From: an uncultured Candidatus Saccharibacteria bacterium
GTDB lineage: Bacteria; Patescibacteriota; Minisyncoccia; Minisyncoccales; Staskawiczbacteraceae
Length of the DNA stretch: 64,000 bases
Direction of reading: 5' to 3'
Assembly (NCBI GenBank): GCA_964424305.1
Contig: CAYRHW010000003.1
Span: 4,895-68,894 of the forward strand
Shown: one piece after another, positions 1-64,000 of the stretch
Numbering within the stretch: position 1 is the stretch's first letter
How the letters are laid out: each line of letters begins with the position of its first letter
Position numbers and translations under genes: made by a program
The notes under the pieces: model-generated
Told to the model about the DNA's origin: nothing
Databases searched by the model: none
Seen by the model: only the letters and a program-made list of their open reading frames with translations

Positions 1-399
1 CGACACTCCAACACCGTGCAAGCCCCCAGATACCTGATAAGCCTTGCTGCCGAACTTACCACCAGCATGTAAAACCGTCATTACAGTTTCAAGTGTTGAT
101 TTTTTTGTTTGTGGGTGTTTTTCTACTGGGATCCCTCTACCATCATCGGAAACTCGGACTGTATCATTGGGTAGTAAAGTAACATCAATATTCTTACAAT
201 GCCCGGCCATCGCTTCGTCTAAACTGTTATCAACTATTTCCCAAATCAAATGGTGCAAACCATCTAATCCAGTGGAACCAATATACATAGCCGGTCTTTT
301 TCTTACGGCTTCAAGACCCTTTAGGACGTAGATGTCCTTGGCTGTGTATCCGCCATCGCTTTTAATTTCTTCCTTTGGGTTTTTTTCTTTTGCTACCAT
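1..399 (-). CDS. gyrB: DNA gyrase subunit B, N-terminal 133 codons (gene continues past the left edge)
   Basis: Not in the ORF track. My translation from the ATG at 399 gives [67 protein letters not shown]...[23 protein letters not shown], which shows GHKL ATPase/GyrB motifs. Confidence 0.9.
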
Positions 400-427
400 G
401 CTATTGTTTTTGTATTTTTAATTAAAT

Positions 428-1570
428 TTATCTTATAACGGCGCTTAAATCCTGTTTTGTTTTTTCCCTGATTTCTTCTTGGATTTTATTTATCTCTTCG
501 TTGGTTAACGTTCTTTCTGGAGATCTATAGACAATCCGGAAGGTATAACTCTTCTTGTCTTTACCAAACTTCTCTTCATTCTCATAACTATCTACAAGTT
601 TCACCTCTTCGATTATATTCTCTGCGAAATCTCTAACGATCTCGTAATAATTATTCAAATTTATATTTTTATCTATAACAAATGAAATATCTCTTGAAGT
701 TTCTGGATATTTACTTACTTCTTTATATTTACTATTAATATCTTTAAATTGACTAGTAATCCTTGAATCTTCTGACCACAAAATTCTAATATCCGGTATA
801 GCCATTTTTATCATTGCTAGTCTGTCTCCGAATCCAAATGCCCATCCGTTATATATCTCAGGGTCAATTCCAAAAGTTTTTAAGCAAATAGGATTCACAA
901 GGCCGGCACCGTTTACTTCCAGCCAGTCTCCGTTAAACATAATATCCATTTCAAGGCTTTCCACCGTGTATGGGAAATTATCATCTAAAAATTTATATTC
1001 TATATCGTCGCCGAAAATTCCTTTTGCCAAATCTGCCTGAACCTCCTTCAAATCATTCTGCGTTATTATCTTTTGATCTTTCCTGCAAATTAATAATCCG
1101 TCGATTTGATGAAAAGCGGGGAAATGATGTCTGTCAATTTCATCTTTCCTATATACAATACCGGGCGCCAATGCCTGGATGTGCCCGTCAGTTTCCAGTC
1201 TTTTTAAAACATCCTCATCTTTTAAATAAAATGACCAAAAGGCAGTCATCTGAGTCCTTAGGAGATGATCCTTATCCAAATAATAAGTATCGGTTTCTCT
1301 CCTGCTGGAGTGATCCTTTGGGGTATTTAACAGATCAAAATCTTGCTCGGGTGTTATAATTTTTGGGAACTCAACAATATCAAAGTCCTTAAACCTTGGT
1401 AATTTGATAATTTGATCAAACAAAATTTTAACGGGAGAGTTTTCCTTTTTAGTCAGATCGGGAAGTTTCAGCAATCTCTTGATCCTTTCTGCCTTAATAT
1501 CACTCCTCTTCTCTATTTCCTTAATTAAAACGTCCTCTTCGGGATTGGTTATTATTATATTTTTTCCCAT
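428..1570 (-). CDS. pheS: Phenylalanine--tRNA ligase, single-chain form: PheS-type catalytic core fused to a C-terminal FDX-ACB-like domain
   Basis: Class II motif 2 (GIVYRKDEIDRHHFPAFHQIDGL) and motif 3 (GWAFGFGDRLAMIKMAIPDIR). The C-terminal SRDISFVIDKN...YTFRIVYRSPERTLTNEEIN resembles the PheT B8/FDX-ACB domain. Confidence 0.85.
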   Translation of the reverse strand: MGKNIIITNPEEDVLIKEIEKRSDIKAERIKRLLKLPDLTKKENSPVKILFDQIIKLPRFKDFDIVEFPKIITPEQDFDLLNTPKDHSSRRETDTYYLDKDHLLRTQMTAFWSFYLKDEDVLKRLETDGHIQALAPGIVYRKDEIDRHHFPAFHQIDGLLICRKDQKIITQNDLKEVQADLAKGIFGDDIEYKFLDDNFPYTVESLEMDIMFNGDWLEVNGAGLVNPICLKTFGIDPEIYNGWAFGFGDRLAMIKMAIPDIRILWSEDSRITSQFKDINSKYKEVSKYPETSRDISFVIDKNINLNNYYEIVRDFAENIIEEVKLVDSYENEEKFGKDKKSYTFRIVYRSPERTLTNEEINKIQEEIREKTKQDLSAVIR

Positions 1571-1670
1571 GATATTATTCTTCTATTTTACCCTAAAATT
1601 ACGTCCAAAGCAATAGCTAAATACACCCAAAAAGCTGCCTGATATGACAGCTTTTTATATTGCAAAATAC

Positions 1671-1988
1671 TCATTTTTTAACCCACTCTCTGGTAATCCA
1701 TTTCCTATATACCGCATCTTCTAAATCAATACCCAAAAGATGGGCGTTTACGATGAGCATACCCAAAACATCTGCTAATTCCTTTGCGAGTTCTTTCTTT
1801 GATTCCTCCTTCGAAACATGCTTTTCCGGCCTACTCTTCTTTCTATGGATTAAAACTGCCTGAGATAATTCCCCCACTTCTTCATATAATTTGAATAACG
1901 CAAAATCTTCATCAATCTTTATATTATACCTCTCGCCATACTTCATGGCGTTTTCTACAACTTTTTTCTGAAGTTCTTTGAAATCCAT
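1671..1988 (-). CDS. MazG-like all-alpha NTP pyrophosphohydrolase (small)
   Basis: 105 aa with the EEVGELSQAV...ELADVLGMLI metal-binding helix pair typical of the MazG/NTP-PPase fold. Hairpin terminator at 1629-1656. Confidence 0.7.
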   Translation of the reverse strand: MDFKELQKKVVENAMKYGERYNIKIDEDFALFKLYEEVGELSQAVLIHRKKSRPEKHVSKEESKKELAKELADVLGMLIVNAHLLGIDLEDAVYRKWITREWVKK

Positions 1989-2024
1989 AATTAATATATT
2001 ATACCTATTTTAATAAAAAACGCA

Positions 2025-3290
2025 CTAATTTACTCCTCCAGCGCCCTTCCCGGCTAAATACCCAGTACTCCAGCAGGCTTGTAAATTAAAACCGCCAGTC
2101 TTGCCATCTATATCAATAATCTCTCCTGCAAAGTATAGATTGTCGATTATTCTCGACTTCATTGTTTTCCCATCTATTTCTTTAAGTGGAACTCCTCCGC
2201 TTGTAACCATAGCGGAATCAAAACCCAACAACTCGGTTGCGGTAACTCCTACTTGTTTCAGTAACTTTGCAATACTCACCCTCTCACTCTTAATTATATT
2301 ATTCGTTGGTTTTTCACCCCCTATCCCGATGACTTGCATAAAAATTGGGACAAGTTTCTGGGGCATGAGATCTGCCAAAAAATTCTTAACCGATATCTTC
2401 GGATTTTGGACGATCTTTTCATTAATCTTTTTTAAAAGTTCCTCGGCATTTAGGGTTGGATAGAAATCTATGCAAACTATTACCTCTCCCTTTTTTAGTA
2501 ACTCCCCTACTCTTTTGCTGACATTCAAAATTGCCGGGCCACTTAATCCAAAATGGGTGAATAAAACGTCTCCCACCCCCTGTAGTTGTTTTTTATTATT
2601 CTGGGCAACAGTTACCCCTACTTCCCTTAAAGACAACCCCTGCAAGTCTTTTACCCAATCCTCTTTTACTTTTATTGGCACAAGGGCCGGAGAAGGGCTT
2701 ACCACGCCGTGCCCCATATTTTTTAACCACTTCGTGCCATCTCCAGTAGACCCAGTTGTTGGATAAGAATTACCACCAATACAAAAAATGTATTTTTTAG
2801 CAACTACCTCCTTCCCTCCTACAACTATGTTTTTTATTTTCTTGTCTTTTAAAATGACGTTGGAAACCGGAGATTCTAAAAAGACATTAATTTTATTCTT
2901 TAATAAACATTTATTTAACACTTCCCGAACATCCCCGGCATTTCCAGACAAAGGAAAAACCCTGTTACCTCCCTCTACCTTTGTTTTAATCCCAAGCTTC
3001 TCAAAAAAACTAATAACTTCTTTCGGACCAAAAACAGAGAAAGCATGGAAAAGGAATTCTCCTCCCCTACTATAATTATCAACTAATTTTCTAAGATTGA
3101 ATTCTGCGTTAGTTAAATTACACCTACCATTGCCAGTTAAGAGAAGCTTCTTCCCAAGCTCCTTATTCTTCTCTAATAATACAACCCGAGCGCCAGCCTC
3201 TGCCGCCGTAATAGCTGCCATCATCCCAGCTGGGCCTCCACCGATTACTGCCACATCAAAAATCTTTTTTTCTGTTTTCATAACTTTCAT
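2025..3290 (-). CDS. FAD-dependent oxidoreductase, HI0933/BaiN-like flavoprotein family
   Basis: N-terminal dinucleotide fold DVAVIGGGPAGMMAAITAAEAG. The C-terminal FAGEIIDIDGKTGGFNLQACWSTGYLAG is typical of the HI0933 family. Confidence 0.8.
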   Translation of the reverse strand: MKVMKTEKKIFDVAVIGGGPAGMMAAITAAEAGARVVLLEKNKELGKKLLLTGNGRCNLTNAEFNLRKLVDNYSRGGEFLFHAFSVFGPKEVISFFEKLGIKTKVEGGNRVFPLSGNAGDVREVLNKCLLKNKINVFLESPVSNVILKDKKIKNIVVGGKEVVAKKYIFCIGGNSYPTTGSTGDGTKWLKNMGHGVVSPSPALVPIKVKEDWVKDLQGLSLREVGVTVAQNNKKQLQGVGDVLFTHFGLSGPAILNVSKRVGELLKKGEVIVCIDFYPTLNAEELLKKINEKIVQNPKISVKNFLADLMPQKLVPIFMQVIGIGGEKPTNNIIKSERVSIAKLLKQVGVTATELLGFDSAMVTSGGVPLKEIDGKTMKSRIIDNLYFAGEIIDIDGKTGGFNLQACWSTGYLAGKGAGGVN

Positions 3291-3359
3291 TAGTTTAACA
3301 CCTTATTTAGCTTGGTGTAAATAAAAAATCGCTAAAAAGCGACCAGCCCACCCTTGCTA

Positions 3360-5093
3360 CTATACGGGGACAGTAAAGTAGAAAGTACTTCCCTCCCCCT
3401 CGACAGAACCCACGCCGGTTACCCCCTGATGGGATTCTATAATCCCCTTAACTATTGCTAGACCCAGCCCAGTCCCCTGTTTCTTAATAAATGTGTCCTT
3501 CACTTGGGAAAATTTGTTAAAGAGTTGGCTTATCTCCATGCTTGGGATCCCCCGCCCGTCATCGGTGACCGCAATAACCAAAGAATCTGCTAAATTATTG
3601 AAACTTTCTGATTGCTCATTAAAGAACCAGACCATCTTCTCTGTTTTCACCTCTTCTTTTATGTCTTTACCATTTTTGTGGAATAAGACGTCCACACTAA
3701 CTTTCCCATCCTTCTTAGAAAACTTAATGGCATTAGAGATAAGATTATTTAAAACCTGAGAAATTGTGAAATAATCAAAGTTAACTTTCTCTGGTAGATT
3801 ACTCCCAAGATGTTTTACTAATTTGATTCCGGAATCTTGAGCTAATGTATTTAGGAACCCAACACACTCATCGATAAGTTGTTTAATATCAGATGGCTGC
3901 TTCTGAATTTGGAACTTCCCAGCTTCTATCTTCGCAACGTCTAAAAGGTTATTGATCAATTCCAGCATGTCGGTAGATTTTTTATACATCATCTGGAAAT
4001 ATTCCATCTGCTCTGATTTCTTTTGCTTATTTGATCTAATAAACTCGACCATCTTTTTAATGGTGCCCAATGGAGATCTCAGCTCGTGGACTATCATTGA
4101 AGTAAAATCTTCTCTCATTCTCTCAATTTCCTTTTCTCGAGTCATATCTCTAAAAATCACGATGCAACCCAAAACCTCTTTTTGTAGTCCGACTGTCCCC
4201 TCAACCGGAGAGACGATGATACGATAAAACTTATCTTGTAGTAAAATTTCATCGGAAGAAAAAGTTTTCCCTATTTTAATACTTTCTTCTATCTTCTCTC
4301 TAAAATTAAACTTCTCGCCTAGCTTATCAACAAAATCAAAAACAGATAATTCTTTTTTATCTGCCAACCCAATGGCACTCTTCGCAGCCGGATTAACAAC
4401 TACAATCCTATAGTCCTTATCTGTCATGACAACACCCTCTATCATACTTTCCACCATTGCATTTAGTTTCCCCTCCTCGATGCCAATGACCTCCTGCAAC
4501 CGAGTGACAGCCTGGGAAGCTTGCTGTGTTATTTTATATAGGATCGTCATTTCTTCTTCCTTATACAGTCCACTCTTTGTATCCGTAATGGTTAGAACGC
4601 CGACTAACTTACCTGCGATAACTAAAGGAATGTTAAAAAATGAACGGACCGGCTCGTCAATATTTTCGGATAAGATTGCCCCCGATAGAATTTCTTCTAT
4701 TCTTATCTTTTTGAAATCGTTATTTAGAAGTGCGGAAAGAGAACCGATCATCCTTGCCTTAATATCGTCTATGAACTTTCTTGAGACTGACTCCTCAAGA
4801 TGAACCTTAAACACTATTTTCTCTGGTTCAATGAACATATATGATACGGCACTATACCCAATAAACTGGTGCAGGGAACCAGTAATGATATCTATTATGT
4901 TCTGCACATTTAGAGAATATCCTATCCTGTCACCAAGTTCCTTTAAGATAGAAAGCTCGTACATTCTCCGTTTTGTGCTTTCCTCCCTCTTAATCAGACT
5001 CTCTTGCAAATTCCGGCTTTTTATATAAACAAAAAAAGCACTGACAACAGCAAGAAGAGCAATCGAGTAAGATACGATTATAGAAACTGCCAT
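3360..5093 (-). CDS. Sensor histidine kinase (TM anchor, GAF-like, PAS-like, HisKA, HATPase_c)
   Basis: H-box FTSMIVHELRSPL, N-box LNNLISNAIKFS and G-boxes DDGRGI / GTGLGLAIVKGI. The N-terminus is hydrophobic. Confidence 0.9.
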   Translation of the reverse strand: MAVSIIVSYSIALLAVVSAFFVYIKSRNLQESLIKREESTKRRMYELSILKELGDRIGYSLNVQNIIDIITGSLHQFIGYSAVSYMFIEPEKIVFKVHLEESVSRKFIDDIKARMIGSLSALLNNDFKKIRIEEILSGAILSENIDEPVRSFFNIPLVIAGKLVGVLTITDTKSGLYKEEEMTILYKITQQASQAVTRLQEVIGIEEGKLNAMVESMIEGVVMTDKDYRIVVVNPAAKSAIGLADKKELSVFDFVDKLGEKFNFREKIEESIKIGKTFSSDEILLQDKFYRIIVSPVEGTVGLQKEVLGCIVIFRDMTREKEIERMREDFTSMIVHELRSPLGTIKKMVEFIRSNKQKKSEQMEYFQMMYKKSTDMLELINNLLDVAKIEAGKFQIQKQPSDIKQLIDECVGFLNTLAQDSGIKLVKHLGSNLPEKVNFDYFTISQVLNNLISNAIKFSKKDGKVSVDVLFHKNGKDIKEEVKTEKMVWFFNEQSESFNNLADSLVIAVTDDGRGIPSMEISQLFNKFSQVKDTFIKKQGTGLGLAIVKGIIESHQGVTGVGSVEGEGSTFYFTVPV

Positions 5094-5112
5094 TACAAAA
5101 ACTGACTATGAA

Positions 5113-5442
5113 TTACTTACCGGTTAATTTTTCAGTTTCCTTCCTAGCGTCTTCGAGAACCTTAAGGGTTAAAAGAAACACGACAAACCAAACAAGAAAA
5201 ACTGGCAGACCCAGATAGATACCTCTTTCGTCAACAAGCATAAGAACTGTGGTCACTATCCCCAAACTATACATTTCTACTAGAATTGTTAAAACTAAAA
5301 CCTTCGTAAGTTTACCAATCAATGACCCCTTAACCAACCTGTAAACACTACTTCCTTTTACGAAAAGATAGATACTTCCAGCAATCAAAACTGGCCACCC
5401 TATAATTAGTATTAAATTTCTTATCATAATTAAATATTGCAT
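5113..5442 (-). CDS. Small integral membrane protein, unknown function
   Basis: 109 aa with about 3 hydrophobic spans. Lies between the kinase and the regulator. Confidence 0.5.
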   Translation of the reverse strand: MQYLIMIRNLILIIGWPVLIAGSIYLFVKGSSVYRLVKGSLIGKLTKVLVLTILVEMYSLGIVTTVLMLVDERGIYLGLPVFLVWFVVFLLTLKVLEDARKETEKLTGK

Positions 5443-5447
5443 AATAA

Positions 5448-5717
5448 CTATTCAACTTTTTTAATTTGTGGATACTTTGTAAAGATCGAGCTTAATGCGC
5501 TCTTAACGATCATACCCGATAGTTCCACGTAGGTATCAATTAATTTCTCAACAGCTTCGGCTGGATCGCCGTTAATGCCGGTGACCTTACCCGAATCATC
5601 TACGGTTAAACCAGCTACATTTCTCGCCTTTAGTATCGCGATGTCTGGGCCTAGAATAACGGCCTGCTTTCCGATAATTTCTGTTAATAATCCTAAATAT
5701 TGAGCTTTATCGTCCAT
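5448..5717 (-). CDS. Hypothetical soluble protein (89 aa)
   Basis: ORF in an operon position between the response regulator and the membrane protein. No motif recognised. Confidence 0.45.
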   Translation of the reverse strand: MDDKAQYLGLLTEIIGKQAVILGPDIAILKARNVAGLTVDDSGKVTGINGDPAEAVEKLIDTYVELSGMIVKSALSSIFTKYPQIKKVE

Positions 5718-5754
5718 TTTATTTAAATATTAAATTATTAATGCGACCTTTTAA

Positions 5755-6138
5755 TTAGATTCCTGTTTCTAATTTTTGTTTCACTCTTTTCGCCAATTCT
5801 TCTGCGCTCCAAGTAGATTTAACTAAATAATCATAAGCGCCGGTTGCCAGGAAATCTGCCATCGTTCTTTCGCCAGTTAAATTAGTCAATATGATAATAT
5901 TTGCATTTTTACCCCATTTATCTTTCCTCAACTCCATAACCATTTCCATCCCGTTCATAATTGGCATCATGACGTCAACTAAGAGCAAATCCGGATGCTC
6001 CCTAAGCGCTATTTCTAGACCTTCCTTACCGTTCTCTGCCTCAAAAATAGTATACTTCTCTTTTTTAAGGGTATCGACGTTGACACGCCTAGACGCTGCA
6101 TCATCTTCCACTATTAAAATCTTTTTATTTATCTCCAT
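5755..6138 (-). CDS. Single-domain response regulator (CheY-like receiver)
   Basis: The patterns ILIVEDD...LLLVDVMMP...ILT...K show the receiver acidic pocket and phospho-acceptor Asp context. Confidence 0.9.
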   Translation of the reverse strand: MEINKKILIVEDDAASRRVNVDTLKKEKYTIFEAENGKEGLEIALREHPDLLLVDVMMPIMNGMEMVMELRKDKWGKNANIIILTNLTGERTMADFLATGAYDYLVKSTWSAEELAKRVKQKLETGI

Positions 6139-6236
6139 AATTAAAAATTATAAATTTTGATTTTCATCTATATTTTACCATAAATTTGAAAAGCAAGATA
6201 TAATTTTATCCACAATATTAACCAACTTTTTGTCAA

Positions 6237-6262
6237 CAAAAAAACCCACGATGTTATCGGGG
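6237..6262 (-). terminator. Rho-independent terminator after the 6269-6553 gene
   Basis: The minus strand reads CCCCGATAACATCGTGGG followed by TTTTTTT. Confidence 0.6.
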
Positions 6263-6268
6263 CTTCAT

Positions 6269-6553
6269 TTAAGCAGCGAGACGACTTCCCAAATAGTATA
6301 CAAATAATTCATGCCTCTCATTGGGGCAATGAATTGTAATGCCATTCCTGGCTAATATCTCCCACATCAAATCAAATACTTGTATCGACAAGGTCTTGCT
6401 ATCGGAAAGATCGGGGTCAAAATTCAAAATCCACAATCTCAGAAAATTATGAGACAAAATAAGATCAAGGCTATGAAGACTTGAATTCCTTCGGATATTT
6501 GCCAAATGTGCAATTTCTTTTTGCAAACGCTCCATCATTATTGCCTCGGTCAT
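6269..6553 (-). CDS. Hypothetical protein, 94 aa (start re-called from the track ORF 6269-6622)
   Basis: A TTGACA-N17-TAGTAT promoter lies inside the track ORF's 5' end. The in-frame ATG at 6553 is preceded by AAGGGAG. GC is higher than in the flanks. Confidence 0.55.
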   Translation of the reverse strand: MTEAIMMERLQKEIAHLANIRRNSSLHSLDLILSHNFLRLWILNFDPDLSDSKTLSIQVFDLMWEILARNGITIHCPNERHELFVYYLGSRLAA

Positions 6554-6593
6554 CGCTACTCCCTTCGGTCTGTTAAAGATCCGCGAAAAATAC

Positions 6594-6622
6594 ATACTAA
6601 CAGAACGTAACATAAATGTCAA
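6594..6622 (-). promoter_or_regulatory. Sigma70-type promoter (TTGACA, 17-nt spacer, TAGTAT)
   Basis: Read on the minus strand: -35 at 6622-6617 and -10 at 6599-6594. Confidence 0.55.
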
Positions 6623-6711
6623 TAATTGATAGCAACAAAAAAGCTCGGCGGGACTTCGCAGAGCCTAGGTCTATTCTACTATCAAACAATCGACCGCCGA
6701 TAAAACCCAAA

Positions 6712-6813
6712 TTATTTCTTTCTCTTCGGACGAACCATCTCTTCAAGATAATATAGCATTGTAAAAAAGGCCAATATAGTTACACCAATTATTAGCGCGT
6801 CCTTGAGCATCAT
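6712..6813 (-). CDS. Possible 33-aa single-pass membrane peptide (below the ORF-track size cutoff)
   Basis: GGAAGGAGAAAG precedes ATGATG. Translation is MMLKDALIIGVTILAFFTMLYYLEEMVRPKRKK, a hydrophobic core with a basic tail. Confidence 0.4.
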   Translation of the reverse strand: MMLKDALIIGVTILAFFTMLYYLEEMVRPKRKK

Positions 6814-6902
6814 CTTTCTCCTTCCACAGATGGATTCCACTATTTAAATATTAAATTGACAAATAACAAGATAATATAATCTACAATTTTAATTAGTTGC
6901 TG

Positions 6903-7196
6903 TCAAAGCGCTTCGTTCTCGGGTGCTTCTTTTTTCTTTTCAATCGGGACTAGAACGCGCTTCTCATTAAGCTCGACTAATGGCTTGCGGCCGAGATGAC
7001 TTTCTAGCCACACATACAGTTCGTCCTCACCAGGCATTTTACTGTAATCAGTCCTTTCTTTTAATAATAAGTCCTCAACTTGATGGGGTTCATTCTTTTC
7101 TGCTAAATCCATAACAGCACTCCAATATTCTTGGGCGTCTTTCCACTCCCTTTTTTCTAATATTTGCTCTGAATCATCCTTAAATTCCTCTACCAT
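6903..7196 (-). CDS. Hypothetical acidic protein (97 aa)
   Basis: ORF only. It is rich in Glu/Asp/Lys and has no recognisable motif or obvious SD. Confidence 0.4.
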   Translation of the reverse strand: MVEEFKDDSEQILEKREWKDAQEYWSAVMDLAEKNEPHQVEDLLLKERTDYSKMPGEDELYVWLESHLGRKPLVELNEKRVLVPIEKKKEAPENEAL

Positions 7197-7310
7197 AAAT
7201 ATATTTTACCAAAAACCCAATTCAATTAAAAGATGCTTAAATAATGAAAAACCCCGGGATATCCTCCTGGGGTCTCTAGAAAATAATATTATGATTTACT
7301 CTTTGGTCTT

Positions 7311-7670
7311 TTAAAGATGCTGCCACAGAGACAGCTCAATAATATTAATTCCCTGAATTTTTCTCTTGCCCTTTTTTCCAAGGCCCCTTACAAGCCTTTT
7401 GAACTCCAGATATTTTCTGTAATTGCAACTCGATAATTCACATCGCGTTACTCCCTCTTCGGGGAAGGTGTGAATAGCGAGATGGCTTTCAGCAAGAACC
7501 CAAACAGCAGTGTAACCCTGTGGTTTAAAGGGGACTCCGATGAAACCCTTTATTCTGAACTTACTTTGTCTCAAAATAGTCGTGAATCGTTTCTTCAACT
7601 CCCTTGCATCGACTTTGTCGATCCAGAAAAGGAAGTTATAAATCCTGGCCTTCATTTTTTTGGGCTTCAT
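7311..7670 (-). CDS. S-adenosylmethionine decarboxylase-like pyruvoyl enzyme proenzyme (SpeH/AdoMetDC class 1 family)
   Basis: VWVLAESHLAIHTFPEEG matches the self-cleavage/pyruvoyl motif (ES|H..IHT.PE). A strong SD (AGGAGGTG) lies upstream and a hairpin terminator at 7246-7273. Confidence 0.65.
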   Translation of the reverse strand: MKPKKMKARIYNFLFWIDKVDARELKKRFTTILRQSKFRIKGFIGVPFKPQGYTAVWVLAESHLAIHTFPEEGVTRCELSSCNYRKYLEFKRLVRGLGKKGKRKIQGINIIELSLWQHL

Positions 7671-7808
7671 GTTAGCACCTCCTTTGCCCTGGCTGTTGGT
7701 TATATTCTCGATGTCAAAGAAAAATTATTTTTGTAATTATATATTAATCTTAATAACAATTTTTTACAATGAAAAACCACAAGTAAAAATAAAATTAAAC
7801 CCGTGTTA

Positions 7809-7834
7809 CAAAAAAAATCCACCATTTTGGCGGA
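7809..7834 (-). terminator. Rho-independent terminator after the 7846-8625 gene
   Basis: The minus strand reads TCCGCCAAAATGGTGGA followed by TTTTTTTT. Confidence 0.6.
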
Positions 7835-7845
7835 CAGTTCTCGTC

Positions 7846-8625
7846 TCAGCTGTTAATGGTGTTGATGGTTGCATCAATTTCATAGCCAAGTTTTACTTTC
7901 CTGGCGATGATGCTAATGCGGAACCTACCAACATTTTTAATGCCGATTTCTATAACCCCTGCGGCCGGGGCATATTCGTAATTAAGGGCAATTCCTGCCA
8001 TAACGAATAATTCGTTGATCACTTTGGCAGAAATATTTGCCGGAATGCGTAAATCCCGCGACTCTTTACAATCAATGGTGAAAATATGCCCCTGATCATC
8101 CGGGCGGATCTTGAATCCCTTTGCGTCAAGGTTGAAGACCATAGCGATGGCATCGTTAAGCCACGCGGTCGATTGATCTCTTTCGGAATCTGGTCTCCCG
8201 ATAGGAAGTCCCGTGGCCCAAACACCAACATCCCCACGCTTCTTCTTTTTCCAAAGCCACACTTCCCCATCACCCAATCGCATTACCACTGCCTTTACCC
8301 TGTTGTTATACACAAAACGAATCAAGGCTGCCTCAATCTCTGCGGTGCTATCGCTTGGTTGCAGTACCTCTGCCACTTTGAACTGAGGCGGAATTTCTAT
8401 CGCCGTTACTTCGCCTTGCTGGATGTATGCAACGAATACTTCGGTGCCCCACCAGAGGACAACATCACCGAAAGAAATCTCAGTATGAAAAGGTACACCT
8501 TTATCGGATGCCAGTTTATGGTCGTTAGCCCAAATAGCTCTTAAAAAGCTGACAATCTCCATTCTCCAGCGAAATGTTGCCCATTTGCCTGGAGAAATTC
8601 CCTGCAGAAAGAAAGCTTCAATCAT
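7846..8625 (-). CDS. Hypothetical protein, 259 aa (start re-called; the track ORF used TTG at 8667)
   Basis: The ATG at 8625 is preceded by GGAAGGAG. It has its own promoter and terminator. GC is elevated (31/60 in line 8101-8160). No motif recognised. Confidence 0.6.
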   Translation of the reverse strand: MIEAFFLQGISPGKWATFRWRMEIVSFLRAIWANDHKLASDKGVPFHTEISFGDVVLWWGTEVFVAYIQQGEVTAIEIPPQFKVAEVLQPSDSTAEIEAALIRFVYNNRVKAVVMRLGDGEVWLWKKKKRGDVGVWATGLPIGRPDSERDQSTAWLNDAIAMVFNLDAKGFKIRPDDQGHIFTIDCKESRDLRIPANISAKVINELFVMAGIALNYEYAPAAGVIEIGIKNVGRFRISIIARKVKLGYEIDATINTINS

Positions 8626-8694
8626 ATCTCTTCTCCTTCCTTGGTAGATATTTCTGTCATTTCGCAATTATTTTTATTTAAAACGGCTGATACC

Positions 8695-8723
8695 AGTATA
8701 CGTTTCAATTTGAGTTTTGTCAA
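8695..8723 (-). promoter_or_regulatory. Sigma70-type promoter (TTGACA, 17-nt spacer, TATACT)
   Basis: Read on the minus strand: -35 at 8723-8718 and -10 at 8700-8695, about 70 nt upstream of the ATG at 8625. Confidence 0.6.
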
Positions 8724-8727
8724 CCAC

Positions 8728-8760
8728 TAAAAACCGCTCTCATTGAGTAGCGGTTTTTAT
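8728..8760. terminator. Bidirectional hairpin terminator
   Basis: AAAACCGCT..loop..AGCGGTTTTT, an A-run/T-run flanked stem, lies just downstream of the gene ending at 8790. Confidence 0.6.
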
Positions 8761-8789
8761 TAGCTAACCAGTAAACTTCGATAATATAT

Positions 8790-9164
8790 CTACGCTCCAG
8801 ATCTATTCCTATTTGACTTCTTCCAGCCGAAAACCAAAGGAATAACAAAAGTTAAAATGTAATATAGGTATACGTCTAATTTGTAATACCCATCTGCTGG
8901 CTTAAATACCCTTACAAGAAAAAAATAATCGAGAATTATCGCAATCAAAGTCCAAACAATTGCCAATAGTAAATAATACGACAGAGAATCACCCTTCACC
9001 TTTTTAAATAATACCCAAAGAGTAATCACAATTCCTATGGGCATAATAACCCATCCGATCATAGATGGGGGCACGATTGCGAAAAGGATTATACCAAGGG
9101 CATAACCAATTAACCAAAGAAGGAATCCCCAACCGAAAGCATCTTTATACACTTGTTTATTCAT
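8790..9164 (-). CDS. Integral membrane protein (about 4 TM), unknown function
   Basis: 124 aa, strongly hydrophobic with Trp/Tyr-rich interfaces. Confidence 0.55.
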   Translation of the reverse strand: MNKQVYKDAFGWGFLLWLIGYALGIILFAIVPPSMIGWVIMPIGIVITLWVLFKKVKGDSLSYYLLLAIVWTLIAIILDYFFLVRVFKPADGYYKLDVYLYYILTFVIPLVFGWKKSNRNRSGA

Positions 9165-9204
9165 AATTTTATTAATTAATTATTATATTAAAAACTAAAA
9201 CTTT

Positions 9205-9690
9205 TTACCACGACCCATTTGTGAACGACATGCCCCCATTTTCAAAATTCATTACTATTAATTGAAAAGTTTTTGCCGCTTTATCAACTGTAAACCAATA
9301 ACAATAATTGCTGTTTAGATTATTTATCGGATCGACTGGAACCGAGGACATATATACGTAATTATTTGAATTAATAGTTGGATACCCAGGCGGAGTCCCC
9401 TTTAGGAAAACCATAAACCCTCCCGTGCAGCTGAGATCAACGGTCCCGCCAACGCCGTAATCCCCACCCCCGTAATCTATCGGGGCAGGGAGAGAACCAT
9501 AATCTGCGATATACATTTGCAGTGCCTTATTTATACTATTCGCATCCATCTTCCTCACTGAATCTCTAGCACTCGCCCTAGCCTTCGAAACAGAAACCGC
9601 AATGATAGAAGATAAAATTCCGATAATAGCTATTACAACTAATAGTTCTATCAGAGTAAAACCTCTTTGTTCCCGGGTATTTTTAATCAT
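9205..9690 (-). CDS. Type IV pilin / pseudopilin (prepilin-type N-terminal cleavage/methylation domain)
   Basis: RGFTLIELLVVIAIIGILSSI is the class III signal peptide with the G|F cleavage site and Glu+5. Confidence 0.9.
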   Translation of the reverse strand: MIKNTREQRGFTLIELLVVIAIIGILSSIIAVSVSKARASARDSVRKMDANSINKALQMYIADYGSLPAPIDYGGGDYGVGGTVDLSCTGGFMVFLKGTPPGYPTINSNNYVYMSSVPVDPINNLNSNYCYWFTVDKAAKTFQLIVMNFENGGMSFTNGSW

Positions 9691-9796
9691 CTATATATAA
9701 CATTATTTACATTAATAATTATACCATTTTATAAAAAAATCACTCCGACTAAGGAGCGATTTTTATGACAATGCCCAACGAGGTTCGAACTAGAGC

Positions 9797-10207
9797 CTAT
9801 TGTGTAACTGTTATTTTCCCCAACATTGATGGGTGTATGGCACACGAATAGTTGTATTCACCCACGGTAGAAAAATCAAATTGAAAACTTTCGCCAGTGC
9901 TTAAAACCGCAGAGTTGAAAACGGCGGATTTAATTTGGTGAGGTACAGAATCTTTATTCGTCCACGACACAGTATCTCCCTTTTTTATAGTTAAAGCCGA
10001 TGGAGAAAAAGCAAAATTCTTTATTTCTATTTTATAAAACTTTCCGCCTGTCTCCGGGTTAATGGGCGGATTATCATTTGGGTTAGTAACTGAGTTTTCC
10101 CCGGCCGGAGCTTTTGTGTTGTACGTTGACCCATTGTATATATAGTACCCTCCAACCAAAATGATTAATATGATAACGATGATTGAAATTAAAATTGTTT
10201 TATTCAT
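9797..10207 (-). CDS. Membrane-anchored cupredoxin (type 1 blue-copper, plastocyanin/amicyanin-like)
   Basis: N-terminal TM segment. Candidate Cu ligands are His in SVPHQIKS and C-x2-H-x2-M in YSCAIHPSMLGKI. Confidence 0.75.
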   Translation of the reverse strand: MNKTILISIIVIILIILVGGYYIYNGSTYNTKAPAGENSVTNPNDNPPINPETGGKFYKIEIKNFAFSPSALTIKKGDTVSWTNKDSVPHQIKSAVFNSAVLSTGESFQFDFSTVGEYNYSCAIHPSMLGKITVTQ

Positions 10208-10223
10208 ATAATTTTTTTAATTA

Positions 10224-10424
10224 TTAAAAATATAATAGAAAACCCAAAACTAAATGTACGCCGACGATACTACAAAGGACGATCGCGTTGCGCCTATGGT
10301 ATTTGAAATATTCTGGATGGCCCCTCGTTATCTTTATGCCTAAATAGATTTGAATACAAAAGCTTATTAAAGCAACGAGCCCCACCCAGAAAACCAAAGG
10401 CTTATTAAATAAGATAATTATCAT
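10224..10424 (-). CDS. Small membrane protein (2 TM)
   Basis: 66 aa and hydrophobic. Only a 3-nt gap separates it from the upstream gene. Confidence 0.45.
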   Translation of the reverse strand: MIIILFNKPLVFWVGLVALISFCIQIYLGIKITRGHPEYFKYHRRNAIVLCSIVGVHLVLGFLLYF

Positions 10425-10427
10425 ATT

Positions 10428-10751
10428 TTATTCTAACTCAAATGGTGCCCCTGGCAAGCGCACATTAAGAATCATATTCCTATTTGCCTCTTTAGCAGGA
10501 TAAATACAATATGTAATCTCTACCCCATATTTTTTATTCATACCCTCAAGAAAAAGACTAATAGCTTTGACGTCCATCTCCGTGAAATGTATTACTCCCA
10601 AATTCAAATCAAACTCAAACTCGTCTACTTGTCCCCTATAAAAGTTCAACCCCCTTTTTCCAAAAAGCTTAAACTCAAAATTTTTGAAAAACGCCAGGAC
10701 TTCGTTCTGCAATTCCTTATTATTTAAAAAACTAATTTTAGATTTTCCCAT
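10428..10751 (-). CDS. Hypothetical protein (107 aa)
   Basis: ORF with host-like AT-rich composition. No motif recognised. Confidence 0.45.
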   Translation of the reverse strand: MGKSKISFLNNKELQNEVLAFFKNFEFKLFGKRGLNFYRGQVDEFEFDLNLGVIHFTEMDVKAISLFLEGMNKKYGVEITYCIYPAKEANRNMILNVRLPGAPFELE

Positions 10752-10920
10752 ATTTCTTACTTTAATTATATTAATCCATTATACAACCAAAGGGCCGTTG
10801 TTGAAACGGCTTCCGGATAAAACGTGGGTGGCTAGACGATTTCCGAACCTATGAGTGAGAACGATGATTCCCCGACCCTGAGTCAACGGTTGAAAAGATT
10901 AAACAATTATTGGTTTTGGT

Positions 10921-10961
10921 TTAAAATAAAAGCCCCGTTCGCTTGTGAGCTACTAGGGGCT
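10921..10961 (-). terminator. Rho-independent terminator of the rSAM-peptide operon
   Basis: The minus strand reads AGCCCC-loop-GGGGCT followed by TTTTATTTT, starting 12 nt after the peptide stop codon. Confidence 0.7.
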
Positions 10962-10973
10962 ACGATGGAACGG

Positions 10974-11138
10974 CTAATCGCCGTCGCCGCCGCACGACCC
11001 ATCGCCATGGCAACCGTCGCCGCTGGAAGAACTGCAACCTTCGCAGTCACTGACGCCGCTATTGCGTCTCAACGGCCTGTTCCAGTGGGCATAACGCGCC
11101 TTGATGAGGGCCAGCTTGATTCTGAGGGTCTTTTTCAT
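10974..11138 (-). CDS. Candidate RiPP precursor peptide, 54 aa: basic leader plus acidic 4-Cys Gly/Ser/Asp-rich core
   Basis: My codon-by-codon translation gives MKKTLRIKLALIKARYAHWNRPLRRNSGVSDCEGCSSSSGDGCHGDGSCGGDGD*. The SD AGGAGGTG lies 6 nt upstream, the gene starts 31 nt after the rSAM stop on the same strand, and a terminator follows. Confidence 0.7.
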   Translation of the reverse strand: MKKTLRIKLALIKARYAHWNRPLRRNSGVSDCEGCSSSSGDGCHGDGSCGGDGD

Positions 11139-11144
11139 GGTAAT

Positions 11145-11152
11145 CACCTCCT
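11145..11152 (-). promoter_or_regulatory. Shine-Dalgarno site of the peptide gene
   Basis: AGGAGGTG on the minus strand, with a 6-nt spacer to the ATG at 11138. Confidence 0.7.
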
Positions 11153-11169
11153 TTCACCCTATCGAGAGG

Positions 11170-12255
11170 TTAATGTGCCGACAATACTCGCCAACACTGA
11201 GGATCAGGCGCAAAGAAATTGCCACCCGAAGCTCCGAATGACACGGCTGGACAACCACGACAATAGCACAGAAGCGGGCACTTAGAGCATGCCTCAAACT
11301 TGGCGATGTCGCGGTACTGGTCCATTCTTTCGGATGTAAAGATTTCCAAGATACTTTGATCGGGCACCTTGCCGATTGGACTATTAAATCGTCTACAGGC
11401 AAATACTGTGCCGTCGGCCAGGATGGCTACATCCCTTGCGCCGATATGGCATCCTGAGACTACCTGGCCGTCGGGATTGACCGACGGATGGAATTTCCCC
11501 TGCTCGTACATGAGAAGCGTCCACAAATGATCCTTGAGAGTAAAGGTGGTTTTCGAACCCTTTGCTTTGAGCTCGGCAACCAAGTCCTGGACTCGCAACA
11601 AAAGATCTCTATACCCCAGAGGGGTTAACATCGCTTCTGCTGGTGAAATCTTAGCAGCGATTCCTGGGCTACTAGACAGCCGTGCGAAAGCAAAGGCGCC
11701 CACGCCCAATTTGTCTACCAACCTCATCGCGTCGAGGAGATCCCCACTGTTTTTCTTGCTAAGGGTGTACATCACCACCGCTCTCATCTTACATTCGACG
11801 AGGAGCTTGATGGCGGCAACTGTCGCAGAAAAACTTCCGGATTTCCTCAGGGAATTGTGCATCTCCTCCATTCCGTCGAGACTCACCTGGTAGCTGACAA
11901 CCCCGAGACTCTTCATCTTGGCGATGTTATCGGCGGTAAGGTGGAATGGATTTCCCATGACACACAGCTTAATGCCTCGACTCGATGCGTACTCCAGAAT
12001 CTCGAAAAAATCGGAACGCAAGAGGGGGTCTCCGCCGGTGAAATTGATCTTGGGATTCGCCCCTGCTGTTTCACAAAAATCAACGAAGGAATCGATCACT
12101 GCCTTGCAGCTGTCTAGAGAAAGCTCTTCTGCAAGCTCACGTCTATATGAAACCGGGTCGTTAACCATGTAACAGTGCAGACACGACTGATCGCAGTGAG
12201 CAGTAATGTGCCATTGGATCACGAAAAGTGGCAATTTATCCTTATCGCGTGTCAT
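11170..12255 (-). CDS. Radical SAM enzyme with C-terminal SPASM (twitch/auxiliary Fe-S) domain; putative peptide-modifying maturase
   Basis: CX3CX2C at residues 21/25/28 (CDQSCLHC) and the GGDPLL SAM motif. SPASM-like elements are CHIGARDVAILADGTVFAC (CX12GX4C), CSKCPLLCYCRGC and DPQCW. There is no N-terminal RRE-sized extension. Confidence 0.85.
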   Translation of the reverse strand: MTRDKDKLPLFVIQWHITAHCDQSCLHCYMVNDPVSYRRELAEELSLDSCKAVIDSFVDFCETAGANPKINFTGGDPLLRSDFFEILEYASSRGIKLCVMGNPFHLTADNIAKMKSLGVVSYQVSLDGMEEMHNSLRKSGSFSATVAAIKLLVECKMRAVVMYTLSKKNSGDLLDAMRLVDKLGVGAFAFARLSSSPGIAAKISPAEAMLTPLGYRDLLLRVQDLVAELKAKGSKTTFTLKDHLWTLLMYEQGKFHPSVNPDGQVVSGCHIGARDVAILADGTVFACRRFNSPIGKVPDQSILEIFTSERMDQYRDIAKFEACSKCPLLCYCRGCPAVSFGASGGNFFAPDPQCWRVLSAH

Positions 12256-12456
12256 TTTGGGTCCTTTCTTCGTGTTAAAGAACTGTTCATCTGTTCTAAA
12301 CTGGGACTCTCTGGCTTCCGCTTAAGGTTAACCTTTTGCCGGGGCTTGTCAACGAAAGGGCTGTTTTTTATCGATTTAGACGTGAATGTATTGAATTTGA
12401 CTCTATTTACGGCTATGATATAGTATAAATAATCCGCCATTTTTGGCGACAAAATT

Positions 12457-13200
12457 ATGATTTACGATAAATTACAAAAAATTGGTCTTTCGGAAAGAGA
12501 GGCGAAAATCTACGCTGCCCTTCTAGAATTAGGGGAAACTAGCATCCAAAGAGTTTCCAAAAAGTCTAAAATTAAGAGGACAACCATTTATAATATAATC
12601 GATACCCTAAAAGAAAAGGGGTTAGTCTCCGTTATCTTTAAGAAAAAAAGGAAGTATTATGTTGCCTCTGATCCCAGAGATTTAGAGCTAAAGCTAGATC
12701 AGCAAAGGAGTATTTTAAAAAATATTCTGCCAGAACTTTTATCAATTTCTAACCTCATTGATAAAAAACCTAAGATAAGGTTTTTTGATGGCATTGAAGG
12801 CATTAAAGAAATATATCTAGACACTCTCAAATATGTAGGGCAACCGCTTTGGGCTTGGGTGACAGACGAAGTGTTCGATGACCTTGATAAAGAATTTGCT
12901 GAATATTACGTTTCTAAACGAGCAGAAAATAAAATTATGGCTTATGTTATAGCTCCGGATACACAAAAAATTAAAAACTATAAAGCCGGAGACATGAAAT
13001 CTCTAAGACAGACAAGAATTGACCCAGAAAGCTCTAACATCGAAGTTGAAATGGATATATATGGAAATAATAAAGTGGCCATAATGTCCTTTGGAGAAGG
13101 CTTTGGCCTTATTGTCGAAAGCAAAAAAATTTACAATACCTTAAAGAGTATCTTTGATATTTCGTGGAAAAATTTGGGACACGGTTATCAACAATTATAG
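12457..13200 (+). CDS. TrmB-family transcriptional regulator (winged HTH plus C-terminal effector-like domain)
   Basis: The N-terminal LQKIGLSEREAKIYAALLELGETSIQRVSKKSKIKRTTIYNIIDTLKEKGLV is the TrmB HTH signature. It is the only plus-strand protein gene and is divergent from the rSAM gene. Confidence 0.8.
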   Translation: MIYDKLQKIGLSEREAKIYAALLELGETSIQRVSKKSKIKRTTIYNIIDTLKEKGLVSVIFKKKRKYYVASDPRDLELKLDQQRSILKNILPELLSISNLIDKKPKIRFFDGIEGIKEIYLDTLKYVGQPLWAWVTDEVFDDLDKEFAEYYVSKRAENKIMAYVIAPDTQKIKNYKAGDMKSLRQTRIDPESSNIEVEMDIYGNNKVAIMSFGEGFGLIVESKKIYNTLKSIFDISWKNLGHGYQQL

Positions 13201-13324
13201 CAACTATTGGGCTCAAAAAACCACCTCAATTAAAAGGTGGCTTTTGATAAGAGTTAATACCACAGTAAGGGAATAGACAGATTACTCGCGATTTTAATAA
13301 ATTGAGCACAATATTTAAACCCAA

Positions 13325-13729
13325 TTAGTTGGTAGGCTTATCTGTGATTGGTCGTATTTGAATTGTTTGAGCCGTTATACTTCCGTCTGTGTTGGTAGCT
13401 CCGTTAACTGTTACCGACTCCCCTATAGCTAGATCACCATAATTCCCATTGGTAAACTTTCCAATTGTTGTAGCATCTGAAAAGAAAATTATTTTTGACC
13501 CACCGGTAGATAATTTAATTGTGATAGATTTATCATCTTTTGATAGTATTTCTCCTGTAGTCATCCCGCCTCCGGCTCTTAAATTTTTTACATCACCTTG
13601 TTGGAATCCTTGCATTCTTTGACCAAACCCATTCTTTGTTTGATTTTTGTTATACTGCACTCCCCCATAAAAAGCCCCGCCCGCTAGAATTATTGCTCCG
13701 ATGATTGCAAAAATATATATTTTTTTCAT
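13325..13729 (-). CDS. Secreted/anchored small beta-rich protein, paralogous C-terminal domain with 17331-17846
   Basis: Signal anchor MKKIYIFAIIGAIILAGG. GEILSKDDKSITIK...DATTIGKF...GDLAIGESVTVNG...GSITAQTIQIRP aligns by eye with the 171-aa protein. Confidence 0.5.
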   Translation of the reverse strand: MKKIYIFAIIGAIILAGGAFYGGVQYNKNQTKNGFGQRMQGFQQGDVKNLRAGGGMTTGEILSKDDKSITIKLSTGGSKIIFFSDATTIGKFTNGNYGDLAIGESVTVNGATNTDGSITAQTIQIRPITDKPTN

Positions 13730-13747
13730 ATTTATTTAATTAATTAT

Positions 13748-14980
13748 TTATTCATACCTTAGGGCTTCTATCGGATTTAACCTAGCTGCCCGTCTTGCTG
13801 GATAATATCCAAAGATTACTCCGATTACCACAGAAACCCCGACCGCAAGAAGCACTGTGGAGAAAGAAACTTTTGTCTGCATTAATCCAAAATATGTAAT
13901 TCCGAATGCTATCATCCATCCTAAAAATACCCCAACTAGTCCACCGATGAAAGTTAGCATCATTGCTTCAACAAGAAATTGGAAGCTAATATCTTTCCTT
14001 TTTGCACCAATGGCTTTTCGTAATCCTATCTCTCTTGTCCGCTCAGTAACCGTTGTAAGCATCATATTCATAATTCCGATTCCTCCAACAACTAAAGAAA
14101 TTCCGGCTATTGCAGCAAGTAATAACGTAAGAGTATTTGTGATACTAGAGGCACTAGCTAATATATCAGACTGATTCTGGACAGTAAAATCCGCTGCAGT
14201 TGGATCAGAAATTTTATGGCGAGTTAATAATAACTCTGTTATCTGTTCTTGAACGCTATCCATTGAACTCGCGTCAACCGCCTGGACATTAATAGTTGAA
14301 AGGTAGGCGCTACCAGCAAGAAACTTTTGAGCAGTAGTTAAGGGAACGTATATTATATCATCCTGATTGTTAAAACCACTTCCGCCTTTTGTTTTTGTAA
14401 CACCGATAACTTTAAATTGCATACCGTTTATCCGTATTATTTGGCCCATTACACTACTCGAGTCAACGTCAACACCAAATAAATCATCTTTAGTTGTCGG
14501 GCCTAATACCGCTACCTTAGACAAGTTTTGGATATTTTGCTCAGTTATAAATACTCCTTGGTCGGTGTCTACATTTTTGACTATGCTATAGGAGGGAGTA
14601 ACCCCCGCTATCGATGTATTGGTGTTTGCGCCCTTACCCACCACTTGGTATCTGCTAGAGAGAACGGGAGCTATATCTTTTATGGATGTTACTTCATTAG
14701 CAATCGCATTAGAGTCTTCTTGGGTTAAAGTTTGCGCAACCCCCCTCCCGCCCCCAACTCCATAGCCGAAGCTTCTCTGGCTTCCGGGGGAAACCATAAT
14801 GAGATTTGACCCCATTGATTCTATATTCGACTGAACAGATCCTTGTGCCCCTTGGCCGATGGATACCATAGCAATTACAGAACTAATACCGATTACTATA
14901 CCAAGAATCGTAAGGCTAGACCTTACCTTATTCGCAGAAAGGGCAATATATGTTTCTTGTAGTGTGTCCCCTATTTTCAT
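13748..14980 (-). CDS. ABC transporter permease, MacB/FtsX-type with large extracytoplasmic domain
   Basis: TM1, then an extracytoplasmic domain of about 230 aa, then 3 TM. The C-terminal YYPARRAARLNPIEALRYE is the FtsX-family signature. Confidence 0.9.
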   Translation of the reverse strand: MKIGDTLQETYIALSANKVRSSLTILGIVIGISSVIAMVSIGQGAQGSVQSNIESMGSNLIMVSPGSQRSFGYGVGGGRGVAQTLTQEDSNAIANEVTSIKDIAPVLSSRYQVVGKGANTNTSIAGVTPSYSIVKNVDTDQGVFITEQNIQNLSKVAVLGPTTKDDLFGVDVDSSSVMGQIIRINGMQFKVIGVTKTKGGSGFNNQDDIIYVPLTTAQKFLAGSAYLSTINVQAVDASSMDSVQEQITELLLTRHKISDPTAADFTVQNQSDILASASSITNTLTLLLAAIAGISLVVGGIGIMNMMLTTVTERTREIGLRKAIGAKRKDISFQFLVEAMMLTFIGGLVGVFLGWMIAFGITYFGLMQTKVSFSTVLLAVGVSVVIGVIFGYYPARRAARLNPIEALRYE

Positions 14981-15660
14981 TATTTTTTTGTATCGCTGAC
15001 CATAAGGCCATCCTTAAGTTGAATAATTCTCTGGGCGTGTTCTGCAACATCATGCTCATGAGTGATTAATATGATTGTCCGTCCCTGCTCAACATTAAGC
15101 CTTCTGAATGTCTCTAAAACAATTTCTCCTGTTTTTGTATCAAGATTACCAGTTGGCTCATCGGCTAAAATTAATGTCGGGTTATTTACTAAGGCACGGG
15201 CGATGGCAACGCGCTGGATCTGCCCACCAGAAAGCTGGTTTGACTTGTGGTCAAAAAATTCTGCATCCAAGCCGGTTGCTTTTAAGGCTTCTCTAGCTCT
15301 TTCCTCGCGTTCCTCTCCTTTAACTCCGGCGTAAACAAGGGGCAGCATAGTGTTTCTTAAAACAGTTGTCCGCGGGAGAAGATTAAACGATTGGAATACA
15401 AACCCTATCTTATTTTTCCTAATATCGGTAAGCTCGTCATCATTAAGCTTCGACACATCCTTGCCATCAAGAAAATATGTCCCGCTTGTGGACGTATCTA
15501 GAGCTCCAAGAATGTGCATCAAAGTGGACTTACCAGATCCCGAGGGCCCCATTATTGCAACGAACTCTCCATCTTCTATTCTGAAACTAACCCCAGACAA
15601 AGCTTGAAACTCCATGTCACCAGTTTTATACACCTTTGTGATATTTTTAACTTCAATCAT
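14980..15660 (-). CDS. ABC transporter ATP-binding protein (MacB/LolD-type)
   Basis: Walker [10 protein letters not shown], signature [15 protein letters not shown] and Walker [12 protein letters not shown]. Start and stop overlap with the neighbouring genes. Confidence 0.95.
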
Positions 15661-17325
15661 TTAATTGGGGCGTCCTCCTCCCATATTAAGAATATTCGCA
15701 TTTGTTCCAGTTGTAGCTTTTTTGACTGTCCCTGTGGTTGTTTTTACAACCACCTGGTCTCCTTCTTTAACCCCGCTAATAATTTCTGTTTGATTATCAT
15801 CAGAGATGCCAACTTCAACTGTAACTTTATTGGGCGCTACGGCAGAAGCGACTGCTTGACCAATCTGGTTATCTGAAAACTTTTCTCCAAATACCTCAAC
15901 GTAATATGCACCTCCTTGAGATTTCACCGCGCTGTTTGATAATACCAACACGTTTTGCTTGCTATCTGTGATGATTGCGACAGAAACGCTCATTCCTGGC
16001 TTTATCCTGTCATCTTGAGTATCAAAATTAATTTTTACAATATACGAAACTACGCCCTGTGATACGGTTCCGACTGCGTCGATATATATAACCTTACCAG
16101 TAAGGGTAAGATCTGAAATTGCGTCAAACGTAATTGTTGTTTTCTGACCAATCTTTACTTTCGCCGCATCTATTTCGTTTAGTGATATTTCAGCGACAGC
16201 TTCTTTCGTAATAATTTTTGCTATAGCAGTCCCAGTTGAAACTGAATCCCCATTTTTTGAATTAACTGCAGAAATTATCCCATTGAATGGAGAGTAGACA
16301 AAACAATAGGAAAGATTTGTCTTTGCGTCATCAAGCGCTGTTTGTTTTGTCGTTACAAGGGCCTCCTGATCAGTAATCGTATAGTCAGTGTTAATAAGGC
16401 TTTCTTTATCTGCTTCCAGGGTATTTTTTATTGAAAGCAGTGAAGAAAAATAACTATTGGTTGTGTTTAAGTAGCTGTTTAAACTTGTTAAGTGAGTATT
16501 GGATGCTGCTTCGGGCGTTGTACCACGAACCGTGAGCTCATCTTGGTAAGATTGGATTAAATTTGTTGTATCTTTTATCGTTTGAGATATCTCTTCAACT
16601 GTGTCGTATGTTTGATCTATTAATGCCTCGATCGCCGAAGTACTCGAGGTTCTATTGGTTATTTTATAGTCGTTAAAGTTTTTTTCATAGGAAGTTCTAG
16701 CCAGTTGATAGCTATTGTAGGCATTATTTCTATATATAATATTGGTTTGAGTAGTATAGTAATCAATATTCCAAGAGCTTCTACTTAGCGTGTAATCAAA
16801 CAAAATACTTTGGAGGCCCGTCATTATGGTCGGAAGATTAATGAAAGCATTGGCTATTGTATTATAACCGCTAACATAATCGCTATTTAAGCTATCTTGG
16901 GCTTTTTCTTTAACACCCCTTAGCGTTCCCAAAGAAGTTTCAATCCCCTTCATCTTTTCTAGATCAAGGCTTGCTTGGTCCAGCGCCCTCTGCGCGTCAG
17001 TCACTGCCTGCTGAGCGTTTGAAGTATTAATTTTGGCTAACAATTGCCCCCTATAAACGGCTTGGCCCGCCACAATGGGAAGATATATTAAATCTCCGGA
17101 GATCTTAGGGCTGATGTTTAATTCGTTAGAAGCCGAAACTTGCCCACTACCAGTAACCGAGGAAACGATCGTTCCTTTTTCGACAATCCCTACCGTATAT
17201 CTGGTCTCTTGGCTGGTATTCGTTAGCGCCTTATACCCGTAGAAACCAACAATTAATACGACCAAAACAGCTGCTCCAGCAATGATTTTATGATTAACAA
17301 CAAATTTTCTAATTTTATTAAACAT
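15661..17325 (-). CDS. HlyD/MacA-family periplasmic adaptor with long coiled-coil insertion
   Basis: N-terminal TM. Lipoyl-like halves (GDLIYLPIVAGQAVYRGQLLAKI and SPFNGIISAVNSKNGDSV) flank a helical region of about 230 aa. Confidence 0.8.
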   Translation of the reverse strand: MFNKIRKFVVNHKIIAGAAVLVVLIVGFYGYKALTNTSQETRYTVGIVEKGTIVSSVTGSGQVSASNELNISPKISGDLIYLPIVAGQAVYRGQLLAKINTSNAQQAVTDAQRALDQASLDLEKMKGIETSLGTLRGVKEKAQDSLNSDYVSGYNTIANAFINLPTIMTGLQSILFDYTLSRSSWNIDYYTTQTNIIYRNNAYNSYQLARTSYEKNFNDYKITNRTSSTSAIEALIDQTYDTVEEISQTIKDTTNLIQSYQDELTVRGTTPEAASNTHLTSLNSYLNTTNSYFSSLLSIKNTLEADKESLINTDYTITDQEALVTTKQTALDDAKTNLSYCFVYSPFNGIISAVNSKNGDSVSTGTAIAKIITKEAVAEISLNEIDAAKVKIGQKTTITFDAISDLTLTGKVIYIDAVGTVSQGVVSYIVKINFDTQDDRIKPGMSVSVAIITDSKQNVLVLSNSAVKSQGGAYYVEVFGEKFSDNQIGQAVASAVAPNKVTVEVGISDDNQTEIISGVKEGDQVVVKTTTGTVKKATTGTNANILNMGGGRPN

Positions 17326-17330
17326 GTTAT

Positions 17331-17846
17331 TTATATTTTTAAATTTTGCCTTAAACCACCGGGCATTATGCGATCGTTTGGATTAAAAGATGCCTCTAGT
17401 GGGGGTGGCATTAATCTGATCAGTTTTGCCTCTATCTGTCCGGCATCATTAGGATTTCCAATTATTACAACGTTATCATCCACCTTGAGATCGCTTAACT
17501 TCAGAGTATCTCTAAAGCGGACAATGGTTGTGTCGTCTTTGATTAAAACTACTTTTTCTATATTCTTAGCATCTTTAACAACTAAAGTTTGGCCATCTAT
17601 TTTTATTATTTGGCCAAATGCTCCGTTCCCTTCAATAAAATCCGGTCCCATTAATTCATTAAAAAACCCTTGTCTTGGACCAGCAAAATTATTATGGTAA
17701 TTCTCGCCCCACCTGAAGGCGAAATCAGCTCTTCGAGACCCAATGAATATTCCCAACTTAAGAATGAAAAGAATAGAAGCCAGGAGCACTATCCCAATTA
17801 TTATTCCCTTAAATAATCTTGATTCAAAAAATTTATTTATATCCAT
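17331..17846 (-). CDS. Membrane-anchored beta-rich protein (paralog of the 13325-13729 domain)
   Basis: N-terminal TM. GQIIKIDGQTLVVKD...DDTTIVRF...LKVDDNVVIIGNPNDAGQIEAKLIRLMP follows the same pattern as the 134-aa protein. Confidence 0.5.
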   Translation of the reverse strand: MDINKFFESRLFKGIIIGIVLLASILFILKLGIFIGSRRADFAFRWGENYHNNFAGPRQGFFNELMGPDFIEGNGAFGQIIKIDGQTLVVKDAKNIEKVVLIKDDTTIVRFRDTLKLSDLKVDDNVVIIGNPNDAGQIEAKLIRLMPPPLEASFNPNDRIMPGGLRQNLKI

Positions 17847-17854
17847 AATTATTA

Positions 17855-18283
17855 CTAATTAATTGCCAGAGCAGTTCTAATGTTTTTTGTTAAATATTTA
17901 GCAGATTCAAATAGTATAAACAAAACCACAAAGAATATGATAAGGCTCATTATTGGCAAGGCCTCTAATAAAGCTAAAGTAAAGTTTTGCCAATGGGTGG
18001 CTACAACGGAAAAGTCGGAGAACATCAGAGAAACAAATTGGAAAAAACCAGATTGCAAAAATTCTATTTTTACTGCTCGATATGCAGGCCAAAATGCAGC
18101 TAAAGATCCCAAAAGCCCCACAGAAAATATAAAAATCCTGTTTCTAATAGTTAAAAGCCGCCTTTCTTTATGAATGCGGGTAATGATCTTCTCGTATAAA
18201 CCATTTGGTGGCTCTATGTTATTACGACTTTTGATCATGTTGATATACTCTTTAATACGAAAAGAAGATGCATTCGGGTGCAT
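17855..18283 (-). CDS. Possible anti-sigma-factor-like membrane protein (start uncertain; alternative ATG at 18238)
   Basis: Lies immediately downstream of the ECF sigma gene. It has a short cytoplasmic N-terminus and 3 hydrophobic spans. The call rests on position only. Confidence 0.35.
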   Translation of the reverse strand: MHPNASSFRIKEYINMIKSRNNIEPPNGLYEKIITRIHKERRLLTIRNRIFIFSVGLLGSLAAFWPAYRAVKIEFLQSGFFQFVSLMFSDFSVVATHWQNFTLALLEALPIMSLIIFFVVLFILFESAKYLTKNIRTALAIN

Positions 18284-18305
18284 CTTCTTGAATACTCTTC
18301 ATATT

Positions 18306-18851
18306 TTATCTTCTAAATTTTTTCCTAAGGGACGAAACTGCCCTCCGGTATCTACTTTTTATGGTATTGACTGGTTCTCCCAATAACTTAGCTATTTCAG
18401 AAAAATTAAAACTATTATATCTATAGGAAAATATTGCACGATCCCTTAAAGACAACGCATCTATTACATTGTTCAATAATCCCCTATCATCAATGTTCTC
18501 TGAAGGATGAACCGCTGAACCGGCTAGCCCCTCTAAAAGCAGGTTCTTTCCATCACTATTCTCAAAACGCGAGAATGAAACTAATTTTTTCTTCCTTGAG
18601 AAATCAATTATGGTATTTTTAGCAATCTGAAAAATCCATGGTTTAAAGTTTTTTTCTCGATCAAATTTCTTAATATTTTTCCAAACCTTCAAAAAAGTTT
18701 CCTGTGTTATATCTTCCGCATCGGCAGAATTTCCGATATTGCGGTAGACATAATTATAAATATGTTTTAAATACTTTTTTATTAAAAATTCGAGAGAGTC
18801 ATCATTCCCGGACAAATAATTTGTTATAAGCTGTTTATCTGATAAATCCAT
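18306..18851 (-). CDS. ECF-type RNA polymerase sigma factor (start re-called to Met52 of the track ORF)
   Basis: Region 2 (AEDITQETFLKVWKNIKKF) and region 4 (FSEIAKLLGEPVNTIKSRYRRAV). The track ORF's first 51 codons overlap tRNA-Asp, so the start is the ATG at 18851. Confidence 0.85.
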   Translation of the reverse strand: MDLSDKQLITNYLSGNDDSLEFLIKKYLKHIYNYVYRNIGNSADAEDITQETFLKVWKNIKKFDREKNFKPWIFQIAKNTIIDFSRKKKLVSFSRFENSDGKNLLLEGLAGSAVHPSENIDDRGLLNNVIDALSLRDRAIFSYRYNSFNFSEIAKLLGEPVNTIKSRYRRAVSSLRKKFRR

Positions 18852-18919
18852 ATTTCTTACTCTACCAAAAAACCACCCCAATTGAAAGGTGACCTTTAAT
18901 AATAATTGATACAACTTGA

Positions 18920-18997
18920 TGGCGCGGGTGACGGGATTTGAACCCGTGATCTGATCCGTGACAGGGATCCGAGGACTCCAGACTCCTCCACACCCGC
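18920..18997 (-). tRNA. tRNA-Asp (anticodon GTC), CCA encoded
   Basis: Hand-folded cloverleaf: acceptor GCGGGTG/CACCCGC, D stem GAGG/CCTC, anticodon arm GATCC-CTGTCAC-GGATC, T arm ACGGG-TTCAAAT-CCCGT, then GCCA. Confidence 0.9.
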
Positions 18998-19008
18998 ATA
19001 ACAATAAA

Positions 19009-19680
19009 TTAACTTATTTTAAAATATTTTTCAAATATTTTCTTCTTTCTATTAAGAAACAACCCACCCTCTAGGTTTCTATACATAAACCTATACAACT
19101 TTAAACTATCCTTTACTGAAAAATTTAGTCTGTATCCCCTACTATTATAATTTAATGCACCTCCGCTTATATTGGCCGACTCTTTAAGCCTAGTATGCAA
19201 ATTACCCAAAATTTTCTTACTCCCTGACACAAAACCAGAGATAATAACAAAACTTTTCCTATTATTTCTGTCAGCTCTTATATATTTACAAATCGTGACA
19301 CTACCATCCCCATCAAAGTATCCCCTTGTAAAATGCGACAAATATTGATTGGGTATCTTTGGCAGATTAACTATTTTACTCTTAGCTGGCGTTAAACCTA
19401 GCCCCATTAAATCGTAAAACATTTCTTTACTACCAATTTGTAAACGATATGCTGTTTTACACGGGAACTTTCTTTCCCTAACTGATATCTTATGGTTTGA
19501 GCATATAATCCTCCTAATTTTATATAATAAACCTTTGTCTGTTATCTCAATTTCTATAAAATGGGCTCCTCTTTCGTTCTTAGTCATACTCCCGTCGGCA
19601 GTAAAGAACCCTAACACATATGCCATCTCCGACGACCATTTTTTAAAAAAATCCTTGTTTTTTGTTTTAAAAATCGGCAT
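19009..19680 (-). CDS. LAGLIDADG homing endonuclease (two-motif, single-chain)
   Basis: Two LAGLIDADG motifs, YVLGFFTADGS and FTRGYFDGDGSV. The ORF fills the spacer between tRNA(CAT) and tRNA-Asp, with gaps of 2 nt and 11 nt. Confidence 0.85.
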   Translation of the reverse strand: MPIFKTKNKDFFKKWSSEMAYVLGFFTADGSMTKNERGAHFIEIEITDKGLLYKIRRIICSNHKISVRERKFPCKTAYRLQIGSKEMFYDLMGLGLTPAKSKIVNLPKIPNQYLSHFTRGYFDGDGSVTICKYIRADRNNRKSFVIISGFVSGSKKILGNLHTRLKESANISGGALNYNSRGYRLNFSVKDSLKLYRFMYRNLEGGLFLNRKKKIFEKYFKIS

Positions 19681-19682
19681 AG

Positions 19683-19755
19683 TGCCGGCGACAGGGATCG
19701 GACCTGTGACCTTGCGCTTATGAAACGCATGCTACTACCACTGAGCTACGCCGGC
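19683..19755 (-). tRNA. tRNA with CAT anticodon (elongator Met or Ile2 type), no encoded CCA
   Basis: Acceptor GCCGGCG/CGCCGGC, anticodon arm TGCGT-TTCATAA-GCGCA, T arm ACAGG-TCCGATC-CCTGT. Position 55 is C, which is unusual. Confidence 0.75.
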
Positions 19756-19762
19756 TTACTTG

Positions 19763-19833
19763 TTGCGCCGCCCCGAATTGCACGGGGGCCCACAGCTTAT
19801 GAGACTGTTGAGGTACTACTCCTCCACGGCGCT
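19763..19833 (-). tRNA. Atypical tRNA-like gene with CAT anticodon (possible initiator-like or degenerate tRNA)
   Basis: Acceptor AGCGCCG/CGGCGCA (A1 opposite A72), D stem GAGG/CCTC, anticodon arm ACAGT-CTCATAA-GCTGT, T arm CCCCG-TGCAATT-CGGGG with a non-canonical loop. Confidence 0.5.
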
Positions 19834-19873
19834 ATGCAGATTCTAACATAAAAATAGCAGGCAATCAAGTGTG

Positions 19874-20203
19874 CTATCTTATATCTCCATCTCCATTTAT
19901 TGTATTTCTATATAGGCGTGATGCTAATTTCTGAATATTGGCTTGGGCGATTTCATCTATGCTTAAATCTAGGCGGGTTGAAATCTCTGCTACGTACCAA
20001 AGAATATCTCCCAATTCATTTATAATCTCTGCTTTTCTTAAATCAGTTACTACGCCCTTGTCATCCCTAAAAATCTTCTTTATCTTATTCGTTAATTCTC
20101 CTGCCTCCCCCGCCAAGCCTAAAACAGGATAAATATATTCTGTGCCTATTTGAACAGTCTGGGCTGTTCGATGCGCTAACTTTTGGTATTCTTTAAAATC
20201 CAT
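19874..20203 (-). CDS. MazG-like all-alpha NTP pyrophosphohydrolase (second copy)
   Basis: LGLAGEAGELTNKIKKIFRDD...ELGDILWYVAEI is the MazG/YpjD-type helix pair. Confidence 0.75.
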   Translation of the reverse strand: MDFKEYQKLAHRTAQTVQIGTEYIYPVLGLAGEAGELTNKIKKIFRDDKGVVTDLRKAEIINELGDILWYVAEISTRLDLSIDEIAQANIQKLASRLYRNTINGDGDIR

Positions 20204-20207
20204 GTGT

Positions 20208-22013
20208 TTATTGTCTACTTTTAAATATTTCTAAAAATGCTTTGTGAGAAACCTCCACCCTCCCTTTTTCTTTTAACAACTTTTTGCCTTTCTTTTGCTT
20301 CTCAAGTAGCTTTCTCTTTCTAGTTACATCTCCACCGTACAAGTAACCCGTGACATCTTTTGCCCGTGCCTTGATTGTTTCTCGAGCCATAACCTTACCA
20401 CCAACCACTGCTTGTAAAGCAACCGAAAATTGCTCTGGTGGCAAAATCTCTTTTAGTTTCTCTACTAAAAACTTACCTTCGCCGTAGGCTTCGTTTTCTG
20501 AAACAATTTTTGAAAAAGCTTCCTCTGCTCTTCCGGCTATCCAAATTTCCATTTTCACCAATTTCCCAACCTTAAACCCGAGAACCTTATAGCTCATTGA
20601 AGCATAACCTTGGCTGATACTTTTCACTTTATCGTATAGATCAGTAACAATACTTCTCAGAGGAACCTCGTACGACAATATCGCCCTTTCTACACCGAAG
20701 TATTGCGTATCTACATATTTCCCATCGAGGCTCTTCAACACCTCCATTATTTTACTTAAATACAAAGTAGGTGAAACAATCTCTAAAAGAACTATTGGCT
20801 CTTCTGTGCTTCTAATATATGAAACGTCTGGCCAATCAGTGGCAGAATAAATCAATTCCTCCTTCCCTTTCTGATTTATTATTTTGTAAACCACGGAAGG
20901 TGTCGAAATAACTAGGTCTAACCCAAATTCTCTTCTTAATCTTTCGGAAACTATTTCAACATGTAGGGTCCCCAAAAATCCGCACCTGTATCCCCTGCCC
21001 AAAGCCTCTTTTGTTTCCGGATCATAGGTGAAAGACGGATCACTTAACTTTAATTTTCCTAATGCATCTTTAAGTAAATCGAAATCCCCTGCATCCTGTG
21101 GGTAGAAGCTAGCAAAAACCATTGGTTTCGGCTCTTGATAGTCGTGTAAAGGGCTGATCGCCCCACCCTGGAGTTTAAACTGGGAACTTAAGATAATGGT
21201 ATCCCCCACCCTTACCTTCCCCGGCTCCTTAATACCCGTGGCAATGTATCCAATCTCTCCAGCTACAATTTTGTTCTGAGCAACTGGGCCTGGCATGAAA
21301 TATCCAATCTCTTTTGTTTCTGCCTCTGTGTTGGTTGCCATTAGTCTTATCTTTTCTCCCATATTAATTTCTCCATCGACAACGCGGATGAAAGCGATTA
21401 CTCCTTTATAGACATCGTAGTCTGAATCAAATATTAAAGCCCTAAAGGGCTTATTCTCCTTTATCTCTGGCGGAGGAATCTCTTTGATTATCGCATCTAA
21501 CAATTGTTCGACATTGGTTCCAACCTTTCCCGATACTTTTAAAATACTATCCGGATCAACAGTTAAGAGATTAGCCACTTCTAAAACGCACTCTTCTATT
21601 CTTGCGTCTGGTGAATCTATCTTGTTTATCGCGGGAATAATAACTAGATTCTGCTTATTGGCTAGATCTAAATTAGCTAAAGTTTGAGCCTGTACTCCTT
21701 GGGTCGCATCTATTAGCAAAACTACTCCTTCAGCGGCAGCAAGGGCCCTTGAAACTTCGTAAGAAAAATCCACATGGCCAGGAGTATCTACTAAATTCAA
21801 GACGTAATCTTGTCCATCAGCAGAATAATCCATCCTTACTGGTTTTAGTTTTATGGTAATTCCCTTTTCTCTCTCCAAATCCATCCTATCTAAAAACTGA
21901 GGCTTCATTTTATCGTGTTTTACGGTTCCAGTCATTTCTAAAAATCTATCTGCTAGGGTAGATTTTCCATGGTCAATGTGACTTATTATACAAAAATTTC
22001 TAATGTTTTGCAT
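20208..22013 (-). CDS. lepA: Elongation factor 4 (LepA)
   Basis: IRNFCIISHIDHGKSTLADR and DTPGHVDF GTPase motifs, LepA-length protein with a LepA-style C-terminal domain. Confidence 0.95.
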   Translation of the reverse strand: MQNIRNFCIISHIDHGKSTLADRFLEMTGTVKHDKMKPQFLDRMDLEREKGITIKLKPVRMDYSADGQDYVLNLVDTPGHVDFSYEVSRALAAAEGVVLLIDATQGVQAQTLANLDLANKQNLVIIPAINKIDSPDARIEECVLEVANLLTVDPDSILKVSGKVGTNVEQLLDAIIKEIPPPEIKENKPFRALIFDSDYDVYKGVIAFIRVVDGEINMGEKIRLMATNTEAETKEIGYFMPGPVAQNKIVAGEIGYIATGIKEPGKVRVGDTIILSSQFKLQGGAISPLHDYQEPKPMVFASFYPQDAGDFDLLKDALGKLKLSDPSFTYDPETKEALGRGYRCGFLGTLHVEIVSERLRREFGLDLVISTPSVVYKIINQKGKEELIYSATDWPDVSYIRSTEEPIVLLEIVSPTLYLSKIMEVLKSLDGKYVDTQYFGVERAILSYEVPLRSIVTDLYDKVKSISQGYASMSYKVLGFKVGKLVKMEIWIAGRAEEAFSKIVSENEAYGEGKFLVEKLKEILPPEQFSVALQAVVGGKVMARETIKARAKDVTGYLYGGDVTRKRKLLEKQKKGKKLLKEKGRVEVSHKAFLEIFKSRQ

Positions 22014-22014
22014 T

Positions 22015-23679
22015 TTAGTTCTTCTTTCCGTTTAATAGTCCGAATCTTGCCAGAACAAAAGACTTTAAAGATTTTACTTCGGCTGACCCAAGCATGTGAG
22101 CAGTAAACAGATAAAATCCAAAGCCCAATCCACCAGCCAAAGCAGCCTGTAGTAAAATAGTTATAAATGTTTTACCACCCATAAATCCCCCCGAAATCTG
22201 ACGAATGAAATATGTGAAAAAGAGGGTCAAAAATGTTGCCCCTATAACCTTCGAAACAGACGATAATATTTCATCTGAATGGAAGTCTCCAATTTTTCTC
22301 TTTAATAGAATAAGCAACAAAATCATCTGCAACATGACATCCAAAGATAGCGCCAATGGCAAACCAACAACGGGTAAGTTCTGCATCCCATCTATTTTCA
22401 GAGCAGAAGCAACGAAAACTGAAAACACATTAGAAAAACTTAAAAGCCCGACAAACACATAGGCGAACAGAGCCGTGGTCCCGACGCTCAAAATGCTAAC
22501 AAGGGCGGGAATCCGCGTATTGTGGATTGAGTAAAAGGCTTTAACAATTAGATAATTCAATCCTTGGGCGAACAACCCTATCATAAATATTCCGAAACAG
22601 GCGGCAGTGAGTTTTGTGGCTGACCAATCAAACTTACCCGATCCAAAAACAATTCTGACCAAATGGGCCCTTAGAATAAAGGCTATGGCGCTTATTGGAA
22701 TTATTAAAAAAAGTACCTGTCTAAAAACAGAAGAAAACTTAGCCACCATCTCCTTCTTCTCTCCCCTTGAATAAGCCAAAGACAACGCAGGAAAAACAGC
22801 CGTAGCGAATGGGATAGCAACCAGACCGATTATCGGCAGAGATAAATCATTAGCAAAACTCAAAACAGTTACACTGCCAGCAACTAGAGTAGAACCGATG
22901 ATGGTGACCACAACTAAATTAATCTGTGTAGCAGCTAATCCGATTGCCCTTGGTATGGTTAACTTTATTGTTTGAATAAAGTTCTGGTCTTTAAAATTGA
23001 ACACTTTTCTCAGCTTAAAACCCACCTTAAACAGCGAGGGAAGTTGGACCAAAAGGTGCATTACGGCCCCTAAAACAATGCCCCAGGCTAGGCCTGCAAT
23101 GCCCATTTTAGGGACAAAAAAGACAATCCCGACAATACTCCCCAGATTGTAGAATATGGGGGCCAGGGAGGTAATTAGAAACCTTTGAAAAACTCTCAAT
23201 ACAGCGGAAATAATGTTACTAATGCCCAATAATATTGGACTTAAAAACATTATCCTTGTTAGAAGGATCGCTATCTCTCTCTTCTCCACTGAGAAACCCG
23301 GGGCAATCAAAGATAACAGTTGGGGGGTGAAGACAAATAGGACGGAACAGATAACGATTAAACCCGCCAGAGAAATGTTTAGCAGATTAGAAAGATACAG
23401 AAAAGCTTGTTCCTTGCTTTTTATTAAACTCTTAGTAAATAACGGAATGACGGCAACCCCGATGGCCCCAGTCATTAAAACCATGGCGATAAAATCTGGG
23501 ACACGAAAAGCTACATAATATACATCCAACTCGTTCCCTGCGCCGAACCTCCCTGCCAATAAATGATCTCTTAACAAGCCCAGTAGAAAACTTAAGAATG
23601 AGAACACAGACAAAATCAAAGCAGCTATACTTACGCTGCGTGTTTCGTGGTTAGATATTCCTTTTAGAAAATTTTTCAC
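22015..23679 (-). CDS. murJ: Lipid II flippase MurJ/MviN
   Basis: 554 aa with about 14 TM. N-terminal LLGLLRDHLLAGRFGAGNELDVYYVAFRVPD is the MurJ signature region. Confidence 0.85.
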   Translation of the reverse strand: MKNFLKGISNHETRSVSIAALILSVFSFLSFLLGLLRDHLLAGRFGAGNELDVYYVAFRVPDFIAMVLMTGAIGVAVIPLFTKSLIKSKEQAFLYLSNLLNISLAGLIVICSVLFVFTPQLLSLIAPGFSVEKREIAILLTRIMFLSPILLGISNIISAVLRVFQRFLITSLAPIFYNLGSIVGIVFFVPKMGIAGLAWGIVLGAVMHLLVQLPSLFKVGFKLRKVFNFKDQNFIQTIKLTIPRAIGLAATQINLVVVTIIGSTLVAGSVTVLSFANDLSLPIIGLVAIPFATAVFPALSLAYSRGEKKEMVAKFSSVFRQVLFLIIPISAIAFILRAHLVRIVFGSGKFDWSATKLTAACFGIFMIGLFAQGLNYLIVKAFYSIHNTRIPALVSILSVGTTALFAYVFVGLLSFSNVFSVFVASALKIDGMQNLPVVGLPLALSLDVMLQMILLLILLKRKIGDFHSDEILSSVSKVIGATFLTLFFTYFIRQISGGFMGGKTFITILLQAALAGGLGFGFYLFTAHMLGSAEVKSLKSFVLARFGLLNGKKN

Positions 23680-23683
23680 AAAT

Positions 23684-24376
23684 TTAATTACCAGGTCGAA
23701 TTAATATTATTGGTGTTTGCTCATCTGACTGACCAGCTGGATTATCCTTTAAGATACTGACCAACATCTTCTCTTTCCCTTTTAAATCTGCGCTTGACCC
23801 CAGTACATTTCCCCCCAAATCATTCACATCAGCGACGAAAAATGAAAGATTGAATTTCTCTCCAAGTCTATCACATAGAGAATCGCAGTCAACCGGACCC
23901 AAAATCCCCATATCTTCATAAACGGGATATGCTTTCCCATAAAACCCGTCTATCTCGTTTATCTGATTACCGGCCACCCTATAAAAGGTGCCAGCCACCC
24001 CAAATGTTTTTGCGAACACGCTGCAAAATCCGGCAAACAATATTCTCGGCAAACCTGCCAAGTTAATGGCTAACTGCATTTTTAAAGGATTCCCAACAGA
24101 AAATCCATAGGGTGTTTTTTTAGCAAACTTAGATAAGAGCTTGGCCCAAAAACCAACCTTAATATCTTTTCTGTAAACGATCCTTTTCTGGATAATAGAA
24201 ACTATCTTTTGCCCCAGGGCAACAATGTCCCCTCTTTGGGACATTGGTAAAACATACCTTTCTATTACATCCACAAAGTTATCATCTACTCCAATAAAAT
24301 GGGTTTTTATTGGATAACGATTCCAATTCTTCCCATCGGCCTTAATTATTAATTGTTTGTTGGCGTTGGCTTCCAT
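23684..24376 (-). CDS. CofE-like (F420-0:gamma-glutamyl ligase family) protein
   Basis: The pattern RGDIVALGQKIVSIIQKRI and overall length resemble the CofE fold family. By-eye assignment only. Confidence 0.45.
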   Translation of the reverse strand: MEANANKQLIIKADGKNWNRYPIKTHFIGVDDNFVDVIERYVLPMSQRGDIVALGQKIVSIIQKRIVYRKDIKVGFWAKLLSKFAKKTPYGFSVGNPLKMQLAINLAGLPRILFAGFCSVFAKTFGVAGTFYRVAGNQINEIDGFYGKAYPVYEDMGILGPVDCDSLCDRLGEKFNLSFFVADVNDLGGNVLGSSADLKGKEKMLVSILKDNPAGQSDEQTPIILIRPGN

Positions 24377-24384
24377 ATATTTTA

Positions 24385-25467
24385 TTAAATTGACATCCAG
24401 ACATCGTTGGTCCTCTGCCCATTACTTTTCATCCCAGCCATCATGAATATTTTCTTTTGGAATTCAACACAAGAAAGATCTTCTCTCCCCTTCCATAAAG
24501 ACGCCTTCTCTGTTTTTTGCCAAGAAATTCCATCTTTTGAGAACCAAACATCATTAAACCCAACCGCATAACCCGACCAACCACCAATTACCCATAAATA
24601 CCCGTTATATGAAATGAGACAGTAACAATGGCGCCCCTTCCATGGAGCATCTGTAACTTTATTCCATACGATCCCATCTTCTGAATTCCAGACGTCCTTT
24701 TGTCCCATTTTATCAGGAAAATTTCCTCCCGCCATCCAGATCTTATTATCATAAACTTCTGTTATTAACCCTAACCTTGGCGACCAAGCCGCCTTTTTTA
24801 TAGCTAAAAACCAATCTTTACCATTTTCTGAATACCAAACATCATTTTTGACATCCTTCCCATCTATCCCCCCCATTACCCACATTTTGTCCTTAAAAAC
24901 CGTTGCGGCAAAACCCTTTCTTGGTGTCCATGCGGCATTGTCAGTAATTTTCTGCCAGCTTATCCCATCCTCCGACATCCACACATCATTAAAGTATTTC
25001 TCATTTTTCCCGGCGCCGCCAAAAAGCCATATTTTATCTTGAAAAACCAACACATTATGGGATCGCCTTCCAGCCCACGGGGCGCTACTGGTGACAAGCG
25101 TCCAATTGACCCCATCTTCTGAATTCCAAACATCATTATAGTTTGGGCTATATACCGGCGCTGTTCCGCCAACTCCACCGAATAACCACAGCTTATCTTT
25201 AAAAACAATCACTGCTTGCGAATCCCTTTTTGCCCAAGGAGCCTGAAGTGTTAGAGCCTGCCAGTCTAATCCCGATGGATTAAAAACCGGAACCAAGGGG
25301 TCTACCTTAATGTCTTCCTGGGGGTTAACTACCGAGATTAAACTCGCTGGCTGTTCGAAGAAAAAAGCATCCCCTTGGGTGCTAAAAGTTGAATAGATAC
25401 ATACGAAAGACGTACCTATAAACAAAAAAGAAAATAATAGTACTTTTTCGAAAAAATTAAACTTCAT
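24385..25467 (-). CDS. Secreted beta-propeller repeat protein (Kelch-like blades)
   Basis: Signal peptide, then about 6 repeats of (F.DK.W..GG ... NDVW.SEDG..W). Confidence 0.7.
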   Translation of the reverse strand: MKFNFFEKVLLFSFLFIGTSFVCIYSTFSTQGDAFFFEQPASLISVVNPQEDIKVDPLVPVFNPSGLDWQALTLQAPWAKRDSQAVIVFKDKLWLFGGVGGTAPVYSPNYNDVWNSEDGVNWTLVTSSAPWAGRRSHNVLVFQDKIWLFGGAGKNEKYFNDVWMSEDGISWQKITDNAAWTPRKGFAATVFKDKMWVMGGIDGKDVKNDVWYSENGKDWFLAIKKAAWSPRLGLITEVYDNKIWMAGGNFPDKMGQKDVWNSEDGIVWNKVTDAPWKGRHCYCLISYNGYLWVIGGWSGYAVGFNDVWFSKDGISWQKTEKASLWKGREDLSCVEFQKKIFMMAGMKSNGQRTNDVWMSI

Positions 25468-25564
25468 GTATAAAAATATTCGTAGTTTTGTGAAGAGACC
25501 AATGGATAAATAAACTATAGTCTATTTTAGCTTTTTTTAGGATTTTTTCAAATATTTATAGATA

Positions 25565-25593
25565 TTGACAATATTTTGGAATATTTGTACAAT
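25565..25593 (+). promoter_or_regulatory. Consensus sigma70 promoter of rnpB (TTGACA, 17-nt spacer, TACAAT)
   Basis: -35 at 25565-25570 and -10 at 25588-25593, 7 nt before the start of the P1 helix. Confidence 0.75.
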
Positions 25594-25600
25594 ATATATG

Positions 25601-25950
25601 TCCTAGTAAGCTAGACGATCGCTCTTTTTTAAAGAGAGGAAAGTCCGAACACCATCTCCGCTTTCCGCGGGATAAAATTGTAGCGGCTAACGGCCGTCCA
25701 CAGCAATGTGCGAGGTGCGAACAGAAACGGCTATGATCGAAAGATCTGGCATTCCAGCAATGGAATACTTCTACAGTAATGTAGGAATGAAACGGCTAAA
25801 TCCTTACAGGGCGCAAGAGCAAAGCAGAAATTCAGGTTAAATACATCTTGAATATCTGTTAAAAGTAGTTCGCCAGAGCCAGCAAGTAATTGCTAGCCCA
25901 GACAGATGATCGTCCCAGACAGAATTCGGCTTATCGGCTTGCTAGGACAT
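25601..25950 (+). ncRNA. rnpB: RNase P RNA, bacterial type A
   Basis: Conserved GAGGAAAGTCCG (P4 5' strand) and ACAGAATTCGGCTTATCGG (P4 3' strand). P1 pairs TCCTAGTAAGC with GCTTGCTAGGA. Confidence 0.95.
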
Positions 25951-25951
25951 C

Positions 25952-25979
25952 AAAAAACCGCGCTAAACGCGGCTTTTTG
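25952..25979. terminator. Bidirectional hairpin terminator (rnpB and the convergent ATP-grasp gene)
   Basis: AAAAAACCGCG-CTAAA-CGCGGCTTTTT. Confidence 0.75.
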
Positions 25980-25997
25980 ATTATATTTTCTAATTCC

Positions 25998-27359
25998 TTA
26001 ATAAAGGTATCCCCAGGTTTGTAGCTTATCAGAATCTTCATGCCACCTGAGCCCTATATCCGTCCGGTAAAACATATTCTGAAGCATTATATTATCCAAC
26101 CTTGCATAAACCTGTTTTCTTGCATCATCGACGGTAATCCCCGACCCCGTTACCACCAAGACATACCCTGACTCTCCGGCAACTCCCCAAATCCCGTTGG
26201 TTATCTTCGTATCTCCCAAATGGACTCCGTCTATATTATTTTTTTTGAAAATTATCGAAAGATCTTTATAAATATATGATTCGTTTTTATCTACAAAGGG
26301 AAATGGTGGCACAGCTACAATAACACCGATTTGAAAGCCTTTTTTAGTTTTTAACTCAACCTTCTCTTTTTTAGCTATCCTATACAGAAATTCTCCCCAA
26401 GAAGACGTTACCCCCTCTATTTGAATGCTTATTATTGGATAGCCAAATCTTGAAGTGAATTCCAAAGGATAAATTCCTCTTGCATTTGCGATACAATTAA
26501 TATCAATGTACCCGACATAGCCCGACCTAGCTAAATCCTCCTTCATTTTAAATAATGTATTCCTAAATATTTCGTTAGAAGGAGAGTGAAAAACTAACGT
26601 GCCCATTTCGCCCGTGTATGGACCAATATCTCCGGGGAATAGTTTCTTATGCTCAAAATTAATGTTTACCGGATAGACGAAATCTTCTCCATTGAAAAAT
26701 GCCCCAACGGCAACTTCGACGCCAACAGCCATTTTCTGTAGTTGGAATCTTTTTATCTTCTTCGCCCAAGTTTTTTTATTCTGCTCTAAAATTTCCAGTA
26801 AATCTTTGCCATCGTCTTCTTGCCCTAAAAACAGTATCCCTTTTTGGGCTGAAGATACATTCCCAGATGGCTTGAAGACATATCTTCCTGGGTTTGTTCT
26901 AATAAATTCAATGGCGGAATCAAAATCAGAGAAATCCCAATGGGGCAGGACAAGCATTCCCACCCGTTTCATTTCATTCTGTCCAAACTCTCGATCGCTT
27001 TCTAATTTATCAGTATATGCGCTACCACCCACTACAAGCTTGCCTGAAGCTCTTAGAGAATCTGCGATTACTCCGAAATCAACATCATCAAAAACAATTA
27101 CATCTGCCCAATCTTTGTATTTCTCCCAATCATCAACCTTATCAAGAAATCCATCATAGACATCGTTGTCATTACTACTTTGGATGAAAGCTTTTACTTC
27201 GTGCCCCTCTTTCTTAATTTCCCAGGCCAAATCACCGCTTAAGCTTTCGAAGGAAACGAATAAAAACTTTTTAGGGACAAAATCTCCGTTTAATTTACTT
27301 TCGCTATTATTGTCGAAACCATTAACCATATTATTTATACTTCCAATCGTAGGTTCCAT
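25998..27359 (-). CDS. ATP-grasp enzyme, PurD (phosphoribosylamine--glycine ligase)-like
   Basis: ATP-grasp layout. EFTSRFGYPI resembles the PurD EFNxRFGDPE motif. The likely true start is the ATG at 27329 (Met11), just after the SET gene stop. Confidence 0.55.
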   Translation of the reverse strand: MEPTIGSINNMVNGFDNNSESKLNGDFVPKKFLFVSFESLSGDLAWEIKKEGHEVKAFIQSSNDNDVYDGFLDKVDDWEKYKDWADVIVFDDVDFGVIADSLRASGKLVVGGSAYTDKLESDREFGQNEMKRVGMLVLPHWDFSDFDSAIEFIRTNPGRYVFKPSGNVSSAQKGILFLGQEDDGKDLLEILEQNKKTWAKKIKRFQLQKMAVGVEVAVGAFFNGEDFVYPVNINFEHKKLFPGDIGPYTGEMGTLVFHSPSNEIFRNTLFKMKEDLARSGYVGYIDINCIANARGIYPLEFTSRFGYPIISIQIEGVTSSWGEFLYRIAKKEKVELKTKKGFQIGVIVAVPPFPFVDKNESYIYKDLSIIFKKNNIDGVHLGDTKITNGIWGVAGESGYVLVVTGSGITVDDARKQVYARLDNIMLQNMFYRTDIGLRWHEDSDKLQTWGYLY

Positions 27360-27738
27360 AGGAAACTACCAATTCTTCTCCTTTCTTTACCTTCCTTAAA
27401 GTTAAAAAACTATCGCCACCGTCAACTGTTTTTATATTCGGCTTTTTAGAATGATTGACGAAAAAAGCAATACTCATTCCGTTCAACCCGCTCTTCGGGA
27501 CCCAAAGTCCGCCATCTTCCTCAATCACAAAAAAGTCATCAATCATTTTCATTAACTCCTTATCGAACCCTTTAAAGTCGGAAACGTTAAATCTGTACCA
27601 ATTTTTTTCATCCTTCCAAAAAGGATTCTTTCCTTTGGGTATTTCTCTTATTGCAAAAACCCCCACTCCGCTTACTTTAGATGGCTTAAGACGACAATAG
27701 GTATTTTTTAAACTTTCTAACGCCTCCTTCTTGGACAT
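27331..27738 (-). CDS. SET-domain protein (putative lysine methyltransferase)
   Basis: GVGVFAIREIPKG, the NHS..PN motif (FVNHSKKPN) and the C-terminal EELVVSYG are SET signature elements. Confidence 0.7.
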   Translation of the reverse strand: MSKKEALESLKNTYCRLKPSKVSGVGVFAIREIPKGKNPFWKDEKNWYRFNVSDFKGFDKELMKMIDDFFVIEEDGGLWVPKSGLNGMSIAFFVNHSKKPNIKTVDGGDSFLTLRKVKKGEELVVSYGTYDWKYK

Positions 27739-27854
27739 ATATTTTTATTTAGTATTTTTTATTATATCACAGAAAAAAAATAAAAAGTAAATATTTTTGA
27801 AACAAAATCAACCTCTGTGCAAACAAAAGGCCGCACTAAGCGGCTTTTTATTTA

Positions 27855-28325
27855 CTATTTGATAATCGTCGTGTTGGGTAGCGTAGACTGAATCTTATCT
27901 AGATCTTGCTGCGAATAGTTGTTCCCTGAGATATTAAAGGTTTCTAGTTGGGTCAAATTTCCTAACTCATTTGGAAGACCAGTAATTTTATTATTCGATA
28001 GATCTAAAATTCTCAATTTCCGCAACTGCCCTATTTCTGCTGGAACACCAGTGAAGTTACTTCCGCTGAGGTTGAGAACTTGTAAATTTTGAAGCTTCCT
28101 TACTTCGGCCGGTAAGGCCCCAGTGAAATTATTGCCAGACAAATTAAGCTCGACAAGATTCACTCGGCTGAAAATATCCATTGGCACCTGCGTCAATCCT
28201 TTGTTGCTAAGATCGAGAACATTCCCGCCACCCAAATTTTGCAAAGGCGTCTTCCCATTCAAAAAATATGCAAAACCAAAAACGACTATAGCGACAACGA
28301 TGAGTAATAATATAAATTTGTTCAT
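27855..28325 (-). CDS. Membrane-anchored leucine-rich repeat (LRR) protein
   Basis: N-terminal TM, then about 5 LRRs (L..L.L..N.ftG.lP.E...L..L). Confidence 0.85.
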   Translation of the reverse strand: MNKFILLLIVVAIVVFGFAYFLNGKTPLQNLGGGNVLDLSNKGLTQVPMDIFSRVNLVELNLSGNNFTGALPAEVRKLQNLQVLNLSGSNFTGVPAEIGQLRKLRILDLSNNKITGLPNELGNLTQLETFNISGNNYSQQDLDKIQSTLPNTTIIK

Positions 28326-28384
28326 ACAGTGATAATAACTCTTTAAATATTAATAGTACACTAACACTCCGAGGAAATAACACG

Positions 28385-28828
28385 TTAAAGTAGCGTCTGA
28401 TTTTTCCTATTACCATCCAAAGTTTCGTTAACCATCCTATCGGCAACAGTATTTTTCTCCCTAGGAATTTTTTTAAATTTAACGTGTTTAAAATCTAATT
28501 TTAAATTCCATATTTCGATAAAGAATCTTTGTATCTTCTCGTCCATTATCTTATACTCTCCATTTAATTGCATCACCATTAGCTCTGAATCTGACCTCAC
28601 TTCTACCTCGGTGTTTTCGGCCAGTTTACTCCCGAACAATGCTTTGAATTTTTTAAGAGCAATAATTACGGCCCTATATTCTGCCTCATTGTTCGTTAGG
28701 TTATCGCCGATGTACTCCCCATATTTTTTAAGCTCTTGCTCTCTCTCATTGTATATTACAAAACCGACAGCGGCCTGCCCTGGATTCCCCCGCGATCCTC
28801 CGTCGGTGTAGATAATAAACTTTTTCAT
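28385..28828 (-). CDS. rnhA: Ribonuclease HI family protein
   Basis: IYTDGGSRGNPG, NNEAEYRAVI and the C-terminal NTVADRM give a DEDD-type RNase H motif order. Confidence 0.8.
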   Translation of the reverse strand: MKKFIIYTDGGSRGNPGQAAVGFVIYNEREQELKKYGEYIGDNLTNNEAEYRAVIIALKKFKALFGSKLAENTEVEVRSDSELMVMQLNGEYKIMDEKIQRFFIEIWNLKLDFKHVKFKKIPREKNTVADRMVNETLDGNRKNQTLL

Positions 28829-29991
28829 TTATTTTTTTCCTTAAAATATTTAATAAGGCATTCTTTAAATCTTGCTAGGTTTTCATTTTTTATTCTAAAA
28901 CCAGATGCAGGTGGGTGCCCGCCGTAGCTTATTAGAAAATTAGAGCAAGGCGCCATCGCATCTACAGAATTCACATCTTTTGGAACTCTAACAGAACCCA
29001 CACTTTCAGTTGAACCTTTCCTATATATGAACACGGGCTCATCAAATCTTTGGACAACAGCAGAGGCAACTGGGCCCGCAAGAATTAACGGCCACGAGGC
29101 GTCTCCCTCAAAGATAATCCCAACCCTTGGTTTTTCCAAGACCCTTGCTTCCACTTCTCTAATTATCTCCTTTATCTTATACTGCTTGCCCTGCGCCTTG
29201 CTGATTAAGTTCTCAGCTATCACCCTTGCCTCTTTTACAGAGGAAGAAGTTAAAACTAAATATGTTTCATTTACTCTGTCTATTCTCTCACAGGAGTTCA
29301 ATGCAGAAATAATGCTTTGAATATTTCCATAGCTAGACACATCGCTATTAATTATTTCGAAAAAAGCTTTTAATCCTGGCCTAAAGGTATTATGTATAGA
29401 CCCTAGGCCCTTCTCGATGAATAATTTGTTGTCATCAGTTTGTGGCATCATATCTGCTATTGTGGCAATTGCAGTTAATTCTAAAAAACTGTTTTTAAGA
29501 TTCTCTGAAAATTTATCTTTAAATAGCTCTTCTGCAAGCTTAAAAATAATCCCTACATTTGCGAAACCTTTAAACGGATAATTATCTCCTTTTTGTTTTG
29601 GGTCAACGACAATCGAAGCCGCAGGAATCTTGCCCTCCAGTATCTGGTGATGGTCAATCACAATAACCTCAAAACCCATTTTCTTTGCAATCTTAATCTC
29701 TCTAAAATTTCCTATACCTAGGTCAACGGAAATTAACAAAGCCGGTGCAAGGTGTTTTAACTCTTCCAGCGCGCCTTCCGTAATACCGTAGCCGTCATTT
29801 TCTCTGTCGGGAAAAAAAACTGAGGTGACATTGCCCCCCAAATTTTGAATACTTTCCTTTAGAATTATAACTGATGATACCCCGTCTAAATCTGCATCAC
29901 CGTAAAGAATGATCTTCTCCTTTTTCTTTACTGCCCTTATAATCCTATCGGCGGTTTTTTTTAGATTCTTAATTTCTGGTTTTTTCGTCAT
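28825..29991 (-). CDS. DHH/DHHA1 phosphoesterase (RecJ/NrnA-like)
   Basis: Motifs GDADLDGVSS, VIDHHQ and GGHPPASGF. Confidence 0.8.
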   Translation of the reverse strand: MTKKPEIKNLKKTADRIIRAVKKKEKIILYGDADLDGVSSVIILKESIQNLGGNVTSVFFPDRENDGYGITEGALEELKHLAPALLISVDLGIGNFREIKIAKKMGFEVIVIDHHQILEGKIPAASIVVDPKQKGDNYPFKGFANVGIIFKLAEELFKDKFSENLKNSFLELTAIATIADMMPQTDDNKLFIEKGLGSIHNTFRPGLKAFFEIINSDVSSYGNIQSIISALNSCERIDRVNETYLVLTSSSVKEARVIAENLISKAQGKQYKIKEIIREVEARVLEKPRVGIIFEGDASWPLILAGPVASAVVQRFDEPVFIYRKGSTESVGSVRVPKDVNSVDAMAPCSNFLISYGGHPPASGFRIKNENLARFKECLIKYFKEKNK

Positions 29992-29992
29992 T

Positions 29993-31051
29993 TTATCTTC
30001 TTATCAATGGCTGCAACCCAACAAGTGTTTCTCCGGAAAGAAAACTCAACATTGCCCCTCCACCCGTTGAAACATGATCAAATTTAGATATTAACCCCAC
30101 CTTATTTAAAAACTCTACCGTCTCTCCTCCGCCGACGACACAAAACCCCCAAGATTTTGCAACCGCCTTAGCAATCTCCAATGTCCCCTTTACATACTCC
30201 TTTTTCTCTATAAAACCAAACGGGCCGTTCCAAAGTATGGTTTTTGCTCTTCTAATTGATTTTTTAAAAAGTTTAATGGATTTCGGCCCTATGTCGGGTT
30301 GCTTCCCATCCACCTCTATGGCATCTATGGGTGCAATTAATTTCTCCTGGTAATCAAACTTCATCCCAGTGTTATCTATTTCTTGCTTAATTAACCCCGA
30401 AATTATTACCTTATCTGCAATTTTTAAAATATTGGTGATTAATTTGGACTTTGTTCCCACCTTCGCTCCACCGATAATAGCCAACATAGGTCTCTTGGGT
30501 TTTTGCATTATCTTTTCTAGCGTCCTTATCTCTTTCTCTAATAATAAACCAATGCCACTATCTAATAACAAGGGGACGCTGACGACAGAGGCATGGGATC
30601 TATGGCAAACACCAAAGGCGTCATTGATATATATATCTGCCAATTTTGAAAGAGCCTTAGCAAATTCTGGATCATTTTCTGTTTCTCCAATGTGAAATCG
30701 CAAATTTTCTAAAAGAAAAACTTCTTTTGAAGTTAATCCATAACAATATTTCTCTATATCGAAACCAATACAATCTGGAGCCTTAGTTACTGGAACACTT
30801 AGATAGCCAGCAAGCTTTTCTTGGACTTTGTCCATTGTCAGGGTCGGAACAACTTTTCCCTCTGGCTCTCCCAGGTGACTAATCAAAATTACTTTTGCTC
30901 CCATCTTAAGTAGATACTCAATGGTGGGGATTGTCTGACGTATTCTGAAATCATCCAAAATGTTCCCTTGCTCGTCTAGGGGAACATTGAAATCGCACCT
31001 TACTAAAACCCTTTTGTTTAAAAACTTAAAATCCTTAAGCGTTTTAATCAT
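29993..31051 (-). CDS. pgk: Phosphoglycerate kinase (compact form, 352 aa)
   Basis: VLVRCDFNVPL, ILISHLGEP, AIIGGAKVGTKSKLI and HVSTGGGAMLSFLSG. Confidence 0.9.
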   Translation of the reverse strand: MIKTLKDFKFLNKRVLVRCDFNVPLDEQGNILDDFRIRQTIPTIEYLLKMGAKVILISHLGEPEGKVVPTLTMDKVQEKLAGYLSVPVTKAPDCIGFDIEKYCYGLTSKEVFLLENLRFHIGETENDPEFAKALSKLADIYINDAFGVCHRSHASVVSVPLLLDSGIGLLLEKEIRTLEKIMQKPKRPMLAIIGGAKVGTKSKLITNILKIADKVIISGLIKQEIDNTGMKFDYQEKLIAPIDAIEVDGKQPDIGPKSIKLFKKSIRRAKTILWNGPFGFIEKKEYVKGTLEIAKAVAKSWGFCVVGGGETVEFLNKVGLISKFDHVSTGGGAMLSFLSGETLVGLQPLIRR

Positions 31052-31052
31052 C

Positions 31053-32951
31053 TTAGAATTTTACCACTTCCCCCGGATTAATTACACCCCTTTTTGAGCC
31101 ATCATTGGAGACTTTCTCTGGGATTGGAACTGGCTCCTTCTCTACGACGGGGTTAGGGTTATTATTTATATTTTTCTTAGCAGGCTCTGGTTTATCATTT
31201 TCTTCGGCCAATGATTCTTTTATGGCCTTTCGCAGCTCCGAGACATCAACCTCTTTCCTCTTCACCTTATCTTTATCATGACTATCTCTGTGGGGAGAGA
31301 AAGAAACCACCTCCTGATGCATCGCTTCTCTCAAAGACACTGCCGGGGGTTTTATATCTTGCCTCACCTCCTGCTTTTCTACATGGGCTTCCGGACGAAC
31401 TTCAGACGTGATCTTTTCGGCAGTAGTAACTCCATCCTGCGGTTTCCCACTAGCAACAGGGGCCACTACTTCACTTCGAGGCTTCACTTTCTTCAAACAA
31501 TTTTTACAATATATTGGCCTACCCTTCTCTGGCTCAAAAATTACTTTAGTCTTCTTATTACACATGGAACAAACGGCATCGAAAAGATGCGATTGTTCCT
31601 GCCCCCCGAAGCCTCCCTGCATTACTGGCCTCGGTGTATTCCCCTGCGAAGTTGCAGATAATGTATGCTCTGCATTGTCTTCAAAGCCAGTCCAACGTTT
31701 TATCTTTTCCTCTACTATTTCTTTCCTTACTCCGTATCTCTCTCTACTTGCATTAATGATCTTTTCTCTGTTTGAAGTCTCTTCTGCTTTAATGGGAGGA
31801 AGGGTTTCTGCTGAAAACGGCCGGCCAGCAACTCCATCGATCATTAATTTTAAATATATATTGTATTTTGTAAGGCCAACCAAATCCGTGGCCATAAACT
31901 CTGGCTCAAATTCTCTTTCTAGAAAATCAGCATCCTCTGCACCAATTCTAAAAACCACCATTGTCCCCACATTACCAAATACTGCGTCCCTCACTTCCTC
32001 TTCCATTTGAGTGATATATTGATGTCCCAGCGTCAGGTTCAAACGATATTTTCTTGCCTCGGACAATATGGAGGCAAAGGATATAGTTGCAAAGTTCTGG
32101 AACTCATCGACGTAAAGATAGAAATCTTTTCTATCTTCTTCGGGGATATCAACCCGGGACATGGCGGCTAATTGCATTTTTGTAATTAACAAAGCTCCCA
32201 ATAATCTGGAATTATCCTCTCCGATCCTACCTTTCGATAGGTTGATTATTAATATCTTGCCCTCATCCATTATTTTCCTAATATCGAGAGTGGACTTTAC
32301 CTGCCCGATACTATTTCTGATCAAAGGATTGGAAACGAACTGCCCTACTTTATTCTGAATAGCGGCTGTTGCTTCAACCTCGTATTTCTGAGTATACCTG
32401 GCATATTCATTCACCCAGAAAGATTTAACAACTGGGTCAGTGATCTTTTCCACCACCTTTCCCCTATACTCTGGGTCAGCCAACATTCTGTTAACCCCAA
32501 GCAAAGTTGACTCTGGATATTCCAAAAGCGCCAAGATAGAGTTATTCAAAATATATTCCATACGGGCGGACCAAACATCAGGCCAAACTTTTTTGAAAAC
32601 AGCCATCAACCCACTAGCCACTAAATGCCTGAATCTGAAATCCACCTTTTCCATAACGTTAAAGGCGATTGGGAAATCAAGATCCGCTGGGTTGAAATAC
32701 ACAACATCATTTATTCTGCTAGAAGGAACGAAGTCCAACAAGCCCTCGGCAGCTTCTCCGTGGGGGTCGACGAATGCAATACCTCTTCCTTTTTGGATAT
32801 CCTGCCTGGCCATATTTTCCATTAGGACGGTTTTGCCCATACCAGTTTTCCCAATAACGTAAACGTGCCGACGTCTATCGTCGGGCTTTATACCAAATTT
32901 CTTCTCCTGGTTGCGAAAGGTTGTTTTCCCTAAAAATGTTATCTCTGCCAT
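31053..32951 (-). CDS. TraD/VirD4 (type IV coupling protein)-like P-loop ATPase with C-terminal zinc ribbon and low-complexity tail
   Basis: Walker A IGKTGMGKT and Walker B LYVDEFQNF. C-terminal CSMCNKKTKVIFEPEKGRPIYCKNC (CxxC...CxxC). Confidence 0.65.
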   Translation of the reverse strand: MAEITFLGKTTFRNQEKKFGIKPDDRRRHVYVIGKTGMGKTVLMENMARQDIQKGRGIAFVDPHGEAAEGLLDFVPSSRINDVVYFNPADLDFPIAFNVMEKVDFRFRHLVASGLMAVFKKVWPDVWSARMEYILNNSILALLEYPESTLLGVNRMLADPEYRGKVVEKITDPVVKSFWVNEYARYTQKYEVEATAAIQNKVGQFVSNPLIRNSIGQVKSTLDIRKIMDEGKILIINLSKGRIGEDNSRLLGALLITKMQLAAMSRVDIPEEDRKDFYLYVDEFQNFATISFASILSEARKYRLNLTLGHQYITQMEEEVRDAVFGNVGTMVVFRIGAEDADFLEREFEPEFMATDLVGLTKYNIYLKLMIDGVAGRPFSAETLPPIKAEETSNREKIINASRERYGVRKEIVEEKIKRWTGFEDNAEHTLSATSQGNTPRPVMQGGFGGQEQSHLFDAVCSMCNKKTKVIFEPEKGRPIYCKNCLKKVKPRSEVVAPVASGKPQDGVTTAEKITSEVRPEAHVEKQEVRQDIKPPAVSLREAMHQEVVSFSPHRDSHDKDKVKRKEVDVSELRKAIKESLAEENDKPEPAKKNINNNPNPVVEKEPVPIPEKVSNDGSKRGVINPGEVVKF

Positions 32952-32974
32952 TTAGCTTAATTTAATAGTAAACA

Positions 32975-34369
32975 TTACTCCATTGGTAAATTAGGCGGTG
33001 GTCCACCCTTCTTGGCCTCGACACGAACAACCGTAGAGGCTATTAAAGCTGTGATCCTCGTTGGGAAATGATACATTGTTGCCAACTCCTCACTGTTTAA
33101 TATGGAGCTTCCTGGCAAATCCCACCTTGGAAAAAACGGGGGGAATCTATTGATATAGTGCTCGAGCATTTTCCTTTGCCTGACAAGAAGCCTTTTCTTT
33201 CTCATAAAGAAGTGCACCTTTGTCCTCGTGTCGGCATTAAACTTAAAGTGATTCATATTCTGCGTATGGAAATGCGGCAAATAGGACTCAATGGTTTTTC
33301 TGTGGCCCGAATCCCACTTTTCTCTCTTGGCTATATACACTCCCCTTATGGTTGTCTTCCAGGCAGACTTTTCCATTTTTTCTTCTACGGCCATAAGAAC
33401 CCCTCTTTCTCCGGGGGTCAACAACATTTCCCTTTCATTGCTCTCTGTTTTTGTTTCCGATAAAGATTTTGCTGCTCCTTTCTCATCAGAGCCAGCCGAA
33501 CCAGTAAATCCAGCAAAAAGCTCTTTAAACATCTGGAACAATAAATCGATTAATGTTTCCTTTTTATCCTCCGGTCTTTTTGCAATCTGGCTAATTAATT
33601 TCTTCCCCTCTTCTCTCCACGGGAAATCATGATCTGAAATGGGGATAGTAACCATCTGAAACCAAAGTTGTTCTCCGGGCCCCAATCTTGCCATGCCCTC
33701 CAACAAAGAAACGATTGGGTCGATTCTTTTTTCTTCTTGAGAAATTTTTTCACCGCCTATTTCAAAAAACTTTGAGAAAGTTTTAATAGGATAAGCGTCT
33801 TCCTTGCCCAAGATAAATTCCGTACCATATATGTTCCACTCCTTATTGGGAATATTTTGAGGAACATTTTTTGTGTAATCTGAAACTTGTGTTATCTCCA
33901 CTTCTGGATAATGAGAGTACAATGCTGACTCGACAAGTGAGCGATGGCCGGACATACAGCGGATGTAGAAATGGATAGATCCCTCGACGCTGGCTACTTC
34001 CCAAGAAAGCCATTCTGGGCATGTTTCAAACTCTCCCTCACACCACCTTTCTCTCCAGTTGGCGGTATCAATGATTGTCCAAACAGCAGAGAACACATCT
34101 TCCATGGCCTTAAAAGGAGCCAGACTTTCCTTTGGGGGAACAAGTTCAAGAATTACCCATTTTTTCTTTTGATACCAAAAGTCCCACCTGATCCACCATA
34201 AATAGTAGGTCTCTAGTGGGAATACCAAAAGGATGGGGATTATTAGCCACCACCAGACATTAATTACGGGAATAAAAAAAACGGCAATCGATAAAATCAA
34301 CCACCAGAATGGGGTCCAAATTATTTTTCTGGGAACGTCCAGCCACCAAAAGAAAGACTTAGCATTCAT
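32975..34369 (-). CDS. Membrane protein, unknown function (partner of the T4CP-like ATPase)
   Basis: Trp-rich N-terminal TM hairpin and a large soluble domain. A 24-nt gap separates it from the ATPase gene. Confidence 0.5.
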   Translation of the reverse strand: MNAKSFFWWLDVPRKIIWTPFWWLILSIAVFFIPVINVWWWLIIPILLVFPLETYYLWWIRWDFWYQKKKWVILELVPPKESLAPFKAMEDVFSAVWTIIDTANWRERWCEGEFETCPEWLSWEVASVEGSIHFYIRCMSGHRSLVESALYSHYPEVEITQVSDYTKNVPQNIPNKEWNIYGTEFILGKEDAYPIKTFSKFFEIGGEKISQEEKRIDPIVSLLEGMARLGPGEQLWFQMVTIPISDHDFPWREEGKKLISQIAKRPEDKKETLIDLLFQMFKELFAGFTGSAGSDEKGAAKSLSETKTESNEREMLLTPGERGVLMAVEEKMEKSAWKTTIRGVYIAKREKWDSGHRKTIESYLPHFHTQNMNHFKFNADTRTKVHFFMRKKRLLVRQRKMLEHYINRFPPFFPRWDLPGSSILNSEELATMYHFPTRITALIASTVVRVEAKKGGPPPNLPME

Positions 34370-34458
34370 ATCTTTATCCCGCGAGATGCTGCATCATCTC
34401 ATAGGATTATATTATTATACCGTAAAAAATGAAACCCAGCGAGAGACTTGTAAAAAAA

Positions 34459-34668
34459 CTAAAAAAGCTGCGGGATATACTCCAACAGCAAAGAGGCCAA
34501 AACAACTACAAAAAATCCTACTAAAAAAAACTTAAAAGTATATATTAGGGGCACAACCAAAAACGTTGATTTTGCTTCGTGCCAATAAAAGACAAAACCG
34601 AAAAAGATGATATAGAATAATGCGGTCGCTATTAATAGAATCTGAATTCCCAGAAGGAAATAGATCAT
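34459..34668 (-). CDS. Small membrane protein (2 TM)
   Basis: 69 aa and hydrophobic. Confidence 0.4.
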   Translation of the reverse strand: MIYFLLGIQILLIATALFYIIFFGFVFYWHEAKSTFLVVPLIYTFKFFLVGFFVVVLASLLLEYIPQLF

Positions 34669-34678
34669 GTAAAACTTT

Positions 34679-35707
34679 TTAGGCTGTTTGAGTTTTCCTT
34701 AAAATGTATTTTCCCTTTTCGTCTCTGCTAAATAACTTTTTGTCGTTAAGATTCATTAGGATAGTATTCTTCGCAACCATTCTTTGGTCAAGAACTTTTT
34801 GCACCAAGACTTCCTTGGTTAAAGAATCAGCGCTCTCCTTTATCGTTTTAACGATTACATCTTTAACAGTTCCTGGGTTATACCCCCATTGCTTTAAAGC
34901 ATAAATACCACGACCGACTAGGACGAATCTATCATCTTTAATCAATTCGTTGTGTACTGTTTGAGGTAAGGTTTTTTTGTTCGGAAGGTTGTAGTTAAAG
35001 CTATCGATCAAAGAAGCCACTTTTGTAAAATGTAGTGGTTTGTTTTCTTTCTGGAAAACTAAAAAGGATTTGTCTCTAACCCCCTTTGGGTTAATTTCTG
35101 GCCAATCAACTAAACCAATTTGTCCTTCTGTGTTTTCTTTGATATTCTTAGAAGCCTCAAGATAAGAGTTAAGGACTATTGGAGTTAAATTGTACTTGCT
35201 GGCGAATTGGGCAACAAATTCTTTTTTGGCCATTGGTTTGCCTTGTTTTTTTAAATCCGCGACCAAATTAGCCAAAAATGCATTAGTTGCTTTCTCACCG
35301 CTATCTACGGTAGACCAAAAAGAATACAAATCTCTTTTTTCACAAACTCTTGAAAACTGCTCTCCTAGGGTTAGGAGGAATAGGATGTAAGGTTTTTCAT
35401 TTTTTCCGCCCAAATCTTCTAAAGCTAAATCTTCTCTGCGGAAGCCTCCTTTGCTTTTTAAATAGCTGGAAAGTTCTTTAAATATCTTTTCTAGGGCCTC
35501 TTTCTTTCCATTTTTGATGTTAACAAAACCAGCGTCCTGTATCTGACGCACTCTTTCCCTTGTTACTCCCATGGTTTGACCAATGGATTCTAGTGTTTCT
35601 TGTTCCTTTCCACCAATGCCAAATCTGCGGGCAAAAACTTCTTTTGTTTTATCCGAAAGGCCTTTTACAAGGCTTGCATATATCGCTGAATAATTAACTT
35701 TTTCCAT
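34679..35707 (-). CDS. Sigma-70 region-4-like HTH plus C-terminal HARE-HTH-like domain protein
   Basis: TLESIGQTMGVTRERVRQIQDAG is a sigma region 4.2 helix-turn-helix. C-terminal RFVLVGRGIYALKQWGY is a HARE-HTH-type motif. Confidence 0.6.
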   Translation of the reverse strand: MEKVNYSAIYASLVKGLSDKTKEVFARRFGIGGKEQETLESIGQTMGVTRERVRQIQDAGFVNIKNGKKEALEKIFKELSSYLKSKGGFRREDLALEDLGGKNEKPYILFLLTLGEQFSRVCEKRDLYSFWSTVDSGEKATNAFLANLVADLKKQGKPMAKKEFVAQFASKYNLTPIVLNSYLEASKNIKENTEGQIGLVDWPEINPKGVRDKSFLVFQKENKPLHFTKVASLIDSFNYNLPNKKTLPQTVHNELIKDDRFVLVGRGIYALKQWGYNPGTVKDVIVKTIKESADSLTKEVLVQKVLDQRMVAKNTILMNLNDKKLFSRDEKGKYILRKTQTA

Positions 35708-35781
35708 AAAACTATATATATTGAATATTGTTCTATTTAACCATATTTAAATCCCCTTGTCAAGCCCTAAACCCAAGCCCT

Positions 35782-36690
35782 CTATTTCCCGCTTAATGCC
35801 CTCTTTTCTTTCCATTTTAACCAGGTTACCAACAAAGGACTAGCAATAAAAATAGAAGAGTAGGCCCCTGAAGTGATACCGATTATCAAGGCTAAGGCAA
35901 AATATTTTAAAGTTTCTCCCCCGAAAAAGAAGAGTGAGAATAGGACTAATAAGGTGGTAAACACGGTTCCAACTGATCTGCCTAGTGTCTGGCTTAAACT
36001 CCAATTGACTGTTTCTCCGAAGGATTTCATTCCTTTCCTTAATATGTTCTCTCTGATTCTATCAAAAATGACGATTGTATCGTGGACGGAAAAACCCAAA
36101 ACAGTAAGCAACGCAGCAATAATTGGAACTGTAATTTCAACGTTATAATAATGGCCCAAGACAGAGAACACTCCAATTGGCACCAAAACGTCGTGGAAAA
36201 GAGCGATCAAAGAAGTAATACCATATTTCCAAGAAGAAACTGGTCTAGATACCTTTCTGAAGGCCAGGGCGATATATATAGTTATTGCCAATAAAGCCAA
36301 AACTATAGCTAACTCTGTTTTTTGTTTTAGCTCATTGCCGATAGAAGGCCCGATGAATTCAAATCTTTTCTCTTCAACCTTCGATATCTCATTTATCTTG
36401 GTAATTATCTGTTGGTGAGTGGGCTCATCTACGCCCTTAAATCTCAAAACCATATCTTTGGCCCCAACTGGTTGAATTGTTACCTCCCCCAAGTTAAAGG
36501 TTGCTAGGGCGGCTGATACGGCATCGTTTGATGGTCTATCTCCCTGGAATGATAATTCGGCGATACTTCCGCCGGTGAACTCAATACCAAATTTCAATCC
36601 AAAATTAAACAAGGCGACAATTGTTGCTACCACTAAAAGTATTGAGAAAATGTAGTAAACTGCTGAATATTTTGTAAAATTTATATTCAT
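35782..36690 (-). CDS. secF: Protein translocase subunit SecF (start re-called to the ATG at 36690)
   Basis: 6-TM SecF pattern (GIEFTGG, HDVLVPIG, DTIVIFDRIREN). Lies directly after secD. Confidence 0.9.
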   Translation of the reverse strand: MNINFTKYSAVYYIFSILLVVATIVALFNFGLKFGIEFTGGSIAELSFQGDRPSNDAVSAALATFNLGEVTIQPVGAKDMVLRFKGVDEPTHQQIITKINEISKVEEKRFEFIGPSIGNELKQKTELAIVLALLAITIYIALAFRKVSRPVSSWKYGITSLIALFHDVLVPIGVFSVLGHYYNVEITVPIIAALLTVLGFSVHDTIVIFDRIRENILRKGMKSFGETVNWSLSQTLGRSVGTVFTTLLVLFSLFFFGGETLKYFALALIIGITSGAYSSIFIASPLLVTWLKWKEKRALSGK

Positions 36691-36694
36691 AATA

Positions 36695-38119
36695 TTAAAG
36701 AAGCCATTTAAGTTTTTCCATTCTCTTGCCGACAAAAACCATTAACAAAATTCTGGTGATGAATATTGCCGAGAATAAACTTACTAAAATACCGATACTT
36801 AGGGTTAAAGCAAAACCCTTGATAAAGCTAGTTGCGAAAGTGAATAAGATTGCACAAACAATTAAGGAATTCAGATTACTGTCCCTAATTGATGGCCATG
36901 CTCTCTTAAATCCTTCTTCAATTGCTGCAGACAACGGCTGGCCATTTTTAATTTCTTCTCTCATCCTGGCAAAAATCAAAATATTAGCATCAACCGCCAT
37001 ACCGATAGACAATACAAAACCACCAATGCCAGCCAGCGTTAGGGTTACTGGGATAAGTTTAAATAAAGCTAATGCAATCGCTATATATATCGTTAAAGCA
37101 ACGGAGGCTAAAACTCCGGGCCAACGATAAATCAAAATCATAAATAAGACTACTGCTAAAAATCCGTACAAACCTGCCATGAGCGACTTTTCCAACGAGA
37201 CGGCTCCTAGGGTTGGGCCGACTGTCTGTTGAGAAATTGGAGCGCCAATTTTAACTGGAAGAGCTCCGGAATTTAGACGTCTTACTATTTGATTAGCCTT
37301 TTCAGTACTCATATCTCCTCCGGAGATAACGGCCTTCCCACCCGTAATCTTATCTTCTACAATTGGAGCATATAGATCTTGGTTATCGATTATTCCATCA
37401 CCATTTGTATCAACGATTGATTTCCCATCTAAAAATATCGCTAAAGGTTTCTTTATATTCCTGGCTGTAATATCTTCAAACAACTTTGACCCTTCATCAT
37501 TAAACTGTAGTTGCACAGTCGCCTTATAGCTTGTCTGATCAAAGATAACCCTGGAAGCTTTTAAATATTTACCAGTTAATTCAGTTGCAACAAAATACGG
37601 GTTTTCAAGGGCTAACTGCCAATCCTTTACCTTCTGAATGGCTTCGGTATCTTTCCCATCTAATTCTTTTATCTTATCTAATATCTTTTGAGTATCTGCT
37701 TCGGGTCTTTGCTCTAAAAATTCGAGATAGGGAGTTTCACCTATCATCTTAATGGCATCGTCAACATTGGTCACACCGGCCAATTCAACAACTAATCTAT
37801 TTTCTCCTTGTACCTGTACAACCGGTTCTGTTACTCCAAAAAGATTCACCCTTCTTTCTATAACATCACGCAATCCTGCCATTGCTTCGGATTTGCTTCT
37901 ATCGCCAATACTCGCCAAATCAGCCTCGTAAACTAAACTTACCCCGCCCTGGAGATCTAACCCTAGCCTGAAAGGTTTAACCCAGAAATGAGGAATGCTT
38001 TGAGAGAGTTTACTATTAAAAATATCAATACCTTTATTTAGGTAATCTGGATAAACAAAATTCGCGGCAAAAAAGGCAACGACCAAGACTGCTATTAATA
38101 TTGAGTATTTTTGTTTCAT
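36695..38119 (-). CDS. secD: Protein translocase subunit SecD
   Basis: LGLDLQGG, a periplasmic P1 domain and C-terminal TM block with GMAVDANILIFARMREE. Confidence 0.9.
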   Translation of the reverse strand: MKQKYSILIAVLVVAFFAANFVYPDYLNKGIDIFNSKLSQSIPHFWVKPFRLGLDLQGGVSLVYEADLASIGDRSKSEAMAGLRDVIERRVNLFGVTEPVVQVQGENRLVVELAGVTNVDDAIKMIGETPYLEFLEQRPEADTQKILDKIKELDGKDTEAIQKVKDWQLALENPYFVATELTGKYLKASRVIFDQTSYKATVQLQFNDEGSKLFEDITARNIKKPLAIFLDGKSIVDTNGDGIIDNQDLYAPIVEDKITGGKAVISGGDMSTEKANQIVRRLNSGALPVKIGAPISQQTVGPTLGAVSLEKSLMAGLYGFLAVVLFMILIYRWPGVLASVALTIYIAIALALFKLIPVTLTLAGIGGFVLSIGMAVDANILIFARMREEIKNGQPLSAAIEEGFKRAWPSIRDSNLNSLIVCAILFTFATSFIKGFALTLSIGILVSLFSAIFITRILLMVFVGKRMEKLKWLL

Positions 38120-38167
38120 AAATAATGCTCTTATTATACCTATATATTAAAATTTATCAAGCCTTTT

Positions 38168-38635
38168 CTAGATATTTAATCTCTCGATAATCTTGAGCTC
38201 TAGTTTATCGGTTTTCGTATCGTAGGTTGCGAATGTAGCTTTGTTATAAATCCCGGCTGCCTCTCCTGGATTCACTAATTTACACTCCCCCACCATACTC
38301 TCCCAAGGCTTATGGGTGTGACCGTGGAAAACCAAATCATATTTTTTAGTATTACATAATTCGTTGGCTTCCGTTGGGAAATGAGTAAAAGCTATTCTCT
38401 TTCCATCAATCTCCACTTCTTCAAACTCATTTAATCCCTCGATACTAACATCGGCATTGCCTCTAGCGAATTTGGCCTCTCCCTTAAAAGTGTCTCCAAT
38501 CATCTTTATTGTTTCTTTAGAGTTAATATCTCCGCAATGCAAAAGCAGAGTTATCTCTTCTTTGTTCAACCAATTAATAACGTTTTTAACGTTGGCTAGG
38601 TTGTCGTGAGTATCTGAAATGATTGCGAACTTCAT
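38168..38635 (-). CDS. YfcE/MJ0936-family metallophosphoesterase
   Basis: Motifs ISDTHD, HCGD and GHTH. Confidence 0.8.
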   Translation of the reverse strand: MKFAIISDTHDNLANVKNVINWLNKEEITLLLHCGDINSKETIKMIGDTFKGEAKFARGNADVSIEGLNEFEEVEIDGKRIAFTHFPTEANELCNTKKYDLVFHGHTHKPWESMVGECKLVNPGEAAGIYNKATFATYDTKTDKLELKIIERLNI

Positions 38636-38639
38636 TAAT

Positions 38640-38873
38640 CTATTCTTTTATATATTTAAACCTTGGGATCTTTCTACCATCAACTTCGACCTCCTCTGAG
38701 AACATTCCAATTGGGCGAACCCACATCTGTCCATCGCCATCTAGGTGCTGGTAAGCGACTAGTTCCTCTTGGGTTTCAGAATGTTTCGCCAAACCAATAA
38801 CCTTGTATCTCTCTCCCTTAAAATGCTGATAAATATCGCCAGGATTTATCTCCATGGAATTACGATTCTTCAA
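38640..38873 (-). CDS. DUF1653-like small protein
   Basis: YQHFKGERYKVIGLAKHSETQEELVAYQ matches my recollection of the DUF1653 core. Confidence 0.55.
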   Translation of the reverse strand: MKNRNSMEINPGDIYQHFKGERYKVIGLAKHSETQEELVAYQHLDGDGQMWVRPIGMFSEEVEVDGRKIPRFKYIKE

Positions 38874-39168
38874 GAATTATTTTATCTTTGAACCCTCCTC
38901 TTTCTGCCGCCTTTTTCTTTTTCGTATTATCTAACTCTATTTTATCTATCTTTAAATAGTCACAGATGGCATCTACCACCTCGAGAATGTCTGCCAACTC
39001 TTCTGCCACAGAATTTTGACTGAATTCATTAACCTCTTCTTGGAGTTTCTCTTTCAATTTACTCCAATATTCTTCATCTCCCGCAATATGGGTAACGGGG
39101 CTTCCTCCTTTCTGCTTAATGATCTCTGGGATCCTATCCCTGATTAGTTTGTTATATTTTATTGTCAT
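38860..39168 (-). CDS. MazG-like / PRA-PH-like NTP pyrophosphohydrolase (third all-alpha NTP-PPase in the window)
   Basis: KLIRDRIPEII...EEVNEF...EELADILEVV. Its start overlaps the hicA stop by 4 nt. Confidence 0.65.
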   Translation of the reverse strand: MTIKYNKLIRDRIPEIIKQKGGSPVTHIAGDEEYWSKLKEKLQEEVNEFSQNSVAEELADILEVVDAICDYLKIDKIELDNTKKKKAAERGGFKDKIILEES

Positions 39169-39356
39169 TCACTTTTTACATCTAATCCTAGATCGCGACA
39201 TATCTTTTTTGCCAGAAAATTATTTATCTCGTTATGCCGGGGAACTGTTGATACATTTTTAGTTTGAGAATTAAAAAAGACGCTATGTTTTGCGCCCTCC
39301 CGTATCAATACACACCCATTTTGGACAAGATACTTTATTAAATCTTTCCTTTTCAT
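39165..39356 (-). CDS. hicA: HicA-family mRNA interferase toxin
   Basis: 63 aa. GAKHSVFFN...TVPRHNEINNFLAKKICRDLGL is the HicA/YcfA signature. Confidence 0.85.
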   Translation of the reverse strand: MKRKDLIKYLVQNGCVLIREGAKHSVFFNSQTKNVSTVPRHNEINNFLAKKICRDLGLDVKSE

Positions 39357-39586
39357 TCAAGACAAATTGACAATGGCTCTCTTATCACCTTCCCCTTTAT
39401 CTCTTCGTTTACTATTTTATTGGCCTCCAAAACTAACAATATCGCCTCTTTAAGGTTTTCTTTTACCTCTTTAATGGTTCTACCCTGTGAATTCGCACCA
39501 GGGATCTCCTCTATCCAGCCAATGTATTGCTTTCCTATTTTTTTATATAATGCAGTAAATTGTCTTACCATATTTTTATTGTACAT
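39353..39586 (-). CDS. hicB: HicB-family antitoxin (short form without obvious DNA-binding domain)
   Basis: YIGWIEEIPGANSQGRTIKEVKENLKEAILLVLE is the HicB N-terminal fold motif. A 4-nt overlap joins it to hicA. Confidence 0.8.
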   Translation of the reverse strand: MYNKNMVRQFTALYKKIGKQYIGWIEEIPGANSQGRTIKEVKENLKEAILLVLEANKIVNEEIKGKVIREPLSICLE

Positions 39587-39633
39587 CTTCGGATGGTTAT
39601 GTCAACTTTTGATTTTTCGCAACACTCTAGGAA

Positions 39634-39909
39634 CTATTCCAGCGAAATAACCTGCACCCCCTTCTCCTTAATTACATCCTCTTGACCAAAATCATTCAAT
39701 TTAAACTTTAAAATATACCCAACCTTTTTCTCTATACTTCTCCCTGTGTATTGTTTTGTTTTTGGATCCCATTCTTCAAGTATTAAAGTATCTCCCTCGT
39801 TAATCTCAAAATCTGCTACCCTTAATTCAAAGTTTTTCTTCCCAGAGGAAATCGCATTAAAATATTCTGGCCAAGTTTTCTTCTTAATTATTGCCATATT
39901 ATTTCCCAC
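39634..39909 (-). CDS. ASCH/DUF3850-like small protein
   Basis: KTWPEYFNAISSGKKNFELRVADF..GD.L.L.EW is an ASCH-type beta-barrel pattern. Confidence 0.6.
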   Translation of the reverse strand: MGNNMAIIKKKTWPEYFNAISSGKKNFELRVADFEINEGDTLILEEWDPKTKQYTGRSIEKKVGYILKFKLNDFGQEDVIKEKGVQVISLE

Positions 39910-42346
39910 AACATTTTTTATACTTCATCGGCTCTCCTGTCACGGGATTCTTTTTCCCACAGGGACACGGATCATTCCGTCCCGGCTCATCCTTATTTGC
40001 TACTGGAGCAACTACTTGAGCCGGCCTTTGTGATTGTGGCTTCAGCTCAGCTTTTAATATGTTATTTGCAATTGCATTTTCTGTTTCTTCTAACAATCTT
40101 TGAAACATCATTCTTCCTTCCTTTTTATATTCTATTAAAGGATCTTGCTGGCCGTAGGCTCTCAATTTTACAGAATCTCTTAGATAGTCCATGTCTTCTA
40201 GGTGCTCAATCCAGTAAGTATCTAAAACCTTAAGGCAAACAAACTTCGCTAGTTGATTCATATTGTCCGCTCCAACTTCTTTTTCTTTTTTATCATAATC
40301 TTCTTGAGTAAACCCAGCCTTCCCAATAACTTCTACGATATATTCTTTTAAAGTATTAGCAGCTGATCTCTCTAATACCTCTTTCCTTCTTTTGTAAAAC
40401 ACTTCTCTGTGTTTATTCATTACCTCGTCATAATCTAGAACGTGTTTTCTTGCATCGAAATTGAATCCTTCCACTTTTTCTTGGGCTCCCTCGATTGCCT
40501 TTGAAATCATCCCGGACTCAATGGCCTCATCTTCGGGCATGTTAAACATCTGCATTACCCCCTTTATCTTATCTCCACCAAAAACTCTCATTAAGTCATC
40601 TTCTAAAGAAACGAAAAACTGAGAAGACCCTGGATCTCCCTGTCTACCAGCTCTACCTCTAAGCTGGTTATCGATTCTTCTGGCCTCGTGCCTCTCTGTT
40701 CCAATAACATGCAGACCACCAGCTGTAATAACCTTCTTCTGTTCCTCTATATCTACTGGGATTCCTCCTAAGATAATATCCACTCCACGACCAGCCATAT
40801 TAGTAGCAATAGTTACCGCTCCAAACTTACCAGCTTGAGCAATAATTTCAGCTTCCTTTTCATGATTCTTAGCATTAAGTATTTTATAATCAACGCCCTC
40901 TCTCTCCAAAAACTTTCCAAGGAGTTCGTTCTTCTCGATCGAGACTGTGCCAACCAAAACTGGCTGACCATTTTTGTTCCTCTCTTTTATTTCCCGCACC
41001 ACCGCCCTAAACTTTCCCTCAATCGACTTATATATCCTATCGGGCAAATCTTTTCTTATCATTAACTTATTCGTTGGGATAGACTCAACATCTAATTTGT
41101 ATACCTTATCAAATTCTTCGGCCGAGGTTTGGGCGGTACCCGTCATTCCAGAAAGCTTTTTGTACATTCTAAAATAGTTCTGGAAAGTAATTGTTGCCCA
41201 AGTTTTGGATTCTTCCTGTACCTTCACCCCTTCCTTGGCTTCTATCGCTTGATGTAACCCAGCTGACCATCTTCGACCAGGCATCAATCTGCCGGTGAAT
41301 TCATCAACAATAATAATCTCGTTGTTTTTTACAACATAGTCCTTGTCTTTCTGGAATATTGTTTTTGCTTTCAAGGCCGACTCTAATTGATGGGTGGTTG
41401 ATATATCATTATCTATCCATGGGTCAAAGCCCAATTCCTTTATTACTACATTCTGACCAGCTTCGGTAAAAGTAGCTGCTTTTAACTTTTCGTCAACCTC
41501 ATAGTCCCTTGTTTCTTCAAGTTTGGTTGCTAGCTTTGCAAAAGTATAATACTTATCCGTAGATTCTCCTCCGGGAGAAGAAATGATCAAGGGGGTTCTT
41601 GCTTCATCGATTAAGATGGAATCAATTTCATCAACAATGGCGTAATTGTGGCCGCGCTGCGATTCTTGTTCTAGGCCATATACCATATTGTCTTTTAAAT
41701 AGTCGAATCCATATTCGTTATTGGTTCCGTAGGTTATGTCAGCAGCATAGGCCTCTTTTCTAGTAACTGGCCTTAGAAAATCTTCGAATACCTTAAAGCT
41801 ACCTAAAATATCTCTGGCCTTATCTTCTGTGGCCTGGGCCTGTTTGTAGTTTGGATCGTAAAGAAAGGATTGTTCGTGCCCGATACATCCCACGGTCAAG
41901 CCAAGGAAGCTATAGATCTGCCCCATCCAGACAGCATCTCTTCTCGATAGATAATCATTAACCGTTACAATGTGTACCCCTTCGCCAGGCAAGGCATTCA
42001 AATACGCCGATAGTGCTGAAGTTAAAGTTTTACCTTCTCCCGTCTTCATTTCAGACAACTTTCCTTGGTGTAGAACAACGGCACCAATTAACTGAACATC
42101 AAATGGTCTTTGTTTTAATGTTCTTCTGGCCGCTTCTCGAGCCACTGCAAAGGCCTCTGGCAATATATCATCCAAAGTTTTCCCTTCAGTTAATAATTTT
42201 CTAAATTCTTCTGTCTTCTTATTGAAGTTTTCATCGGCCTCCTTCTTTAACCCTTCTTCAAAAGAATTAATTTTATCAACTACCGGCGATAAAGATTGTA
42301 TATATCTTTGGTGAGAACCACCAAAGATGCCTCCTAGGAATGACAT
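39899..42346 (-). CDS. secA: Preprotein translocase ATPase SecA
   Basis: MKTGEGKTL, DEIDSILIDEARTPLIIS and TNMAGRGVDI. C-terminal zinc site CPCGKK...KKCCGK. Confidence 0.97.
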   Translation of the reverse strand: MSFLGGIFGGSHQRYIQSLSPVVDKINSFEEGLKKEADENFNKKTEEFRKLLTEGKTLDDILPEAFAVAREAARRTLKQRPFDVQLIGAVVLHQGKLSEMKTGEGKTLTSALSAYLNALPGEGVHIVTVNDYLSRRDAVWMGQIYSFLGLTVGCIGHEQSFLYDPNYKQAQATEDKARDILGSFKVFEDFLRPVTRKEAYAADITYGTNNEYGFDYLKDNMVYGLEQESQRGHNYAIVDEIDSILIDEARTPLIISSPGGESTDKYYTFAKLATKLEETRDYEVDEKLKAATFTEAGQNVVIKELGFDPWIDNDISTTHQLESALKAKTIFQKDKDYVVKNNEIIIVDEFTGRLMPGRRWSAGLHQAIEAKEGVKVQEESKTWATITFQNYFRMYKKLSGMTGTAQTSAEEFDKVYKLDVESIPTNKLMIRKDLPDRIYKSIEGKFRAVVREIKERNKNGQPVLVGTVSIEKNELLGKFLEREGVDYKILNAKNHEKEAEIIAQAGKFGAVTIATNMAGRGVDIILGGIPVDIEEQKKVITAGGLHVIGTERHEARRIDNQLRGRAGRQGDPGSSQFFVSLEDDLMRVFGGDKIKGVMQMFNMPEDEAIESGMISKAIEGAQEKVEGFNFDARKHVLDYDEVMNKHREVFYKRRKEVLERSAANTLKEYIVEVIGKAGFTQEDYDKKEKEVGADNMNQLAKFVCLKVLDTYWIEHLEDMDYLRDSVKLRAYGQQDPLIEYKKEGRMMFQRLLEETENAIANNILKAELKPQSQRPAQVVAPVANKDEPGRNDPCPCGKKNPVTGEPMKYKKCCGK

Positions 42347-42446
42347 AGTGTTTAATTAAATAATTTCCTTCATATTAAAGTAAAAAGGGGGCGTTGTAAA
42401 CTTAAAACCGCCCGGTAGGGCGGCTTAAGTTCAAACAATTTTCTCC

Positions 42447-45089
42447 TTAATCTCTCCTAAACCCCTGTATCATCCTGGCGATGCCAAGGAGGACAAGGAT
42501 AATGATTATGATGATGAGGAATAAGTATAAAGGGTTGGAGAGGTTGAGACCGAGTAATCCGGCTAAACCTTGCTGTGGCACAAAGACTGTACCACCATTA
42601 TTGTTGTTGGTATCAGTTCTGTTCAAAATGACCGTGGCTGTGTCCTGAGAAGAACCAGCAGAAGTAGTAACTGTGGCTAGGGTGCTAGCTTCATTGCCGA
42701 ATATGGAGTTGTTTTCTACTACCTGAGCTTTGTAGGTTATGGTTCTAGTAGACTTTGGAGCTAAAGATCCTAGGGTTATCCCTGCTCTAACATCTCCTGA
42801 ATAATCATTACCATCTAACTTTAAACCTCCTTTGTATAATACTTCTGAAGGTAAGTTGGCTTTTACGAAAACATCATTCATTGTGGTGTCTAAACCATTG
42901 CTGACAACCAATAGATAGTCTAGGTTCTGACTGGCATTGGCTGAAAAGGATTTTGTCCATTGGACAGGATCATTCTCTCTCTTTCCAAAGATAGTGACAG
43001 CTAAACCGATTACATTACAATCTTGAGCACAGGATTGGATTGTTTCACCTTCACTACAGGTTCCATCTCCACAAACAGTACATTGAGATATATATTCTGG
43101 AGATCCTTTGGCACAGGTGGTGCCATCACATTTAAGTAAGTTGGTACAAGTGGTTCCATTACAGGAATCGAAGGTACAAGTATTACTGTCTTGGCAAGAT
43201 CTGTATAGGTTTAATCTGACATTGGTTGAACCACTAAACCAGTAGATATCATTGTTGTAACAACCTCTGTAGTTTGTAGACACTGGTGGGATTACTGGTG
43301 GGATGTATGTAGTCACGCAATAACCACCCTGGCAAGTTTGGTTAGATAAACATGTTTGGATTAAACCTTGCCTGGTGTTGTAGGTATCAAACCAGTAAAC
43401 ACTGTTGTTGTAGCAACCTCTGTGATCGTTGTAGTTAATTGTGTTTACACAGTAACCATTCTGACATGTTTGGTTGTAGGCACAGGTTTGAACAAGCTGG
43501 GCATTGTTGTTCCCGGTATTGTAACAAGCACCGTTAGAACAGCCTCCATTAGAATAACCCTGGCGGTAAACACTGTTACCTATGCAGTAGTTGGCTCCAT
43601 TATTGTAATTGTTGTTGGTACAAGTTTGAAATAATTCTTGTCTAACACCAGCCGAGTTGTACCAGTAGACATTGTTATCATAGCACTGAGTGTATGAATG
43701 GTTTATGGTTGAATCAACACAAGCTCCATTCTGACAAGTCTGGTCATAGGTACAATCTTGGTAGATGTCGTTTCTGGTATTGTTTGAGTCAAACCAGTAA
43801 ACATCGTTGTTGTAGCATGCTTTGTGATCATGATTTAAAATCATATTCACACAGACTCCGTTTTCACAGTTCTGGTTAACAGTACAATCTTGGTACAAAT
43901 CATTCCTAGTATTGCTTGAACTAAACCAGTAAACATCGTTGTTGTAGCATGCTCTGTGGTCGTGATTGATGGTAATGTCTATGCACTCGCCATTAACACA
44001 GTTCTGGTTAACAGTACAATCTTGGTACAAATCATTCCTAGTATTGCTTGAACTAAACCAGTAAACATCGTTGTTGTAGCATGCTCTGTGGTCGTGATTG
44101 ATAACATTGGTCACACACTCGCCGTTAACACAGGTTTGGTTGGCAGTACAATCTTGGTATAGATCATTTCTTGTGTTGGTGGAACTAAACCAGTAGACAT
44201 CGTTGTTGTAGCATGCTCTGTGGTCGTGGTTGATGGTAATGTCTATGCACTCGCCATTAACACAGTTCTGGTTAACAGTACAATCTTGGTACAAATCATT
44301 CCTAGTATTGCTTGAACTAAACCAGTAAACATCGTTGTTGTAGCATGCTCTGTGGTCGTGATTGATAACATTGGTCACACACTCGCCGTTAACACAGGTT
44401 TGGTTGGCAGTACAATCTTGGTATAGATCATTTCTTGTGTTGGTGGAACTAAACCAGTAGACATCGTCATTGTAACAAGCTCGGTGGTCGTGGTTGATAA
44501 TTGGCTGGGTGATGGCGTAAAAGATCTTCATCTTATCCTCGTTTACACTGGTTGTACTACAAAGTGTCCCCGAGCTTCCACTCCAAGTGAATTGATCATT
44601 CCCAGGATTACTGCCCCTATCATTTCCCTCGATGACACCACAGGTCCCACTCGGATCCTCATAGTTTATATTCTGGATATTCGTGATCGAAGCATTGGAA
44701 AAACTAAAACTTGCCCTCACGGTTTCCCTGGTGCTTTCGCCACCAAATCCATATGCCGTGATTTGGACATACCCATTCTTCCTTATCACATGTAAACCAG
44801 CGACATTATCAGTTGAATCACCGTCAATTACTGCCGATCCATTAACAACCAAGGGGATGGAAACGCTTCCTGTTCCGAAGACAGCTGAGTCGGTCCCTAC
44901 AAAAATATTATTACTCATATTTGGAATATGGGAAGCGCTAGTCGGGGAATAGTTACCGGTATAATTTACGGTAAGAGTAAGCGAAACATCCCCAGCGGTA
45001 GCAGAGACTACTCCAGGGGTCGATAATGTTATTAGAATAACTGACACCATGAAAATGAAAACGCATTTACTTTTTATTTTTGTGATCAT
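42447..45089 (-). CDS. Large secreted, C-terminally anchored surface protein with about 9 Cys-rich 44-aa tandem modules
   Basis: Signal peptide, then repeats of INHDHRACYNNDVYWFSS.NTRNDLYQDCT.NQ.C.NGEC. A beta-rich domain and a C-terminal TM plus basic tail (LGIARMIQGFRRD) follow. Confidence 0.85.
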   Translation of the reverse strand: MITKIKSKCVFIFMVSVILITLSTPGVVSATAGDVSLTLTVNYTGNYSPTSASHIPNMSNNIFVGTDSAVFGTGSVSIPLVVNGSAVIDGDSTDNVAGLHVIRKNGYVQITAYGFGGESTRETVRASFSFSNASITNIQNINYEDPSGTCGVIEGNDRGSNPGNDQFTWSGSSGTLCSTTSVNEDKMKIFYAITQPIINHDHRACYNDDVYWFSSTNTRNDLYQDCTANQTCVNGECVTNVINHDHRACYNNDVYWFSSSNTRNDLYQDCTVNQNCVNGECIDITINHDHRACYNNDVYWFSSTNTRNDLYQDCTANQTCVNGECVTNVINHDHRACYNNDVYWFSSSNTRNDLYQDCTVNQNCVNGECIDITINHDHRACYNNDVYWFSSSNTRNDLYQDCTVNQNCENGVCVNMILNHDHKACYNNDVYWFDSNNTRNDIYQDCTYDQTCQNGACVDSTINHSYTQCYDNNVYWYNSAGVRQELFQTCTNNNYNNGANYCIGNSVYRQGYSNGGCSNGACYNTGNNNAQLVQTCAYNQTCQNGYCVNTINYNDHRGCYNNSVYWFDTYNTRQGLIQTCLSNQTCQGGYCVTTYIPPVIPPVSTNYRGCYNNDIYWFSGSTNVRLNLYRSCQDSNTCTFDSCNGTTCTNLLKCDGTTCAKGSPEYISQCTVCGDGTCSEGETIQSCAQDCNVIGLAVTIFGKRENDPVQWTKSFSANASQNLDYLLVVSNGLDTTMNDVFVKANLPSEVLYKGGLKLDGNDYSGDVRAGITLGSLAPKSTRTITYKAQVVENNSIFGNEASTLATVTTSAGSSQDTATVILNRTDTNNNNGGTVFVPQQGLAGLLGLNLSNPLYLFLIIIIIILVLLGIARMIQGFRRD
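43250..44505 (-). repeat. Coding tandem repeat, 132-nt period (about 9 units; the five units at 43789-44448 are near-identical)
   Basis: The unit landmark CTAAACCAGTA recurs at 43921, 44053, 44185, 44317 and 44449. The units at 43921 and 44185 differ at 2 of 132 nt, and 44053 and 44317 look identical, giving a 264-nt super-repeat. Confidence 0.9.
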
Positions 45090-45171
45090 AATTTTTATAT
45101 TATTTTTATTAAAATGCTTACGACTTCCTTAATATAAGATGGGGCATAGCCCCTACTGAATAATATATAAT

Positions 45172-45200
45172 ATAATACAACTTATACTATTTTTTGTCAA
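45172..45200 (-). promoter_or_regulatory. Sigma70-type promoter of the repeat-protein gene (TTGACA, 17-nt spacer, TATTAT)
   Basis: Read on the minus strand: -35 at 45200-45195 and -10 at 45177-45172. The leader is about 75 nt and contains the hairpin GGGGC-ATA-GCCCC. Confidence 0.6.
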
Positions 45201-45306
45201 TAGTCCCGCACCAGTTCTTGAATAATATCAAACTATCAATAAAACACAGTAAAATCAATGGGCTAAATCAAAAAGACCCCTTTTAAGGGGTCTTTTACCA
45301 ACAATC

Positions 45307-45693
45307 CTAGATAACCTGTGCTTTCATTCTCTTCTTTTTTAGCTCTCTTCTCTTCGCCTCAATCATCTTGGCCTTATACTTTTTCATCTCCTGCTGCATC
45401 TCATCTTTAACTTCGACGATGGCTGATCTCAAATCCTCATTATTAGCAGCTGCTACAATAGTTTTACCAGGCAAACTTATTTTCACCTCAGCTTTAAAGT
45501 ATGGTCCCTTTCTATGATGCTTTGTCTCTTTCTCTATCTCCACGAAGAAATCACAGGTTGATTTTACCCTCTCCCATTCATCATCCCTATGGCAGGATTG
45601 CACAAATTTCTGAAGACCTCCGATCTTCTCATTAATAAACTCTTCAATTGCTGGTGTTAACTCGATTATCTTTGTCTTTATTATTATTTTCAT
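45307..45693 (-). CDS. hpf: Ribosome hibernation-promoting factor / RaiA family (short form)
   Basis: MKIIIKTKIIELTPAIEEFINEKIGGLQKF is the S30EA/YfiA N-terminal pattern. Terminator at 45270-45297. Confidence 0.75.
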   Translation of the reverse strand: MKIIIKTKIIELTPAIEEFINEKIGGLQKFVQSCHRDDEWERVKSTCDFFVEIEKETKHHRKGPYFKAEVKISLPGKTIVAAANNEDLRSAIVEVKDEMQQEMKKYKAKMIEAKRRELKKKRMKAQVI

Positions 45694-46637
45694 AGGTGTT
45701 GTACCTCTTCTTCTAATTTAATATTAAATTTAGCTTTTACCTTTTGTTTAACTACTTTAATTAATTTTACCACATCTTCTGCTTTAGCTCCTCCGGTGTT
45801 AATTATAAAATTGGCGTGCTTCTCCGAAACCTGCGCCCCTCCGATCTTCTTCCCCTTTACCCCAGCCTTATCTATTAAATACGAGGTCGGTATTCTGCTA
45901 CCCTTGTTGAACTCATTAAGCTCGGGGTATTTCTTTAGTAAATTCTTATTGGTTATTTTCTTTGTATAGTTTTTAAAGATACATCCAGCCGAAGGAAAAC
46001 TTAATGGATGATTTGCTTTTCTGTAATCGCCGAATCTTTTTACTTCTTGAGTGATTACATTCTTCTCTCCGGGCTTCACTTCTAATACTACAGACAGAAT
46101 GATTAAGTCCTTATTAACTTTAAAAATACTATGCTTATTATTAAACCTACAATCTTTTTGAGAAAGGGTTTTTATCTTTAGACTTCTAATATCTAATACT
46201 CTTACGCTTTTGATGTTATTGGCCATTGTTGAGCCAAAAGCCCCTACATTACCATAAACCGCTGCCCCGACGCTCCCAGGTATCCCCTCAGCCCATTCTA
46301 GGCCAGTTAGAACGCTATCTGTGGCTAGTTTGACTACTGTTCTTAGAGAAACACCGGCATCAGCAATAATACTTCTATTATTAATTTTAATACCATTGTT
46401 CCCCATTTTTATAATCATCCCCTTATATCCCTTGTCTGAAACCAATAGATTGCTTCCTTCGCCCATGATAAAAAAAGGCAACCTAAGTTGCTTAGCTACT
46501 TTAATGGATTTTACTAATTGCTCTGGTGTTTTTGCCGTGAAGAAATACTTAGCCCTTCCCCCTATTTTAAAGGTTGTGCGATCGGCTATTGATACATTCT
46601 CTTTTATTCCAGATAACATTTTTCTAATATCTATCAT
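45690..46637 (-). CDS. murB: UDP-N-acetylenolpyruvoylglucosamine reductase
   Basis: FAD-binding TTFKIGGRAKYF and GEGSNLL. The C-terminal SAGCIFKN and GGAQVSEKHANFIIN are MurB motifs. Confidence 0.9.
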   Translation of the reverse strand: MIDIRKMLSGIKENVSIADRTTFKIGGRAKYFFTAKTPEQLVKSIKVAKQLRLPFFIMGEGSNLLVSDKGYKGMIIKMGNNGIKINNRSIIADAGVSLRTVVKLATDSVLTGLEWAEGIPGSVGAAVYGNVGAFGSTMANNIKSVRVLDIRSLKIKTLSQKDCRFNNKHSIFKVNKDLIILSVVLEVKPGEKNVITQEVKRFGDYRKANHPLSFPSAGCIFKNYTKKITNKNLLKKYPELNEFNKGSRIPTSYLIDKAGVKGKKIGGAQVSEKHANFIINTGGAKAEDVVKLIKVVKQKVKAKFNIKLEEEVQHL

Positions 46638-46641
46638 AGCT

Positions 46642-48228
46642 TCATTTTGCCAATAACAGATTCAACTGAGCCCTTGTCCCATTGCCAACAAAACCCGTAA
46701 CAGCTATGGGGTAACCGGCTGTCTGAGAAATTTGGGATCTGTATTTATTCTGGAAACATTTTACTGCCGCCAGGGTCTGAACCCCAAAATAGTTTGTATT
46801 TGCAACACCGGACAAACATCCTTCGGATGCCAACATATATTTTAAATAAATGACGTCTTGAGTTTTTGCTCCAAAGGCTAAGTTTCTTACAAGACTAAAT
46901 CCCGCCGGAATACTATTAGACGTTACCGTTTGTCCCGTGCCCGAAGCAGAAACAGTAAAGGTAAAAGAACGAGATGGTTCGTTGTCTCCAAAATCTGACG
47001 TCTTAGCCTGGGTAGACGGCATAATAATTAAAGCCGTATTCTCAGTACCAAAATTTTGAACACTTATTTCTCCCCTTGAATTAACTAAATTCAAGAAATT
47101 CACAGTATAGCTTCCATTGTTTTTTTGTACTAAATAGGGAATTTTAAAACTGGTACCACTATTACTTGAAAAAGAAAGCTTAACGCTTCCCTTGCCTCCA
47201 ATTATTTTAAACCAATTCCCCGCCCAATCTTTCGTTATATCTGTAACGCTTAAAATACTTTGCCCCGACAGTGGAAGAAAATTAATTTTTGGATAAACAT
47301 GCAAATCCTTGAGATTGTTATTTAGATAACAATAACTTGCACCAAAATTACAATCATTAATATAAACGGCAATCATCCAATCAGTAAAAATTTGCGCAAA
47401 ATTTTTAATTGATCCCTCTTTATTCAAAGCATAATTAATACTCTCTATCCCAACCTTTGAATTTCGCAAGGAATCAACCAAAACTTCTTTCCCATAATAA
47501 TCAACCAAATATTGGGTAAAAAGACTTACAACTCCATAATCAGCTTTCGACCCCTTCCAATCGGTAATTGAGTCAAATGGCTCATCTGAAAAAACCTGTG
47601 CCCTATTTTGGAGATAACTTCCAGAAAAAATATTATCATATCCCAAAAGAGTGGGCGCATACTCTGCCCTCGCTTCGTTAAGCCAAGTATCTTCTTCGGC
47701 ACCATAAATTTTATTCTTTTGATTAAAAGTAACTAAATGAGTAAATTCATGTGCCAGAAAGCTCGGGGCATTCGTGTCTTTCAGTCTCGCAGCACTTAAA
47801 TACACCATCTCTCTTTCGTTGGACCCAGGAACCTGCAATTTAGTGTATTCATCATTTGAACGAAAATAACCACCAGCGTCTTTCGCCATAGAATGTATGA
47901 GGATAGTAACCTTGATGTCTTTATCTATCCCTGGAGTCCACTCCGAACCATAACTAGCTACAAGGCCGGGATAGATCTTGTTATCAAACTCATCCCCCAG
48001 CAATCCTAGTGCTGCAGAAATCTCGTTTTGAGGAGCAAAATTCCACCAACTCTCATCAACATAAAAATATGCTTTTGAGCTAATTTTTAATAAAACAGCA
48101 TCTACAGTATTTCTCTTACTTGCATCATAACTAGAATCTACGTAAAAATTTCTTTTTTCGCCTAAATTATCTGCGCTTACCAATAATGGGAAGAAAATAA
48201 GGCAAACAACAATAACAATTTTTTTCAT
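46642..48228 (-). CDS. Secreted zinc metalloprotease-like protein with C-terminal peptidoglycan-binding domain
   Basis: Signal peptide and HExxH (LAHEFTHLV). C-terminal PG_binding_1-like DVIYLKYMLASEGCL...FGVQTLAAVKCFQ. Confidence 0.65.
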   Translation of the reverse strand: MKKIVIVVCLIFFPLLVSADNLGEKRNFYVDSSYDASKRNTVDAVLLKISSKAYFYVDESWWNFAPQNEISAALGLLGDEFDNKIYPGLVASYGSEWTPGIDKDIKVTILIHSMAKDAGGYFRSNDEYTKLQVPGSNEREMVYLSAARLKDTNAPSFLAHEFTHLVTFNQKNKIYGAEEDTWLNEARAEYAPTLLGYDNIFSGSYLQNRAQVFSDEPFDSITDWKGSKADYGVVSLFTQYLVDYYGKEVLVDSLRNSKVGIESINYALNKEGSIKNFAQIFTDWMIAVYINDCNFGASYCYLNNNLKDLHVYPKINFLPLSGQSILSVTDITKDWAGNWFKIIGGKGSVKLSFSSNSGTSFKIPYLVQKNNGSYTVNFLNLVNSRGEISVQNFGTENTALIIMPSTQAKTSDFGDNEPSRSFTFTVSASGTGQTVTSNSIPAGFSLVRNLAFGAKTQDVIYLKYMLASEGCLSGVANTNYFGVQTLAAVKCFQNKYRSQISQTAGYPIAVTGFVGNGTRAQLNLLLAK

Positions 48229-48258
48229 TAGTTTATTCTATCATAAACAAAAAACTTT

Positions 48259-50115
48259 TTAAGCCTTCGTATTAAAATATGGGACAAAACTTTTTAATTT
48301 ACTGATTATCATATCAACTTCTGATTTATTCAAGATATTATCAAGACCCTCCAGATTTTTCCCTAGCTCTTCCTGATCAATTTTTGAAAGCTTCGCTATA
48401 AATATTTTTTTATTCTTAGTTGCGACAGTCCCCTCTTCTGCAGTTAACATTTCCTCAAATAACTTTTCTCCCGGCCTTACCCCAGTGAAAACAATCGCTA
48501 TATCTCTGTCCTCTTCTAGTCCAGACAATTTTATCATTTCTCTCGCTAAATCCAATATCTTTATCGGCCCACCCATGTCCAATACGAACACCTCCCCACC
48601 AAATCCCATAAACCCAGCCTGCATCACCAAAAGACAAGCTTCGGAATTTAACATAAAATATCGTTTCATCTCCGGATGTGTCACTTCTACAGGCCCACCC
48701 CTTTTTATCTGTTCTCTAAATGTAGGGATCACGCTACCACGACTATCCAAAACATTACCGAATCTTACAGAAATAAATTTCGTTTTATTTTGTTGATTAA
48801 GTGCCTGGCATATCATTTCCCCAACTCTTTTTGTTGCTCCCATAACTGATGTGGGATTTACGGCTTTATCAGTTGAAATATAAATGAATTTTTCTACATT
48901 ATTTTCAACAGATAATTCAGCAACATTTTTTAAACCAAATATATTGTTTCTTACTGCTTCATCGGGTTGCCCCTCCATTAATGGAACGTGCTTATACGCA
49001 GCGGCGTGGAAAACGACGTTTGGCTTTAAATCAATAAACATCCTTTTAAGATTTTTTGTTTCTATTATGTCTCCCACAAGCGAACGCAAAACCAAATCTG
49101 GAAGTTCCTTTTTTAAGGCTTCCGATATATTAAATATTCCTGTTTCGTCTTGATCTAATAAAATTAAAAGCGCGGGAGAAAATCTTGCCACCTGTTTTGA
49201 TAATTCTGACCCAATCGATCCTGCGGCCCCTGTAATTAACACAATCCTTCCCTTAATAAAGGAGGCGATTTCTTTCGTATCGATTTCTATTACCTTTCTC
49301 CCAAGTAAATCGCCAACCTCGACCTCCTTTAAAGACGACAATTTCACCTTCCCATTAATAATTTCCGAGACCGGCGGAAGAATTTTAATATCTTTAATCC
49401 CAGATTCCCTCCCCAACCTAACCGCTTCCCCAATTAAGCGACTACTCGCTGAGGGGATGGCTATTATTAAAATCTCGATCGCATGTTTTTTAATTACTTC
49501 TGGCATATCTGATACCTTCCCTAAAACTTTTAAACCGTGAATCATCACTCCGCGTTTCGAGACATTATCATCAACAAAACCCACTAATAAATATGGGGAT
49601 TTGCTAGAAAAAACATTCCTCGCAAGCTGCTCTCCCGCGTCACCAGCCCCAACTACTAGTGTTTTCCTTTTTTGTAATAATCGATCTCCCCTAAAGATAA
49701 TCGCGTACACCCTTTTTCCCAACCTCAACCCACCACAGAAAATAAAAATTAAGATGAATATTATTATAAGTATTGACCTAGGAAAATTTATAAAAAAGGG
49801 GAAATATTTAGAGATGTACAATGTAATAGAAAAAATAATAAACGACAGGGTTGTTGCTTTGAAAAGACTAACCAACTCAACAGTACCAACATATGCCCAA
49901 GAAAAATTATATAATTTAGAGATATAAAAAATTGGAATAGTAAACACAACTGCCAATATTATCATTCTTTCGACAAACCCCTCATACTGGCTAGGGACAT
50001 TCCCTTCAAATCTAATAAAAAAAGCGAACACCACCGATATAGAAATTAGCAATATATCCGATAAAAGGAAAAACAAAAACCGGGTTTTGTTATTTTTGTT
50101 AAAAAAATTAAGCAT
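48259..50115 (-). CDS. Membrane-bound nucleotide-sugar 4,6-dehydratase (CapD/PglF/WbpM family)
   Basis: 4 N-terminal TM, then SDR domains with VVGAGDAGEQLA and LITGAAGSIGSEL. Confidence 0.85.
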   Translation of the reverse strand: MLNFFNKNNKTRFLFFLLSDILLISISVVFAFFIRFEGNVPSQYEGFVERMIILAVVFTIPIFYISKLYNFSWAYVGTVELVSLFKATTLSFIIFSITLYISKYFPFFINFPRSILIIIFILIFIFCGGLRLGKRVYAIIFRGDRLLQKRKTLVVGAGDAGEQLARNVFSSKSPYLLVGFVDDNVSKRGVMIHGLKVLGKVSDMPEVIKKHAIEILIIAIPSASSRLIGEAVRLGRESGIKDIKILPPVSEIINGKVKLSSLKEVEVGDLLGRKVIEIDTKEIASFIKGRIVLITGAAGSIGSELSKQVARFSPALLILLDQDETGIFNISEALKKELPDLVLRSLVGDIIETKNLKRMFIDLKPNVVFHAAAYKHVPLMEGQPDEAVRNNIFGLKNVAELSVENNVEKFIYISTDKAVNPTSVMGATKRVGEMICQALNQQNKTKFISVRFGNVLDSRGSVIPTFREQIKRGGPVEVTHPEMKRYFMLNSEACLLVMQAGFMGFGGEVFVLDMGGPIKILDLAREMIKLSGLEEDRDIAIVFTGVRPGEKLFEEMLTAEEGTVATKNKKIFIAKLSKIDQEELGKNLEGLDNILNKSEVDMIISKLKSFVPYFNTKA

Positions 50116-51238
50116 TTATTTCTTTGATTATTCTCTTCAAATTATTCACTACAAAATTAATCTCTGATTCCTTGATAGTATTATAAAATGGCAAAGCTAA
50201 CGTGCGGCTTCCTACTCCCTCGGCAATAGGGAAAGATTCTTCAACGTAATGAAATTCTTCTTTATAAAAAGGTTGCAAATGTATTGGATAAAAATAATTG
50301 CTGCATTGGATTCCCACTTCGGCCATTTTGGCAATTACGGTATTCCTTTCTTCTGCCGCTTTACCAAAAAGCTTTACAACATAAACAAACCAACTGATTT
50401 TCTTTCCTTCTTCAAATTCTGGAGTAAAAACAAAATTTACACCTTTAAACTTTTTATTATATAACTTAACAATTGATTCCCTCCTCTTCATCGTTTCCTT
50501 TATCCTACTCAACTGAGAAATCCCCAATGCACAACTCATCTCATCTAGACGATAATTATATCCCAATCTAATATGTTCTAACCACTTTCCACCGTCAGTT
50601 TTTCTCCCCTGGTTTGCCATGCTCCGACATAAATCCGCTAATTCCTTATTGTTTGTCAAAATCATCCCACCCTCACCGGTTGTAATTTGTTTATTTGGAT
50701 AAAAAGAAAATACCGCTGCATCCCCAAAGCTCCCACATTTCTTCTTACAACATTCTGATCCAACGGCCTCAGCAGAATCTTCTATTAATAGTAAATTATG
50801 TTTTTTGGCTATTTCAGTCAAAGCTAACCAATCAGCTGGCCTGCCGAAAACATCAACCGCCAATATGGCTTTTGTTTTTGAAGTAATTTTCTCCTCAATT
50901 TTAGAAACATCAATATTAAAGGTTTGTTCATCGATATCGATAAATATCGGCATAGCCCTCTCATATAATAAACAATTTGACGAAGACACAAAAGAAAACG
51001 GCGTTGTTATTACCTCGTCCCCTTCCTTTATGCCCAAAGCTCTAACGATTAAATGCAAAGCAGAAGTCCCACTATTCACGACCACTGCATGTTTCACCCC
51101 AACAAATTTAGCTAATTTATTCTCAAATTCAATATATCTTTCTCCCAAAGACAAAAAATTGGTTTTTAAAACCTTTATAACTTCCTGACGATCACCGTAT
51201 GTAATATCGGGCTTTGACAGCGGTATTTTATACTTCAT
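50108..51238 (-). CDS. DegT/DnrJ/EryC1/StrS-family PLP aminotransferase (PglE-like)
   Basis: VVNSGTSALHL, the active-site region FSFYPNKQITTGEGGMI and YNYRLDEM. Confidence 0.9.
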   Translation of the reverse strand: MKYKIPLSKPDITYGDRQEVIKVLKTNFLSLGERYIEFENKLAKFVGVKHAVVVNSGTSALHLIVRALGIKEGDEVITTPFSFVSSSNCLLYERAMPIFIDIDEQTFNIDVSKIEEKITSKTKAILAVDVFGRPADWLALTEIAKKHNLLLIEDSAEAVGSECCKKKCGSFGDAAVFSFYPNKQITTGEGGMILTNNKELADLCRSMANQGRKTDGGKWLEHIRLGYNYRLDEMSCALGISQLSRIKETMKRRESIVKLYNKKFKGVNFVFTPEFEEGKKISWFVYVVKLFGKAAEERNTVIAKMAEVGIQCSNYFYPIHLQPFYKEEFHYVEESFPIAEGVGSRTLALPFYNTIKESEINFVVNNLKRIIKEINA

Positions 51239-51632
51239 TTATATCTTTAATTACTTTGGCTGGGATTCCATAGGCAATAACATTATCCGGTATATTCGTA
51301 TTAACAAAACTCAAAGCACCAATAATAGAGTTCTCTCCTATGGTTACACCCGGCATAATAACTGAATTAGCGCCAATTTTACAATTTTTTTTAAAGGTTA
51401 CCTTTCCCTCTTTATTATCAACCGTTGAAACAGAATATACCTTCGTCCCTCCCCCTATTTGAACGCCATCTTCAATTATTACCCCGGCCCTAGCATTTAT
51501 ATATACAAAAGCCCCGATATCTGTTTCTTCACCTAATTTAAAATCTTTTACTCCTTGCACCATCCAGTTATATTTTGTTAGCTCTCCCTCATTAATTATT
51601 GGCCTCTCCCAATTTTTGAATCTCTTCTCCAT
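51228..51632 (-). CDS. Hexapeptide-repeat (left-handed beta-helix) acetyltransferase
   Basis: Repeated [LIV]G..-type hexads, e.g. IGANSVIMPGVTIGENSIIGALSFV. Confidence 0.8.
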   Translation of the reverse strand: MEKRFKNWERPIINEGELTKYNWMVQGVKDFKLGEETDIGAFVYINARAGVIIEDGVQIGGGTKVYSVSTVDNKEGKVTFKKNCKIGANSVIMPGVTIGENSIIGALSFVNTNIPDNVIAYGIPAKVIKDINEV

Positions 51633-51647
51633 ATTTTATAGTTAATA

Positions 51648-52319
51648 TTATTTTACCACTTCCCTTATAAGCATAAACGCCTCAGCTGCCATGGCACCGC
51701 ATTCTGTGCCTCTTTTTTGAGCCAGAATTCTTATCCCCTCTAAAGATCTTGGATGAGGATAATCTTTTAATTCACTTTTATAGCATCCCATCGCTTTTAG
51801 TTTTCCATCTAAAAATTCTGAAATATCTTCGTAGTAATTTGGGATAAAAACGTCTTCTATCTTCTGGGCAGGCTTAGCCCACTCTGTCTCTGATAAAACC
51901 TCGTAACAATAGACTTTTTTTATCAGCGAGCCGGGTTTGGGCCTAGCCGCCACCAATGTGGCCTCACAAACTAATTTATGATCTTTATTGATATCTCCAT
52001 AAAAAGGAACGAAAACTACTTCTGGCCCTATATCATTTATACAATCCGACATCAAATCATTAAGTTTTTTTTGAGGAATAGTATCTAACTTCACCGTTGG
52101 CAAATCTAAAAATACGATACCATTGATACCCAGAATACCCTCTGCGCACTTTATCTCTTTCCCCCTATTAGCGATAAAGTCATCACTCCAGTCGGGAGCA
52201 TATGCCTTAGTCACAATACATAAAAAAACCTCGTCTCCATTGTTAATATATTTTTGTATCGTCCCACCACATCCAAGGACTTCATCGTCGGGATGGGGGG
52301 CTATTACTAATATTCTCAT
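51648..52319 (-). CDS. PIG-L/LmbE-family N-acetylglucosaminyl deacetylase
   Basis: ILVIAPHPDDEVLGCGGT and the HKL/H.D pattern. Confidence 0.85.
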   Translation of the reverse strand: MRILVIAPHPDDEVLGCGGTIQKYINNGDEVFLCIVTKAYAPDWSDDFIANRGKEIKCAEGILGINGIVFLDLPTVKLDTIPQKKLNDLMSDCINDIGPEVVFVPFYGDINKDHKLVCEATLVAARPKPGSLIKKVYCYEVLSETEWAKPAQKIEDVFIPNYYEDISEFLDGKLKAMGCYKSELKDYPHPRSLEGIRILAQKRGTECGAMAAEAFMLIREVVK

Positions 52320-53038
52320 ATCTTTGTTCTACTACTAGATTGAATTATTTCCAAGCTCTTGGGTCCACAATTAAACAACAAGTCAATTACCGAAAGATTC
52401 TCGATGAATGGCTCAAACCTTTGAGGGTAGATGGGGTGCTTAAATTCTGAAAAAATATGCTTTACATTATTTTTCGCAAATTTTTCTTCTTCTAAATAAC
52501 TTTTCCCGCCAAGTTTTTTACTTCCCGACCCCGTAAGGTGCGTATCTGCTCCCAACTCTTCACATAATTCAATTAACAGATCTGTTTTTTTCCCTTTTAA
52601 TTTATATTTCGAACTTTCGATAAGTGGTGTCTTAATTCCCAATTGTTCTTTCAAATAATAAATTACAGTTTCGTTCAAATCAATTAAGTTTACCCATTTT
52701 TTAGAATATAAATTTTTAAAAAAAGCTTCGTGCTTACTGAAAAACGGAGTTTTTTTATAATTAAAATAAATTGTTTTCCAGTGTTGTCTCCCCCAGGATG
52801 AAGAATTATCTATTTTTATCTCATTTATCTTTTGGAAACCTTTCCCTTTCGCGATTACGGGCACCGTAAGCCAAGCCCAGCCCCGAGGGTCAGAAACTGT
52901 TCTAATTCTATTCCTGTTTTGGAACCCTCCGGTAGAAAATTGGATATGATCAACTAAAATAAATCTATCAACATTTGCCATTTTATAAAAAAATCCTAAG
53001 TAGGGGAGATATTCTGGTTGATGTGCAGATATAATCAT
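52316..53038 (-). CDS. WbqC-family protein
   Basis: MIISAHQPEYLPYLGFFYK is the WbqC N-terminal signature. Confidence 0.8.
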   Translation of the reverse strand: MIISAHQPEYLPYLGFFYKMANVDRFILVDHIQFSTGGFQNRNRIRTVSDPRGWAWLTVPVIAKGKGFQKINEIKIDNSSSWGRQHWKTIYFNYKKTPFFSKHEAFFKNLYSKKWVNLIDLNETVIYYLKEQLGIKTPLIESSKYKLKGKKTDLLIELCEELGADTHLTGSGSKKLGGKSYLEEEKFAKNNVKHIFSEFKHPIYPQRFEPFIENLSVIDLLFNCGPKSLEIIQSSSRTKI

Positions 53039-53099
53039 TTCTTTGTAATTCTAATTTATCAATTCTATCTAATAATTATGATTACGGCAAATATTTTGC

Positions 53100-53753
53100 T
53101 TATTCCTCCTTTTCCTCACCTTCCTCTAGCAGTGAAGGAAGTTCATTCCTCCCACCGTTACCGTACACTCCCTTTCTCGATAAAACCGCAAAAAATCCAA
53201 TAATAAATACCTTAAGATCTAGCCACAATGACCAATTATCAACATACCATGCATCATATTCCAACCTTTTACCCCATGGAACAAGGCCTCGACCCTTGAT
53301 ATCTACTAAACAAATCAACCCAGGTTTTACCAATACCCTCTTTTCCCACAATCCACTAGAAAATCTACCCATATTTTCATACTTAGGTAGGGGCCTTGGC
53401 CCGACCAAACTCATCTCTCCCCTTAATATGTTGACTAACTGTGGCCATTCATCAAGCGTCCATTTCCGTAAAAATTTGCCGATTTTTGTCACCCGAGGAT
53501 CATTTTCTGCAGAAGCCAAGCCTAACCCAATGCTTTCAGCATTTTTAATCATTGTCCGAAATTTCCAAATTCTAAATAATTTCCCGCCCTTACCCAGCCT
53601 TTCTTGCTTAAAAATCACCGGCCCATCCGAATCAAAAAATATTGAGATGACTATAATCAAAAAGAGCGGAAACAATAAAATTAACGCAAAAAGCGCTAGC
53701 AAGAAATCGGCCATTGTTTTAATAAATTGGAAAAGTGAATATCTTGTTTTCAT
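53100..53753 (-). CDS. Polyprenyl-phosphate sugar-phosphate transferase (small PglC/WbaP-C type initiating enzyme)
   Basis: Re-entrant N-terminal helix, then GPVIFKQERLGKGGK.F...KFRTM and MSLVGPRP. Confidence 0.9.
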   Translation of the reverse strand: MKTRYSLFQFIKTMADFLLALFALILLFPLFLIIVISIFFDSDGPVIFKQERLGKGGKLFRIWKFRTMIKNAESIGLGLASAENDPRVTKIGKFLRKWTLDEWPQLVNILRGEMSLVGPRPLPKYENMGRFSSGLWEKRVLVKPGLICLVDIKGRGLVPWGKRLEYDAWYVDNWSLWLDLKVFIIGFFAVLSRKGVYGNGGRNELPSLLEEGEEKEE

Positions 53754-54466
53754 TTTTTAACACCATCTATATAAAAACTATGCGAAAGAAAAATAAAAAT
53801 TGGGAAAAAAATAACATTAAGCCACCTATAAATCTTCGACCATAAAATTATTCTAGTAAAAACCTCTAAAAACTTTGGACATATATATATCCCCTTGATA
53901 GAAATATTTTTGAAGCCTTCTTTGCTCAAAATTTTTTTTAATTGAAGTGGGCTATAAAAAGTGAAAATCGGACTATTCTTACCACGAAAAGACGATATAG
54001 CAAAGGTGTTTAAAGTTCTAATAATAAGGACGCCATCTTTTTTTAAAGTGCGCGCCATCTCTTTTATGGCCCGAGATGGATCAGCAACCGTTTGAAGAAC
54101 ACCAAGACACACCACAACATCGAAAGATTCATTAGGAAACGGTAATTTATAGATTGGAGACCGCTGGAAATCAACTGTTGGAGCATACCGCCTTGCGACT
54201 TTAACGACCTCTTTCGAAAAATCAACACCATATGCTTCAAAGCCGAGCCGAGCAAGCTCCTTACTAATAACTCCGGACCCACATCCAACATCAAGCACTG
54301 AAGATTTCAGGTTTATATCCTTAATCTTTTTTAGATAGTACTCAAAAAAATACTGAAAATATATCTTCCAACTACGCTCGAATCCGTCCAAAGACATAGA
54401 TCCATTTTTTATTATAGCCTTGTCAATACTTTTCTCCCATTTATGCTCTAATTTTATTTCCTTCAT
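53750..54466 (-). CDS. Class I SAM-dependent methyltransferase with hydrophobic C-terminal tail (paralog A)
   Basis: SAM motif I VLDVGCGSGV. The tail is FFPIFIFLSHSFYIDGVKK. Confidence 0.85.
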   Translation of the reverse strand: MKEIKLEHKWEKSIDKAIIKNGSMSLDGFERSWKIYFQYFFEYYLKKIKDINLKSSVLDVGCGSGVISKELARLGFEAYGVDFSKEVVKVARRYAPTVDFQRSPIYKLPFPNESFDVVVCLGVLQTVADPSRAIKEMARTLKKDGVLIIRTLNTFAISSFRGKNSPIFTFYSPLQLKKILSKEGFKNISIKGIYICPKFLEVFTRIILWSKIYRWLNVIFFPIFIFLSHSFYIDGVKK

Positions 54467-55179
54467 TTTTTTACACCTTCAATATAAAACCCATGAGAAA
54501 AGAAAACAAATATTGGAAAAAATAAAAAATTAAAAACTTTATATAATTTTATTCTGACAAAAAAACCGCTTAAAAAATCGAGTTTGGGGGGGAAAGAAAA
54601 TATGCCCCTTATAGGAAAAACATTAAATCCTTCTTTTTCCATCATTTTTTTAAAACTAAACGGATTATAAAAAATACAAACAGGGTTATCTCTTTTTCCC
54701 CTAAATGACAAAAGAAAAAGAGTGTTTAAGGTTCTAACTATTAATATTCCCCCTTTCTTTAAAACCCTCCCCATTTCTGCGATTGCCCTATCTGAATGCT
54801 CAACCGTCTGGAATACTCCCAAACATACAACTATATCAAAGGTTCCATCGAGAAACGGTAATTCATATATAGATGACTGCGTGAAATCAACCCCAGGATT
54901 TTCTTCTCTAGCGAATTTAACAACCTCCGAAGAGAAATCCACCCCAGACACTCTAAAACCGTGCTTTAATAGCTCCTTACTAACTAACCCAGTCCCACAA
55001 CCGACATCAAGCAGAATTGTTTTTGAGTTATCTCTCTTAATGTGAGAATAAAAATATTCTAAAAAGTACCGCAAATTATTATTCCAGTTCTTTTCCACCA
55101 TGAATTTTGCATCTTTCCCATAAGTAGCAAATACATTGTCATAATATTTTTTGATTCTTACCTCTATATCTTTTTCCAT
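54463..55179 (-). CDS. Class I SAM-dependent methyltransferase with hydrophobic C-terminal tail (paralog B)
   Basis: LLDVGCGTGL. The tail is FFPIFVFFSHGFYIEGVKK. Same length (238 aa) as the neighbouring paralog. Confidence 0.85.
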   Translation of the reverse strand: MEKDIEVRIKKYYDNVFATYGKDAKFMVEKNWNNNLRYFLEYFYSHIKRDNSKTILLDVGCGTGLVSKELLKHGFRVSGVDFSSEVVKFAREENPGVDFTQSSIYELPFLDGTFDIVVCLGVFQTVEHSDRAIAEMGRVLKKGGILIVRTLNTLFLLSFRGKRDNPVCIFYNPFSFKKMMEKEGFNVFPIRGIFSFPPKLDFLSGFFVRIKLYKVFNFLFFPIFVFFSHGFYIEGVKK

Positions 55180-55193
55180 ATTAATATTATCGA

Positions 55194-56360
55194 CTAATTC
55201 AATTTTTCATTAACCAACCGTTGATATTCTGTTTTTAATCTATTAAAAACTATTCCTGAATCGAATTCTTCTAAAATTTTACACCTGCCAGCCATGCCCA
55301 ATTTTTGCATTTTCTCAGGATTCCCCAACAGGGCGATTATCGCCCTTGCTAATTCTTTTGGGTTTTTTAGTGGAACTAGAATGCCAGTTTCGCCATCGTT
55401 GATAGCCTCTGGACAGCCTCCCGTATTTGTGGCTATTACTGGTATCCTCATGGCTGATGCTTCCAAAATCGACGCCCCGATTCCTTCTCGATGAGTAGGC
55501 AAAACAAATATATCCATCACGCAATATATTTCCTCAATATCACTCTTTTCTCCTAAAAATATGACACTATTTTGTATGTTATATTTTTTAACAACCTCCG
55601 GGTCTATCGCATCCCTCTTTGTCGGCTCTGATTGCCCGATAATTAACAAGATAGCATCCGGGAAACTAGCAATCACAGACCCGAAAGCTTCAAAAAGCTC
55701 GAGATATCCTTTTTCTTCAACCATTCTTGCCACTATGCCCACCACCTTACCGAAAGGATTTATACCTAATTGTTTTTTCTTCTTGATAACGAATTCTTTA
55801 GAAAAATTTTCAGGATTGAATCTATTAGTATCAATGTCTCTACCTAAATACTTCAGTAAATTTGGCTGACAAATATTTCCCTCAAGCGCTGATTTAATTA
55901 CTGCTTCGCTCACTGAAAATATAAGACTTGAGTATTTACTAGCGATTTTTTGTAGAAAACCAAACACCTTTCTCCCTATGAAAGGAACATCTGCTGATAA
56001 ATCGAACCCATGCAAAGTATCAATGATAATTGGGACTCCGGCCAATTTAGCGGCTATCTGACCATAAATTTCTGGTTTCGGAGTATGTGTTTGAACTATA
56101 TCAAACTTTTCTTTATTAAAATAAAAAAACATTTTTACCAAAAAAACTAGGTCCGCGATAGGACTCATTTTTCTTTTAATAACCATGGTTTTTACCCTAA
56201 TGCCCTCTTGCTCAATATCTTTAACCCATTTTCCGGGAGAACAAATTGCTGACACATCATAGCCCTGATCTCGTAAAAATTTTAACTGACCAAAAAGCAT
56301 AAACTTCAAAGTAATGTCTACGCTAACAACACAACAAATTTTAACTTTTTTATTTTCCAT
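55194..56360 (-). CDS. Glycosyltransferase family 4 (GT-B) (start re-called to the ATG at 56360)
   Basis: EGIGASILEASAMRIPVIATNTGGCPEAI is an EX7E-type motif. Confidence 0.85.
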   Translation of the reverse strand: MENKKVKICCVVSVDITLKFMLFGQLKFLRDQGYDVSAICSPGKWVKDIEQEGIRVKTMVIKRKMSPIADLVFLVKMFFYFNKEKFDIVQTHTPKPEIYGQIAAKLAGVPIIIDTLHGFDLSADVPFIGRKVFGFLQKIASKYSSLIFSVSEAVIKSALEGNICQPNLLKYLGRDIDTNRFNPENFSKEFVIKKKKQLGINPFGKVVGIVARMVEEKGYLELFEAFGSVIASFPDAILLIIGQSEPTKRDAIDPEVVKKYNIQNSVIFLGEKSDIEEIYCVMDIFVLPTHREGIGASILEASAMRIPVIATNTGGCPEAINDGETGILVPLKNPKELARAIIALLGNPEKMQKLGMAGRCKILEEFDSGIVFNRLKTEYQRLVNEKLN

Positions 56361-57258
56361 ACATTTTTTCAAAAACATCTTTATACGTAGCAACCCAAAT
56401 ATCATCTTTTTTCCCCTCGATATACTCTAATATTAGCTTAAAATCTTTTAAATCAACAACGTCCTGCGGATCGAAATATACATTAACGTATGCGTTATTA
56501 TTTACCCCAGATTCTACCAAGCTTTTAAATAATCTGTAAAATTCTTCTTTTCGAATGTGTTTTTTATTTCCTCTTTCTAGGGAGTGCCACGTGTCAAAAA
56601 CTGCAAAAGAATGTTTGGGACAATTACTTAAAGGAAATTCCACTATTCCATTTTTTACAAACGGGAAACCACAACTAGATGTTTTTATAGCCGACATAGA
56701 GGAAGAATACTTATATCCCACCTCTCTTAATACTCCATACACGTCCTCGGTATGCAAGTTTCCGAAATGCGGCGTTCTAAATCCCACGGGAGCATACCCC
56801 AAAATGTTTTTACAGGCCATATGACATTTTTCAATTTCCATTATTTTTTGGCTACCTGTAAGTTCATCGAATTTTTGCGCTGGATTCAATTCTTCATTAT
56901 TGGGATGTGTGTAACTATGATTTACAATCTCATGCCCATTCTCAATTATCCTTCTATGCTCCTTCGGATATTTTTCAATAAATTTACCGACGCAAGCGAA
57001 AGATGCCTTGAACGAATAAGCCGAGAGAATATCTAGAAGAGGCCGGAGCGACAAAATATCCTTCGTATGATCACAATCAAAGGATAAACAGAGACAAACT
57101 TTTTTCCCATTCCAATTAGTTTCAATTGTATTTTTTTTATAAAAAACTTCCGAGCAATAGAATAATCTTATTTTACAAATCACGTAATCAAACAATCTTT
57201 GTTTAACTTTTCTAATTATTAAAAATATTTTTCGCACAATTTTGTTATCCCTTAACAC
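56350..57258 (-). CDS. Polysaccharide deacetylase (CE4 family)
   Basis: FDCDH, GHEIVNHSYTHP and FRTPH. Confidence 0.8.
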   Translation of the reverse strand: MLRDNKIVRKIFLIIRKVKQRLFDYVICKIRLFYCSEVFYKKNTIETNWNGKKVCLCLSFDCDHTKDILSLRPLLDILSAYSFKASFACVGKFIEKYPKEHRRIIENGHEIVNHSYTHPNNEELNPAQKFDELTGSQKIMEIEKCHMACKNILGYAPVGFRTPHFGNLHTEDVYGVLREVGYKYSSSMSAIKTSSCGFPFVKNGIVEFPLSNCPKHSFAVFDTWHSLERGNKKHIRKEEFYRLFKSLVESGVNNNAYVNVYFDPQDVVDLKDFKLILEYIEGKKDDIWVATYKDVFEKMYGK

Positions 57259-58466
57259 TGTATTAAATTTTCTAAAATTTTAACCAAGGTTCCGGTGCAA
57301 TTTTTAGCATCGTATTTTTTTATTTCTTCCCGATTGGGCTTTATCTCAAGCTTTAAACCCACATATAACTCATAGTAATTTCTGATCGCCTCTTTAATGC
57401 CCTCTATATCATCTACCATCACGACTACCCCAGTTTTAGTAGCCCGAATGACATCCGCAGATGCTCCAGCAGGAACGATAGCTAAAATCGGCTTACCTAT
57501 ATTAATGTACTCCATAAGTTTTGACGGAAGGAACACACTCTCTTTTTCGCTTGGCGCATCTATCAAAAGTAGTGCATCTGCGCTGATGAGATGATGCAGA
57601 ATTTCCTTCCTTGGCACAGTGTCTATAAGTTGAACAATATTTTCCAACTGATATTTTTTTATTAAACTCTTACCTTTCTCAATCTGCCCTATTAACTTAA
57701 CTTTAATTTTTCCGTCAATATCCATTTCGTTCTTTAGCATTTTTAGCGCCCTAAAAAATGGCTCTGGCGATCTTGGACCATAAAAATTACCGGCATGAGT
57801 AATTACAAACTTATTTTCTTTCTCTTCTTGACGGCCATCAGGAAACCCTAAAAAATCATAAGAATTAGGTACCACTTCTATTTTATCTTCTATCTTATAT
57901 TTTTCTAAAAATAACCTTTTTGTTTGGTCTGTAGTGACAATAATTTTATCGGCGGTGAACATAACCTTTTTCTCTAAATATTCATCAATCTTTTTAACAA
58001 TCCTGTTCGGAGAGAAATAATATGAGCTTTGAGTCCAGGGGTCGGAAAAACACGCCACCCAATATAAGTTACTTAGAGATTTTAATTTTAATGCCACCAA
58101 ATGACTAACGATTGGCGTTGATCTAGATATGATTATATCAATTTTTTCTTTTTTTAAAATTTTTTTACCGGCCTTTATTGCAGACAGCGCCCATCCTATT
58201 CTACTATAAGTGTGAGATAAAATTTTCAATTTTTGAAACCCGTAAACCATTATATTCCCTATAGGTCGAACCCTAAAAAACGAAACATTTTTAATGGAAC
58301 CACAGGGCATTGAAAAATCTAATAAATCTCCTATTGATTTCTTGGCGCACAAAATCGTGGCGCCCCAATTAAAGCAAGATAAATATTTTACGAAATTAAA
58401 AGTCATCGCACTTTCTGCAGATTTGATTGGAGGGAAAAAATGAGAAATTAAAAGTATTCTTTTCAT
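57252..58466 (-). CDS. Glycosyltransferase, GT-B fold (GT4-like)
   Basis: The C-terminal half has LPSKLMEYINIGKPILAIV, a GT-B nucleotide-sugar binding pattern. Confidence 0.7.
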   Translation of the reverse strand: MKRILLISHFFPPIKSAESAMTFNFVKYLSCFNWGATILCAKKSIGDLLDFSMPCGSIKNVSFFRVRPIGNIMVYGFQKLKILSHTYSRIGWALSAIKAGKKILKKEKIDIIISRSTPIVSHLVALKLKSLSNLYWVACFSDPWTQSSYYFSPNRIVKKIDEYLEKKVMFTADKIIVTTDQTKRLFLEKYKIEDKIEVVPNSYDFLGFPDGRQEEKENKFVITHAGNFYGPRSPEPFFRALKMLKNEMDIDGKIKVKLIGQIEKGKSLIKKYQLENIVQLIDTVPRKEILHHLISADALLLIDAPSEKESVFLPSKLMEYINIGKPILAIVPAGASADVIRATKTGVVVMVDDIEGIKEAIRNYYELYVGLKLEIKPNREEIKKYDAKNCTGTLVKILENLIQC

Positions 58467-59575
58467 TTATTAGAAACAATAATATCAATAATTTTTTTTG
58501 CTGCAGTCCCGTCTCCGAAGGGATTATTTTTAATACCGCATGTTATTTTTTTATTAAACATTTTCTCGGCCGATTTTAAAATTTTCCTTGGGTCACTTCC
58601 CGCTAAAATATTCATCCCGAATTCTATCGTCTCGGGCCTTTCCGTACTATCTCTTAGGGTGACACAAGGAATCCCGAATATAAAAGCCTCTTCCTGAACG
58701 CCCCCCGAATCAGTCAATATAAGCTTCGCATTTTTCTCTAATTGCAAAAATTCTAAAAATCCGACGGGCTCCATCAACGACACCCCCCTCGGAAGTGATA
58801 TACCGAATTCAATTATTTTATTTTTAGTTCTTGGGTGAATTGGAAAAATTACTGACCTTTTAAATCTGTTCGAGACCAACTCAATCCCTTTTAATATTCC
58901 CTCTAGCTTTTCTTTTTTGTCTACATTTTCCGATCTATGAAAAGTTACTAAAATATATTCACCGCTCTTTAATTTTAATTTTTTAAGAATATTTGTTTTT
59001 TTGTTTGCTATTTGAATATTTTGCAATATAGCATCCACTATTGTATTCCCGGTTACAACAATCCTACCCAAATCTCTACCTTCTTGCCGCAAATTCTCCA
59101 GTGCATTCTCTGTTGGAACCATAAGAAAATCAGCGATATGATCGACAATAACCCTTATCACTTCCTCCATCATTGATGTATCATGACTTCTCAAACCTGC
59201 TTCATGATGAACCAACTTAATTCCTAACTTATTAGCCGCGAGCGCTCCAGCCAAAACTGATATTGTGTCTCCCTGCACAATAACAATATTTGGTTTTTCT
59301 TTTATTAATACTGCCATAATATTCTTAACCATTATACCAACCTGCATTCTATATGGCTGTCCCCCGATTTTAAGATTAAATTTCGGAGTCGCCAAATTTA
59401 AATCTTTAAAGAACACTTCGTCCATCTTTTCGCTATAATGTTGCCCAGTATGCAAAACGAAATAAGTCAAACCCCGAACATCACACTCTCTAATAATCGG
59501 CGACATTTTTATTATTTCTGGACGGGTGCCCAATATAATACAAATTTTATTTTTGGGATTTATTTTTTTGATCAT
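58463..59575 (-). CDS. wecB: UDP-N-acetylglucosamine 2-epimerase (non-hydrolysing)
   Basis: ILGTRPEIIKMSPI, VQGDT, HHEAGLRS and LTDSGGVQEEA. Confidence 0.9.
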   Translation of the reverse strand: MIKKINPKNKICIILGTRPEIIKMSPIIRECDVRGLTYFVLHTGQHYSEKMDEVFFKDLNLATPKFNLKIGGQPYRMQVGIMVKNIMAVLIKEKPNIVIVQGDTISVLAGALAANKLGIKLVHHEAGLRSHDTSMMEEVIRVIVDHIADFLMVPTENALENLRQEGRDLGRIVVTGNTIVDAILQNIQIANKKTNILKKLKLKSGEYILVTFHRSENVDKKEKLEGILKGIELVSNRFKRSVIFPIHPRTKNKIIEFGISLPRGVSLMEPVGFLEFLQLEKNAKLILTDSGGVQEEAFIFGIPCVTLRDSTERPETIEFGMNILAGSDPRKILKSAEKMFNKKITCGIKNNPFGDGTAAKKIIDIIVSNK

Positions 59576-59582
59576 TTTTTTA

Positions 59583-60323
59583 TTACCTCTTTTTTAAAAT
59601 AAGACACAACGTAGCATAACCAGAACCCTTAACAGATTTTGAAACATCAAGCCAACAATCGACTTCTATATTTTTTTTAATGATCTCAAAATTGTTATTT
59701 TGAAGCCACCCTTCAAACATCTCCGATCTTAGAGAATGGGGGTGGGAAATATCTACCGGAACATTTAAATTTTCTAAAATGTAAAAAATACCTCCCTTTT
59801 TAAGAATTCTTTTCCCCTCTCCCAAAACTTTCCCAGGAGAAATAACATGTTGAAGAACATTATATATAAATACTCTATCAACAGATTCATCGTGCAAAGG
59901 AATATTCTCACCCGGTGAACAGATTCGCTCAATTATTTTATCATTTTTATTTATTGGCATTGGATCTATCGCAATCCTTCTTTCGGCTCTAAGCTTTGTT
60001 AAAATACCAATAGGACCAGACCCGATATCTACAAGAATATTATTACCAAAATTTTCATTTTCTTTTAACCCAAAATATTCTAGAACTATCTTGAGCCATT
60101 GGTCATCATTTTTATTTTTTTCTAACCATTCCTGCCACCCTTTTTTTTGGCTAATCTGGGAAATAAACCAACCCAACCTCGGGCTAAACCTAAATATTTT
60201 CTTATGCAAAGGATTTAATGCAGCTATTAATTTCCGCCTAACCCTGATAAAAATTGAAGACTTAACGCTTGATTGATTATCCCCCATTTTATATATGTTA
60301 TTTTCCAAATTTACTTTATCCAT
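59583..60323 (-). CDS. Class I SAM-dependent methyltransferase
   Basis: VDIGSGPIG and the downstream VDRVFIYNVLQHV pattern. Confidence 0.7.
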   Translation of the reverse strand: MDKVNLENNIYKMGDNQSSVKSSIFIRVRRKLIAALNPLHKKIFRFSPRLGWFISQISQKKGWQEWLEKNKNDDQWLKIVLEYFGLKENENFGNNILVDIGSGPIGILTKLRAERRIAIDPMPINKNDKIIERICSPGENIPLHDESVDRVFIYNVLQHVISPGKVLGEGKRILKKGGIFYILENLNVPVDISHPHSLRSEMFEGWLQNNNFEIIKKNIEVDCWLDVSKSVKGSGYATLCLILKKR

Positions 60324-61447
60324 ATAAAATTTCCTTCCGCTTCTCTTATATTCTGGGAAACTTTTTCCCCATCGACCGTCATTTCTTTTATCCTGCCCAA
60401 TTCACTAATTGAGATACCTCTCTCGGCATATTCATTTCTTTTAACAAACGGCATACTAAATTCGTTACAAATCTCACTTATTTTCATTTCTACCTGTATC
60501 CCAACAAAGGGCACACCCAAAATAGCACTGAAAACTAATGCGTGATATCTATTGCTTATTGTAAAAATCGCCCTTCCGATATATTCCCCAACCTCTTCCT
60601 CCTCGCTTAAATATTTAACAATTATCCTGCCTACAAAAGTGGGGTGCTCTGCTAAAATACTATTATTAAGTCCGTCAAGAAATTCATAGTCACAACCACC
60701 CTCTTTACCCTGGAAAGCGCAAAGGACGAGAATATATTCATGCCCCCACTTGTTAAGAACATCCACAATAAGATTCAAGGACTGCTCACGAAACAGCACC
60801 CCATCCCTTGCACCACCGCATATTCTACCATAATCAAACAACGCCAAAGCAATATATTTTTTCCCGTAACCGGTGTATGGTAAAAACGATTTTACAAATC
60901 CATTATCAAAAAGTATATCAGCCGTTTTGATTACCCCCGCTTTACCAACAAGAACGCTTGCGGCATTAAAAGAAAAATTATCTCTAACAGATGTAAATTC
61001 GCTTTTTTTTATAATATATTTTAGATACCAAACATTTATAGAACAAGTTATCTTATCGATACCGACACCTACTACATATATTTTTTTAGAGAATACGCTC
61101 CTTAAATAGCTGACTACGCACAACATCAACATCGCTGGATTATGTTTACCACTATCAATGAACAAAGTCCCGCCCCCAATCACTAGCTTATCAGCACCCA
61201 AAACAGCAATAAATAACCTACCTAAATATTTAATGCGCGAAATAAATAAAAACTCACCCGGTTTTTTTTTAATTCCAATCTGAAATATACCATTAACTTT
61301 TGGAAGATTTTTGCAAACAACGTAAATTAATGAAAAAGGATGCACCTCACGTATTCTTTTTATAATAACCTTAAGCATAAGCTCATCCCCAAGATTACCA
61401 AATCCATAATATCCCCAAATCAAATATTTTATATTTCTAGTTTTCAT
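60311..61447 (-). CDS. Polysaccharide pyruvyl transferase (CsaB/WcaK family)
   Basis: N-terminal GYYGFGNLGDELML and C-terminal SNRYHALVFS motifs. Confidence 0.8.
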   Translation of the reverse strand: MKTRNIKYLIWGYYGFGNLGDELMLKVIIKRIREVHPFSLIYVVCKNLPKVNGIFQIGIKKKPGEFLFISRIKYLGRLFIAVLGADKLVIGGGTLFIDSGKHNPAMLMLCVVSYLRSVFSKKIYVVGVGIDKITCSINVWYLKYIIKKSEFTSVRDNFSFNAASVLVGKAGVIKTADILFDNGFVKSFLPYTGYGKKYIALALFDYGRICGGARDGVLFREQSLNLIVDVLNKWGHEYILVLCAFQGKEGGCDYEFLDGLNNSILAEHPTFVGRIIVKYLSEEEEVGEYIGRAIFTISNRYHALVFSAILGVPFVGIQVEMKISEICNEFSMPFVKRNEYAERGISISELGRIKEMTVDGEKVSQNIREAEGNFIWIK

Positions 61448-62243
61448 CCCTATATTTTTCTTTATTCAATGAGCATCTATGCGCGTATACTATGCTCCCT
61501 ACCCGTTTAACTTTAAAGTTGAATTTTTCCAATCTACAAATGATTTTGGCCAATCTTTCCAAGTATGTTTCGCCACACTTATGATATTCAAATACTATAT
61601 GGCGGATGCGACCAAACACCCATTCGGGAGCCTTCTCAAAAATATCATATTCCCCTCCCTCAACATCAACTTTAAGCAAGTCAATTTTTTCCAATTGGTG
61701 TACCCTAAAAATATCTTCCAATGTTACTACCAAAATCTTTCTACTCTCTCCCCCAGAATAAAAATAAGATGATGCATGAATTTCCTGTCCATTTTTGCTT
61801 ATATTAAGATTTTCGTGCTCACCACCTCCAACTCCCTTACAAACAGATTCAATAACTTTGCTAAAATCATTTATTTTAATGTTTTTTTCTAAAATAAAAA
61901 AGTTTTCTATAATCGGTTCGTAGACAATAACCCTTGCATCTAGATACTTCGCAGCATACAAGGAAAAATCTCCTATGTACCCCCCAACATCTACGATAAT
62001 CGGATGCTCTCCCGATCTAAAGTTTTTTATATAAGCCCTCATCAGAAACGTCTCTGCAACAACGCGCGCATCCCAGATATTTCTTCGTATTATTATTTTC
62101 AACCCATCTCTTGTTTTTAATATAACTTCTCCTTCTCCTTTTTTATATAAAGCCGAAAGATACGTACTAAAATTTCTGAAATAAAACGCAGCTCGTATGA
62201 TTGATGCAATATAACGTTTTAATACAAACAGCTTTTCTTTCAT
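61437..62243 (-). CDS. FkbM-family methyltransferase
   Basis: VDVGGYIGDFS and LLKVDVEGGEYDIF. Confidence 0.8.
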   Translation of the reverse strand: MKEKLFVLKRYIASIIRAAFYFRNFSTYLSALYKKGEGEVILKTRDGLKIIIRRNIWDARVVAETFLMRAYIKNFRSGEHPIIVDVGGYIGDFSLYAAKYLDARVIVYEPIIENFFILEKNIKINDFSKVIESVCKGVGGGEHENLNISKNGQEIHASSYFYSGGESRKILVVTLEDIFRVHQLEKIDLLKVDVEGGEYDIFEKAPEWVFGRIRHIVFEYHKCGETYLERLAKIICRLEKFNFKVKRVGSIVYAHRCSLNKEKYRDEN

Positions 62244-62980
62244 TGTGATGGCCCCTTCCTATAACTTAGGATTAGATCAACAGCTAAACTATCAAAATCT
62301 TTTTTTAAAATCTCTGCGTTTGGAATAACGCAGTGGCCACCTATAACACCCTTTGGAGGGAGAAGAACCGGCCGCACGACATTGCACATTCCCAATTTTG
62401 CGTACCCATCATTATAAGTTTTATTAAAGTCACTTACTGTTTGCCCAAAATCAACATTAAATTTATCACAAACTTTTTTCATTTCTCCGTGCCAGGCGAT
62501 ACACACCCCGTAATAACTAGTATCTAAAATTTTTGCCAATTCAGTAGCACAAGATGGGAAAAGTAATTTTGTTTTTATCCCCAATCCCTTTAAGTGTTTT
62601 TCTGCCAATTCACCTGCTTTTTTCCCGTCAGCACCCACATACTTTACAAAAGTTTTAATCCCTTTATAAAGATTAGGGTGCACTCCCCTAACAGGGCTGT
62701 GGACAACCATTTCATTAAATTTTTGGCCTATTTTTTTAGTAACTCCTGGGGCAACGGTAGAATGAATTATCGTTAATTTCGGCTTTACTTTCTTTATTTC
62801 TTCCTCAACTATTGCCATAAACTTATCTGACCAAGGAACGCAAATATTTAAGATATCTGAACCGATGAGACCATCGTCTCTCGTCAAATCTTTAATAGAC
62901 GGGTTTTTATAAAATTTAGCAATCGCCTGACCAACTTCACCGTAACCCAAAATACCGATTTTTTGTTTACTATTTTTCAT
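62240..62980 (-). CDS. NAD-binding protein, short UDP-glucose/GDP-mannose dehydrogenase-like
   Basis: Rossmann IGILGYGEVGQAIA, central ELAKILDTSYYGVCIAWHGEMKKVCDKFNVD, and IGGHCVIPN resembling the catalytic Cys loop. Confidence 0.45.
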   Translation of the reverse strand: MKNSKQKIGILGYGEVGQAIAKFYKNPSIKDLTRDDGLIGSDILNICVPWSDKFMAIVEEEIKKVKPKLTIIHSTVAPGVTKKIGQKFNEMVVHSPVRGVHPNLYKGIKTFVKYVGADGKKAGELAEKHLKGLGIKTKLLFPSCATELAKILDTSYYGVCIAWHGEMKKVCDKFNVDFGQTVSDFNKTYNDGYAKLGMCNVVRPVLLPPKGVIGGHCVIPNAEILKKDFDSLAVDLILSYRKGPSQ

Positions 62981-63893
62981 GCTTTTTATATTTTTCTTGA
63001 AACCATTTTTTCGCCATCTCTACCCCATCTTTAAACTCAACTTTCGGCTCCCACGAAAGAAGTTCTTTCGCCAAAGAAATATCTGCTTGAGTGTGACGTG
63101 GATCGCCCGCACGCGCTGACAAATACTGGATCTCTCCTCCAACCATTTCTGCCAAACTTTTAATAGAATGGGACTTCTCTTGTCCAATATTAATAACGTC
63201 TCCCCCTTTAATTTTTTTACTTTCTGCGGCTTTAATATTAGCGTCAACAACATCACCAACAAAACAAAATCCCCTAGTCTGCTCTCCGTCTCCAAAAATA
63301 GTTAAGGGCTTATTTTGAGCTCGCAATCTTAAAAATTTACCGAGAACTAAACTATAATCGGAATCAAAATCAATCCTTGGCCCATAGACATTAAAATAGC
63401 GCAAACAAACTATTTGGATTCCATAAATGTCTGAGAACATCTTTGCTACCTGTTCGCCAACCAACTTTTGCAAACCATATGGACTAATCGGATTGGGTAT
63501 CATCTTTTCTTCAAGTGGTAATTTGGGCTGATTCCCATAGACCGAAGAAGAAGAAGCAAAAATGACTCTTTTGACTTTATTGTCTATGGCTGCCTTAAAA
63601 ACATTAATCGCTCCTAAAATATTAACATGAGATGTTCCAACTGGATCTTCAATAGAAAGTGGCACCCGAGGGATAGCAGCTAAATGGAAAACACAATCCA
63701 CTCCCTCAAAAACAGGATTTATTATATTAAAATCACAAATATCCATTTGGTGAAAATCCACTTTTGGATTTATGTTTTCCTTTTTTCCAGTTGAAAGATT
63801 ATCAATAACAACTACACTATGCCCCTGCTCAACTAATCTATCAACAAGGTTACTACCTATAAAACCCGCACCACCAGTAACTATATATTTCAT
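62970..63893 (-). CDS. NAD-dependent nucleotide-sugar epimerase/dehydratase (extended SDR)
   Basis: VTGGAGFIGSNLVDRL and the catalytic YxxxK in SPYGLQKLVGE. Confidence 0.9.
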   Translation of the reverse strand: MKYIVTGGAGFIGSNLVDRLVEQGHSVVVIDNLSTGKKENINPKVDFHQMDICDFNIINPVFEGVDCVFHLAAIPRVPLSIEDPVGTSHVNILGAINVFKAAIDNKVKRVIFASSSSVYGNQPKLPLEEKMIPNPISPYGLQKLVGEQVAKMFSDIYGIQIVCLRYFNVYGPRIDFDSDYSLVLGKFLRLRAQNKPLTIFGDGEQTRGFCFVGDVVDANIKAAESKKIKGGDVINIGQEKSHSIKSLAEMVGGEIQYLSARAGDPRHTQADISLAKELLSWEPKVEFKDGVEMAKKWFQEKYKKHEK

Positions 63894-64000
63894 GAAATGT
63901 ATTTATTTAAATTATTTAAAAATGAAACATTGATATTTTTAAAACCCGTAAAACCAAGCGGGAGCAGACACAAAAGGGACAATATGGCAGGAATTCTAAT

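Follow-up and report, generated by a model that had tools for sequence, protein, structure and literature searches.

This ultrasmall (CPR) bacterium, like at least 142 related species, appears to charge tRNA-Phe with a one-chain phenylalanyl-tRNA synthetase (PheRS) which is built like the mitochondrial enzyme and lacks the proofreading domain, and which in close relatives sits exactly where the normal two-subunit genes, pheS-pheT, would be. The analysis started from a 64-kb stretch of genomic DNA (hereafter the window), for which a sequence-only reading had proposed that a 380-aa protein combines PheS class II motifs 2 and 3 with a C-terminal domain of about 90 aa resembling the ferredoxin-fold anticodon-binding (FDX-ACB or B8) domain of PheT, lacks the long N-terminal coiled coil of bacterial PheS, and is flanked by gyrB and a MazG-like gene with no adjacent pheT. 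The observation is confirmed in each of these particulars. The parts of the locus are as follows:

428..1570 (-): gene for the 380-aa single-chain PheRS (catalytic core + B8), ATG start, stop codon (428-430) included; the exact protein was also found on ENA contig k141_378670 (ERZ27248937), which has a 95,953-bp NCBI/JGI counterpart
1457..1570 (-): residues 1-38, a short N-terminal extension with two helices in the predicted model (residues 10-20 and 25-34), which replaces the ~85-aa coiled coil of bacterial PheS
746..1456 (-): residues 39-275, class IIc catalytic module with DHSSR (86-90), motif 2 with R141 and H154-Q155-x-D157, FPYT (199-202), and motif 3 GWAFGFGDRL (242-251) with A244 and R250
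716..745 (-): residues 276-285, linker (hinge) between the core and the anticodon-binding domain, corresponding to the gap between the two Pfam matches
431..715 (-): residues 286-380, FDX-ACB (B8) anticodon-binding domain, which in canonical bacteria is the C-terminus of PheT
1628..1657 (-): terminator-like hairpin between the MazG-like gene and the PheRS gene
1671..1988 (-): upstream neighbour, a MazG-like NTP pyrophosphohydrolase of 105 aa (PF03819/PF12643); in other lineages this position holds a "mini-β" gene (see below)
1..399 (-): downstream neighbour, the 5' part of gyrB, beginning 28 nt after the PheRS stop codon and cut by the window end

A profile scan for the FDX-ACB domain had been put forward in advance as a test of the proposal, with failure to match, alongside a canonical pheT, to count against it. 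In the Pfam scan, tRNA-synt_2d (PF01409) covers residues 39-275 (E 1e-50, 173 bits, cut-off 19.8) and FDX-ACB (PF03147) covers residues 286-380 across profile positions 1-94 of 94 (E 1.4e-26, 93.2 bits, cut-off 31.1, i.e., three times the curated cut-off), both far beyond chance. The C-terminal region additionally matches positions 691-798 of the bacterial PheT model TIGR00472, and PheT chains in the PDB match residues 281-380. The PheS N-terminal coiled coil (PF02912) is not detected in this protein, although it is detected in a canonical CPR PheS (locus L090). Motif 2 (GIVYRKDEIDRHHFPAFHQIDG, residues 137-158) and motif 3 (GWAFGFGDRLAM, residues 242-253) are present and invariant in the family, as are R141, H154, Q155, the FPYT segment, the specificity alanine (A244) in GWAFG and the motif 3 arginine (R250), pointing to a PheRS-like active site. 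However, three peculiarities could shift specificity, namely FPY in place of FPF, FHQIDG in place of FHQxEG, and a motif 3 loop which is one residue shorter; the F to Y and E to D changes are conservative.

The closest solved-structure relatives, both by sequence and by fold, are human mitochondrial PheRS, with the best PDB sequence hit (E 5e-55) extending over both domains. An AlphaFold model based on a 121-sequence alignment is of high confidence (pLDDT 97.1, pTM 0.92), whereas an initial model from a 10-sequence alignment was poor (pLDDT 57) and was discarded. In a Foldseek search with the former, the human mitochondrial structures 8p8x/3cmq/5mgw come first at TM 0.78-0.82 and rmsd 3.0-4.0 A over ~390-405 columns, while bacterial PheS chains cover only the core at TM ~0.55. 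The predicted model is in the closed state, with B8 packed on the core as in apo human mtPheRS, and fits the open tRNA-bound state (3TUP) poorly (TM 0.59).

The family comprises 4029 homologues at E<=1e-10 and occurs in at least 142 GTDB species of Parcubacteria/Paceibacteria, with 61-84% identity among the 80 loci kept. Its median pairwise identity is 73% against 63% for GyrB, 75% against 49% for TyrRS and 74% against 60% for ValRS in the same genomes, a pattern also shown by canonical PheS in its genomes. NCBI annotates family members as "hypothetical protein". The gene is also carried by the closed or near-closed genomes OY969557.1 (876,331 bp), CAZTXT010000001.1 (674,686 bp) and JAUXUT010000149.1 (649,430 bp) and by the 844,674-bp and 693,815-bp contigs of P0064 and P0023.

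Comparative gene order furnishes the decisive evidence. Canonical-type CPR contigs read SecA-SecD-SecF-..-tyrS-pheS-pheT-valS, whereas fused-type contigs read SecA-SecD-SecF-..-tyrS-[B1-B2 mini-β]-[fused gene]-valS. One fused-type locus (L076) and one canonical-type locus (L127) are collinear over ~20 kb, with flanking proteins 83-94% identical, and differ only in this cassette. However, in the window's own sub-lineage, i.e., the gyrB-linked type, the gene is not in the tyrS/valS slot and no mini-β lies nearby, so that the synteny argument reaches this genome only through 80-84% sequence identity. The pairing of the fused gene with gyrB is itself conserved in 43 of 83 fused-type loci.

The two systems also never share a locus: there are 83 fused-type and 81 canonical-type loci (164 loci, ~2.2 Mb in all) with no overlap, and no ORF bearing a B3_4 or B5 domain is found in any fused-type locus. 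In the canonical CPR loci, pheT lies directly downstream in 58 of 81 cases. A search for pheT had likewise been named beforehand as a test, and neither a PheT-like ORF nor a second PheS-like ORF was found in the window or in a further 9.5 kb of the contig (73.5 kb of this genome in total), the FDX-ACB hit on the gene itself serving as the positive control. As neither the complete genome of this organism nor any closed genome of the clade was scanned (of OY969557.1, 876 kb, only +/-10 kb was examined), a pheS-pheT pair elsewhere is not formally excluded, and whether the enzyme acts without a β subunit is thus left undecided by these counts. Additionally, no locus tag and no contig of matching size is shared between the PheT hit list and the fused-gene lists; however, that PheT homology search, seeded from the locus L088, landed in a different CPR class (Falkow-/Kuenenbacteria) and had little power for Paceibacteria, and hence serves only as a negative overlap check.

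The mini-β is a PheT remnant. It carries only the Pfam tRNA_bind domain, begins MKYNYNWLKN like PheT, and is 54-78% identical to the PheT N-termini of relatives, with a dN/dS of 0.12-0.19. Although some sources name its members "YtpR family tRNA-binding protein" or "EMAP domain-containing protein", and although like the free-standing tRNA_bind (PF01588) proteins Trbp111, CsaA and YtpR it is a small OB-fold tRNA-binding protein encoded on its own, the PheT N-terminal signature (B1+B2) and its location where pheT was indicate that it is a truncated pheT and not a member of those older families.

Taken together, the most likely reading, to which we assign a probability of about 0.8, is that the gene encodes the organism's housekeeping PheRS as a sole, editing-less, single-chain enzyme of mitochondrial-type architecture. 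In this view, the class II catalytic module would activate Phe with ATP and transfer it to tRNA-Phe, and the covalently attached B8 domain would supply the anticodon (GAA) recognition that the β subunit normally provides, swinging away from the core on a hinge upon tRNA binding by analogy with human mtPheRS. As the chain has no B3/4 editing domain (no PF03483 match; no B3_4-like ORF in the 73.5 kb), no B5 and no B6/7, mischarged Tyr-tRNA-Phe could not be cleared in cis, and accuracy would have to rest on the synthetic site. In Parcubacteria/Paceibacteria the gene has displaced the canonical pheS-pheT operon in what looks like a recurrent process with lateral spread of the gene, while in part of the clade the first ~140-170 codons of the resident pheT (B1-B2, an OB-fold tRNA-binding domain) survive immediately upstream as the separate mini-β under purifying selection. 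The analysis directly establishes the architecture, the fold, the conservation of the catalytic motifs, the distribution, the replacement in the same chromosomal slot, the mutual exclusivity at the level of loci and the selection on the mini-β; by contrast, Phe-tRNA-Phe activity, the monomeric state and lack of editing, none of which were assayed, as well as the hinge mechanism and the absence of pheT from this particular genome, are inferences. The inference in the sequence-only reading that the organism may use a monomeric, editing-deficient PheRS is accordingly supported, with the proviso that in part of the clade the enzyme may not always act alone. Its background statement, that the mitochondrial enzyme is the only well-known PheRS with this fusion, needs one correction: while that enzyme is the only single-chain PheRS in the literature, sequence databases also hold the PheS-related mystery ligase SrmL, viral proteins and other bacterial proteins with the same core+B8 fusion.

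Comparison with the known systems sharpens this picture. Like mitochondrial monomeric PheRS (human FARS2, yeast MSF1; TIGR00469; PDB 3CMQ apo, 3TUP with tRNA), the protein joins the PheS catalytic module to the PheT B8 domain in one chain, without coiled coil, B1-B7 or editing domain, and keeps FPxT with the pocket threonine, HQ and GWAFG. However, it resides in a bacterium, where it is inferred to be the cell's only PheRS, scores 235.8 bits against the TIGR00469 cut-off of 258.35, lacks the ~30-residue insertion that splits eukaryotic sequences into two matched stretches, differs by the FPY, FHQIDG and motif 3 loop changes described above, has its 38-residue helical N-terminus in place of a targeting peptide, and in some lineages is paired with a separate B1-B2 protein. 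Nearby relatives, namely P0121 (264 bits) and the ~350-aa viral/prokaryotic type (283-308 bits), do pass that cut-off. In a core-domain tree, a phylogeny having been among the tests suggested at the outset, the family forms its own clade with a few other bacterial proteins (180 of 200 bootstraps), apart from the eukaryotic/viral-type group. With respect to the canonical bacterial (αβ)2 enzyme, including the CPR versions in loci L090, L094, L122 and L127, the core is ~30% identical to CPR PheS and the B8 domain 26-35% identical to CPR PheT B8, and presumably the same reaction is catalyzed; yet the protein scores only 159.9 bits against the cut-off of 237.45 for TIGR00468, lacks PF02912 and has no partner pheT within the 73.5 kb. 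Isolated α or β subunits of the canonical enzyme are inactive (PMC3275996), whereas the monomeric mtPheRS is fully active without a β subunit (PMC3275996). Further, the monomer type has displaced the two-subunit enzyme several times in diatom plastids, and comparably in cryptophyte plastids, through repeated, independent replacement followed by loss of the β-subunit gene (PMC4494062); there, a nuclear-encoded mitochondrial enzyme was retargeted, whereas here the replacement lies within bacterial chromosomes, with signs of lateral transfer between lineages.

An alternative, considered unlikely, is that the protein is the catalytic chain of a multi-component PheRS which works obligatorily with the mini-β, and possibly with a trans-acting editing factor encoded elsewhere, such that the system is neither monomeric nor truly editing-deficient. 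In its favor, the mini-β lies immediately upstream in 15 of 80-83 fused-type loci, is widespread (1732 homologues) and is under purifying selection; moreover, PheT split into a B1-B2 ORF and a separate body ORF also occurs in other CPR, which shows that B1-B2 can work as a separate polypeptide. However, no mini-β is found in the 73.5 kb examined here or within +/-10 kb in 65 of 80 fused-type loci, including all gyrB-linked ones, and no B3/4 ORF appears in any fused-type locus. B2 is also dispensable for aminoacylation in E. coli (Roy & Ibba 2006, cited in Mukai 2017), and many canonical CPR PheT proteins lack B2 altogether, as seen here and noted previously (Mukai 2017; PMC5370408).

Slightly less likely still is that the protein is a paralogous PheS-related ligase with a non-canonical role, such as a different amino acid, a different acceptor or a regulatory function, which coexists with a normal pheS-pheT elsewhere in the genome. 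SrmL (NCBIfam NF051887) shows that core+B8 proteins can have non-PheRS roles, and its model is the best NCBIfam hit by E-value; the protein falls below every curated PheRS cut-off and bears the above-mentioned active-site changes; and a related protein occurs in an Oligoflexia MAG, in a non-housekeeping context, where a canonical PheRS would be expected. Nevertheless, despite a similar length and two-domain layout, it is not SrmL: it scores 240.7 bits against a cut-off of 300, whereas seven true SrmL representatives score 359-446, lack FPFT and FHQxEG, have GLA(L/M)G in motif 3 and sit on a separate long branch, while the window protein has NFPYT, FHQIDG and GWAFGFG. The occupation of the pheS-pheT slot in near-identical genomes, the lack of co-occurrence in 164 loci and a conservation exceeding that of GyrB likewise speak against this view, and CPR genomes are small (one closed chromosome of the clade is 876 kb), which makes a redundant synthetase-like gene kept across at least 142 species unlikely.

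An origin of the fused gene in place, by rearrangement of the resident pheS and pheT, was also considered and rejected as the main route, as the core is less similar to resident PheS (~30%) than CPR PheS is to a non-CPR PheS (38%) and never groups with it (0 of 200 bootstraps), even though the mini-β clearly does derive from the resident pheT. A chimeric ORF created by mis-assembly or a frameshift, for which nothing speaks beyond the unusual domain order, is ruled out by the recurrence of the same uninterrupted 378-387-aa ORF in thousands of independent assemblies from NCBI, JGI, ENA and Logan and in 142 species representatives, by the divergence of its core from resident PheS, and by the confidently predicted fold.

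A more far-reaching scenario, which is possible but doubtful on present evidence, holds that the core+B8 PheRS is not a eukaryotic invention but an old, laterally mobile prokaryotic/viral enzyme that has repeatedly overwritten the pheS-pheT operon in CPR bacteria, leaving behind a selected B1-B2 stub of pheT. Its ~350-aa relatives, found on viral contigs that look like huge-phage or giant-virus genomes, would be the nearest non-eukaryotic kin of the mitochondrial enzyme, and mitochondria would have acquired their PheRS from such a donor, much as they took their RNA polymerase and replicative helicase from phage-like sources; a whole bacterial class would also be translating without any PheRS proofreading. 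These viral relatives were recovered only by an alignment-based scan of viral contigs, whereas single-protein scans with the window protein and with a second protein (P0277) found nothing, and the BFVD structure library has no similar viral protein. The viral set comprises 49 IMG/VR sequences.

Reviews state that the (αβ)2 organization of PheRS is conserved in all known prokaryotes and that the mitochondrial enzyme is the only monomeric class II synthetase (PMC3275996). If the present finding holds, a large bacterial radiation (at least 142 species-level lineages of Parcubacteria/Paceibacteria) breaks that rule, and free-living or episymbiotic bacteria would manage without cis-editing of Tyr-tRNA-Phe, which bears on how much proofreading a cell really needs. 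The origin of mitochondrial PheRS would also become testable by phylogeny that includes bacterial and viral single-chain sequences. In practical terms, pheS and pheT are used as single-copy markers, and as the fused gene falls below the PheS/PheT marker-model cut-offs, completeness and phylogenomic pipelines would systematically miss them in this class. The in-place replacement with its retained mini-β is, additionally, an unusually clean natural experiment in swapping one synthetase architecture for another. Full-text literature searches on monomeric or mitochondrial-type PheRS in bacteria, CPR and phage, on SrmL (all hits being unrelated acronyms) and on pheS/pheT in Patescibacteria found no description of this enzyme: Mukai 2017 (PMC5370408) notes only the lack of B2 in many CPR PheT proteins, Meheust 2019 (PMC6744442) mentions PheRS only as a clustering example, and a search for K01890/pheT in the supplementary tables of one Patescibacteria paper found nothing.

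Among the nearest canonical PheS representatives, two whose gene contexts were inspected proved to be a eukaryotic fragment with Tra1 neighbours (P0197) and a non-CPR diderm with Mla genes (P0267). Finally, while promoter-like matches near the fused gene are not above chance, the hairpin at 1628..1657 consists of a 12-pair stem followed by a T-run and, although this is a consensus match only, suggests that the PheRS gene starts its own transcription unit.

The ORF at 428..1570 on the minus strand, which begins with an ATG and encodes 380 aa, is real, and the sequence-only reading's observation of a PheS-like core ending in an FDX-ACB-like domain held. A Pfam search recovers the class II PheRS core (PF01409, residues 39-275, 173 bits) and the ferredoxin-fold anticodon-binding domain (PF03147, residues 286-380), whereas the PheS N-terminal coiled-coil domain (PF02912) is absent. 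The PF03147 profile scan, which had been proposed in advance as a test of the C-terminal assignment, gave 93.2 bits against a cut-off of 31.1 and covers the full length of the profile. The flanking genes are likewise those initially described, namely a MazG-like gene and gyrB. The features at this locus are:

428..1570 (minus strand), the gene for the 380-aa protein
upstream of it, a MazG-like gene encoding 105 aa
1657→1628, a terminator-like hairpin separating the MazG-like gene from the PheRS gene
1..399 (minus strand), the first 399 nt of gyrB, starting 28 nt downstream of the PheRS stop codon and cut by the window end

The gyrB of this contig (11172-14417 in L001, the record of the same contig that extends 9.5 kb beyond the window) encodes 1081 aa and carries an intein (PF14890, Intein_splicing), while the orthologue in another locus, L002, is 692 aa and has no intein.

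The window is from a CPR/Patescibacteria genome, with a G+C content of 34-42% and hits to Nealson-, Staskawicz- and Pacebacteria MAGs. A search of the full genome or bin for pheT had also been named beforehand as a check. A phmmer search of all six-frame ORFs of the window and of the additional 9.5 kb in L001 found no second PheS and no PheT. The queries were the two domains of the protein and an E. coli PheT sequence, the latter validated only by its expected hits on B8, on the mini-β (see below) and on CPR PheT; its only hit here was the FDX-ACB of the gene itself. The ten largest ORFs of the window are SecA, LepA, MurJ, SecD, a VirD4-like ATPase and others, with no PheT among them.

By sequence, the best relatives of solved structure are the human mitochondrial PheRS entries (E 5e-55, both domains aligned), whereas bacterial PheS chains match only residues ~46-276 and PheT chains only residues ~281-380. 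An AlphaFold model from a shallow alignment was poor (pLDDT 57), but with a 121-sequence alignment the model reached pLDDT 97.1 and pTM 0.92. A Foldseek search with the latter placed six human mtPheRS structures first, at TM 0.78-0.82 and rmsd 3-4 Å over ~390-405 columns, while the tRNA-bound open form 3TUP gave TM 0.59 and bacterial PheS chains gave ~0.55 on the core only. Hence, the model is in the closed, apo-like conformation of the mitochondrial enzyme. Inspection of the family alignment shows that the catalytic residues are kept and invariant: DH(P/S)SR, the motif 2 Arg (R141), H154-Q155, FP(Y/F)T, the specificity Ala of GWAFG (A244) and the motif 3 Arg (R250). Three family-specific deviations stand out, namely FPF→FPY in most members, FHQxEG→FHQIDG, and a motif 3 loop shorter by one residue.

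The best NCBIfam hit by E-value is to the “PheS-related mystery ligase SrmL” (NF051887), but at 240.7 bits the protein falls short of the cut-off of 300, and it is not SrmL. It likewise scores 235.8 against 258.35 for TIGR00469 (mitochondrial type) and 159.9 against 237.45 for TIGR00468 (bacterial PheS). An exhaustive search of 1.84 billion cluster representatives found 211 at E≤1e-30, and nearly all of the top 120 carry core+FDX-ACB. These fall into four groups. The first comprises true SrmL, with seven representatives at 359-446 bits, all of which lack FPFT and FHQxEG. The second is a ~345-400-aa prokaryotic/viral group that passes the TIGR00469 cut-off at 260-308 bits. The third consists of longer eukaryotic proteins with an insertion, one named example being a fern protein. 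The fourth is the window family together with a few “near” proteins (representatives P0121-P0126) at 41-48% identity, one of which lies beside an ATP-synthase operon. Another of these comes from an Oligoflexia MAG (GCA_019694465.1, L172 8001-9245); this 414-aa protein, 47% identical to the window protein and annotated “hypothetical protein”, sits in a non-housekeeping context in a non-CPR bacterium, where a canonical PheRS would be expected, and it could be a case of coexistence or of a different function.

A phylogeny with mitochondrial and bacterial PheS had been suggested from the outset as a further check. In a neighbour-joining tree of the core domain, a simple distance tree, the window family and the “near” proteins form a clade in 180 of 200 bootstraps and group with canonical CPR PheS in 0 of 200, while SrmL sits on a separate long branch. 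Additionally, full-length single-chain PheRS (core+FDX-ACB, ~340-360 aa, passing the TIGR00469 cut-off) is encoded on 49 IMG/VR viral contigs (L173-L221), many of which are 200-540 kb, several labelled giant-virus MAGs (GVMAG) and one 1.47 Mb, and at 10001-11047 of L004, from an ENA contig of 340,874 bp, where it is surrounded by phage-type genes (phage metallopeptidase, PcfJ, SNF2 helicase). In the core tree these group with the eukaryotic mitochondrial-type sequences, apart from the CPR family.

The 90%-clustered protein database contains 4029 homologues at E≤1e-10, of which the best 120 are all 378-387 aa long and 78-100% identical; NCBI names them “hypothetical protein” and JGI “phenylalanyl-tRNA synthetase alpha chain”. 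Among GTDB species representatives, 142 encode a close relative. The best 80 are 61-84% identical and include MAGs labelled Nealson-, Staskawicz-, Wildermuth-, Moran-, Taylor-, Ryan-, Wolfe- and Jorgensenbacteria and Paceibacteria, as well as one closed 876-kb chromosome. Several third-party MAGs with a 75-84% identical copy in typical CPR gene contexts (L008, L013, L014, L016, L018, L021, L023, L028, L036 and others) are instead labelled “uncultured Candidatus Saccharibacteria”, “Bdellovibrionales” or “Gammaproteobacteria”, which are probably wrong taxonomic labels. The canonical PheS of related CPR genomes shows the same pattern of identity relative to its neighbours as the fused protein, so the latter is conserved as one would expect for an essential synthetase catalytic chain.

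Table. Median pairwise identity measured within the same sets of genomes (first protein; second protein).
Fused PheRS vs GyrB: 73%; 63%
Fused PheRS vs TyrRS: 75%; 49%
Fused PheRS vs ValRS: 74%; 60%
Fused PheRS vs SecF: 72%; 71%
Canonical PheS vs ValRS: 69%; 54%
Canonical PheS vs TyrRS: 65%; 49%
Canonical PheS vs SecF: 64%; 71%

The key question is whether a canonical pheS/pheT coexists with the fused gene, and, as no complete genome was scanned, it was approached through comparative gene order. A scan of 1.39 Mb around the fused gene (87 loci, 83 of them fused-type) found no PheT and no second PheS. In 15 loci, however, it found a 140-170-aa ORF immediately upstream that matches the PheT N-terminus, B1-B2, at E-values down to 1e-33. 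This ORF, here termed the mini-β, is Pfam tRNA_bind only and begins MKYNYNWLKN like PheT, and in Moranbacteria-type loci the gene order is tyrS–mini-β–fused–valS. The mini-β has 1732 homologues, mostly 130-170 aa long, on the same contigs as the fused gene, and evolves under purifying selection, with dN/dS 0.12-0.19 in five pairs.

The longer relatives of the mini-β led to canonical CPR loci. One of these, L090, has pheS (350 aa, with the coiled coil) followed by pheT, whereas another, L088, has a pheT split into a B1-B2 ORF (2463-3198) and a 564-aa B3/4-B5-B6/7-B8 ORF (3209-4903). Such a split into two adjacent ORFs, a B1-B2 protein of ~160-245 aa and a ~570-600-aa body, recurs in this other CPR class, whose relatives are Falkow-/Kuenenbacteria (also P0416, P0435, P0453, P0455, P0497 and P0521; P0435 and P0381 share one 10,667-bp contig), and shows that B1-B2 can function as a separate polypeptide. 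L090, in turn, is a close relative of fused-type genomes (SecA 72-74% identical, SecD 68-70%, SecF 70-82%), and both types share the SecA–SecD–SecF–small ORF block that leads into the slot.

A metagenome scan with the L090 PheS returned at least 490 contigs, of which 80 loci (0.9 Mb) were kept, and their recurring order is SecA–SecD–SecF–…–tyrS–pheS–pheT–valS. Many canonical CPR PheT proteins (the pheT ORFs of loci L113, L123, L128, L129, L132, L133, L135, L141, L142, L159, L164, L166 and L170) lack the B2 domain altogether, aligning to PheT residues 1-~40 and then from ~155 onward, in agreement with a remark in Mukai 2017 (PMC5370408). A few canonical loci are irregular: L156 has an extra pheS 3′ fragment, with pheT displaced ~5 kb downstream (5137-5391 and 8399-8683), and L109 has pheT broken into two overlapping ORFs (4972-7406), which could be frameshifts or decay in progress. 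In total, 83 fused-type and 81 canonical-type loci were compared, with zero overlap. In the fused-type loci gyrB lies downstream in 43, tyrS upstream in 14, valS downstream in 14 and the mini-β upstream in 15, whereas in the canonical-type loci pheT lies downstream in 58, tyrS upstream in 21 and valS downstream in 24.

The cleanest pair is L076 (fused-type) against L127 (canonical-type), which are collinear over ~20 kb, with SecD 91% identical, SecF 87%, an 86-aa ORF 83%, a 952-aa protein 86%, ValRS 74% and downstream genes 86-94%. Between the 86-aa ORF and valS, L127 has pheS and an 846-aa pheT, while L076 has the mini-β, 77% identical to L127 PheT residues 50-180, and the fused gene, whose core is only 29% identical to the L127 PheS. 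This is replacement in the same slot. The synteny argument applies directly to Moranbacteria-type relatives and reaches the window organism only through 80-84% sequence identity. The replacement is the main reason for taking the fused gene to be the PheRS of these organisms and not an extra paralogue, and the earlier suggestion that this organism may use a monomeric, editing-deficient PheRS is supported as an inference.

How the replacement happened can likewise only be inferred. Fused-type genomes are not monophyletic in ValRS or TyrRS trees (0 of 200 bootstraps each; again simple neighbour-joining distance trees) but interleave with canonical-type genomes, and SecA identities agree. The L076 mini-β is closest to its near relative's full PheT (78%) and less close to any other mini-β (≤71%); yet the L076 fused protein is 91% identical to that of L072, a locus whose ValRS lies in another clade. 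The simplest reading has two steps: the single-chain gene would first spread laterally among Paceibacteria and land next to pheT, after which pheS and the B3-B8 part of pheT would be lost, while the 5′ B1-B2 part of the resident pheT would be kept as a selected gene. Differential loss from an ancestor that carried both systems is an alternative. No extant locus with both systems was seen among the 24 canonical loci that reach valS. In the window's own sub-lineage the gene has moved next to gyrB, a pairing conserved in 43 loci, and no mini-β lies within reach there.

In mechanistic terms, by homology with the mitochondrial enzyme (PMC3275996; PDB 3CMQ and 3TUP), the core would make Phe-AMP and transfer Phe to tRNA-Phe, with B8 reading the anticodon after a hinge opening. 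As no B3/4 domain is present, there would be no cis-editing of Tyr-tRNA-Phe, and the family-specific pocket changes (Y201, D157 and the shorter motif 3 loop) may tune discrimination between Phe and Tyr. Where the mini-β is present, it may add non-specific tRNA affinity in trans. All of these points are inferred, in the absence of biochemical data, in contrast to the domain architecture and the gene orders, which were observed directly.

The review literature lists three PheRS forms and describes the heterotetramer as conserved in all known prokaryotes, with the mitochondrial monomer unique (PMC3275996), and the only precedent found for displacement is in diatom plastids (PMC4494062). Full-text literature searches returned no report of a bacterial or CPR single-chain PheRS, nor of SrmL. 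Thus, the architecture itself is already known, whereas what is new is the host domain, the inferred role as the sole cellular PheRS, the in-place displacement, and the retained mini-β.

Beyond the PheRS locus, the window contains the following further features:

25603..25949 (plus strand), RNase P RNA (bacterial class A, 121 bits), on the opposite strand to nearly all genes of the window
18920..18997, 19682..19755 and 19762..19833 (minus strand), tRNA-Asp and two adjacent tRNA-Met(CAT) genes
42447..45089, 46642..48228 and 32975..34369 (minus strand), three large ORFs of 880, 528 and 464 aa
31053..32951, a VirD4/TraG-like coupling ATPase with a treble-clef zinc finger
11170..12255 (minus strand), a radical SAM/SPASM-domain gene

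No tRNA-Phe is present in the window. The three large ORFs have no Pfam match at E≤1e-5, and that of 464 aa sits next to the coupling ATPase. The radical SAM/SPASM-domain gene lies among small unannotated ORFs and could belong to a peptide-maturation cluster.

Follow-up and report, generated by a model that had tools for sequence, protein, structure and literature searches.

The ACGX system, represented by the NCBIfam models TIGR04340 and TIGR04341, pairs an enzyme of about 340-360 amino acids that lacks an RRE with a short Cys-rich peptide encoded on the same strand in a two-gene unit. The system has been defined bioinformatically, and a search of the accessible literature found no paper that mentions ACGX alongside radical SAM or SPASM proteins. 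ACGX peptides contain ACGX repeats, match TIGR04341, and have leaders of the type MSENL..VAAF or MALSNVAEFAG; the peptide is encoded upstream of the enzyme, and the hosts are gut Firmicutes, Coriobacteriia and Bacteroidales. The absence of an RRE, a protease and a transporter is the norm across the whole ACGX-type family, for which the TIGR04340 model spans 341 positions. Among families with demonstrated chemistry, the closest to the enzyme described below is SbtM, which acts on Cys (or selenocysteine, Sec) in a short ribosomal peptide; the residue is converted to a thio(seleno)oxazole with the loss of 4 H (Lewis et al. 2021, as summarised in PMC11002830). SbtM precursors contain selenocysteine and a SECIS element. 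A metallophore role has been described for 5-thiooxazole peptides (PMC11626156, PMC12668002).

Short Cys-rich peptides are also paired with radical SAM/SPASM enzymes in the SCIFF and ranthipeptide systems (CteB, PapB/freyrasin), whose enzymes carry an N-terminal, PqqD-like RRE. A minimal architecture, with no protease or transporter, is the norm for SCIFF. SCIFF, too, is a minimal pair of enzyme and peptide; its core is conserved, and it has no evident role as an antibiotic (PMC8326336). A further point of comparison is anSME (PDB 4k37), an RRE-less enzyme of about 370 amino acids with two auxiliary clusters that oxidises the C-beta of Cys or Ser in a peptide substrate.

The cassette considered here resembles the ACGX system in having an RRE-less enzyme of similar size and a short Cys-rich peptide on the enzyme's strand, and its enzyme falls in the same broad tree clade. 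In the window (the whole 64-kb stretch of DNA that was analysed), a 361-aa ORF on the minus strand (11170..12255) is predicted to encode a radical SAM/SPASM maturase on the basis of its reading frame, motifs, Pfam and NCBIfam matches and an AF2 model. The protein begins 20 residues ahead of a CX3CX2C SAM-cluster motif (C21-x3-C25-x2-C28), has the SAM motif GGDP within FTGGDPLL at residues 72-79, and carries SPASM cysteines arranged as C269-x12-G282-x4-C287, C323-x2-C326-x5-C332-x2-C335, and C354 in DPQCW. An alignment of 30 homologs shows no variation in the cluster motif or in any of the seven SPASM cysteines, and the seven-Cys motif would hold two auxiliary 4Fe-4S clusters. The motifs themselves had been listed in a preliminary description of the locus, and all are present in the sequence. 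The Pfam models Radical_SAM (PF04055) and SPASM (PF13186) match at 64.3 and 42.7 bits, against gathering thresholds of 29.5 and 21.5. No RRE or other N-terminal domain was found by Pfam, which gives these two domains only, or in the AF2 model (pLDDT 92.3; first strand starting at residue 10), in agreement with the earlier claim that the enzyme has no N-terminal RRE-sized extension. When the AF2 model was used in a Foldseek search, anSME was the top match (TM 0.73), followed by ChlB (0.71), and SuiB, SkfB and PqqE were also among the structural neighbours.

The best NCBIfam match of the enzyme is TIGR04340, at 330.5 bits (E = 1e-98) against a cutoff of 400, with residues 10-356 aligning to model positions 2-339, end to end and without extra domains. 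Classical ACGX-linked enzymes score 471-588 bits with this model, and the window enzyme and its clade 316-373. SbtM (TIGR04082) is the second match, at 215.6 bits (E = 1e-63) against a cutoff of 350. The alignment, which extends only over model positions 197-515, takes in the complete radical SAM and SPASM region of SbtM, and the N-terminal stretch of about 196 aa that SbtM also has is absent from the enzyme. All other families score at most 127 bits. These alignments show the predicted enzyme to be a complete radical SAM/SPASM member of an extended clade that holds both the ACGX (TIGR04340) enzymes and SbtM, and not an orphan. Among the candidates scored there were 2,746 ACGX/SbtM-related homologs, in hosts as different as gut Firmicutes, CPR bacteria and DPANN archaea, and a 75%-identical homolog is labelled by JGI as a "radical SAM/SPASM domain protein of ACGX system". 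The preliminary description had called the architecture of the locus unusually minimal, a view that does not hold given that this layout is normal for the ACGX-type family.

The maturase families with which that description had associated the pair (sactipeptide, ranthipeptide/PapB and related) all lie far below cutoff: 60.6 bits against 340 for PapB (NF047865), 79.7 against 625 for StsB (NF045574), and 74 against 300 for SkfB (TIGR04403). The sequence relationship to CteB (5wgg) is weak (E = 7e-6), and QhpD was not among the best 25 families listed for the enzyme. Membership of a cofactor-maturation clade, which the preliminary description had raised against its own reading, was not found either, with AhbD at 127.2 bits against 500, the NirJ families at about 96-107 (NirJ 96.4 against 515), the mycofactocin maturase MftC at 91.7 against 265, and the PQQ family far under its cutoff. 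An AhbD/NirJ cofactor maturase was rejected on these scores, which lie between 96 and 127 bits where the cutoffs are 500 or more. An anSME with an unlinked sulfatase was also rejected: sequence identity to anSME is about 15-16%, a sulfatase substrate is absent at the cassette and none lies nearby, and the enzyme gene is accompanied instead by a small peptide gene of its own.

That peptide gene is downstream of the enzyme gene, the reverse of the ACGX order. It is a 54-aa ORF on the minus strand (10974-11138; ATG at 11138, TAG stop at 10976-10974), missing from the ORF track, as the preliminary description had pointed out, and beginning 31 nt past the enzyme stop. The intergenic spacer (11139..11169, minus strand, enzyme TAA to peptide ATG) contains a Shine-Dalgarno sequence, AGGAGGTG (11145-11152, minus strand), 6 nt ahead of the ATG, a strong one at optimal spacing; gap and Shine-Dalgarno were both read as originally described. 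Since a spacer of 31 nt is too short to hold a promoter or terminator of its own, we infer that enzyme and peptide are co-transcribed. A probable intrinsic terminator (10923..10961, minus strand) starts 12 nt beyond the peptide stop and consists of a hairpin with a 6-bp stem (AGCCCC/GGGGCU; 10956-10961 and 10931-10936) and an 18-nt loop, followed by UUUUAUUUU (10923-10930). While the hairpin and T-run are where the preliminary description had placed them, the stem is modest, the folding energy of -13.6 kcal/mol is weak relative to shuffles (z = -0.99), and a consensus terminator scan did not detect the hairpin. DNA homology with three relatives (L084, L085 and L086) is limited to window positions 12233-10920, ending at about 10920-10924, which takes in enzyme, peptide and hairpin; the hairpin is thus conserved along with the rest of the cassette. 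The cassette promoter presumably lies in the divergent intergenic region (12256..12456) shared with a host gene for a TrmB-family regulator (12457-13200, plus strand). A consensus scan found no convincing promoter there, giving weak sigma-70-like matches on the minus strand: TCGCCA-16-TATACT (12449-12422), and TTGACA (about 12347-12352), which lacks a good -10 hexamer.

The 54 residues divide into a basic leader (residues 1-30, MKKTLRIKLALIKARYAHWNRPLRRNSGVS; 11049..11138, minus strand; net charge +9) and an acidic core (residues 31-54, DCEGCSSSSGDGCHGDGSCGGDGD; 10974..11048 with the stop codon, minus strand; net charge -6). Alignments of relatives give the leader motif K-L-x-x-I-K-A-[RK]-[YF]-x-[HY]-W-N, which in the window takes the form ..IKARYAHWN.., and W19 of the leader is invariant in 14 enzyme-peptide pairs. 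The core motif is C-x(2-6)-C-H-G-D-G-x-C-G-G-D-G-[DE], and its end coincides with the C-terminus. Unlike ACGX peptides, the window peptide has no A-C-G-x repeat in its core and no match to TIGR04341 (cutoff 28 bits) at E <= 1, whereas a positive control, MALSNVAEFAG...SACGSACGAGDK, scored 57.9 bits; its leader (..[RK]YxHWN..) also differs from both ACGX leaders, and the leader and core motifs of SCIFF and ranthipeptide precursors are different again. In contrast to SbtM precursors, there is no in-frame TGA in the 54 codons. The precursor has no Pfam or NCBIfam match and no signal peptide. It defines a predicted precursor family for which no model exists; leaders of this family are basic (..IKA[RK]YxHWN..), and its C-terminal cores are acidic (C..CHGDGxCGGDG[DE]-stop). 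Gene callers left the peptide uncalled on every public contig of the strain, and one of them placed an antisense ORF of 144 aa there. Open antisense frames arise from composition alone with GC-rich Gly, Asp and Cys codons.

The exact peptide sequence is absent from the protein database. A word-indexed search gave 3 matches, and an HMM search of the whole library with the peptide gave 12 clusters among 1.84 billion representatives, most with the same leader and core; because these searches returned so few matches, the family was recovered by small-ORF calling in homolog loci. The neighbourhood survey that the preliminary description had proposed finds a conserved small Cys-rich ORF near the enzyme homologs at 102 of the 123 loci examined. 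The CHGDGxCGGDG peptide itself adjoins the enzyme in 11 independent sampled loci, the strain's own contigs not counted, over a range of enzyme identity from 42% to 75%, and the genomic context of the cassette is different in every relative. All CHGDGxCGGDG peptides fall in one enzyme clade of an NJ tree. Over the last 22 peptide codons there are 9-11 synonymous differences and 1 non-synonymous difference from the three closest full-length relatives (L166, L085 and L084). These patterns, which bear out the expected conservation in relatives, show the predicted 54-aa ORF to be a conserved gene under purifying selection that moves with one enzyme subclade across unrelated contexts. Co-conservation of a leader-and-core precursor with its enzyme, the generic test of RiPP linkage, is seen at all 11 loci and is congruent with the tree.

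It is very improbable that the small ORF is spurious, having arisen by chance in GC-rich DNA, or encodes an unmodified metal-binding mini-protein, while the enzyme acts on an unlinked cofactor or protein as anSME or AhbD do. The ORF is skipped by gene callers and matches no domain model, 21 of the 123 homolog loci have no recognisable Cys-rich ORF, and anSME is the top structural match by TM-score. Against these points, the sequence, strand and adjacency of the ORF are kept across contexts under purifying selection, its Shine-Dalgarno sequence is strong and optimally spaced, the AhbD and NirJ scores are far too low, and there is no sulfatase nearby. A chance ORF is ruled out by the related peptides beside the enzyme in relatives together with the synonymous excess, and this explanation as a whole is already contradicted by the comparative data.

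Composition sets the cassette apart from its surroundings. It lies in a GC-rich island (10780..12330) of 47-53% GC, against 34-39% in the flanks, and is itself 51% GC, with a GC3 z of 4.5. The bin 11001-12000, at 52% GC, is the sole 1-kb bin above 43% in the window, and GC3 is 0.569 for the enzyme and 0.727 for the peptide, versus 0.358 +/- 0.047 for 30 host ORFs, which bears out the "insert" of the preliminary description. The island borders have only short, chance-like direct and inverted repeats, there is no integrase at the island, and about 7 kb separates it from the closest tRNAs. No empty site (a TrmB gene without the cassette) was found, all five contigs with an identical TrmB protein carrying the cassette. 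We consider it likely that the locus is a self-contained, horizontally acquired two-gene cassette of RiPP type, a radical SAM/SPASM maturase with its Cys-rich precursor, probably foreign to the small, Staskawiczbacteria-like (CPR/Patescibacteria) genome in which it lies. While ACGX hosts are gut bacteria, the hosts of this cassette are CPR bacteria from environmental samples. The comparative evidence strongly supports the predicted pairing of a radical SAM/SPASM peptide maturase with a Cys-rich precursor, which was the core proposal of the preliminary description, and none of the comparative checks that it had set against that proposal contradicts it.

In the mechanism we propose, both genes would be transcribed as one mRNA ending at the hairpin, and the basic helical leader (..IKARYAHWN..) would be bound directly by the enzyme, without an RRE. 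SAM would be cleaved at the C21/C25/C28 cluster to give a 5'-deoxyadenosyl radical, which would abstract hydrogen at the cysteines that are conserved in the acidic core (D-C-..-C-H-G-D-G-x-C-G-G-D-G-D), with the two SPASM clusters dealing with the electrons. By analogy with SbtM, the product is tentatively assigned as 5-thiooxazoles formed by four-electron oxidation of the cysteines; together with the invariant His and Asp residues, these would yield a rigid metal-chelating peptide. This assignment is favoured by the cores of the wider family, whose sole common feature is a cysteine beside small residues; some core types (DCSCNCSSGCSACSSSCGSC, GCSGCMCGCSTCGSCN, VCSVCGCSNGCG) have no acidic acceptor residues. 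Against it, the HMM link to SbtM, at 216 bits, is below the SbtM cutoff, the SbtM N-terminus is missing, and both CHGD and CGGD put Asp three residues past Cys, a spacing no less suited to PapB/freyrasin-type Cys-Asp thioethers than to thiooxazoles.

In the main rival to this assignment, the same enzyme and substrate could possibly yield a small knotted peptide with intramolecular thioether cross-links, either ranthipeptide-like, from Cys S to Asp C-beta or C-gamma in C-H-G-D and C-G-G-D, or sactipeptide-like, from Cys S to C-alpha. Two copies of the invariant C-x-G-D spacing are present in the core and, as in SCIFF and ranthipeptides, their Cys and Asp could act as donor and acceptor; thioethers are the product of most characterised SPASM RiPP maturases on Cys-rich peptides, and SkfB is among the structural neighbours. 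The Cys-Asp cross-links of freyrasin reportedly have CxxxD spacing. The C-G-x-x-D-P of classical ACGX repeats resembles the Cys-to-Asp cross-links that PapB makes in freyrasin (PMC8326336). The PapB, StsB and SkfB scores stand far under that of SbtM, however, and thioether maturases normally have the RRE that this enzyme lacks. Moreover, several sister clades have cores free of any acidic residue, so that Asp would not be a universal acceptor if the chemistry is common to the family.

A further alternative, which we regard as distinctly unlikely, is that the peptide is the scaffold of a small peptide-derived cofactor or redox/metal centre, on the model of PqqA/PqqE or MftA/MftC, with the C-terminal residues as the key part and unlinked host enzymes finishing the processing. 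Conservation of the C-terminal motif, which ends right at the stop, is extreme across 42-75% enzyme identity, the two-gene unit has no exporter, protease or immunity gene, PqqE is a structural neighbour, and the mycofactocin maturase scores 91.7 bits. Yet the PQQ and mycofactocin scores are far under their cutoffs, and the CHGDGxCGGDG-peptide loci have no conserved partner gene for a peptidase, an oxidoreductase or a client enzyme. A TehB-like methyltransferase, HxlR, nitroreductase and PNPOx were rejected as partners, as these neighbours belong to other subclades. A Staskawiczbacteria lineage (GCA_026395215.1, locus L164, 7083-7283) has an intact enzyme (72% identity) and a core with a single cysteine (..EGCSASSGDGDGDGNGGDD), so the two C-terminal cysteines are not indispensable, a point that counts against our proposed mechanism. 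Such Cys-poor variants also speak against the scaffold explanation, as they point to a core in which large changes are tolerated.

For the RiPP-type cassette as such, a conserved physiological role is favoured over an antibiotic one, since the core is near-invariant, the peptide has no signal sequence, and genes for a protease, an exporter or immunity are not linked to the cassette; these features argue for a role in metal handling or redox, or one like that of a cofactor. Taken further, the CHGDGxCGGDG peptides might be precursors of a conserved, probably intracellular metal-binding or redox peptide cofactor, a Cys3-His-Asp chelator with radical-SAM thiooxazoles, encoded by a two-gene module swapped among reduced-genome CPR/Patescibacteria and made by an RRE-less enzyme that reads the [RK]-[YF]-x-[HY]-W leader, a motif common to much of the wider family. 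We offer this proposal as speculation that is rather unlikely to hold in full.

The cassette is an unannotated branch of a predicted peptide-modification family and not a new class of system; automated pipelines already name its close homologs "ACGX system". Within the large ACGX/SbtM-related family, which has thousands of homologs, chemistry is established for SbtM alone. The cassette defines a compact, strongly conserved sub-family whose precursors are almost wholly missing from protein databases and, with two genes in about 1.3 kb, is a tractable target for the function of the family. If the peptide does serve as a cofactor, it would be a physiological "mini-cofactor", not an antibiotic, made by an RRE-less enzyme. 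CPR bacteria, otherwise minimal in metabolism, have few candidate modules for natural products or cofactors, and the cassette is one of them. Its near-invariant Cys/His/Asp core and horizontal spread suggest that selection in the recipient favours its function, which may be metal handling.

The enzyme is encoded by a 361-aa open reading frame (ORF; 11170-12255, minus strand) that both its motifs and its Pfam domains, Radical_SAM and SPASM only, identify as a radical SAM/SPASM protein, as the preliminary description had proposed. The cluster motif C21-x3-C25-x2-C28, the FTGGDPLL motif and the SPASM cysteines (C269-x12-G-x4-C287, C323-x2-C326-x5-C332-x2-C335 and C354, within DPQCW) are conserved without exception across 30 aligned homologs. 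Among NCBIfam profiles, the best match was TIGR04340, the radical SAM/SPASM protein of the ACGX system, which scored 330.5 bits over the full length against a cutoff of 400. SbtM, a thio(seleno)oxazole maturase (TIGR04082), scored 215.6 bits against a cutoff of 350, and the alignment covers SbtM positions 197-515 only. Scores were lower for AhbD (127 bits; cutoff 500), NirJ-type families (96-107 bits), MftC (92 bits; cutoff 265), StsB (80 bits; cutoff 625), SkfB (74 bits; cutoff 300) and PapB (61 bits; cutoff 340). Enzymes encoded beside classical ACGX-repeat peptides score 471-588 bits with TIGR04340, with one intermediate type at 413, whereas members of the window enzyme's clade, itself included, reach 316-373 bits. 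The enzyme therefore belongs to a sister subfamily that falls narrowly outside the curated one. In a neighbor-joining tree of 123 enzymes, all peptides with a CHGDGxCGGDG core map to a single enzyme clade; the classical ACGX loci group elsewhere, in a large clade of their own. A confident AlphaFold2 model (pLDDT 92.3) opens directly with the radical SAM barrel, and the enzyme therefore has no peptide-recognition domain (RRE). Its top structural matches, anSME (TM 0.73), ChlB, SuiB, SkfB and PqqE, are RRE-less or SPASM enzymes.

The peptide gene (11138-10974, minus strand) encodes 54 aa (MKKTLRIKLALIKARYAHWNRPLRRNSGVSDCEGCSSSSGDGCHGDGSCGGDGD) and is present once in the 64-kb window. It starts 31 nt past the enzyme stop codon and 6 nt past AGGAGGTG, in agreement with the preliminary description; a strong Shine-Dalgarno sequence lies within the 31-nt spacer between the two genes. 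The ORF was not called by gene callers on public contigs of the strain, and the peptide is absent from the protein database. The proposed hairpin and U-run, 12 nt past the peptide stop codon, are present, but the hairpin has only modest stability (−13.6 kcal/mol, z = −0.99), and its long loop kept a consensus terminator scan from detecting it. On the opposite strand, a 144-aa Ala-rich ORF (10851-11285, plus strand) lies antisense to the peptide gene and the enzyme 3' end and was called as a gene in one public annotation (L001); most likely it arises artefactually from the reverse reading of GC-rich Gly/Asp/Cys codons.

Evidence that the small ORF is a genuine gene came from enzyme-homolog loci (80 from genomes, 80 from metagenomes, and seven contigs of the closest relatives) in which small ORFs were called anew. 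A small ORF lies directly downstream of the enzyme gene, on the same strand, in all nine close-relative loci (58-75% enzyme identity), and the full core is found in seven of them; in three remoter members of the clade (42-51% enzyme identity) the peptide lies directly upstream. Family members share a basic leader, K-L-x-x-I-K-A-[RK]-[YF]-x-[HY]-W-N, and an acidic core whose final residues, C-H-G-D-G-x-C-G-G-D-G-[DE], abut the stop codon. Over the last 22 codons, comparison with the three closest full-length relatives (L166, L085 and L084) gave 9-11 synonymous differences and one non-synonymous difference, which amounts to clear purifying selection on the reading frame. A profile of four CHGDGxCGGDG-type peptides retrieved just 12 clusters from 1.84 billion representative proteins, most with both leader and core motifs; the family is therefore real yet nearly unannotated. 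TIGR04341, the ACGX-repeat peptide model, matches a classical ACGX peptide (57.9 bits) but neither the window peptide nor its relatives. Relatives in Candidatus Staskawiczbacteria (GCA_026395215.1; L164:7083-7283 and L165:3411-3611) have the same leader and a single-Cys core ending in ..EGCSASSGDGDGDGNGGDD; among the 12 clusters, proteins P0128, P0129 and P0125 are Cys-poor core variants. The enzyme is intact and 72% identical where the core has lost its two C-terminal cysteines, which leaves two readings: the first core Cys as the essential site, or ongoing decay of these systems.

The genes and hairpin behave as a unit, probably of foreign origin. Neighbours differ in every relative examined (for example, L164 has MetK, MurJ and LepA, with the SAM synthetase MetK directly upstream of the radical SAM gene; L166 has ParB and DpnI; L167 has isochorismatase and ornithine decarboxylase), and DNA similarity to relatives is limited to 12233-10920, comprising the enzyme, peptide and hairpin. 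The cassette is compositionally foreign: its GC content is 51% versus 34-39% in the flanks, it fills the sole 1-kb bin above 43% GC in the window, and GC3 reaches 0.569 in the enzyme gene and 0.727 in the peptide gene, versus 0.358 ± 0.047 for host ORFs (z = 4.5). In six of the seven close-relative contigs examined, the cassette likewise stands 4-9 GC points above its upstream flank, which suggests that it was transferred horizontally more than once, from a source of higher GC. The cassette borders showed neither repeats nor an integrase or tRNA, and no contig with an empty site was found. The host LepA is 76-90% identical to its best database matches, the named ones (76-78%) being from Patescibacteria and Staskawiczbacteria genomes, which places the host, by sequence, among Patescibacteria (CPR) close to Candidatus Staskawiczbacteria. 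Past the conserved cassette end, about 140 nt of GC-rich DNA (10780-10920, minus strand) with a second hairpin (10794-10810) is common to no relative and may have been left over from the donor; beyond it, at about 10772-10784, comes a TGnTATAAT-like promoter for the next host gene.

Several other features of the window were recorded. A 273-aa ORF without Pfam or NCBIfam matches (7846-8667, minus strand; 47-50% GC, GC3 0.467) is a second compositional outlier and could likewise be of foreign origin. The only nearby candidate exporter, a MacB-type ABC system of host-like GC (13748-17325, minus strand; permease with MacB_PCD and FtsX domains, ATPase and HlyD-like adaptor), lies 1.5 kb from the cassette, with a divergent TrmB regulator gene between them; its proximity is probably coincidental, since it is not kept beside the cassette in relatives. 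Just downstream of the cassette are genes for a membrane-anchored cupredoxin (plastocyanin/amicyanin-like; 9797-10207, minus strand) and a type IV pilin-like protein (9205-9690, minus strand). The copper protein would be a suggestive neighbour for a metal-binding peptide, but cassettes elsewhere lack it nearby. Further along, a zinc-finger domain (CxxC-x17-CxxC) is found in a VirD4/TraD-like type IV coupling protein (31053-32951, minus strand); this gene and an adjoining GC3-outlier ORF (0.458; 32975-34369, minus strand) may belong to an element for conjugation or DNA uptake in the CPR genome. A bacterial class A RNase P RNA (25603-25949, plus strand), tRNA-Asp and two tRNA-Met genes (18920-18997 and 19682-19833, minus strand) are ordinary housekeeping genes.

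In the ACGX/SbtM neighbourhood, the pairing of an RRE-less radical SAM/SPASM enzyme with a short Cys-rich peptide has been known bioinformatically for more than a decade. The architecture, initially considered unusually minimal, is the norm for the enzyme's family; neighbour-gene clustering found no conserved protease, transporter or other partner gene in the CHGDGxCGGDG clade. In the wider family, most non-ACGX precursor types share an aromatic-x-aromatic-Trp leader motif (ARYAYW, ERFAFW, SRYQFW, SRYEFW and SRYAAW, also NYWN and NFW; for example in L011, L088, L091, L097, L100, L101, L118 and L121) that classical ACGX leaders lack and that may be a recognition element for these RRE-less enzymes. 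A gene for a TehB-like SAM-dependent methyltransferase occurs near the radical SAM gene in 20 related loci, mostly 50-150 nt downstream on the same strand (L005, L006, L011 at 5143-5748, L016, L019, L020, L023, L025, L026, L035, L036, L037, L039, L041, L058, L065, L081, L092, L100 and L121). The Cys-rich peptides of these loci belong to neither the classical ACGX-repeat nor the CHGDGxCGGDG type, and among the hosts are Saccharibacteria, other CPR bacteria, Micrarchaeota and Clostridia. This arrangement suggests a variant of three genes in which methylation is an added step; the enzyme clade of the window lacks the methyltransferase.

A complete radical SAM/SPASM protein and a co-conserved, translated-looking precursor with leader and core support the proposal of a peptide-modification system. 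Both genes would be expressed on one transcript, the leader would be recognised directly by the enzyme, and a 5'-deoxyadenosyl radical would attack the conserved core cysteines, with electrons carried by the SPASM clusters. The single most likely chemistry, though a tentative one drawn by analogy, would be four-electron oxidation of Cys to 5-thiooxazole, because no other family with known chemistry comes nearly as close as SbtM and because a Cys flanked by small residues is the only constant of wider-family cores, several types of which lack any acidic acceptor. SbtM is described as losing 4 H and forming a thiooxazole confirmed by NMR (PMC11002830). The main rival, rated about as likely, is a Cys-to-Asp thioether. 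The core contains the C-x-G-D spacing two times, and the repeats of classical ACGX peptides have the form C-G-x-x-D-P, resembling freyrasin made by PapB (PMC8326336). If thiooxazoles are formed, they would make a metal chelator together with the invariant His and Asp, similar to bufferins and related 5-thiooxazole metallophores (PMC11626156, PMC12668002).

A 75%-identical homolog is already labelled "ACGX system" by JGI, and a specialist in RiPPs would find no surprise in the pair. It differs from the ACGX system in an enzyme under the TIGR04340 cutoff, a peptide unmatched by TIGR04341 and an inverted gene order. What is new is the CHGDGxCGGDG precursor family, for which there is no model and hardly a database entry, the enzyme subclade dedicated to it, the inverted order and the presence of the cassette in CPR genomes as an island spread by horizontal transfer. 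The cassette is compact and makes a good target for experiments on a family that is uncharacterised. The near-invariant core and the missing genes for export, proteolysis or immunity favour, at the level of sequence, a product with a conserved physiological role rather than an antibiotic under arms-race selection, the same argument that SCIFF peptides raise.

Follow-up and report, generated by a model that had tools for sequence, protein, structure and literature searches.

The 54-residue open reading frame (ORF) on the minus strand of the 64,000-nucleotide stretch analysed here (the window) is probably, with a likelihood that we put near three in four, the precursor-peptide gene of a minimal maturation cassette that has two genes in ~1.3 kb and whose other gene encodes a radical-SAM/SPASM enzyme (Table 1). 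The enzyme-peptide pair is a rare family without a name, in ultra-small bacteria and archaea, and our literature search found no experimentally studied member of its CHGDG-type branch. Current precursor models fail to pick up the peptide, the gene calls for its own contig pass it over, and its 12-residue C-terminus is almost unchanged between tiny-genome bacteria and DPANN archaea.

Table 1. Features of the two-gene cassette and its surroundings, in window positions
Feature	Position	Strand	Remarks
Radical-SAM/SPASM enzyme gene, putative maturase	11170..12255	-	361 aa; Pfam Radical_SAM PF04055 and SPASM PF13186
Probable precursor peptide gene	10974..11138	-	54 aa and stop; ATG 11138-11136, TAG 10976-10974
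Putative leader	~ residues 1-30 of peptide		conserved K-L-x-x-I-K-x-x-Y-A-H-W-N
Putative core	residues 31-54 of peptide		terminates in family-invariant CHGDGSCGGDGD
Spacer, enzyme stop to peptide start	11139..11169	-	31 nt
Shine-Dalgarno AGGAGG	11152-11147	-	8 nt before peptide ATG; strong ribosome-binding site
Terminator-like hairpin	10922..10961	-	GCCCCU...CGGGGC then UUUUAUUUU; starts 12 nt past peptide stop
Promoter-like TCGCCA-16-TATACT	12422..12449	-	~165 nt upstream of enzyme start; consensus scan, 9/12 matches
TrmB-family regulator gene	12457-13200	+	TrmB domain by NCBIfam and Pfam
GC-rich island	10850..12260		matches the extent of the cassette; 50-54% GC, flanks 33-38%

The peptide gene and its relatives

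The minus strand of the peptide interval translates to MKKTLRIKLALIKARYAHWNRPLRRNSGVSDCEGCSSSSGDGCHGDGSCGGDGD. A first-pass annotation, made from the sequence letters, had described a basic, helical leader followed by an acidic, Cys-rich core. Its counts are reproduced by a recount from the sequence: 9 Lys/Arg and zero Asp/Glu in residues 1-25; 6 Asp/Glu, 4 Cys, 1 His, 8 Gly and zero hydrophobic residues in residues 31-54; and Cys in the contexts D-C32-E, C35, C43-H-G-D46 and C49-G-G-D52. The ORF has Cys and zero in-frame TGA codons. Its Cys/acid-rich pattern exceeds chance. The six frames of the whole window contain 554 stop-to-stop segments of 40 aa or more, and such a C-terminus occurs once among them, in this ORF; of 38,196 spans of 24 residues, only two combine four or more Cys and five or more Asp/Glu with a lack of hydrophobic residues, and both are inside this ORF. 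The amphipathic-helix periodicity ascribed to the leader did not hold up, its hydrophobic moment being 0.239 against a shuffle mean of 0.276, with 57% of shuffles equally high. The basic charge of the leader is found in this sequence and its closest relatives but is not a family trait (median +3, range -4 to +12, over 38 homologues); the acidic core is conserved over the same homologues, with a median charge of -6.

The peptide has ~40 homologues, none of which carries a family name. The Cys/Asp pattern is kept in them, C43, D46, C49 and D52 being invariant or at least 90% conserved in 38 sequences; in the same alignment, Gly in the motif varies no more than Asp does. The family C-terminus is a near-invariant CHGDG[SE]CGGDG[DE], always at the very C-terminal end, and the leaders share the motif Y-x-[HY]-W-N, in which W19 is invariant. 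The peptide gene is genuine and is kept by purifying selection: a comparison of the last 13 codons among 10 genes gives 262 synonymous codon differences and 102 non-synonymous ones, and the non-synonymous ones fall at three variable positions. A conserved sub-group (P0136, P0137, P0142 and P0159) is without the last two Cys, reading ..CS[AS]SSGDGDGDGNGGDD; it lacks C43 and C49 and retains the Asp residues. The partner enzyme of P0136 (locus L163), the sub-group case in which a partner was seen, is intact despite this loss, so the C-terminal Cys pair does not appear to be indispensable.

That no described precursor family matches the peptide was borne out by model searches, with no NCBIfam match at E <= 1 and no significant Pfam match, the best Pfam trace being a non-significant one to FeoB_associated, a Cys-rich peptide family (E = 0.073). 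As a positive control, a canonical ACGX peptide scored 41.8 bits on TIGR04341 (cutoff 28). The present peptide has no A-C-G unit and a single C-G-G. Its leader may be distantly homologous to those of sister peptide families: W13 is invariant in the CPR-type sister peptides, and hhalign pairs the W19 and W13 leader motifs at E = 5.5e-4 with a probability of 30%.

Of 11 related loci, 10 have a site of the GAAAGGAGG type at a distance of 5-9 nt before the peptide start. The hairpin 3' of the peptide gene could be a terminator; its stability against shuffles is not significant (z = -0.93) and its loop is too long for the consensus scan. The promoter-like site falls within a divergent intergenic region shared with the TrmB-family regulator gene; no TrmB gene was seen beside the cassette among related loci with neighbours listed, which makes its link to the cassette weak. 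Rfam finds no known RNA element in 10300-12700. A 144-aa ORF on the plus strand (10851-11285) overlaps the peptide ORF.

The enzyme and its pairing with the peptide

The SAM-cluster motif CxxxCxxC of the enzyme is formed by C21, C25 and C28, and seven C-terminal Cys (C269, C287, C323, C326, C332, C335 and C354) would serve two auxiliary clusters; the motif and all seven SPASM Cys are invariant in 37 sequences. No RRE/PqqD-like domain is present, there being no room for one before the SAM motif at residue 21, and Pfam shows Radical_SAM and SPASM alone. No conserved gene that could be an RRE-bearing partner was found among related loci with neighbours listed. An RRE is common but not obligatory among radical-SAM/SPASM RiPP maturases. 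The annotation had taken the leader for a recognition helix, a proposal that now stands poorly: the periodicity failed the shuffle test, and there is no RRE to bind such a helix because the enzyme begins directly with CxxxCxxC.

The ACGX system was defined in silico as a radical SAM/SPASM protein (TIGR04340) together with an ACGX-repeat peptide (TIGR04341). By sequence the enzyme is placed as a sister clade of the maturases of that system: TIGR04340 is its best family match, at 330.5 bits over the full length with a cutoff of 400. In controls, the cutoff is exceeded by L036 (531.7 bits) and L003 (468.4 bits), and the CHGDG-type L002 (349.8 bits) falls short of it. The next match is to SbtM (TIGR04082; 215.6 bits, E = 1e-63, enzyme residues 9-354, cutoff 350), which spans model positions 197-515 only, so that the N-terminal ~195 residues of SbtM are missing here; all further families score 127 bits or less. 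Other members of the clade likewise have SbtM as their nearest family with experimental characterisation. QhpD is not among the best 25 of the 77 family matches of the enzyme. The enzyme reaches the curated cutoff of no named family, so a function cannot be assigned to it by rule. Its AlphaFold2 model (pLDDT 93.2) finds SkfB, SuiB, anSME, PqqE and CteB as the best PDB folds, with TM 0.65-0.73 and identity of at most 24%; by sequence the best structure is SkfB (E = 2.5e-14). Neither the sequence nor the fold search found a solved structure close enough for inferring chemistry.

Every related locus with an enzyme of 50% identity or more has a peptide with a homologous leader beside that enzyme, whatever the flanking genes, and the core is of the CHGDG type in all but three of these loci. 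The exceptions are two loci (one protein) with the variant that is without the last two Cys and one locus with a different Cys-rich core. Enzymes less than 48% identical pair with CNCGGGC, CSCNC or ACGX-repeat peptides, and in the controls TIGR04340 members also pair with peptides outside TIGR04341. The earlier reading of the ORF as a leader-core precursor for the adjoining radical-SAM/SPASM enzyme is thus strengthened, leader and core being conserved and the peptide type tracking the enzyme clade. This co-variation supports a maturase-substrate pair; together with adjacency it suggests that the enzyme modifies the peptide, presumably at its Cys.

No leader peptidase, exporter or metal gene recurs across related loci with neighbours listed. 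The lack of a conserved peptidase or exporter is unusual for a secreted RiPP. In the window, a cupredoxin gene lies two genes from the cassette; we take this to be a coincidence because that neighbour is not conserved in the related loci with neighbours listed.

The resemblance to the ACGX system goes beyond the family match. Relatives 70-75% identical to the enzyme are labelled 'radical SAM/SPASM domain protein of ACGX system' by JGI; in both systems an RRE-less enzyme of ~340-370 aa is adjoined by the gene of a short peptide with a Cys/Gly/Asp-rich C-terminal part (here across the short spacer of Table 1), and in both the Cys-to-Asp spacing is fixed. The enzyme score lies below the cutoff that canonical members exceed at 468-532 bits, and the peptide has no TIGR04341 match; in place of ACGX repeats there is one non-repetitive, His-containing, strictly C-terminal CHGDGxCGGDG[DE], and the leader motif is YAHWN, unlike ACGX leaders. 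In the closest relatives the peptide gene is downstream of the enzyme gene, whereas in ACGX systems it is upstream; and the named hosts are mainly Patescibacteria and DPANN archaea, whereas ACGX loci are dominated by gut Firmicutes and Actinobacteria. The cassette would accordingly be described as a sister branch of ACGX whose core is of another, non-repetitive kind and whose gene order is mostly the reverse. A literature search on the ACGX system, TIGR04340/TIGR04341 and the CHGDG/CGGDG motif found nothing relevant, and no experimental ACGX paper.

Proposed maturation and candidate chemistries

In the scheme that we propose, the enzyme and peptide genes would be co-transcribed and the peptide translated from its own strong ribosome-binding site. 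The enzyme would grip the peptide through the leader motif L-x-x-I-x-x-x-Y-x-H-W-N, whose Trp is invariant; because the enzyme is without an RRE domain, this binding would have to be direct. A 5'-deoxyadenosyl radical and the two auxiliary Fe-S clusters would then modify Cys of C-H-G-D-G-x-C-G-G-D-G-[D/E]. The product, thioether or thiooxazole, would be short and very acidic, and its thiol/thioether, His and carboxylate groups could bind metal. As no protease or exporter is conserved, it may act intracellularly or use generic factors. Two chemistries fit about equally, Cys-S-to-Asp-C-beta thioether rings across C-x2-D and an SbtM-like 5-thiooxazole, and each is put forward tentatively.

Ranthipeptide-like chemistry, the reading that the first-pass annotation favoured, we regard as possible but well short of an even chance. 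The enzyme would take a hydrogen from the beta-carbon of Asp46 and of Asp52, and perhaps of Asp41 or Glu33; Cys43 and Cys49 (and Cys35 or Cys32) would then be joined to these residues through their sulfur, giving small 13-membered C-x2-D thioether rings. Several observations are in keeping with such rings: C-H-G-D and C-G-G-D are invariant or at least 90% conserved in the family, 50% of Cys have Asp/Glu at +3 (19% in shuffles), and in canonical ACGX repeats 62% of Cys have D/E at +4 (11% in shuffles), the C-x3-D spacing of PapA. Cys-Asp/Glu thioethers are made by PapB, which tolerates C-Xn-D with n = 0-6 (PMC9413430) and can take a C-terminal residue as well (PMC12373016); the motif here always lies at the very C-terminus. 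Gly within the putative rings would favour tight turns. Against thioethers, the enzyme reaches 60.6 bits on the PapB model (NF047865, cutoff 340); Asp is no better conserved in the motif than Gly and is therefore not marked out by conservation as the acceptor; sister enzymes that are similarly distant pair with CSCNC and CNCGGGC cores without acidic residues near Cys; and the sub-group without C43 and C49 still keeps its Asp. Since the fixed Cys-x2-Asp spacing is conserved, the sequences are still compatible with Cys-Asp thioethers, and the low PapB score and acid-less sister cores, set against a spacing that is real, leave this chemistry neither refuted nor favoured over heterocyclisation. 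A metallophore, which the annotation had offered as its alternative, is likewise a possible product.

Among known thioether systems, PapB/PapA (freyrasin) and QhpD/QhpC share with the cassette a SPASM radical-SAM enzyme and an Asp at a fixed short distance after Cys. The present peptide differs from PapA in having C-x2-D and not C-x3-D, and two or three motifs and not six. The systems of SCIFF/CteB and the sactipeptide maturases (SkfB, AlbA) also have a Cys-rich C-terminal core, and both the sequence and the fold comparison place SkfB (6efn) and CteB (5wgg/5why) high in the list of PDB matches; identity to these maturases is 15-24% with TM 0.65-0.7, and the peptide has no SCIFF model match. 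CteB has an N-terminal RRE-type domain, and the enzyme here does not.

Alternatively, as in SbtM, hydrogen could be removed from the beta-carbon of a core Cys and a four-electron oxidation could follow, converting one or more Cys to 5-thiooxazole; that this happens is a tentative proposal, and so is the further suggestion of a small acidic product in which thiooxazole, His and Asp chelate metal, analogous to the metallophores made by MNIO enzymes. The closest characterised family of the enzyme speaks for it, with a clear step in score from SbtM to the families that follow. Like anSME, which also attacks the Cys C-beta, the enzyme is without an RRE. The alignment to SbtM/SbtMa covers the whole radical-SAM and SPASM body, SbtM acts on Cys of a short peptide, and Cys is followed by Gly in 97% of ACGX repeats and, invariantly, at C49 of this peptide. 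SbtM turns Cys or Sec into thio(seleno)oxazole, removing 4 H (PMC11002830), and thiooxazole peptides are reported as copper-binding or metallophores, a reported MNIO-type modification site being K-C-G (PMC12538549, bioRxiv 10.1101/2025.11.18.689057). On the other side, the SbtM match is below cutoff and leaves out the N-terminal part of the model, there is no selenocysteine and Rfam finds no SECIS element in 10300-12700, SPASM enzymes this distant often differ in chemistry, and thiooxazole formation leaves the invariant Asp spacing without a role. A further point that sets the cassette apart from the SbtM system is a core with several Cys and an acidic, Gly-rich sequence. The MNIO thiooxazole metallophores (bufferins, fontiphorin and the like) offer a possible functional analogy only, with Cys-derived heterocycles in copper-binding small peptides; an MNIO is an oxygen-dependent non-haem iron enzyme, unlike the anaerobic radical SAM enzyme here, and there is no sequence relationship.

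We consider it unlikely that the peptide stays unmodified, acting as a small metal- or Fe-S-binding peptide (metallothionein- or chaperone-like) or as a partner or regulator of the enzyme, with the radical-SAM enzyme acting elsewhere. Its Cys/His/Asp/Gly composition would suit metal binding, and the non-significant FeoB_associated trace, the missing conserved protease or exporter and the cupredoxin gene of the window would agree with such a role. However, the layout of leader and core with an invariant Trp recurs over very different cores wherever the enzyme family occurs, the peptide type follows the enzyme clade, the best structural matches of the enzyme include peptide-modifying SPASM enzymes, and the cupredoxin is a neighbour in the window that related loci do not share.

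That the ORF is a chance frame in GC-rich DNA, with the overlapping plus-strand ORF or nothing real in its place, might be suggested by that overlap and by the contig's own annotation, from which the peptide gene is absent, but is effectively refuted by the synonymous excess in the peptide frame, the near-invariant C-terminus of ~40 homologues and the conserved Shine-Dalgarno site, and the position beside the enzyme is constant.

Probable transfer, hosts and significance

The cassette stands out in base composition, with 51.8% GC against 37.7% in the rest of the window, and it holds the sole 1-kb bin above 0.45 GC in the 64 kb. GC3 is 0.57 in the enzyme gene and 0.73 in the peptide gene, against 0.32-0.38 in most neighbouring genes. 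No convincing direct or inverted repeats were found at the edges of the island, and the back-translated core motif was absent from viral contigs, which were searched for phage carriage. A GC-rich island of two genes points to acquisition by horizontal transfer, which we consider probable. A class A RNase P RNA marks the source of the window as bacterial. The hosts named for relatives are Staskawiczbacteria, Patescibacteria, Nanoarchaeota and Woesearchaeota, and the cassette may move horizontally among small-genome bacteria (Patescibacteria/CPR) and DPANN archaea.

Radical-SAM/SPASM enzymes acting on Cys-rich peptides have been a productive source of new peptide chemistry (among others, sactionine, ranthionine and thiooxazole links). 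The CHGDGxCGGDG[D/E] peptides might conceivably be a new class of radical-SAM-matured small molecule common to Patescibacteria (CPR) and DPANN archaea, with a Cys modification that is new or so far seen with SbtM only, although we would not bet on it. If so, the product might for example be a metal-binding peptide with thiooxazole or thioether groups, made anaerobically, or something cofactor-like, and a self-sufficient two-gene unit would be spreading across the bacterial-archaeal divide among ultra-small episymbionts. Biosynthetic capacity in these hosts is very small, which makes it probable that the product is of importance to them. Chemistry established here would also be the first functional assignment for the far larger ACGX family, which occurs widely in gut and rumen Firmicutes and Actinobacteria.

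Peptide gene, reading frame and family

The 54-residue peptide translates to MKKTLRIKLALIKARYAHWNRPLRRNSGVSDCEGCSSSSGDGCHGDGSCGGDGD, and a recount agrees with the ORF and with every residue count of the first-pass annotation. An ORF finder also calls a longer, GTG-initiated form, but as this would begin within the ribosome-binding site, the ATG is the likely start. The peptide gene starts 31 nt past the stop codon of the radical-SAM/SPASM enzyme gene, on the same strand (the two genes are the cassette below). The hairpin behind it is graded terminator-like only, its stability being no greater than that of shuffled sequence. The composition of the C-terminus is unique among 554 six-frame window segments of at least 40 aa. 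The feature is real and non-trivial.

Coordinates of features in the window (and, where named, in a related locus)
Feature	Position	Strand	Remarks
Peptide gene	10974-11138	minus	
Peptide ribosome-binding site AGGAGG	11152-11147	minus	8-nt spacer to ATG at 11138
Hairpin GCCCC/GGGGC + UUUUAUUUU	12 nt after peptide stop codon	minus	RNA fold
Enzyme gene	11170-12255	minus	361 aa
GC island (two-gene cassette)	10850-12260		51.8% GC vs 37.7%
TrmB-family HTH regulator	12457-13200	plus	Divergent from cassette, in low-GC host DNA
Cupredoxin/copper-binding domain protein	9797-10207 and 9205-9690 (joint entry with next row)	minus	Two genes downstream of cassette
Type IV pilin-like (N_methyl) protein	9797-10207 and 9205-9690 (joint entry)	minus	Beyond cupredoxin
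273-aa ORF	7846-8667	minus	Locally raised GC (46-51%)
tRNA genes: Asp-GTC, two Met-CAT in tandem	18920-18997, 19682-19755, 19762-19833	minus	
Bacterial class A RNase P RNA	25603-25949	plus	121 bits
Cys-poor variant peptide P0136	3583-3783 of locus L163		

The public annotation of this contig (L162) omits the peptide gene, between 2586 and 3005, and includes an ORF of 62 aa that overlaps the start of the enzyme gene (within window ORF 12252-12452, minus); lying in low-GC DNA, that ORF looks spurious.

Three homologues were found by single-sequence search, more by reading the DNA beside related enzyme genes, and about 40 by profile search. When 1.84 billion representative proteins were searched exhaustively by HMM, no more than 24 clusters emerged at E <= 0.001, which makes this a rare family, though small ORFs are under-called. 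In an alignment of 38 sequences W19 and D52 are invariant, Y16, C35, G40, G45, D46, G47, G50 and G51 are at least 90% conserved, and nearly all members end C-H-G-D-G-[S/E/Q]-C-G-G-D-G-[D/E]-stop, so the Cys/Asp pattern first noticed in a single peptide proves to be conserved. Pairwise comparison of the last 13 codons of ten genes gave 262 synonymous and 102 non-synonymous differences, the latter confined to three variable positions. This excess is direct evidence of purifying selection on the frame, and it rules out the overlapping plus-strand ORF (10851-11285) as a real gene. In 10 of 11 loci the peptide start is preceded, at 5-9 nt, by a ribosome-binding site of GAAAGGAGG type.

A very basic, amphipathic leader before an acidic core had been described. 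The acidic core stands, conserved at a median charge of -6; a very basic leader is confined to the window sequence and its nearest relatives (median net charge +3, range -4 to +12 across homologues), and the leader does not exceed shuffled sequences in helical hydrophobic moment.

In one conserved sub-group (P0136, P0137, P0142 and P0159) the final two Cys have been lost (..GCS[AS]SSGDGDGDGNGGDD), and C35 and the tail rich in GDG are retained. The enzyme paired with P0136, the one looked at for the sub-group, is intact (~72% identity), so C35 may be a key site, or these peptides may be decoys. For P0136, a GTG that follows a GAAAGGAGG site is a likelier true start than the annotated ATG.

At another locus (L166, 3619-3756), where the enzyme is 67% identical to ours, the peptide's leader is kept (KLTRIKSGFVHWE) and its core is another one altogether (CSGCMCGCSTCGSCN); cores are thus swapped within the enzyme clade. 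In locus L173 two tandem precursor-like ORFs (1895-2116 and 2332-2523) lie upstream of a single enzyme gene, one of CHGDG-type (ending CHGDGxCGGDG[DE]) and the other with the same leader motif (RYAYWS) and a different, shorter core (..GGSCSFCEGEDINDLHYQA).

The enzyme and the ACGX system

The enzyme has Radical_SAM and SPASM domains, and its seven SPASM cysteines are all invariant across 37 relatives. With its CxxxCxxC motif already at residues 21-28, the enzyme has too short an N-terminus to accommodate an RRE domain, which leaves the suggested recognition helix without an RRE for docking. The AlphaFold2 model, a confident one (pLDDT 93.2), has among its best PDB fold matches the peptide-modifying SPASM/twitch enzymes SkfB, SuiB, anSME, PqqE, CteB and TigE (TM 0.65-0.73, identity <=24%). 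A sequence search for related structures agrees, and neither search gave a solved structure near enough for transfer of a reaction. Against NCBIfam models with curated cutoffs the enzyme scores 330.5 bits for TIGR04340 (radical SAM/SPASM protein, ACGX system; cutoff 400), 215.6 for TIGR04082 (SbtM, thio(seleno)oxazole maturase; 350), 127.2 for TIGR04545 (AhbD, heme b synthase; 500) and 60.6 for NF047865 (PapB; 340). The last value gives the proposed ranthipeptide mechanism no backing from homology.

The ACGX system pairs, in silico, a TIGR04340 enzyme with a TIGR04341 repeat peptide. We typed small ORFs adjoining the enzyme gene in 160 loci with enzymes 38-51% identical to ours and in 12 of closer relatives. 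At enzyme identities of at least 57% the peptide lies downstream; 7 of 11 loci have the CHGDG type, and the remaining four (two proteins) have either the variant poor in Cys or another Cys-rich core. At 50-53% CHGDG-type peptides lie upstream, as do all types below 48%: NFW...SAQSVLG...CGAGSCNCGGGCNGEC, ...CSCNCSSGCSAC... and, in the majority, canonical ACGX repeats (e.g. ...SACGSACGAGDK). Peptide type tracks enzyme clade. As controls, the canonical ACGX peptide matches TIGR04341 and the other three types do not; with 532 and 468 bits, enzymes adjoining ACGX-type and CNCGGGC-type peptides exceed the TIGR04340 cutoff, whereas those adjoining CHGDG peptides, with 330 and 350 bits, stay below it. 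Taken with the co-variation, the controls make our cassette a branch sister to the ACGX system, with a precursor family of its own, and a non-member by curated criteria. The kind is known, namely radical-SAM/SPASM enzymes with Cys-rich peptide substrates; the precursor family is new.

In both sets of precursors the leader has an aromatic-Trp motif whose Trp is invariant; it reads YAHWN in our family and N[FY]W in the sister families, and the two versions align, weakly, in profile-profile comparison. In 83 canonical ACGX-repeat peptides (L003-L161) an Asp/Glu stands at +4 (A-C-G-x-x-D) from 62% of Cys, against 11% in shuffles, exactly the C-x3-D spacing of the PapB substrate PapA. To our knowledge this has not been noted for the ACGX family, and in the literature searched we found nothing published about the ACGX system or our peptide's motif.

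Substrate pairing and candidate chemistry

Adjacency in unrelated contexts, co-variation of type and clade, and the leader-plus-core layout argue that the peptide is the substrate of the adjoining enzyme (probability about 0.75). The first-pass guess of a putative radical-SAM-modified precursor outside described families was correct. The reactive sites would be the cysteines of the invariant C-terminal motif, since Cys-rich cores are the single feature common to all sister families.

Within this pairing two chemistries fit about equally well, each a tentative proposal, with the remaining weight on other chemistry. Cys-to-Asp thioethers would suit the C-x2-D spacing, which is invariant in the family (D/E at +3 from 50% of Cys versus 19% in shuffles), and the PapA-like spacing of the ACGX repeats; PapB tolerates C-Xn-D with n = 0-6 (PMC9413430) and also C-terminal residues (PMC12373016). 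However, the enzyme is weakly homologous to PapB, Gly residues of the motif equal the Asp residues in invariance, and acidic residues near Cys are absent from two of the sister peptide classes. Oxidation of Cys to 5-thiooxazole is what SbtM, the closest characterised homologue, does to its peptide (PMC11002830), and thiooxazole peptides bind metal (PMC12538549, bioRxiv 10.1101/2025.11.18.689057); yet the SbtM score is below cutoff, the enzyme lacks SbtM's N-terminal third, and the Asp spacing is left without a role. Interest rests on this chemistry, on the extreme motif conservation and on the CPR bacterial and DPANN archaeal hosts, and the cassette is small enough for direct testing.

Genomic setting and mobility

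The cassette is the sole 1-kb bin above 45% GC in 64 kb, with GC3 of 0.57 and 0.73 versus 0.32-0.38 in most neighbouring genes. So sharp an island suggests recent horizontal acquisition. In 8 of 11 related loci, too, GC content is higher in the cassette than in the flanking DNA; a search for repeats flanking the island was negative, and so was one for the core motif in viral contigs. The source names of family members are Candidatus Staskawiczbacteria, Patescibacteria group, Nanoarchaeota and Woesearchaeota, with a weak match in Scalindua and one related locus binned as Gammaproteobacteria. Most simply read, the cassette would be a unit of two genes, complete in itself, that passes between bacteria with small genomes and DPANN archaea. 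The RNase P RNA shows the window itself to be bacterial.

Among related loci with listed neighbours no gene beyond enzyme and peptide recurs, and no protease, exporter or metal-related gene is common to them. Neither the cupredoxin nor the TrmB regulator is seen there; a functional link of the former to a metal-binding peptide is thus unsupported. Promoter-like sites occur in the 200-nt intergenic region between the regulator and the cassette.

About 200 nt of non-coding DNA (coordinates given as 10780-10900) separate the terminator-like hairpin from the next gene and include a GC-rich stretch with a GCCGTTTCAACAACGGC hairpin (10794-10810); the region has no Rfam match and may mark where the acquired island trails off. 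The exact sequence of the 273-aa ORF is absent from the protein collection searched, so its called start may differ from the true one; it may be another acquired gene.
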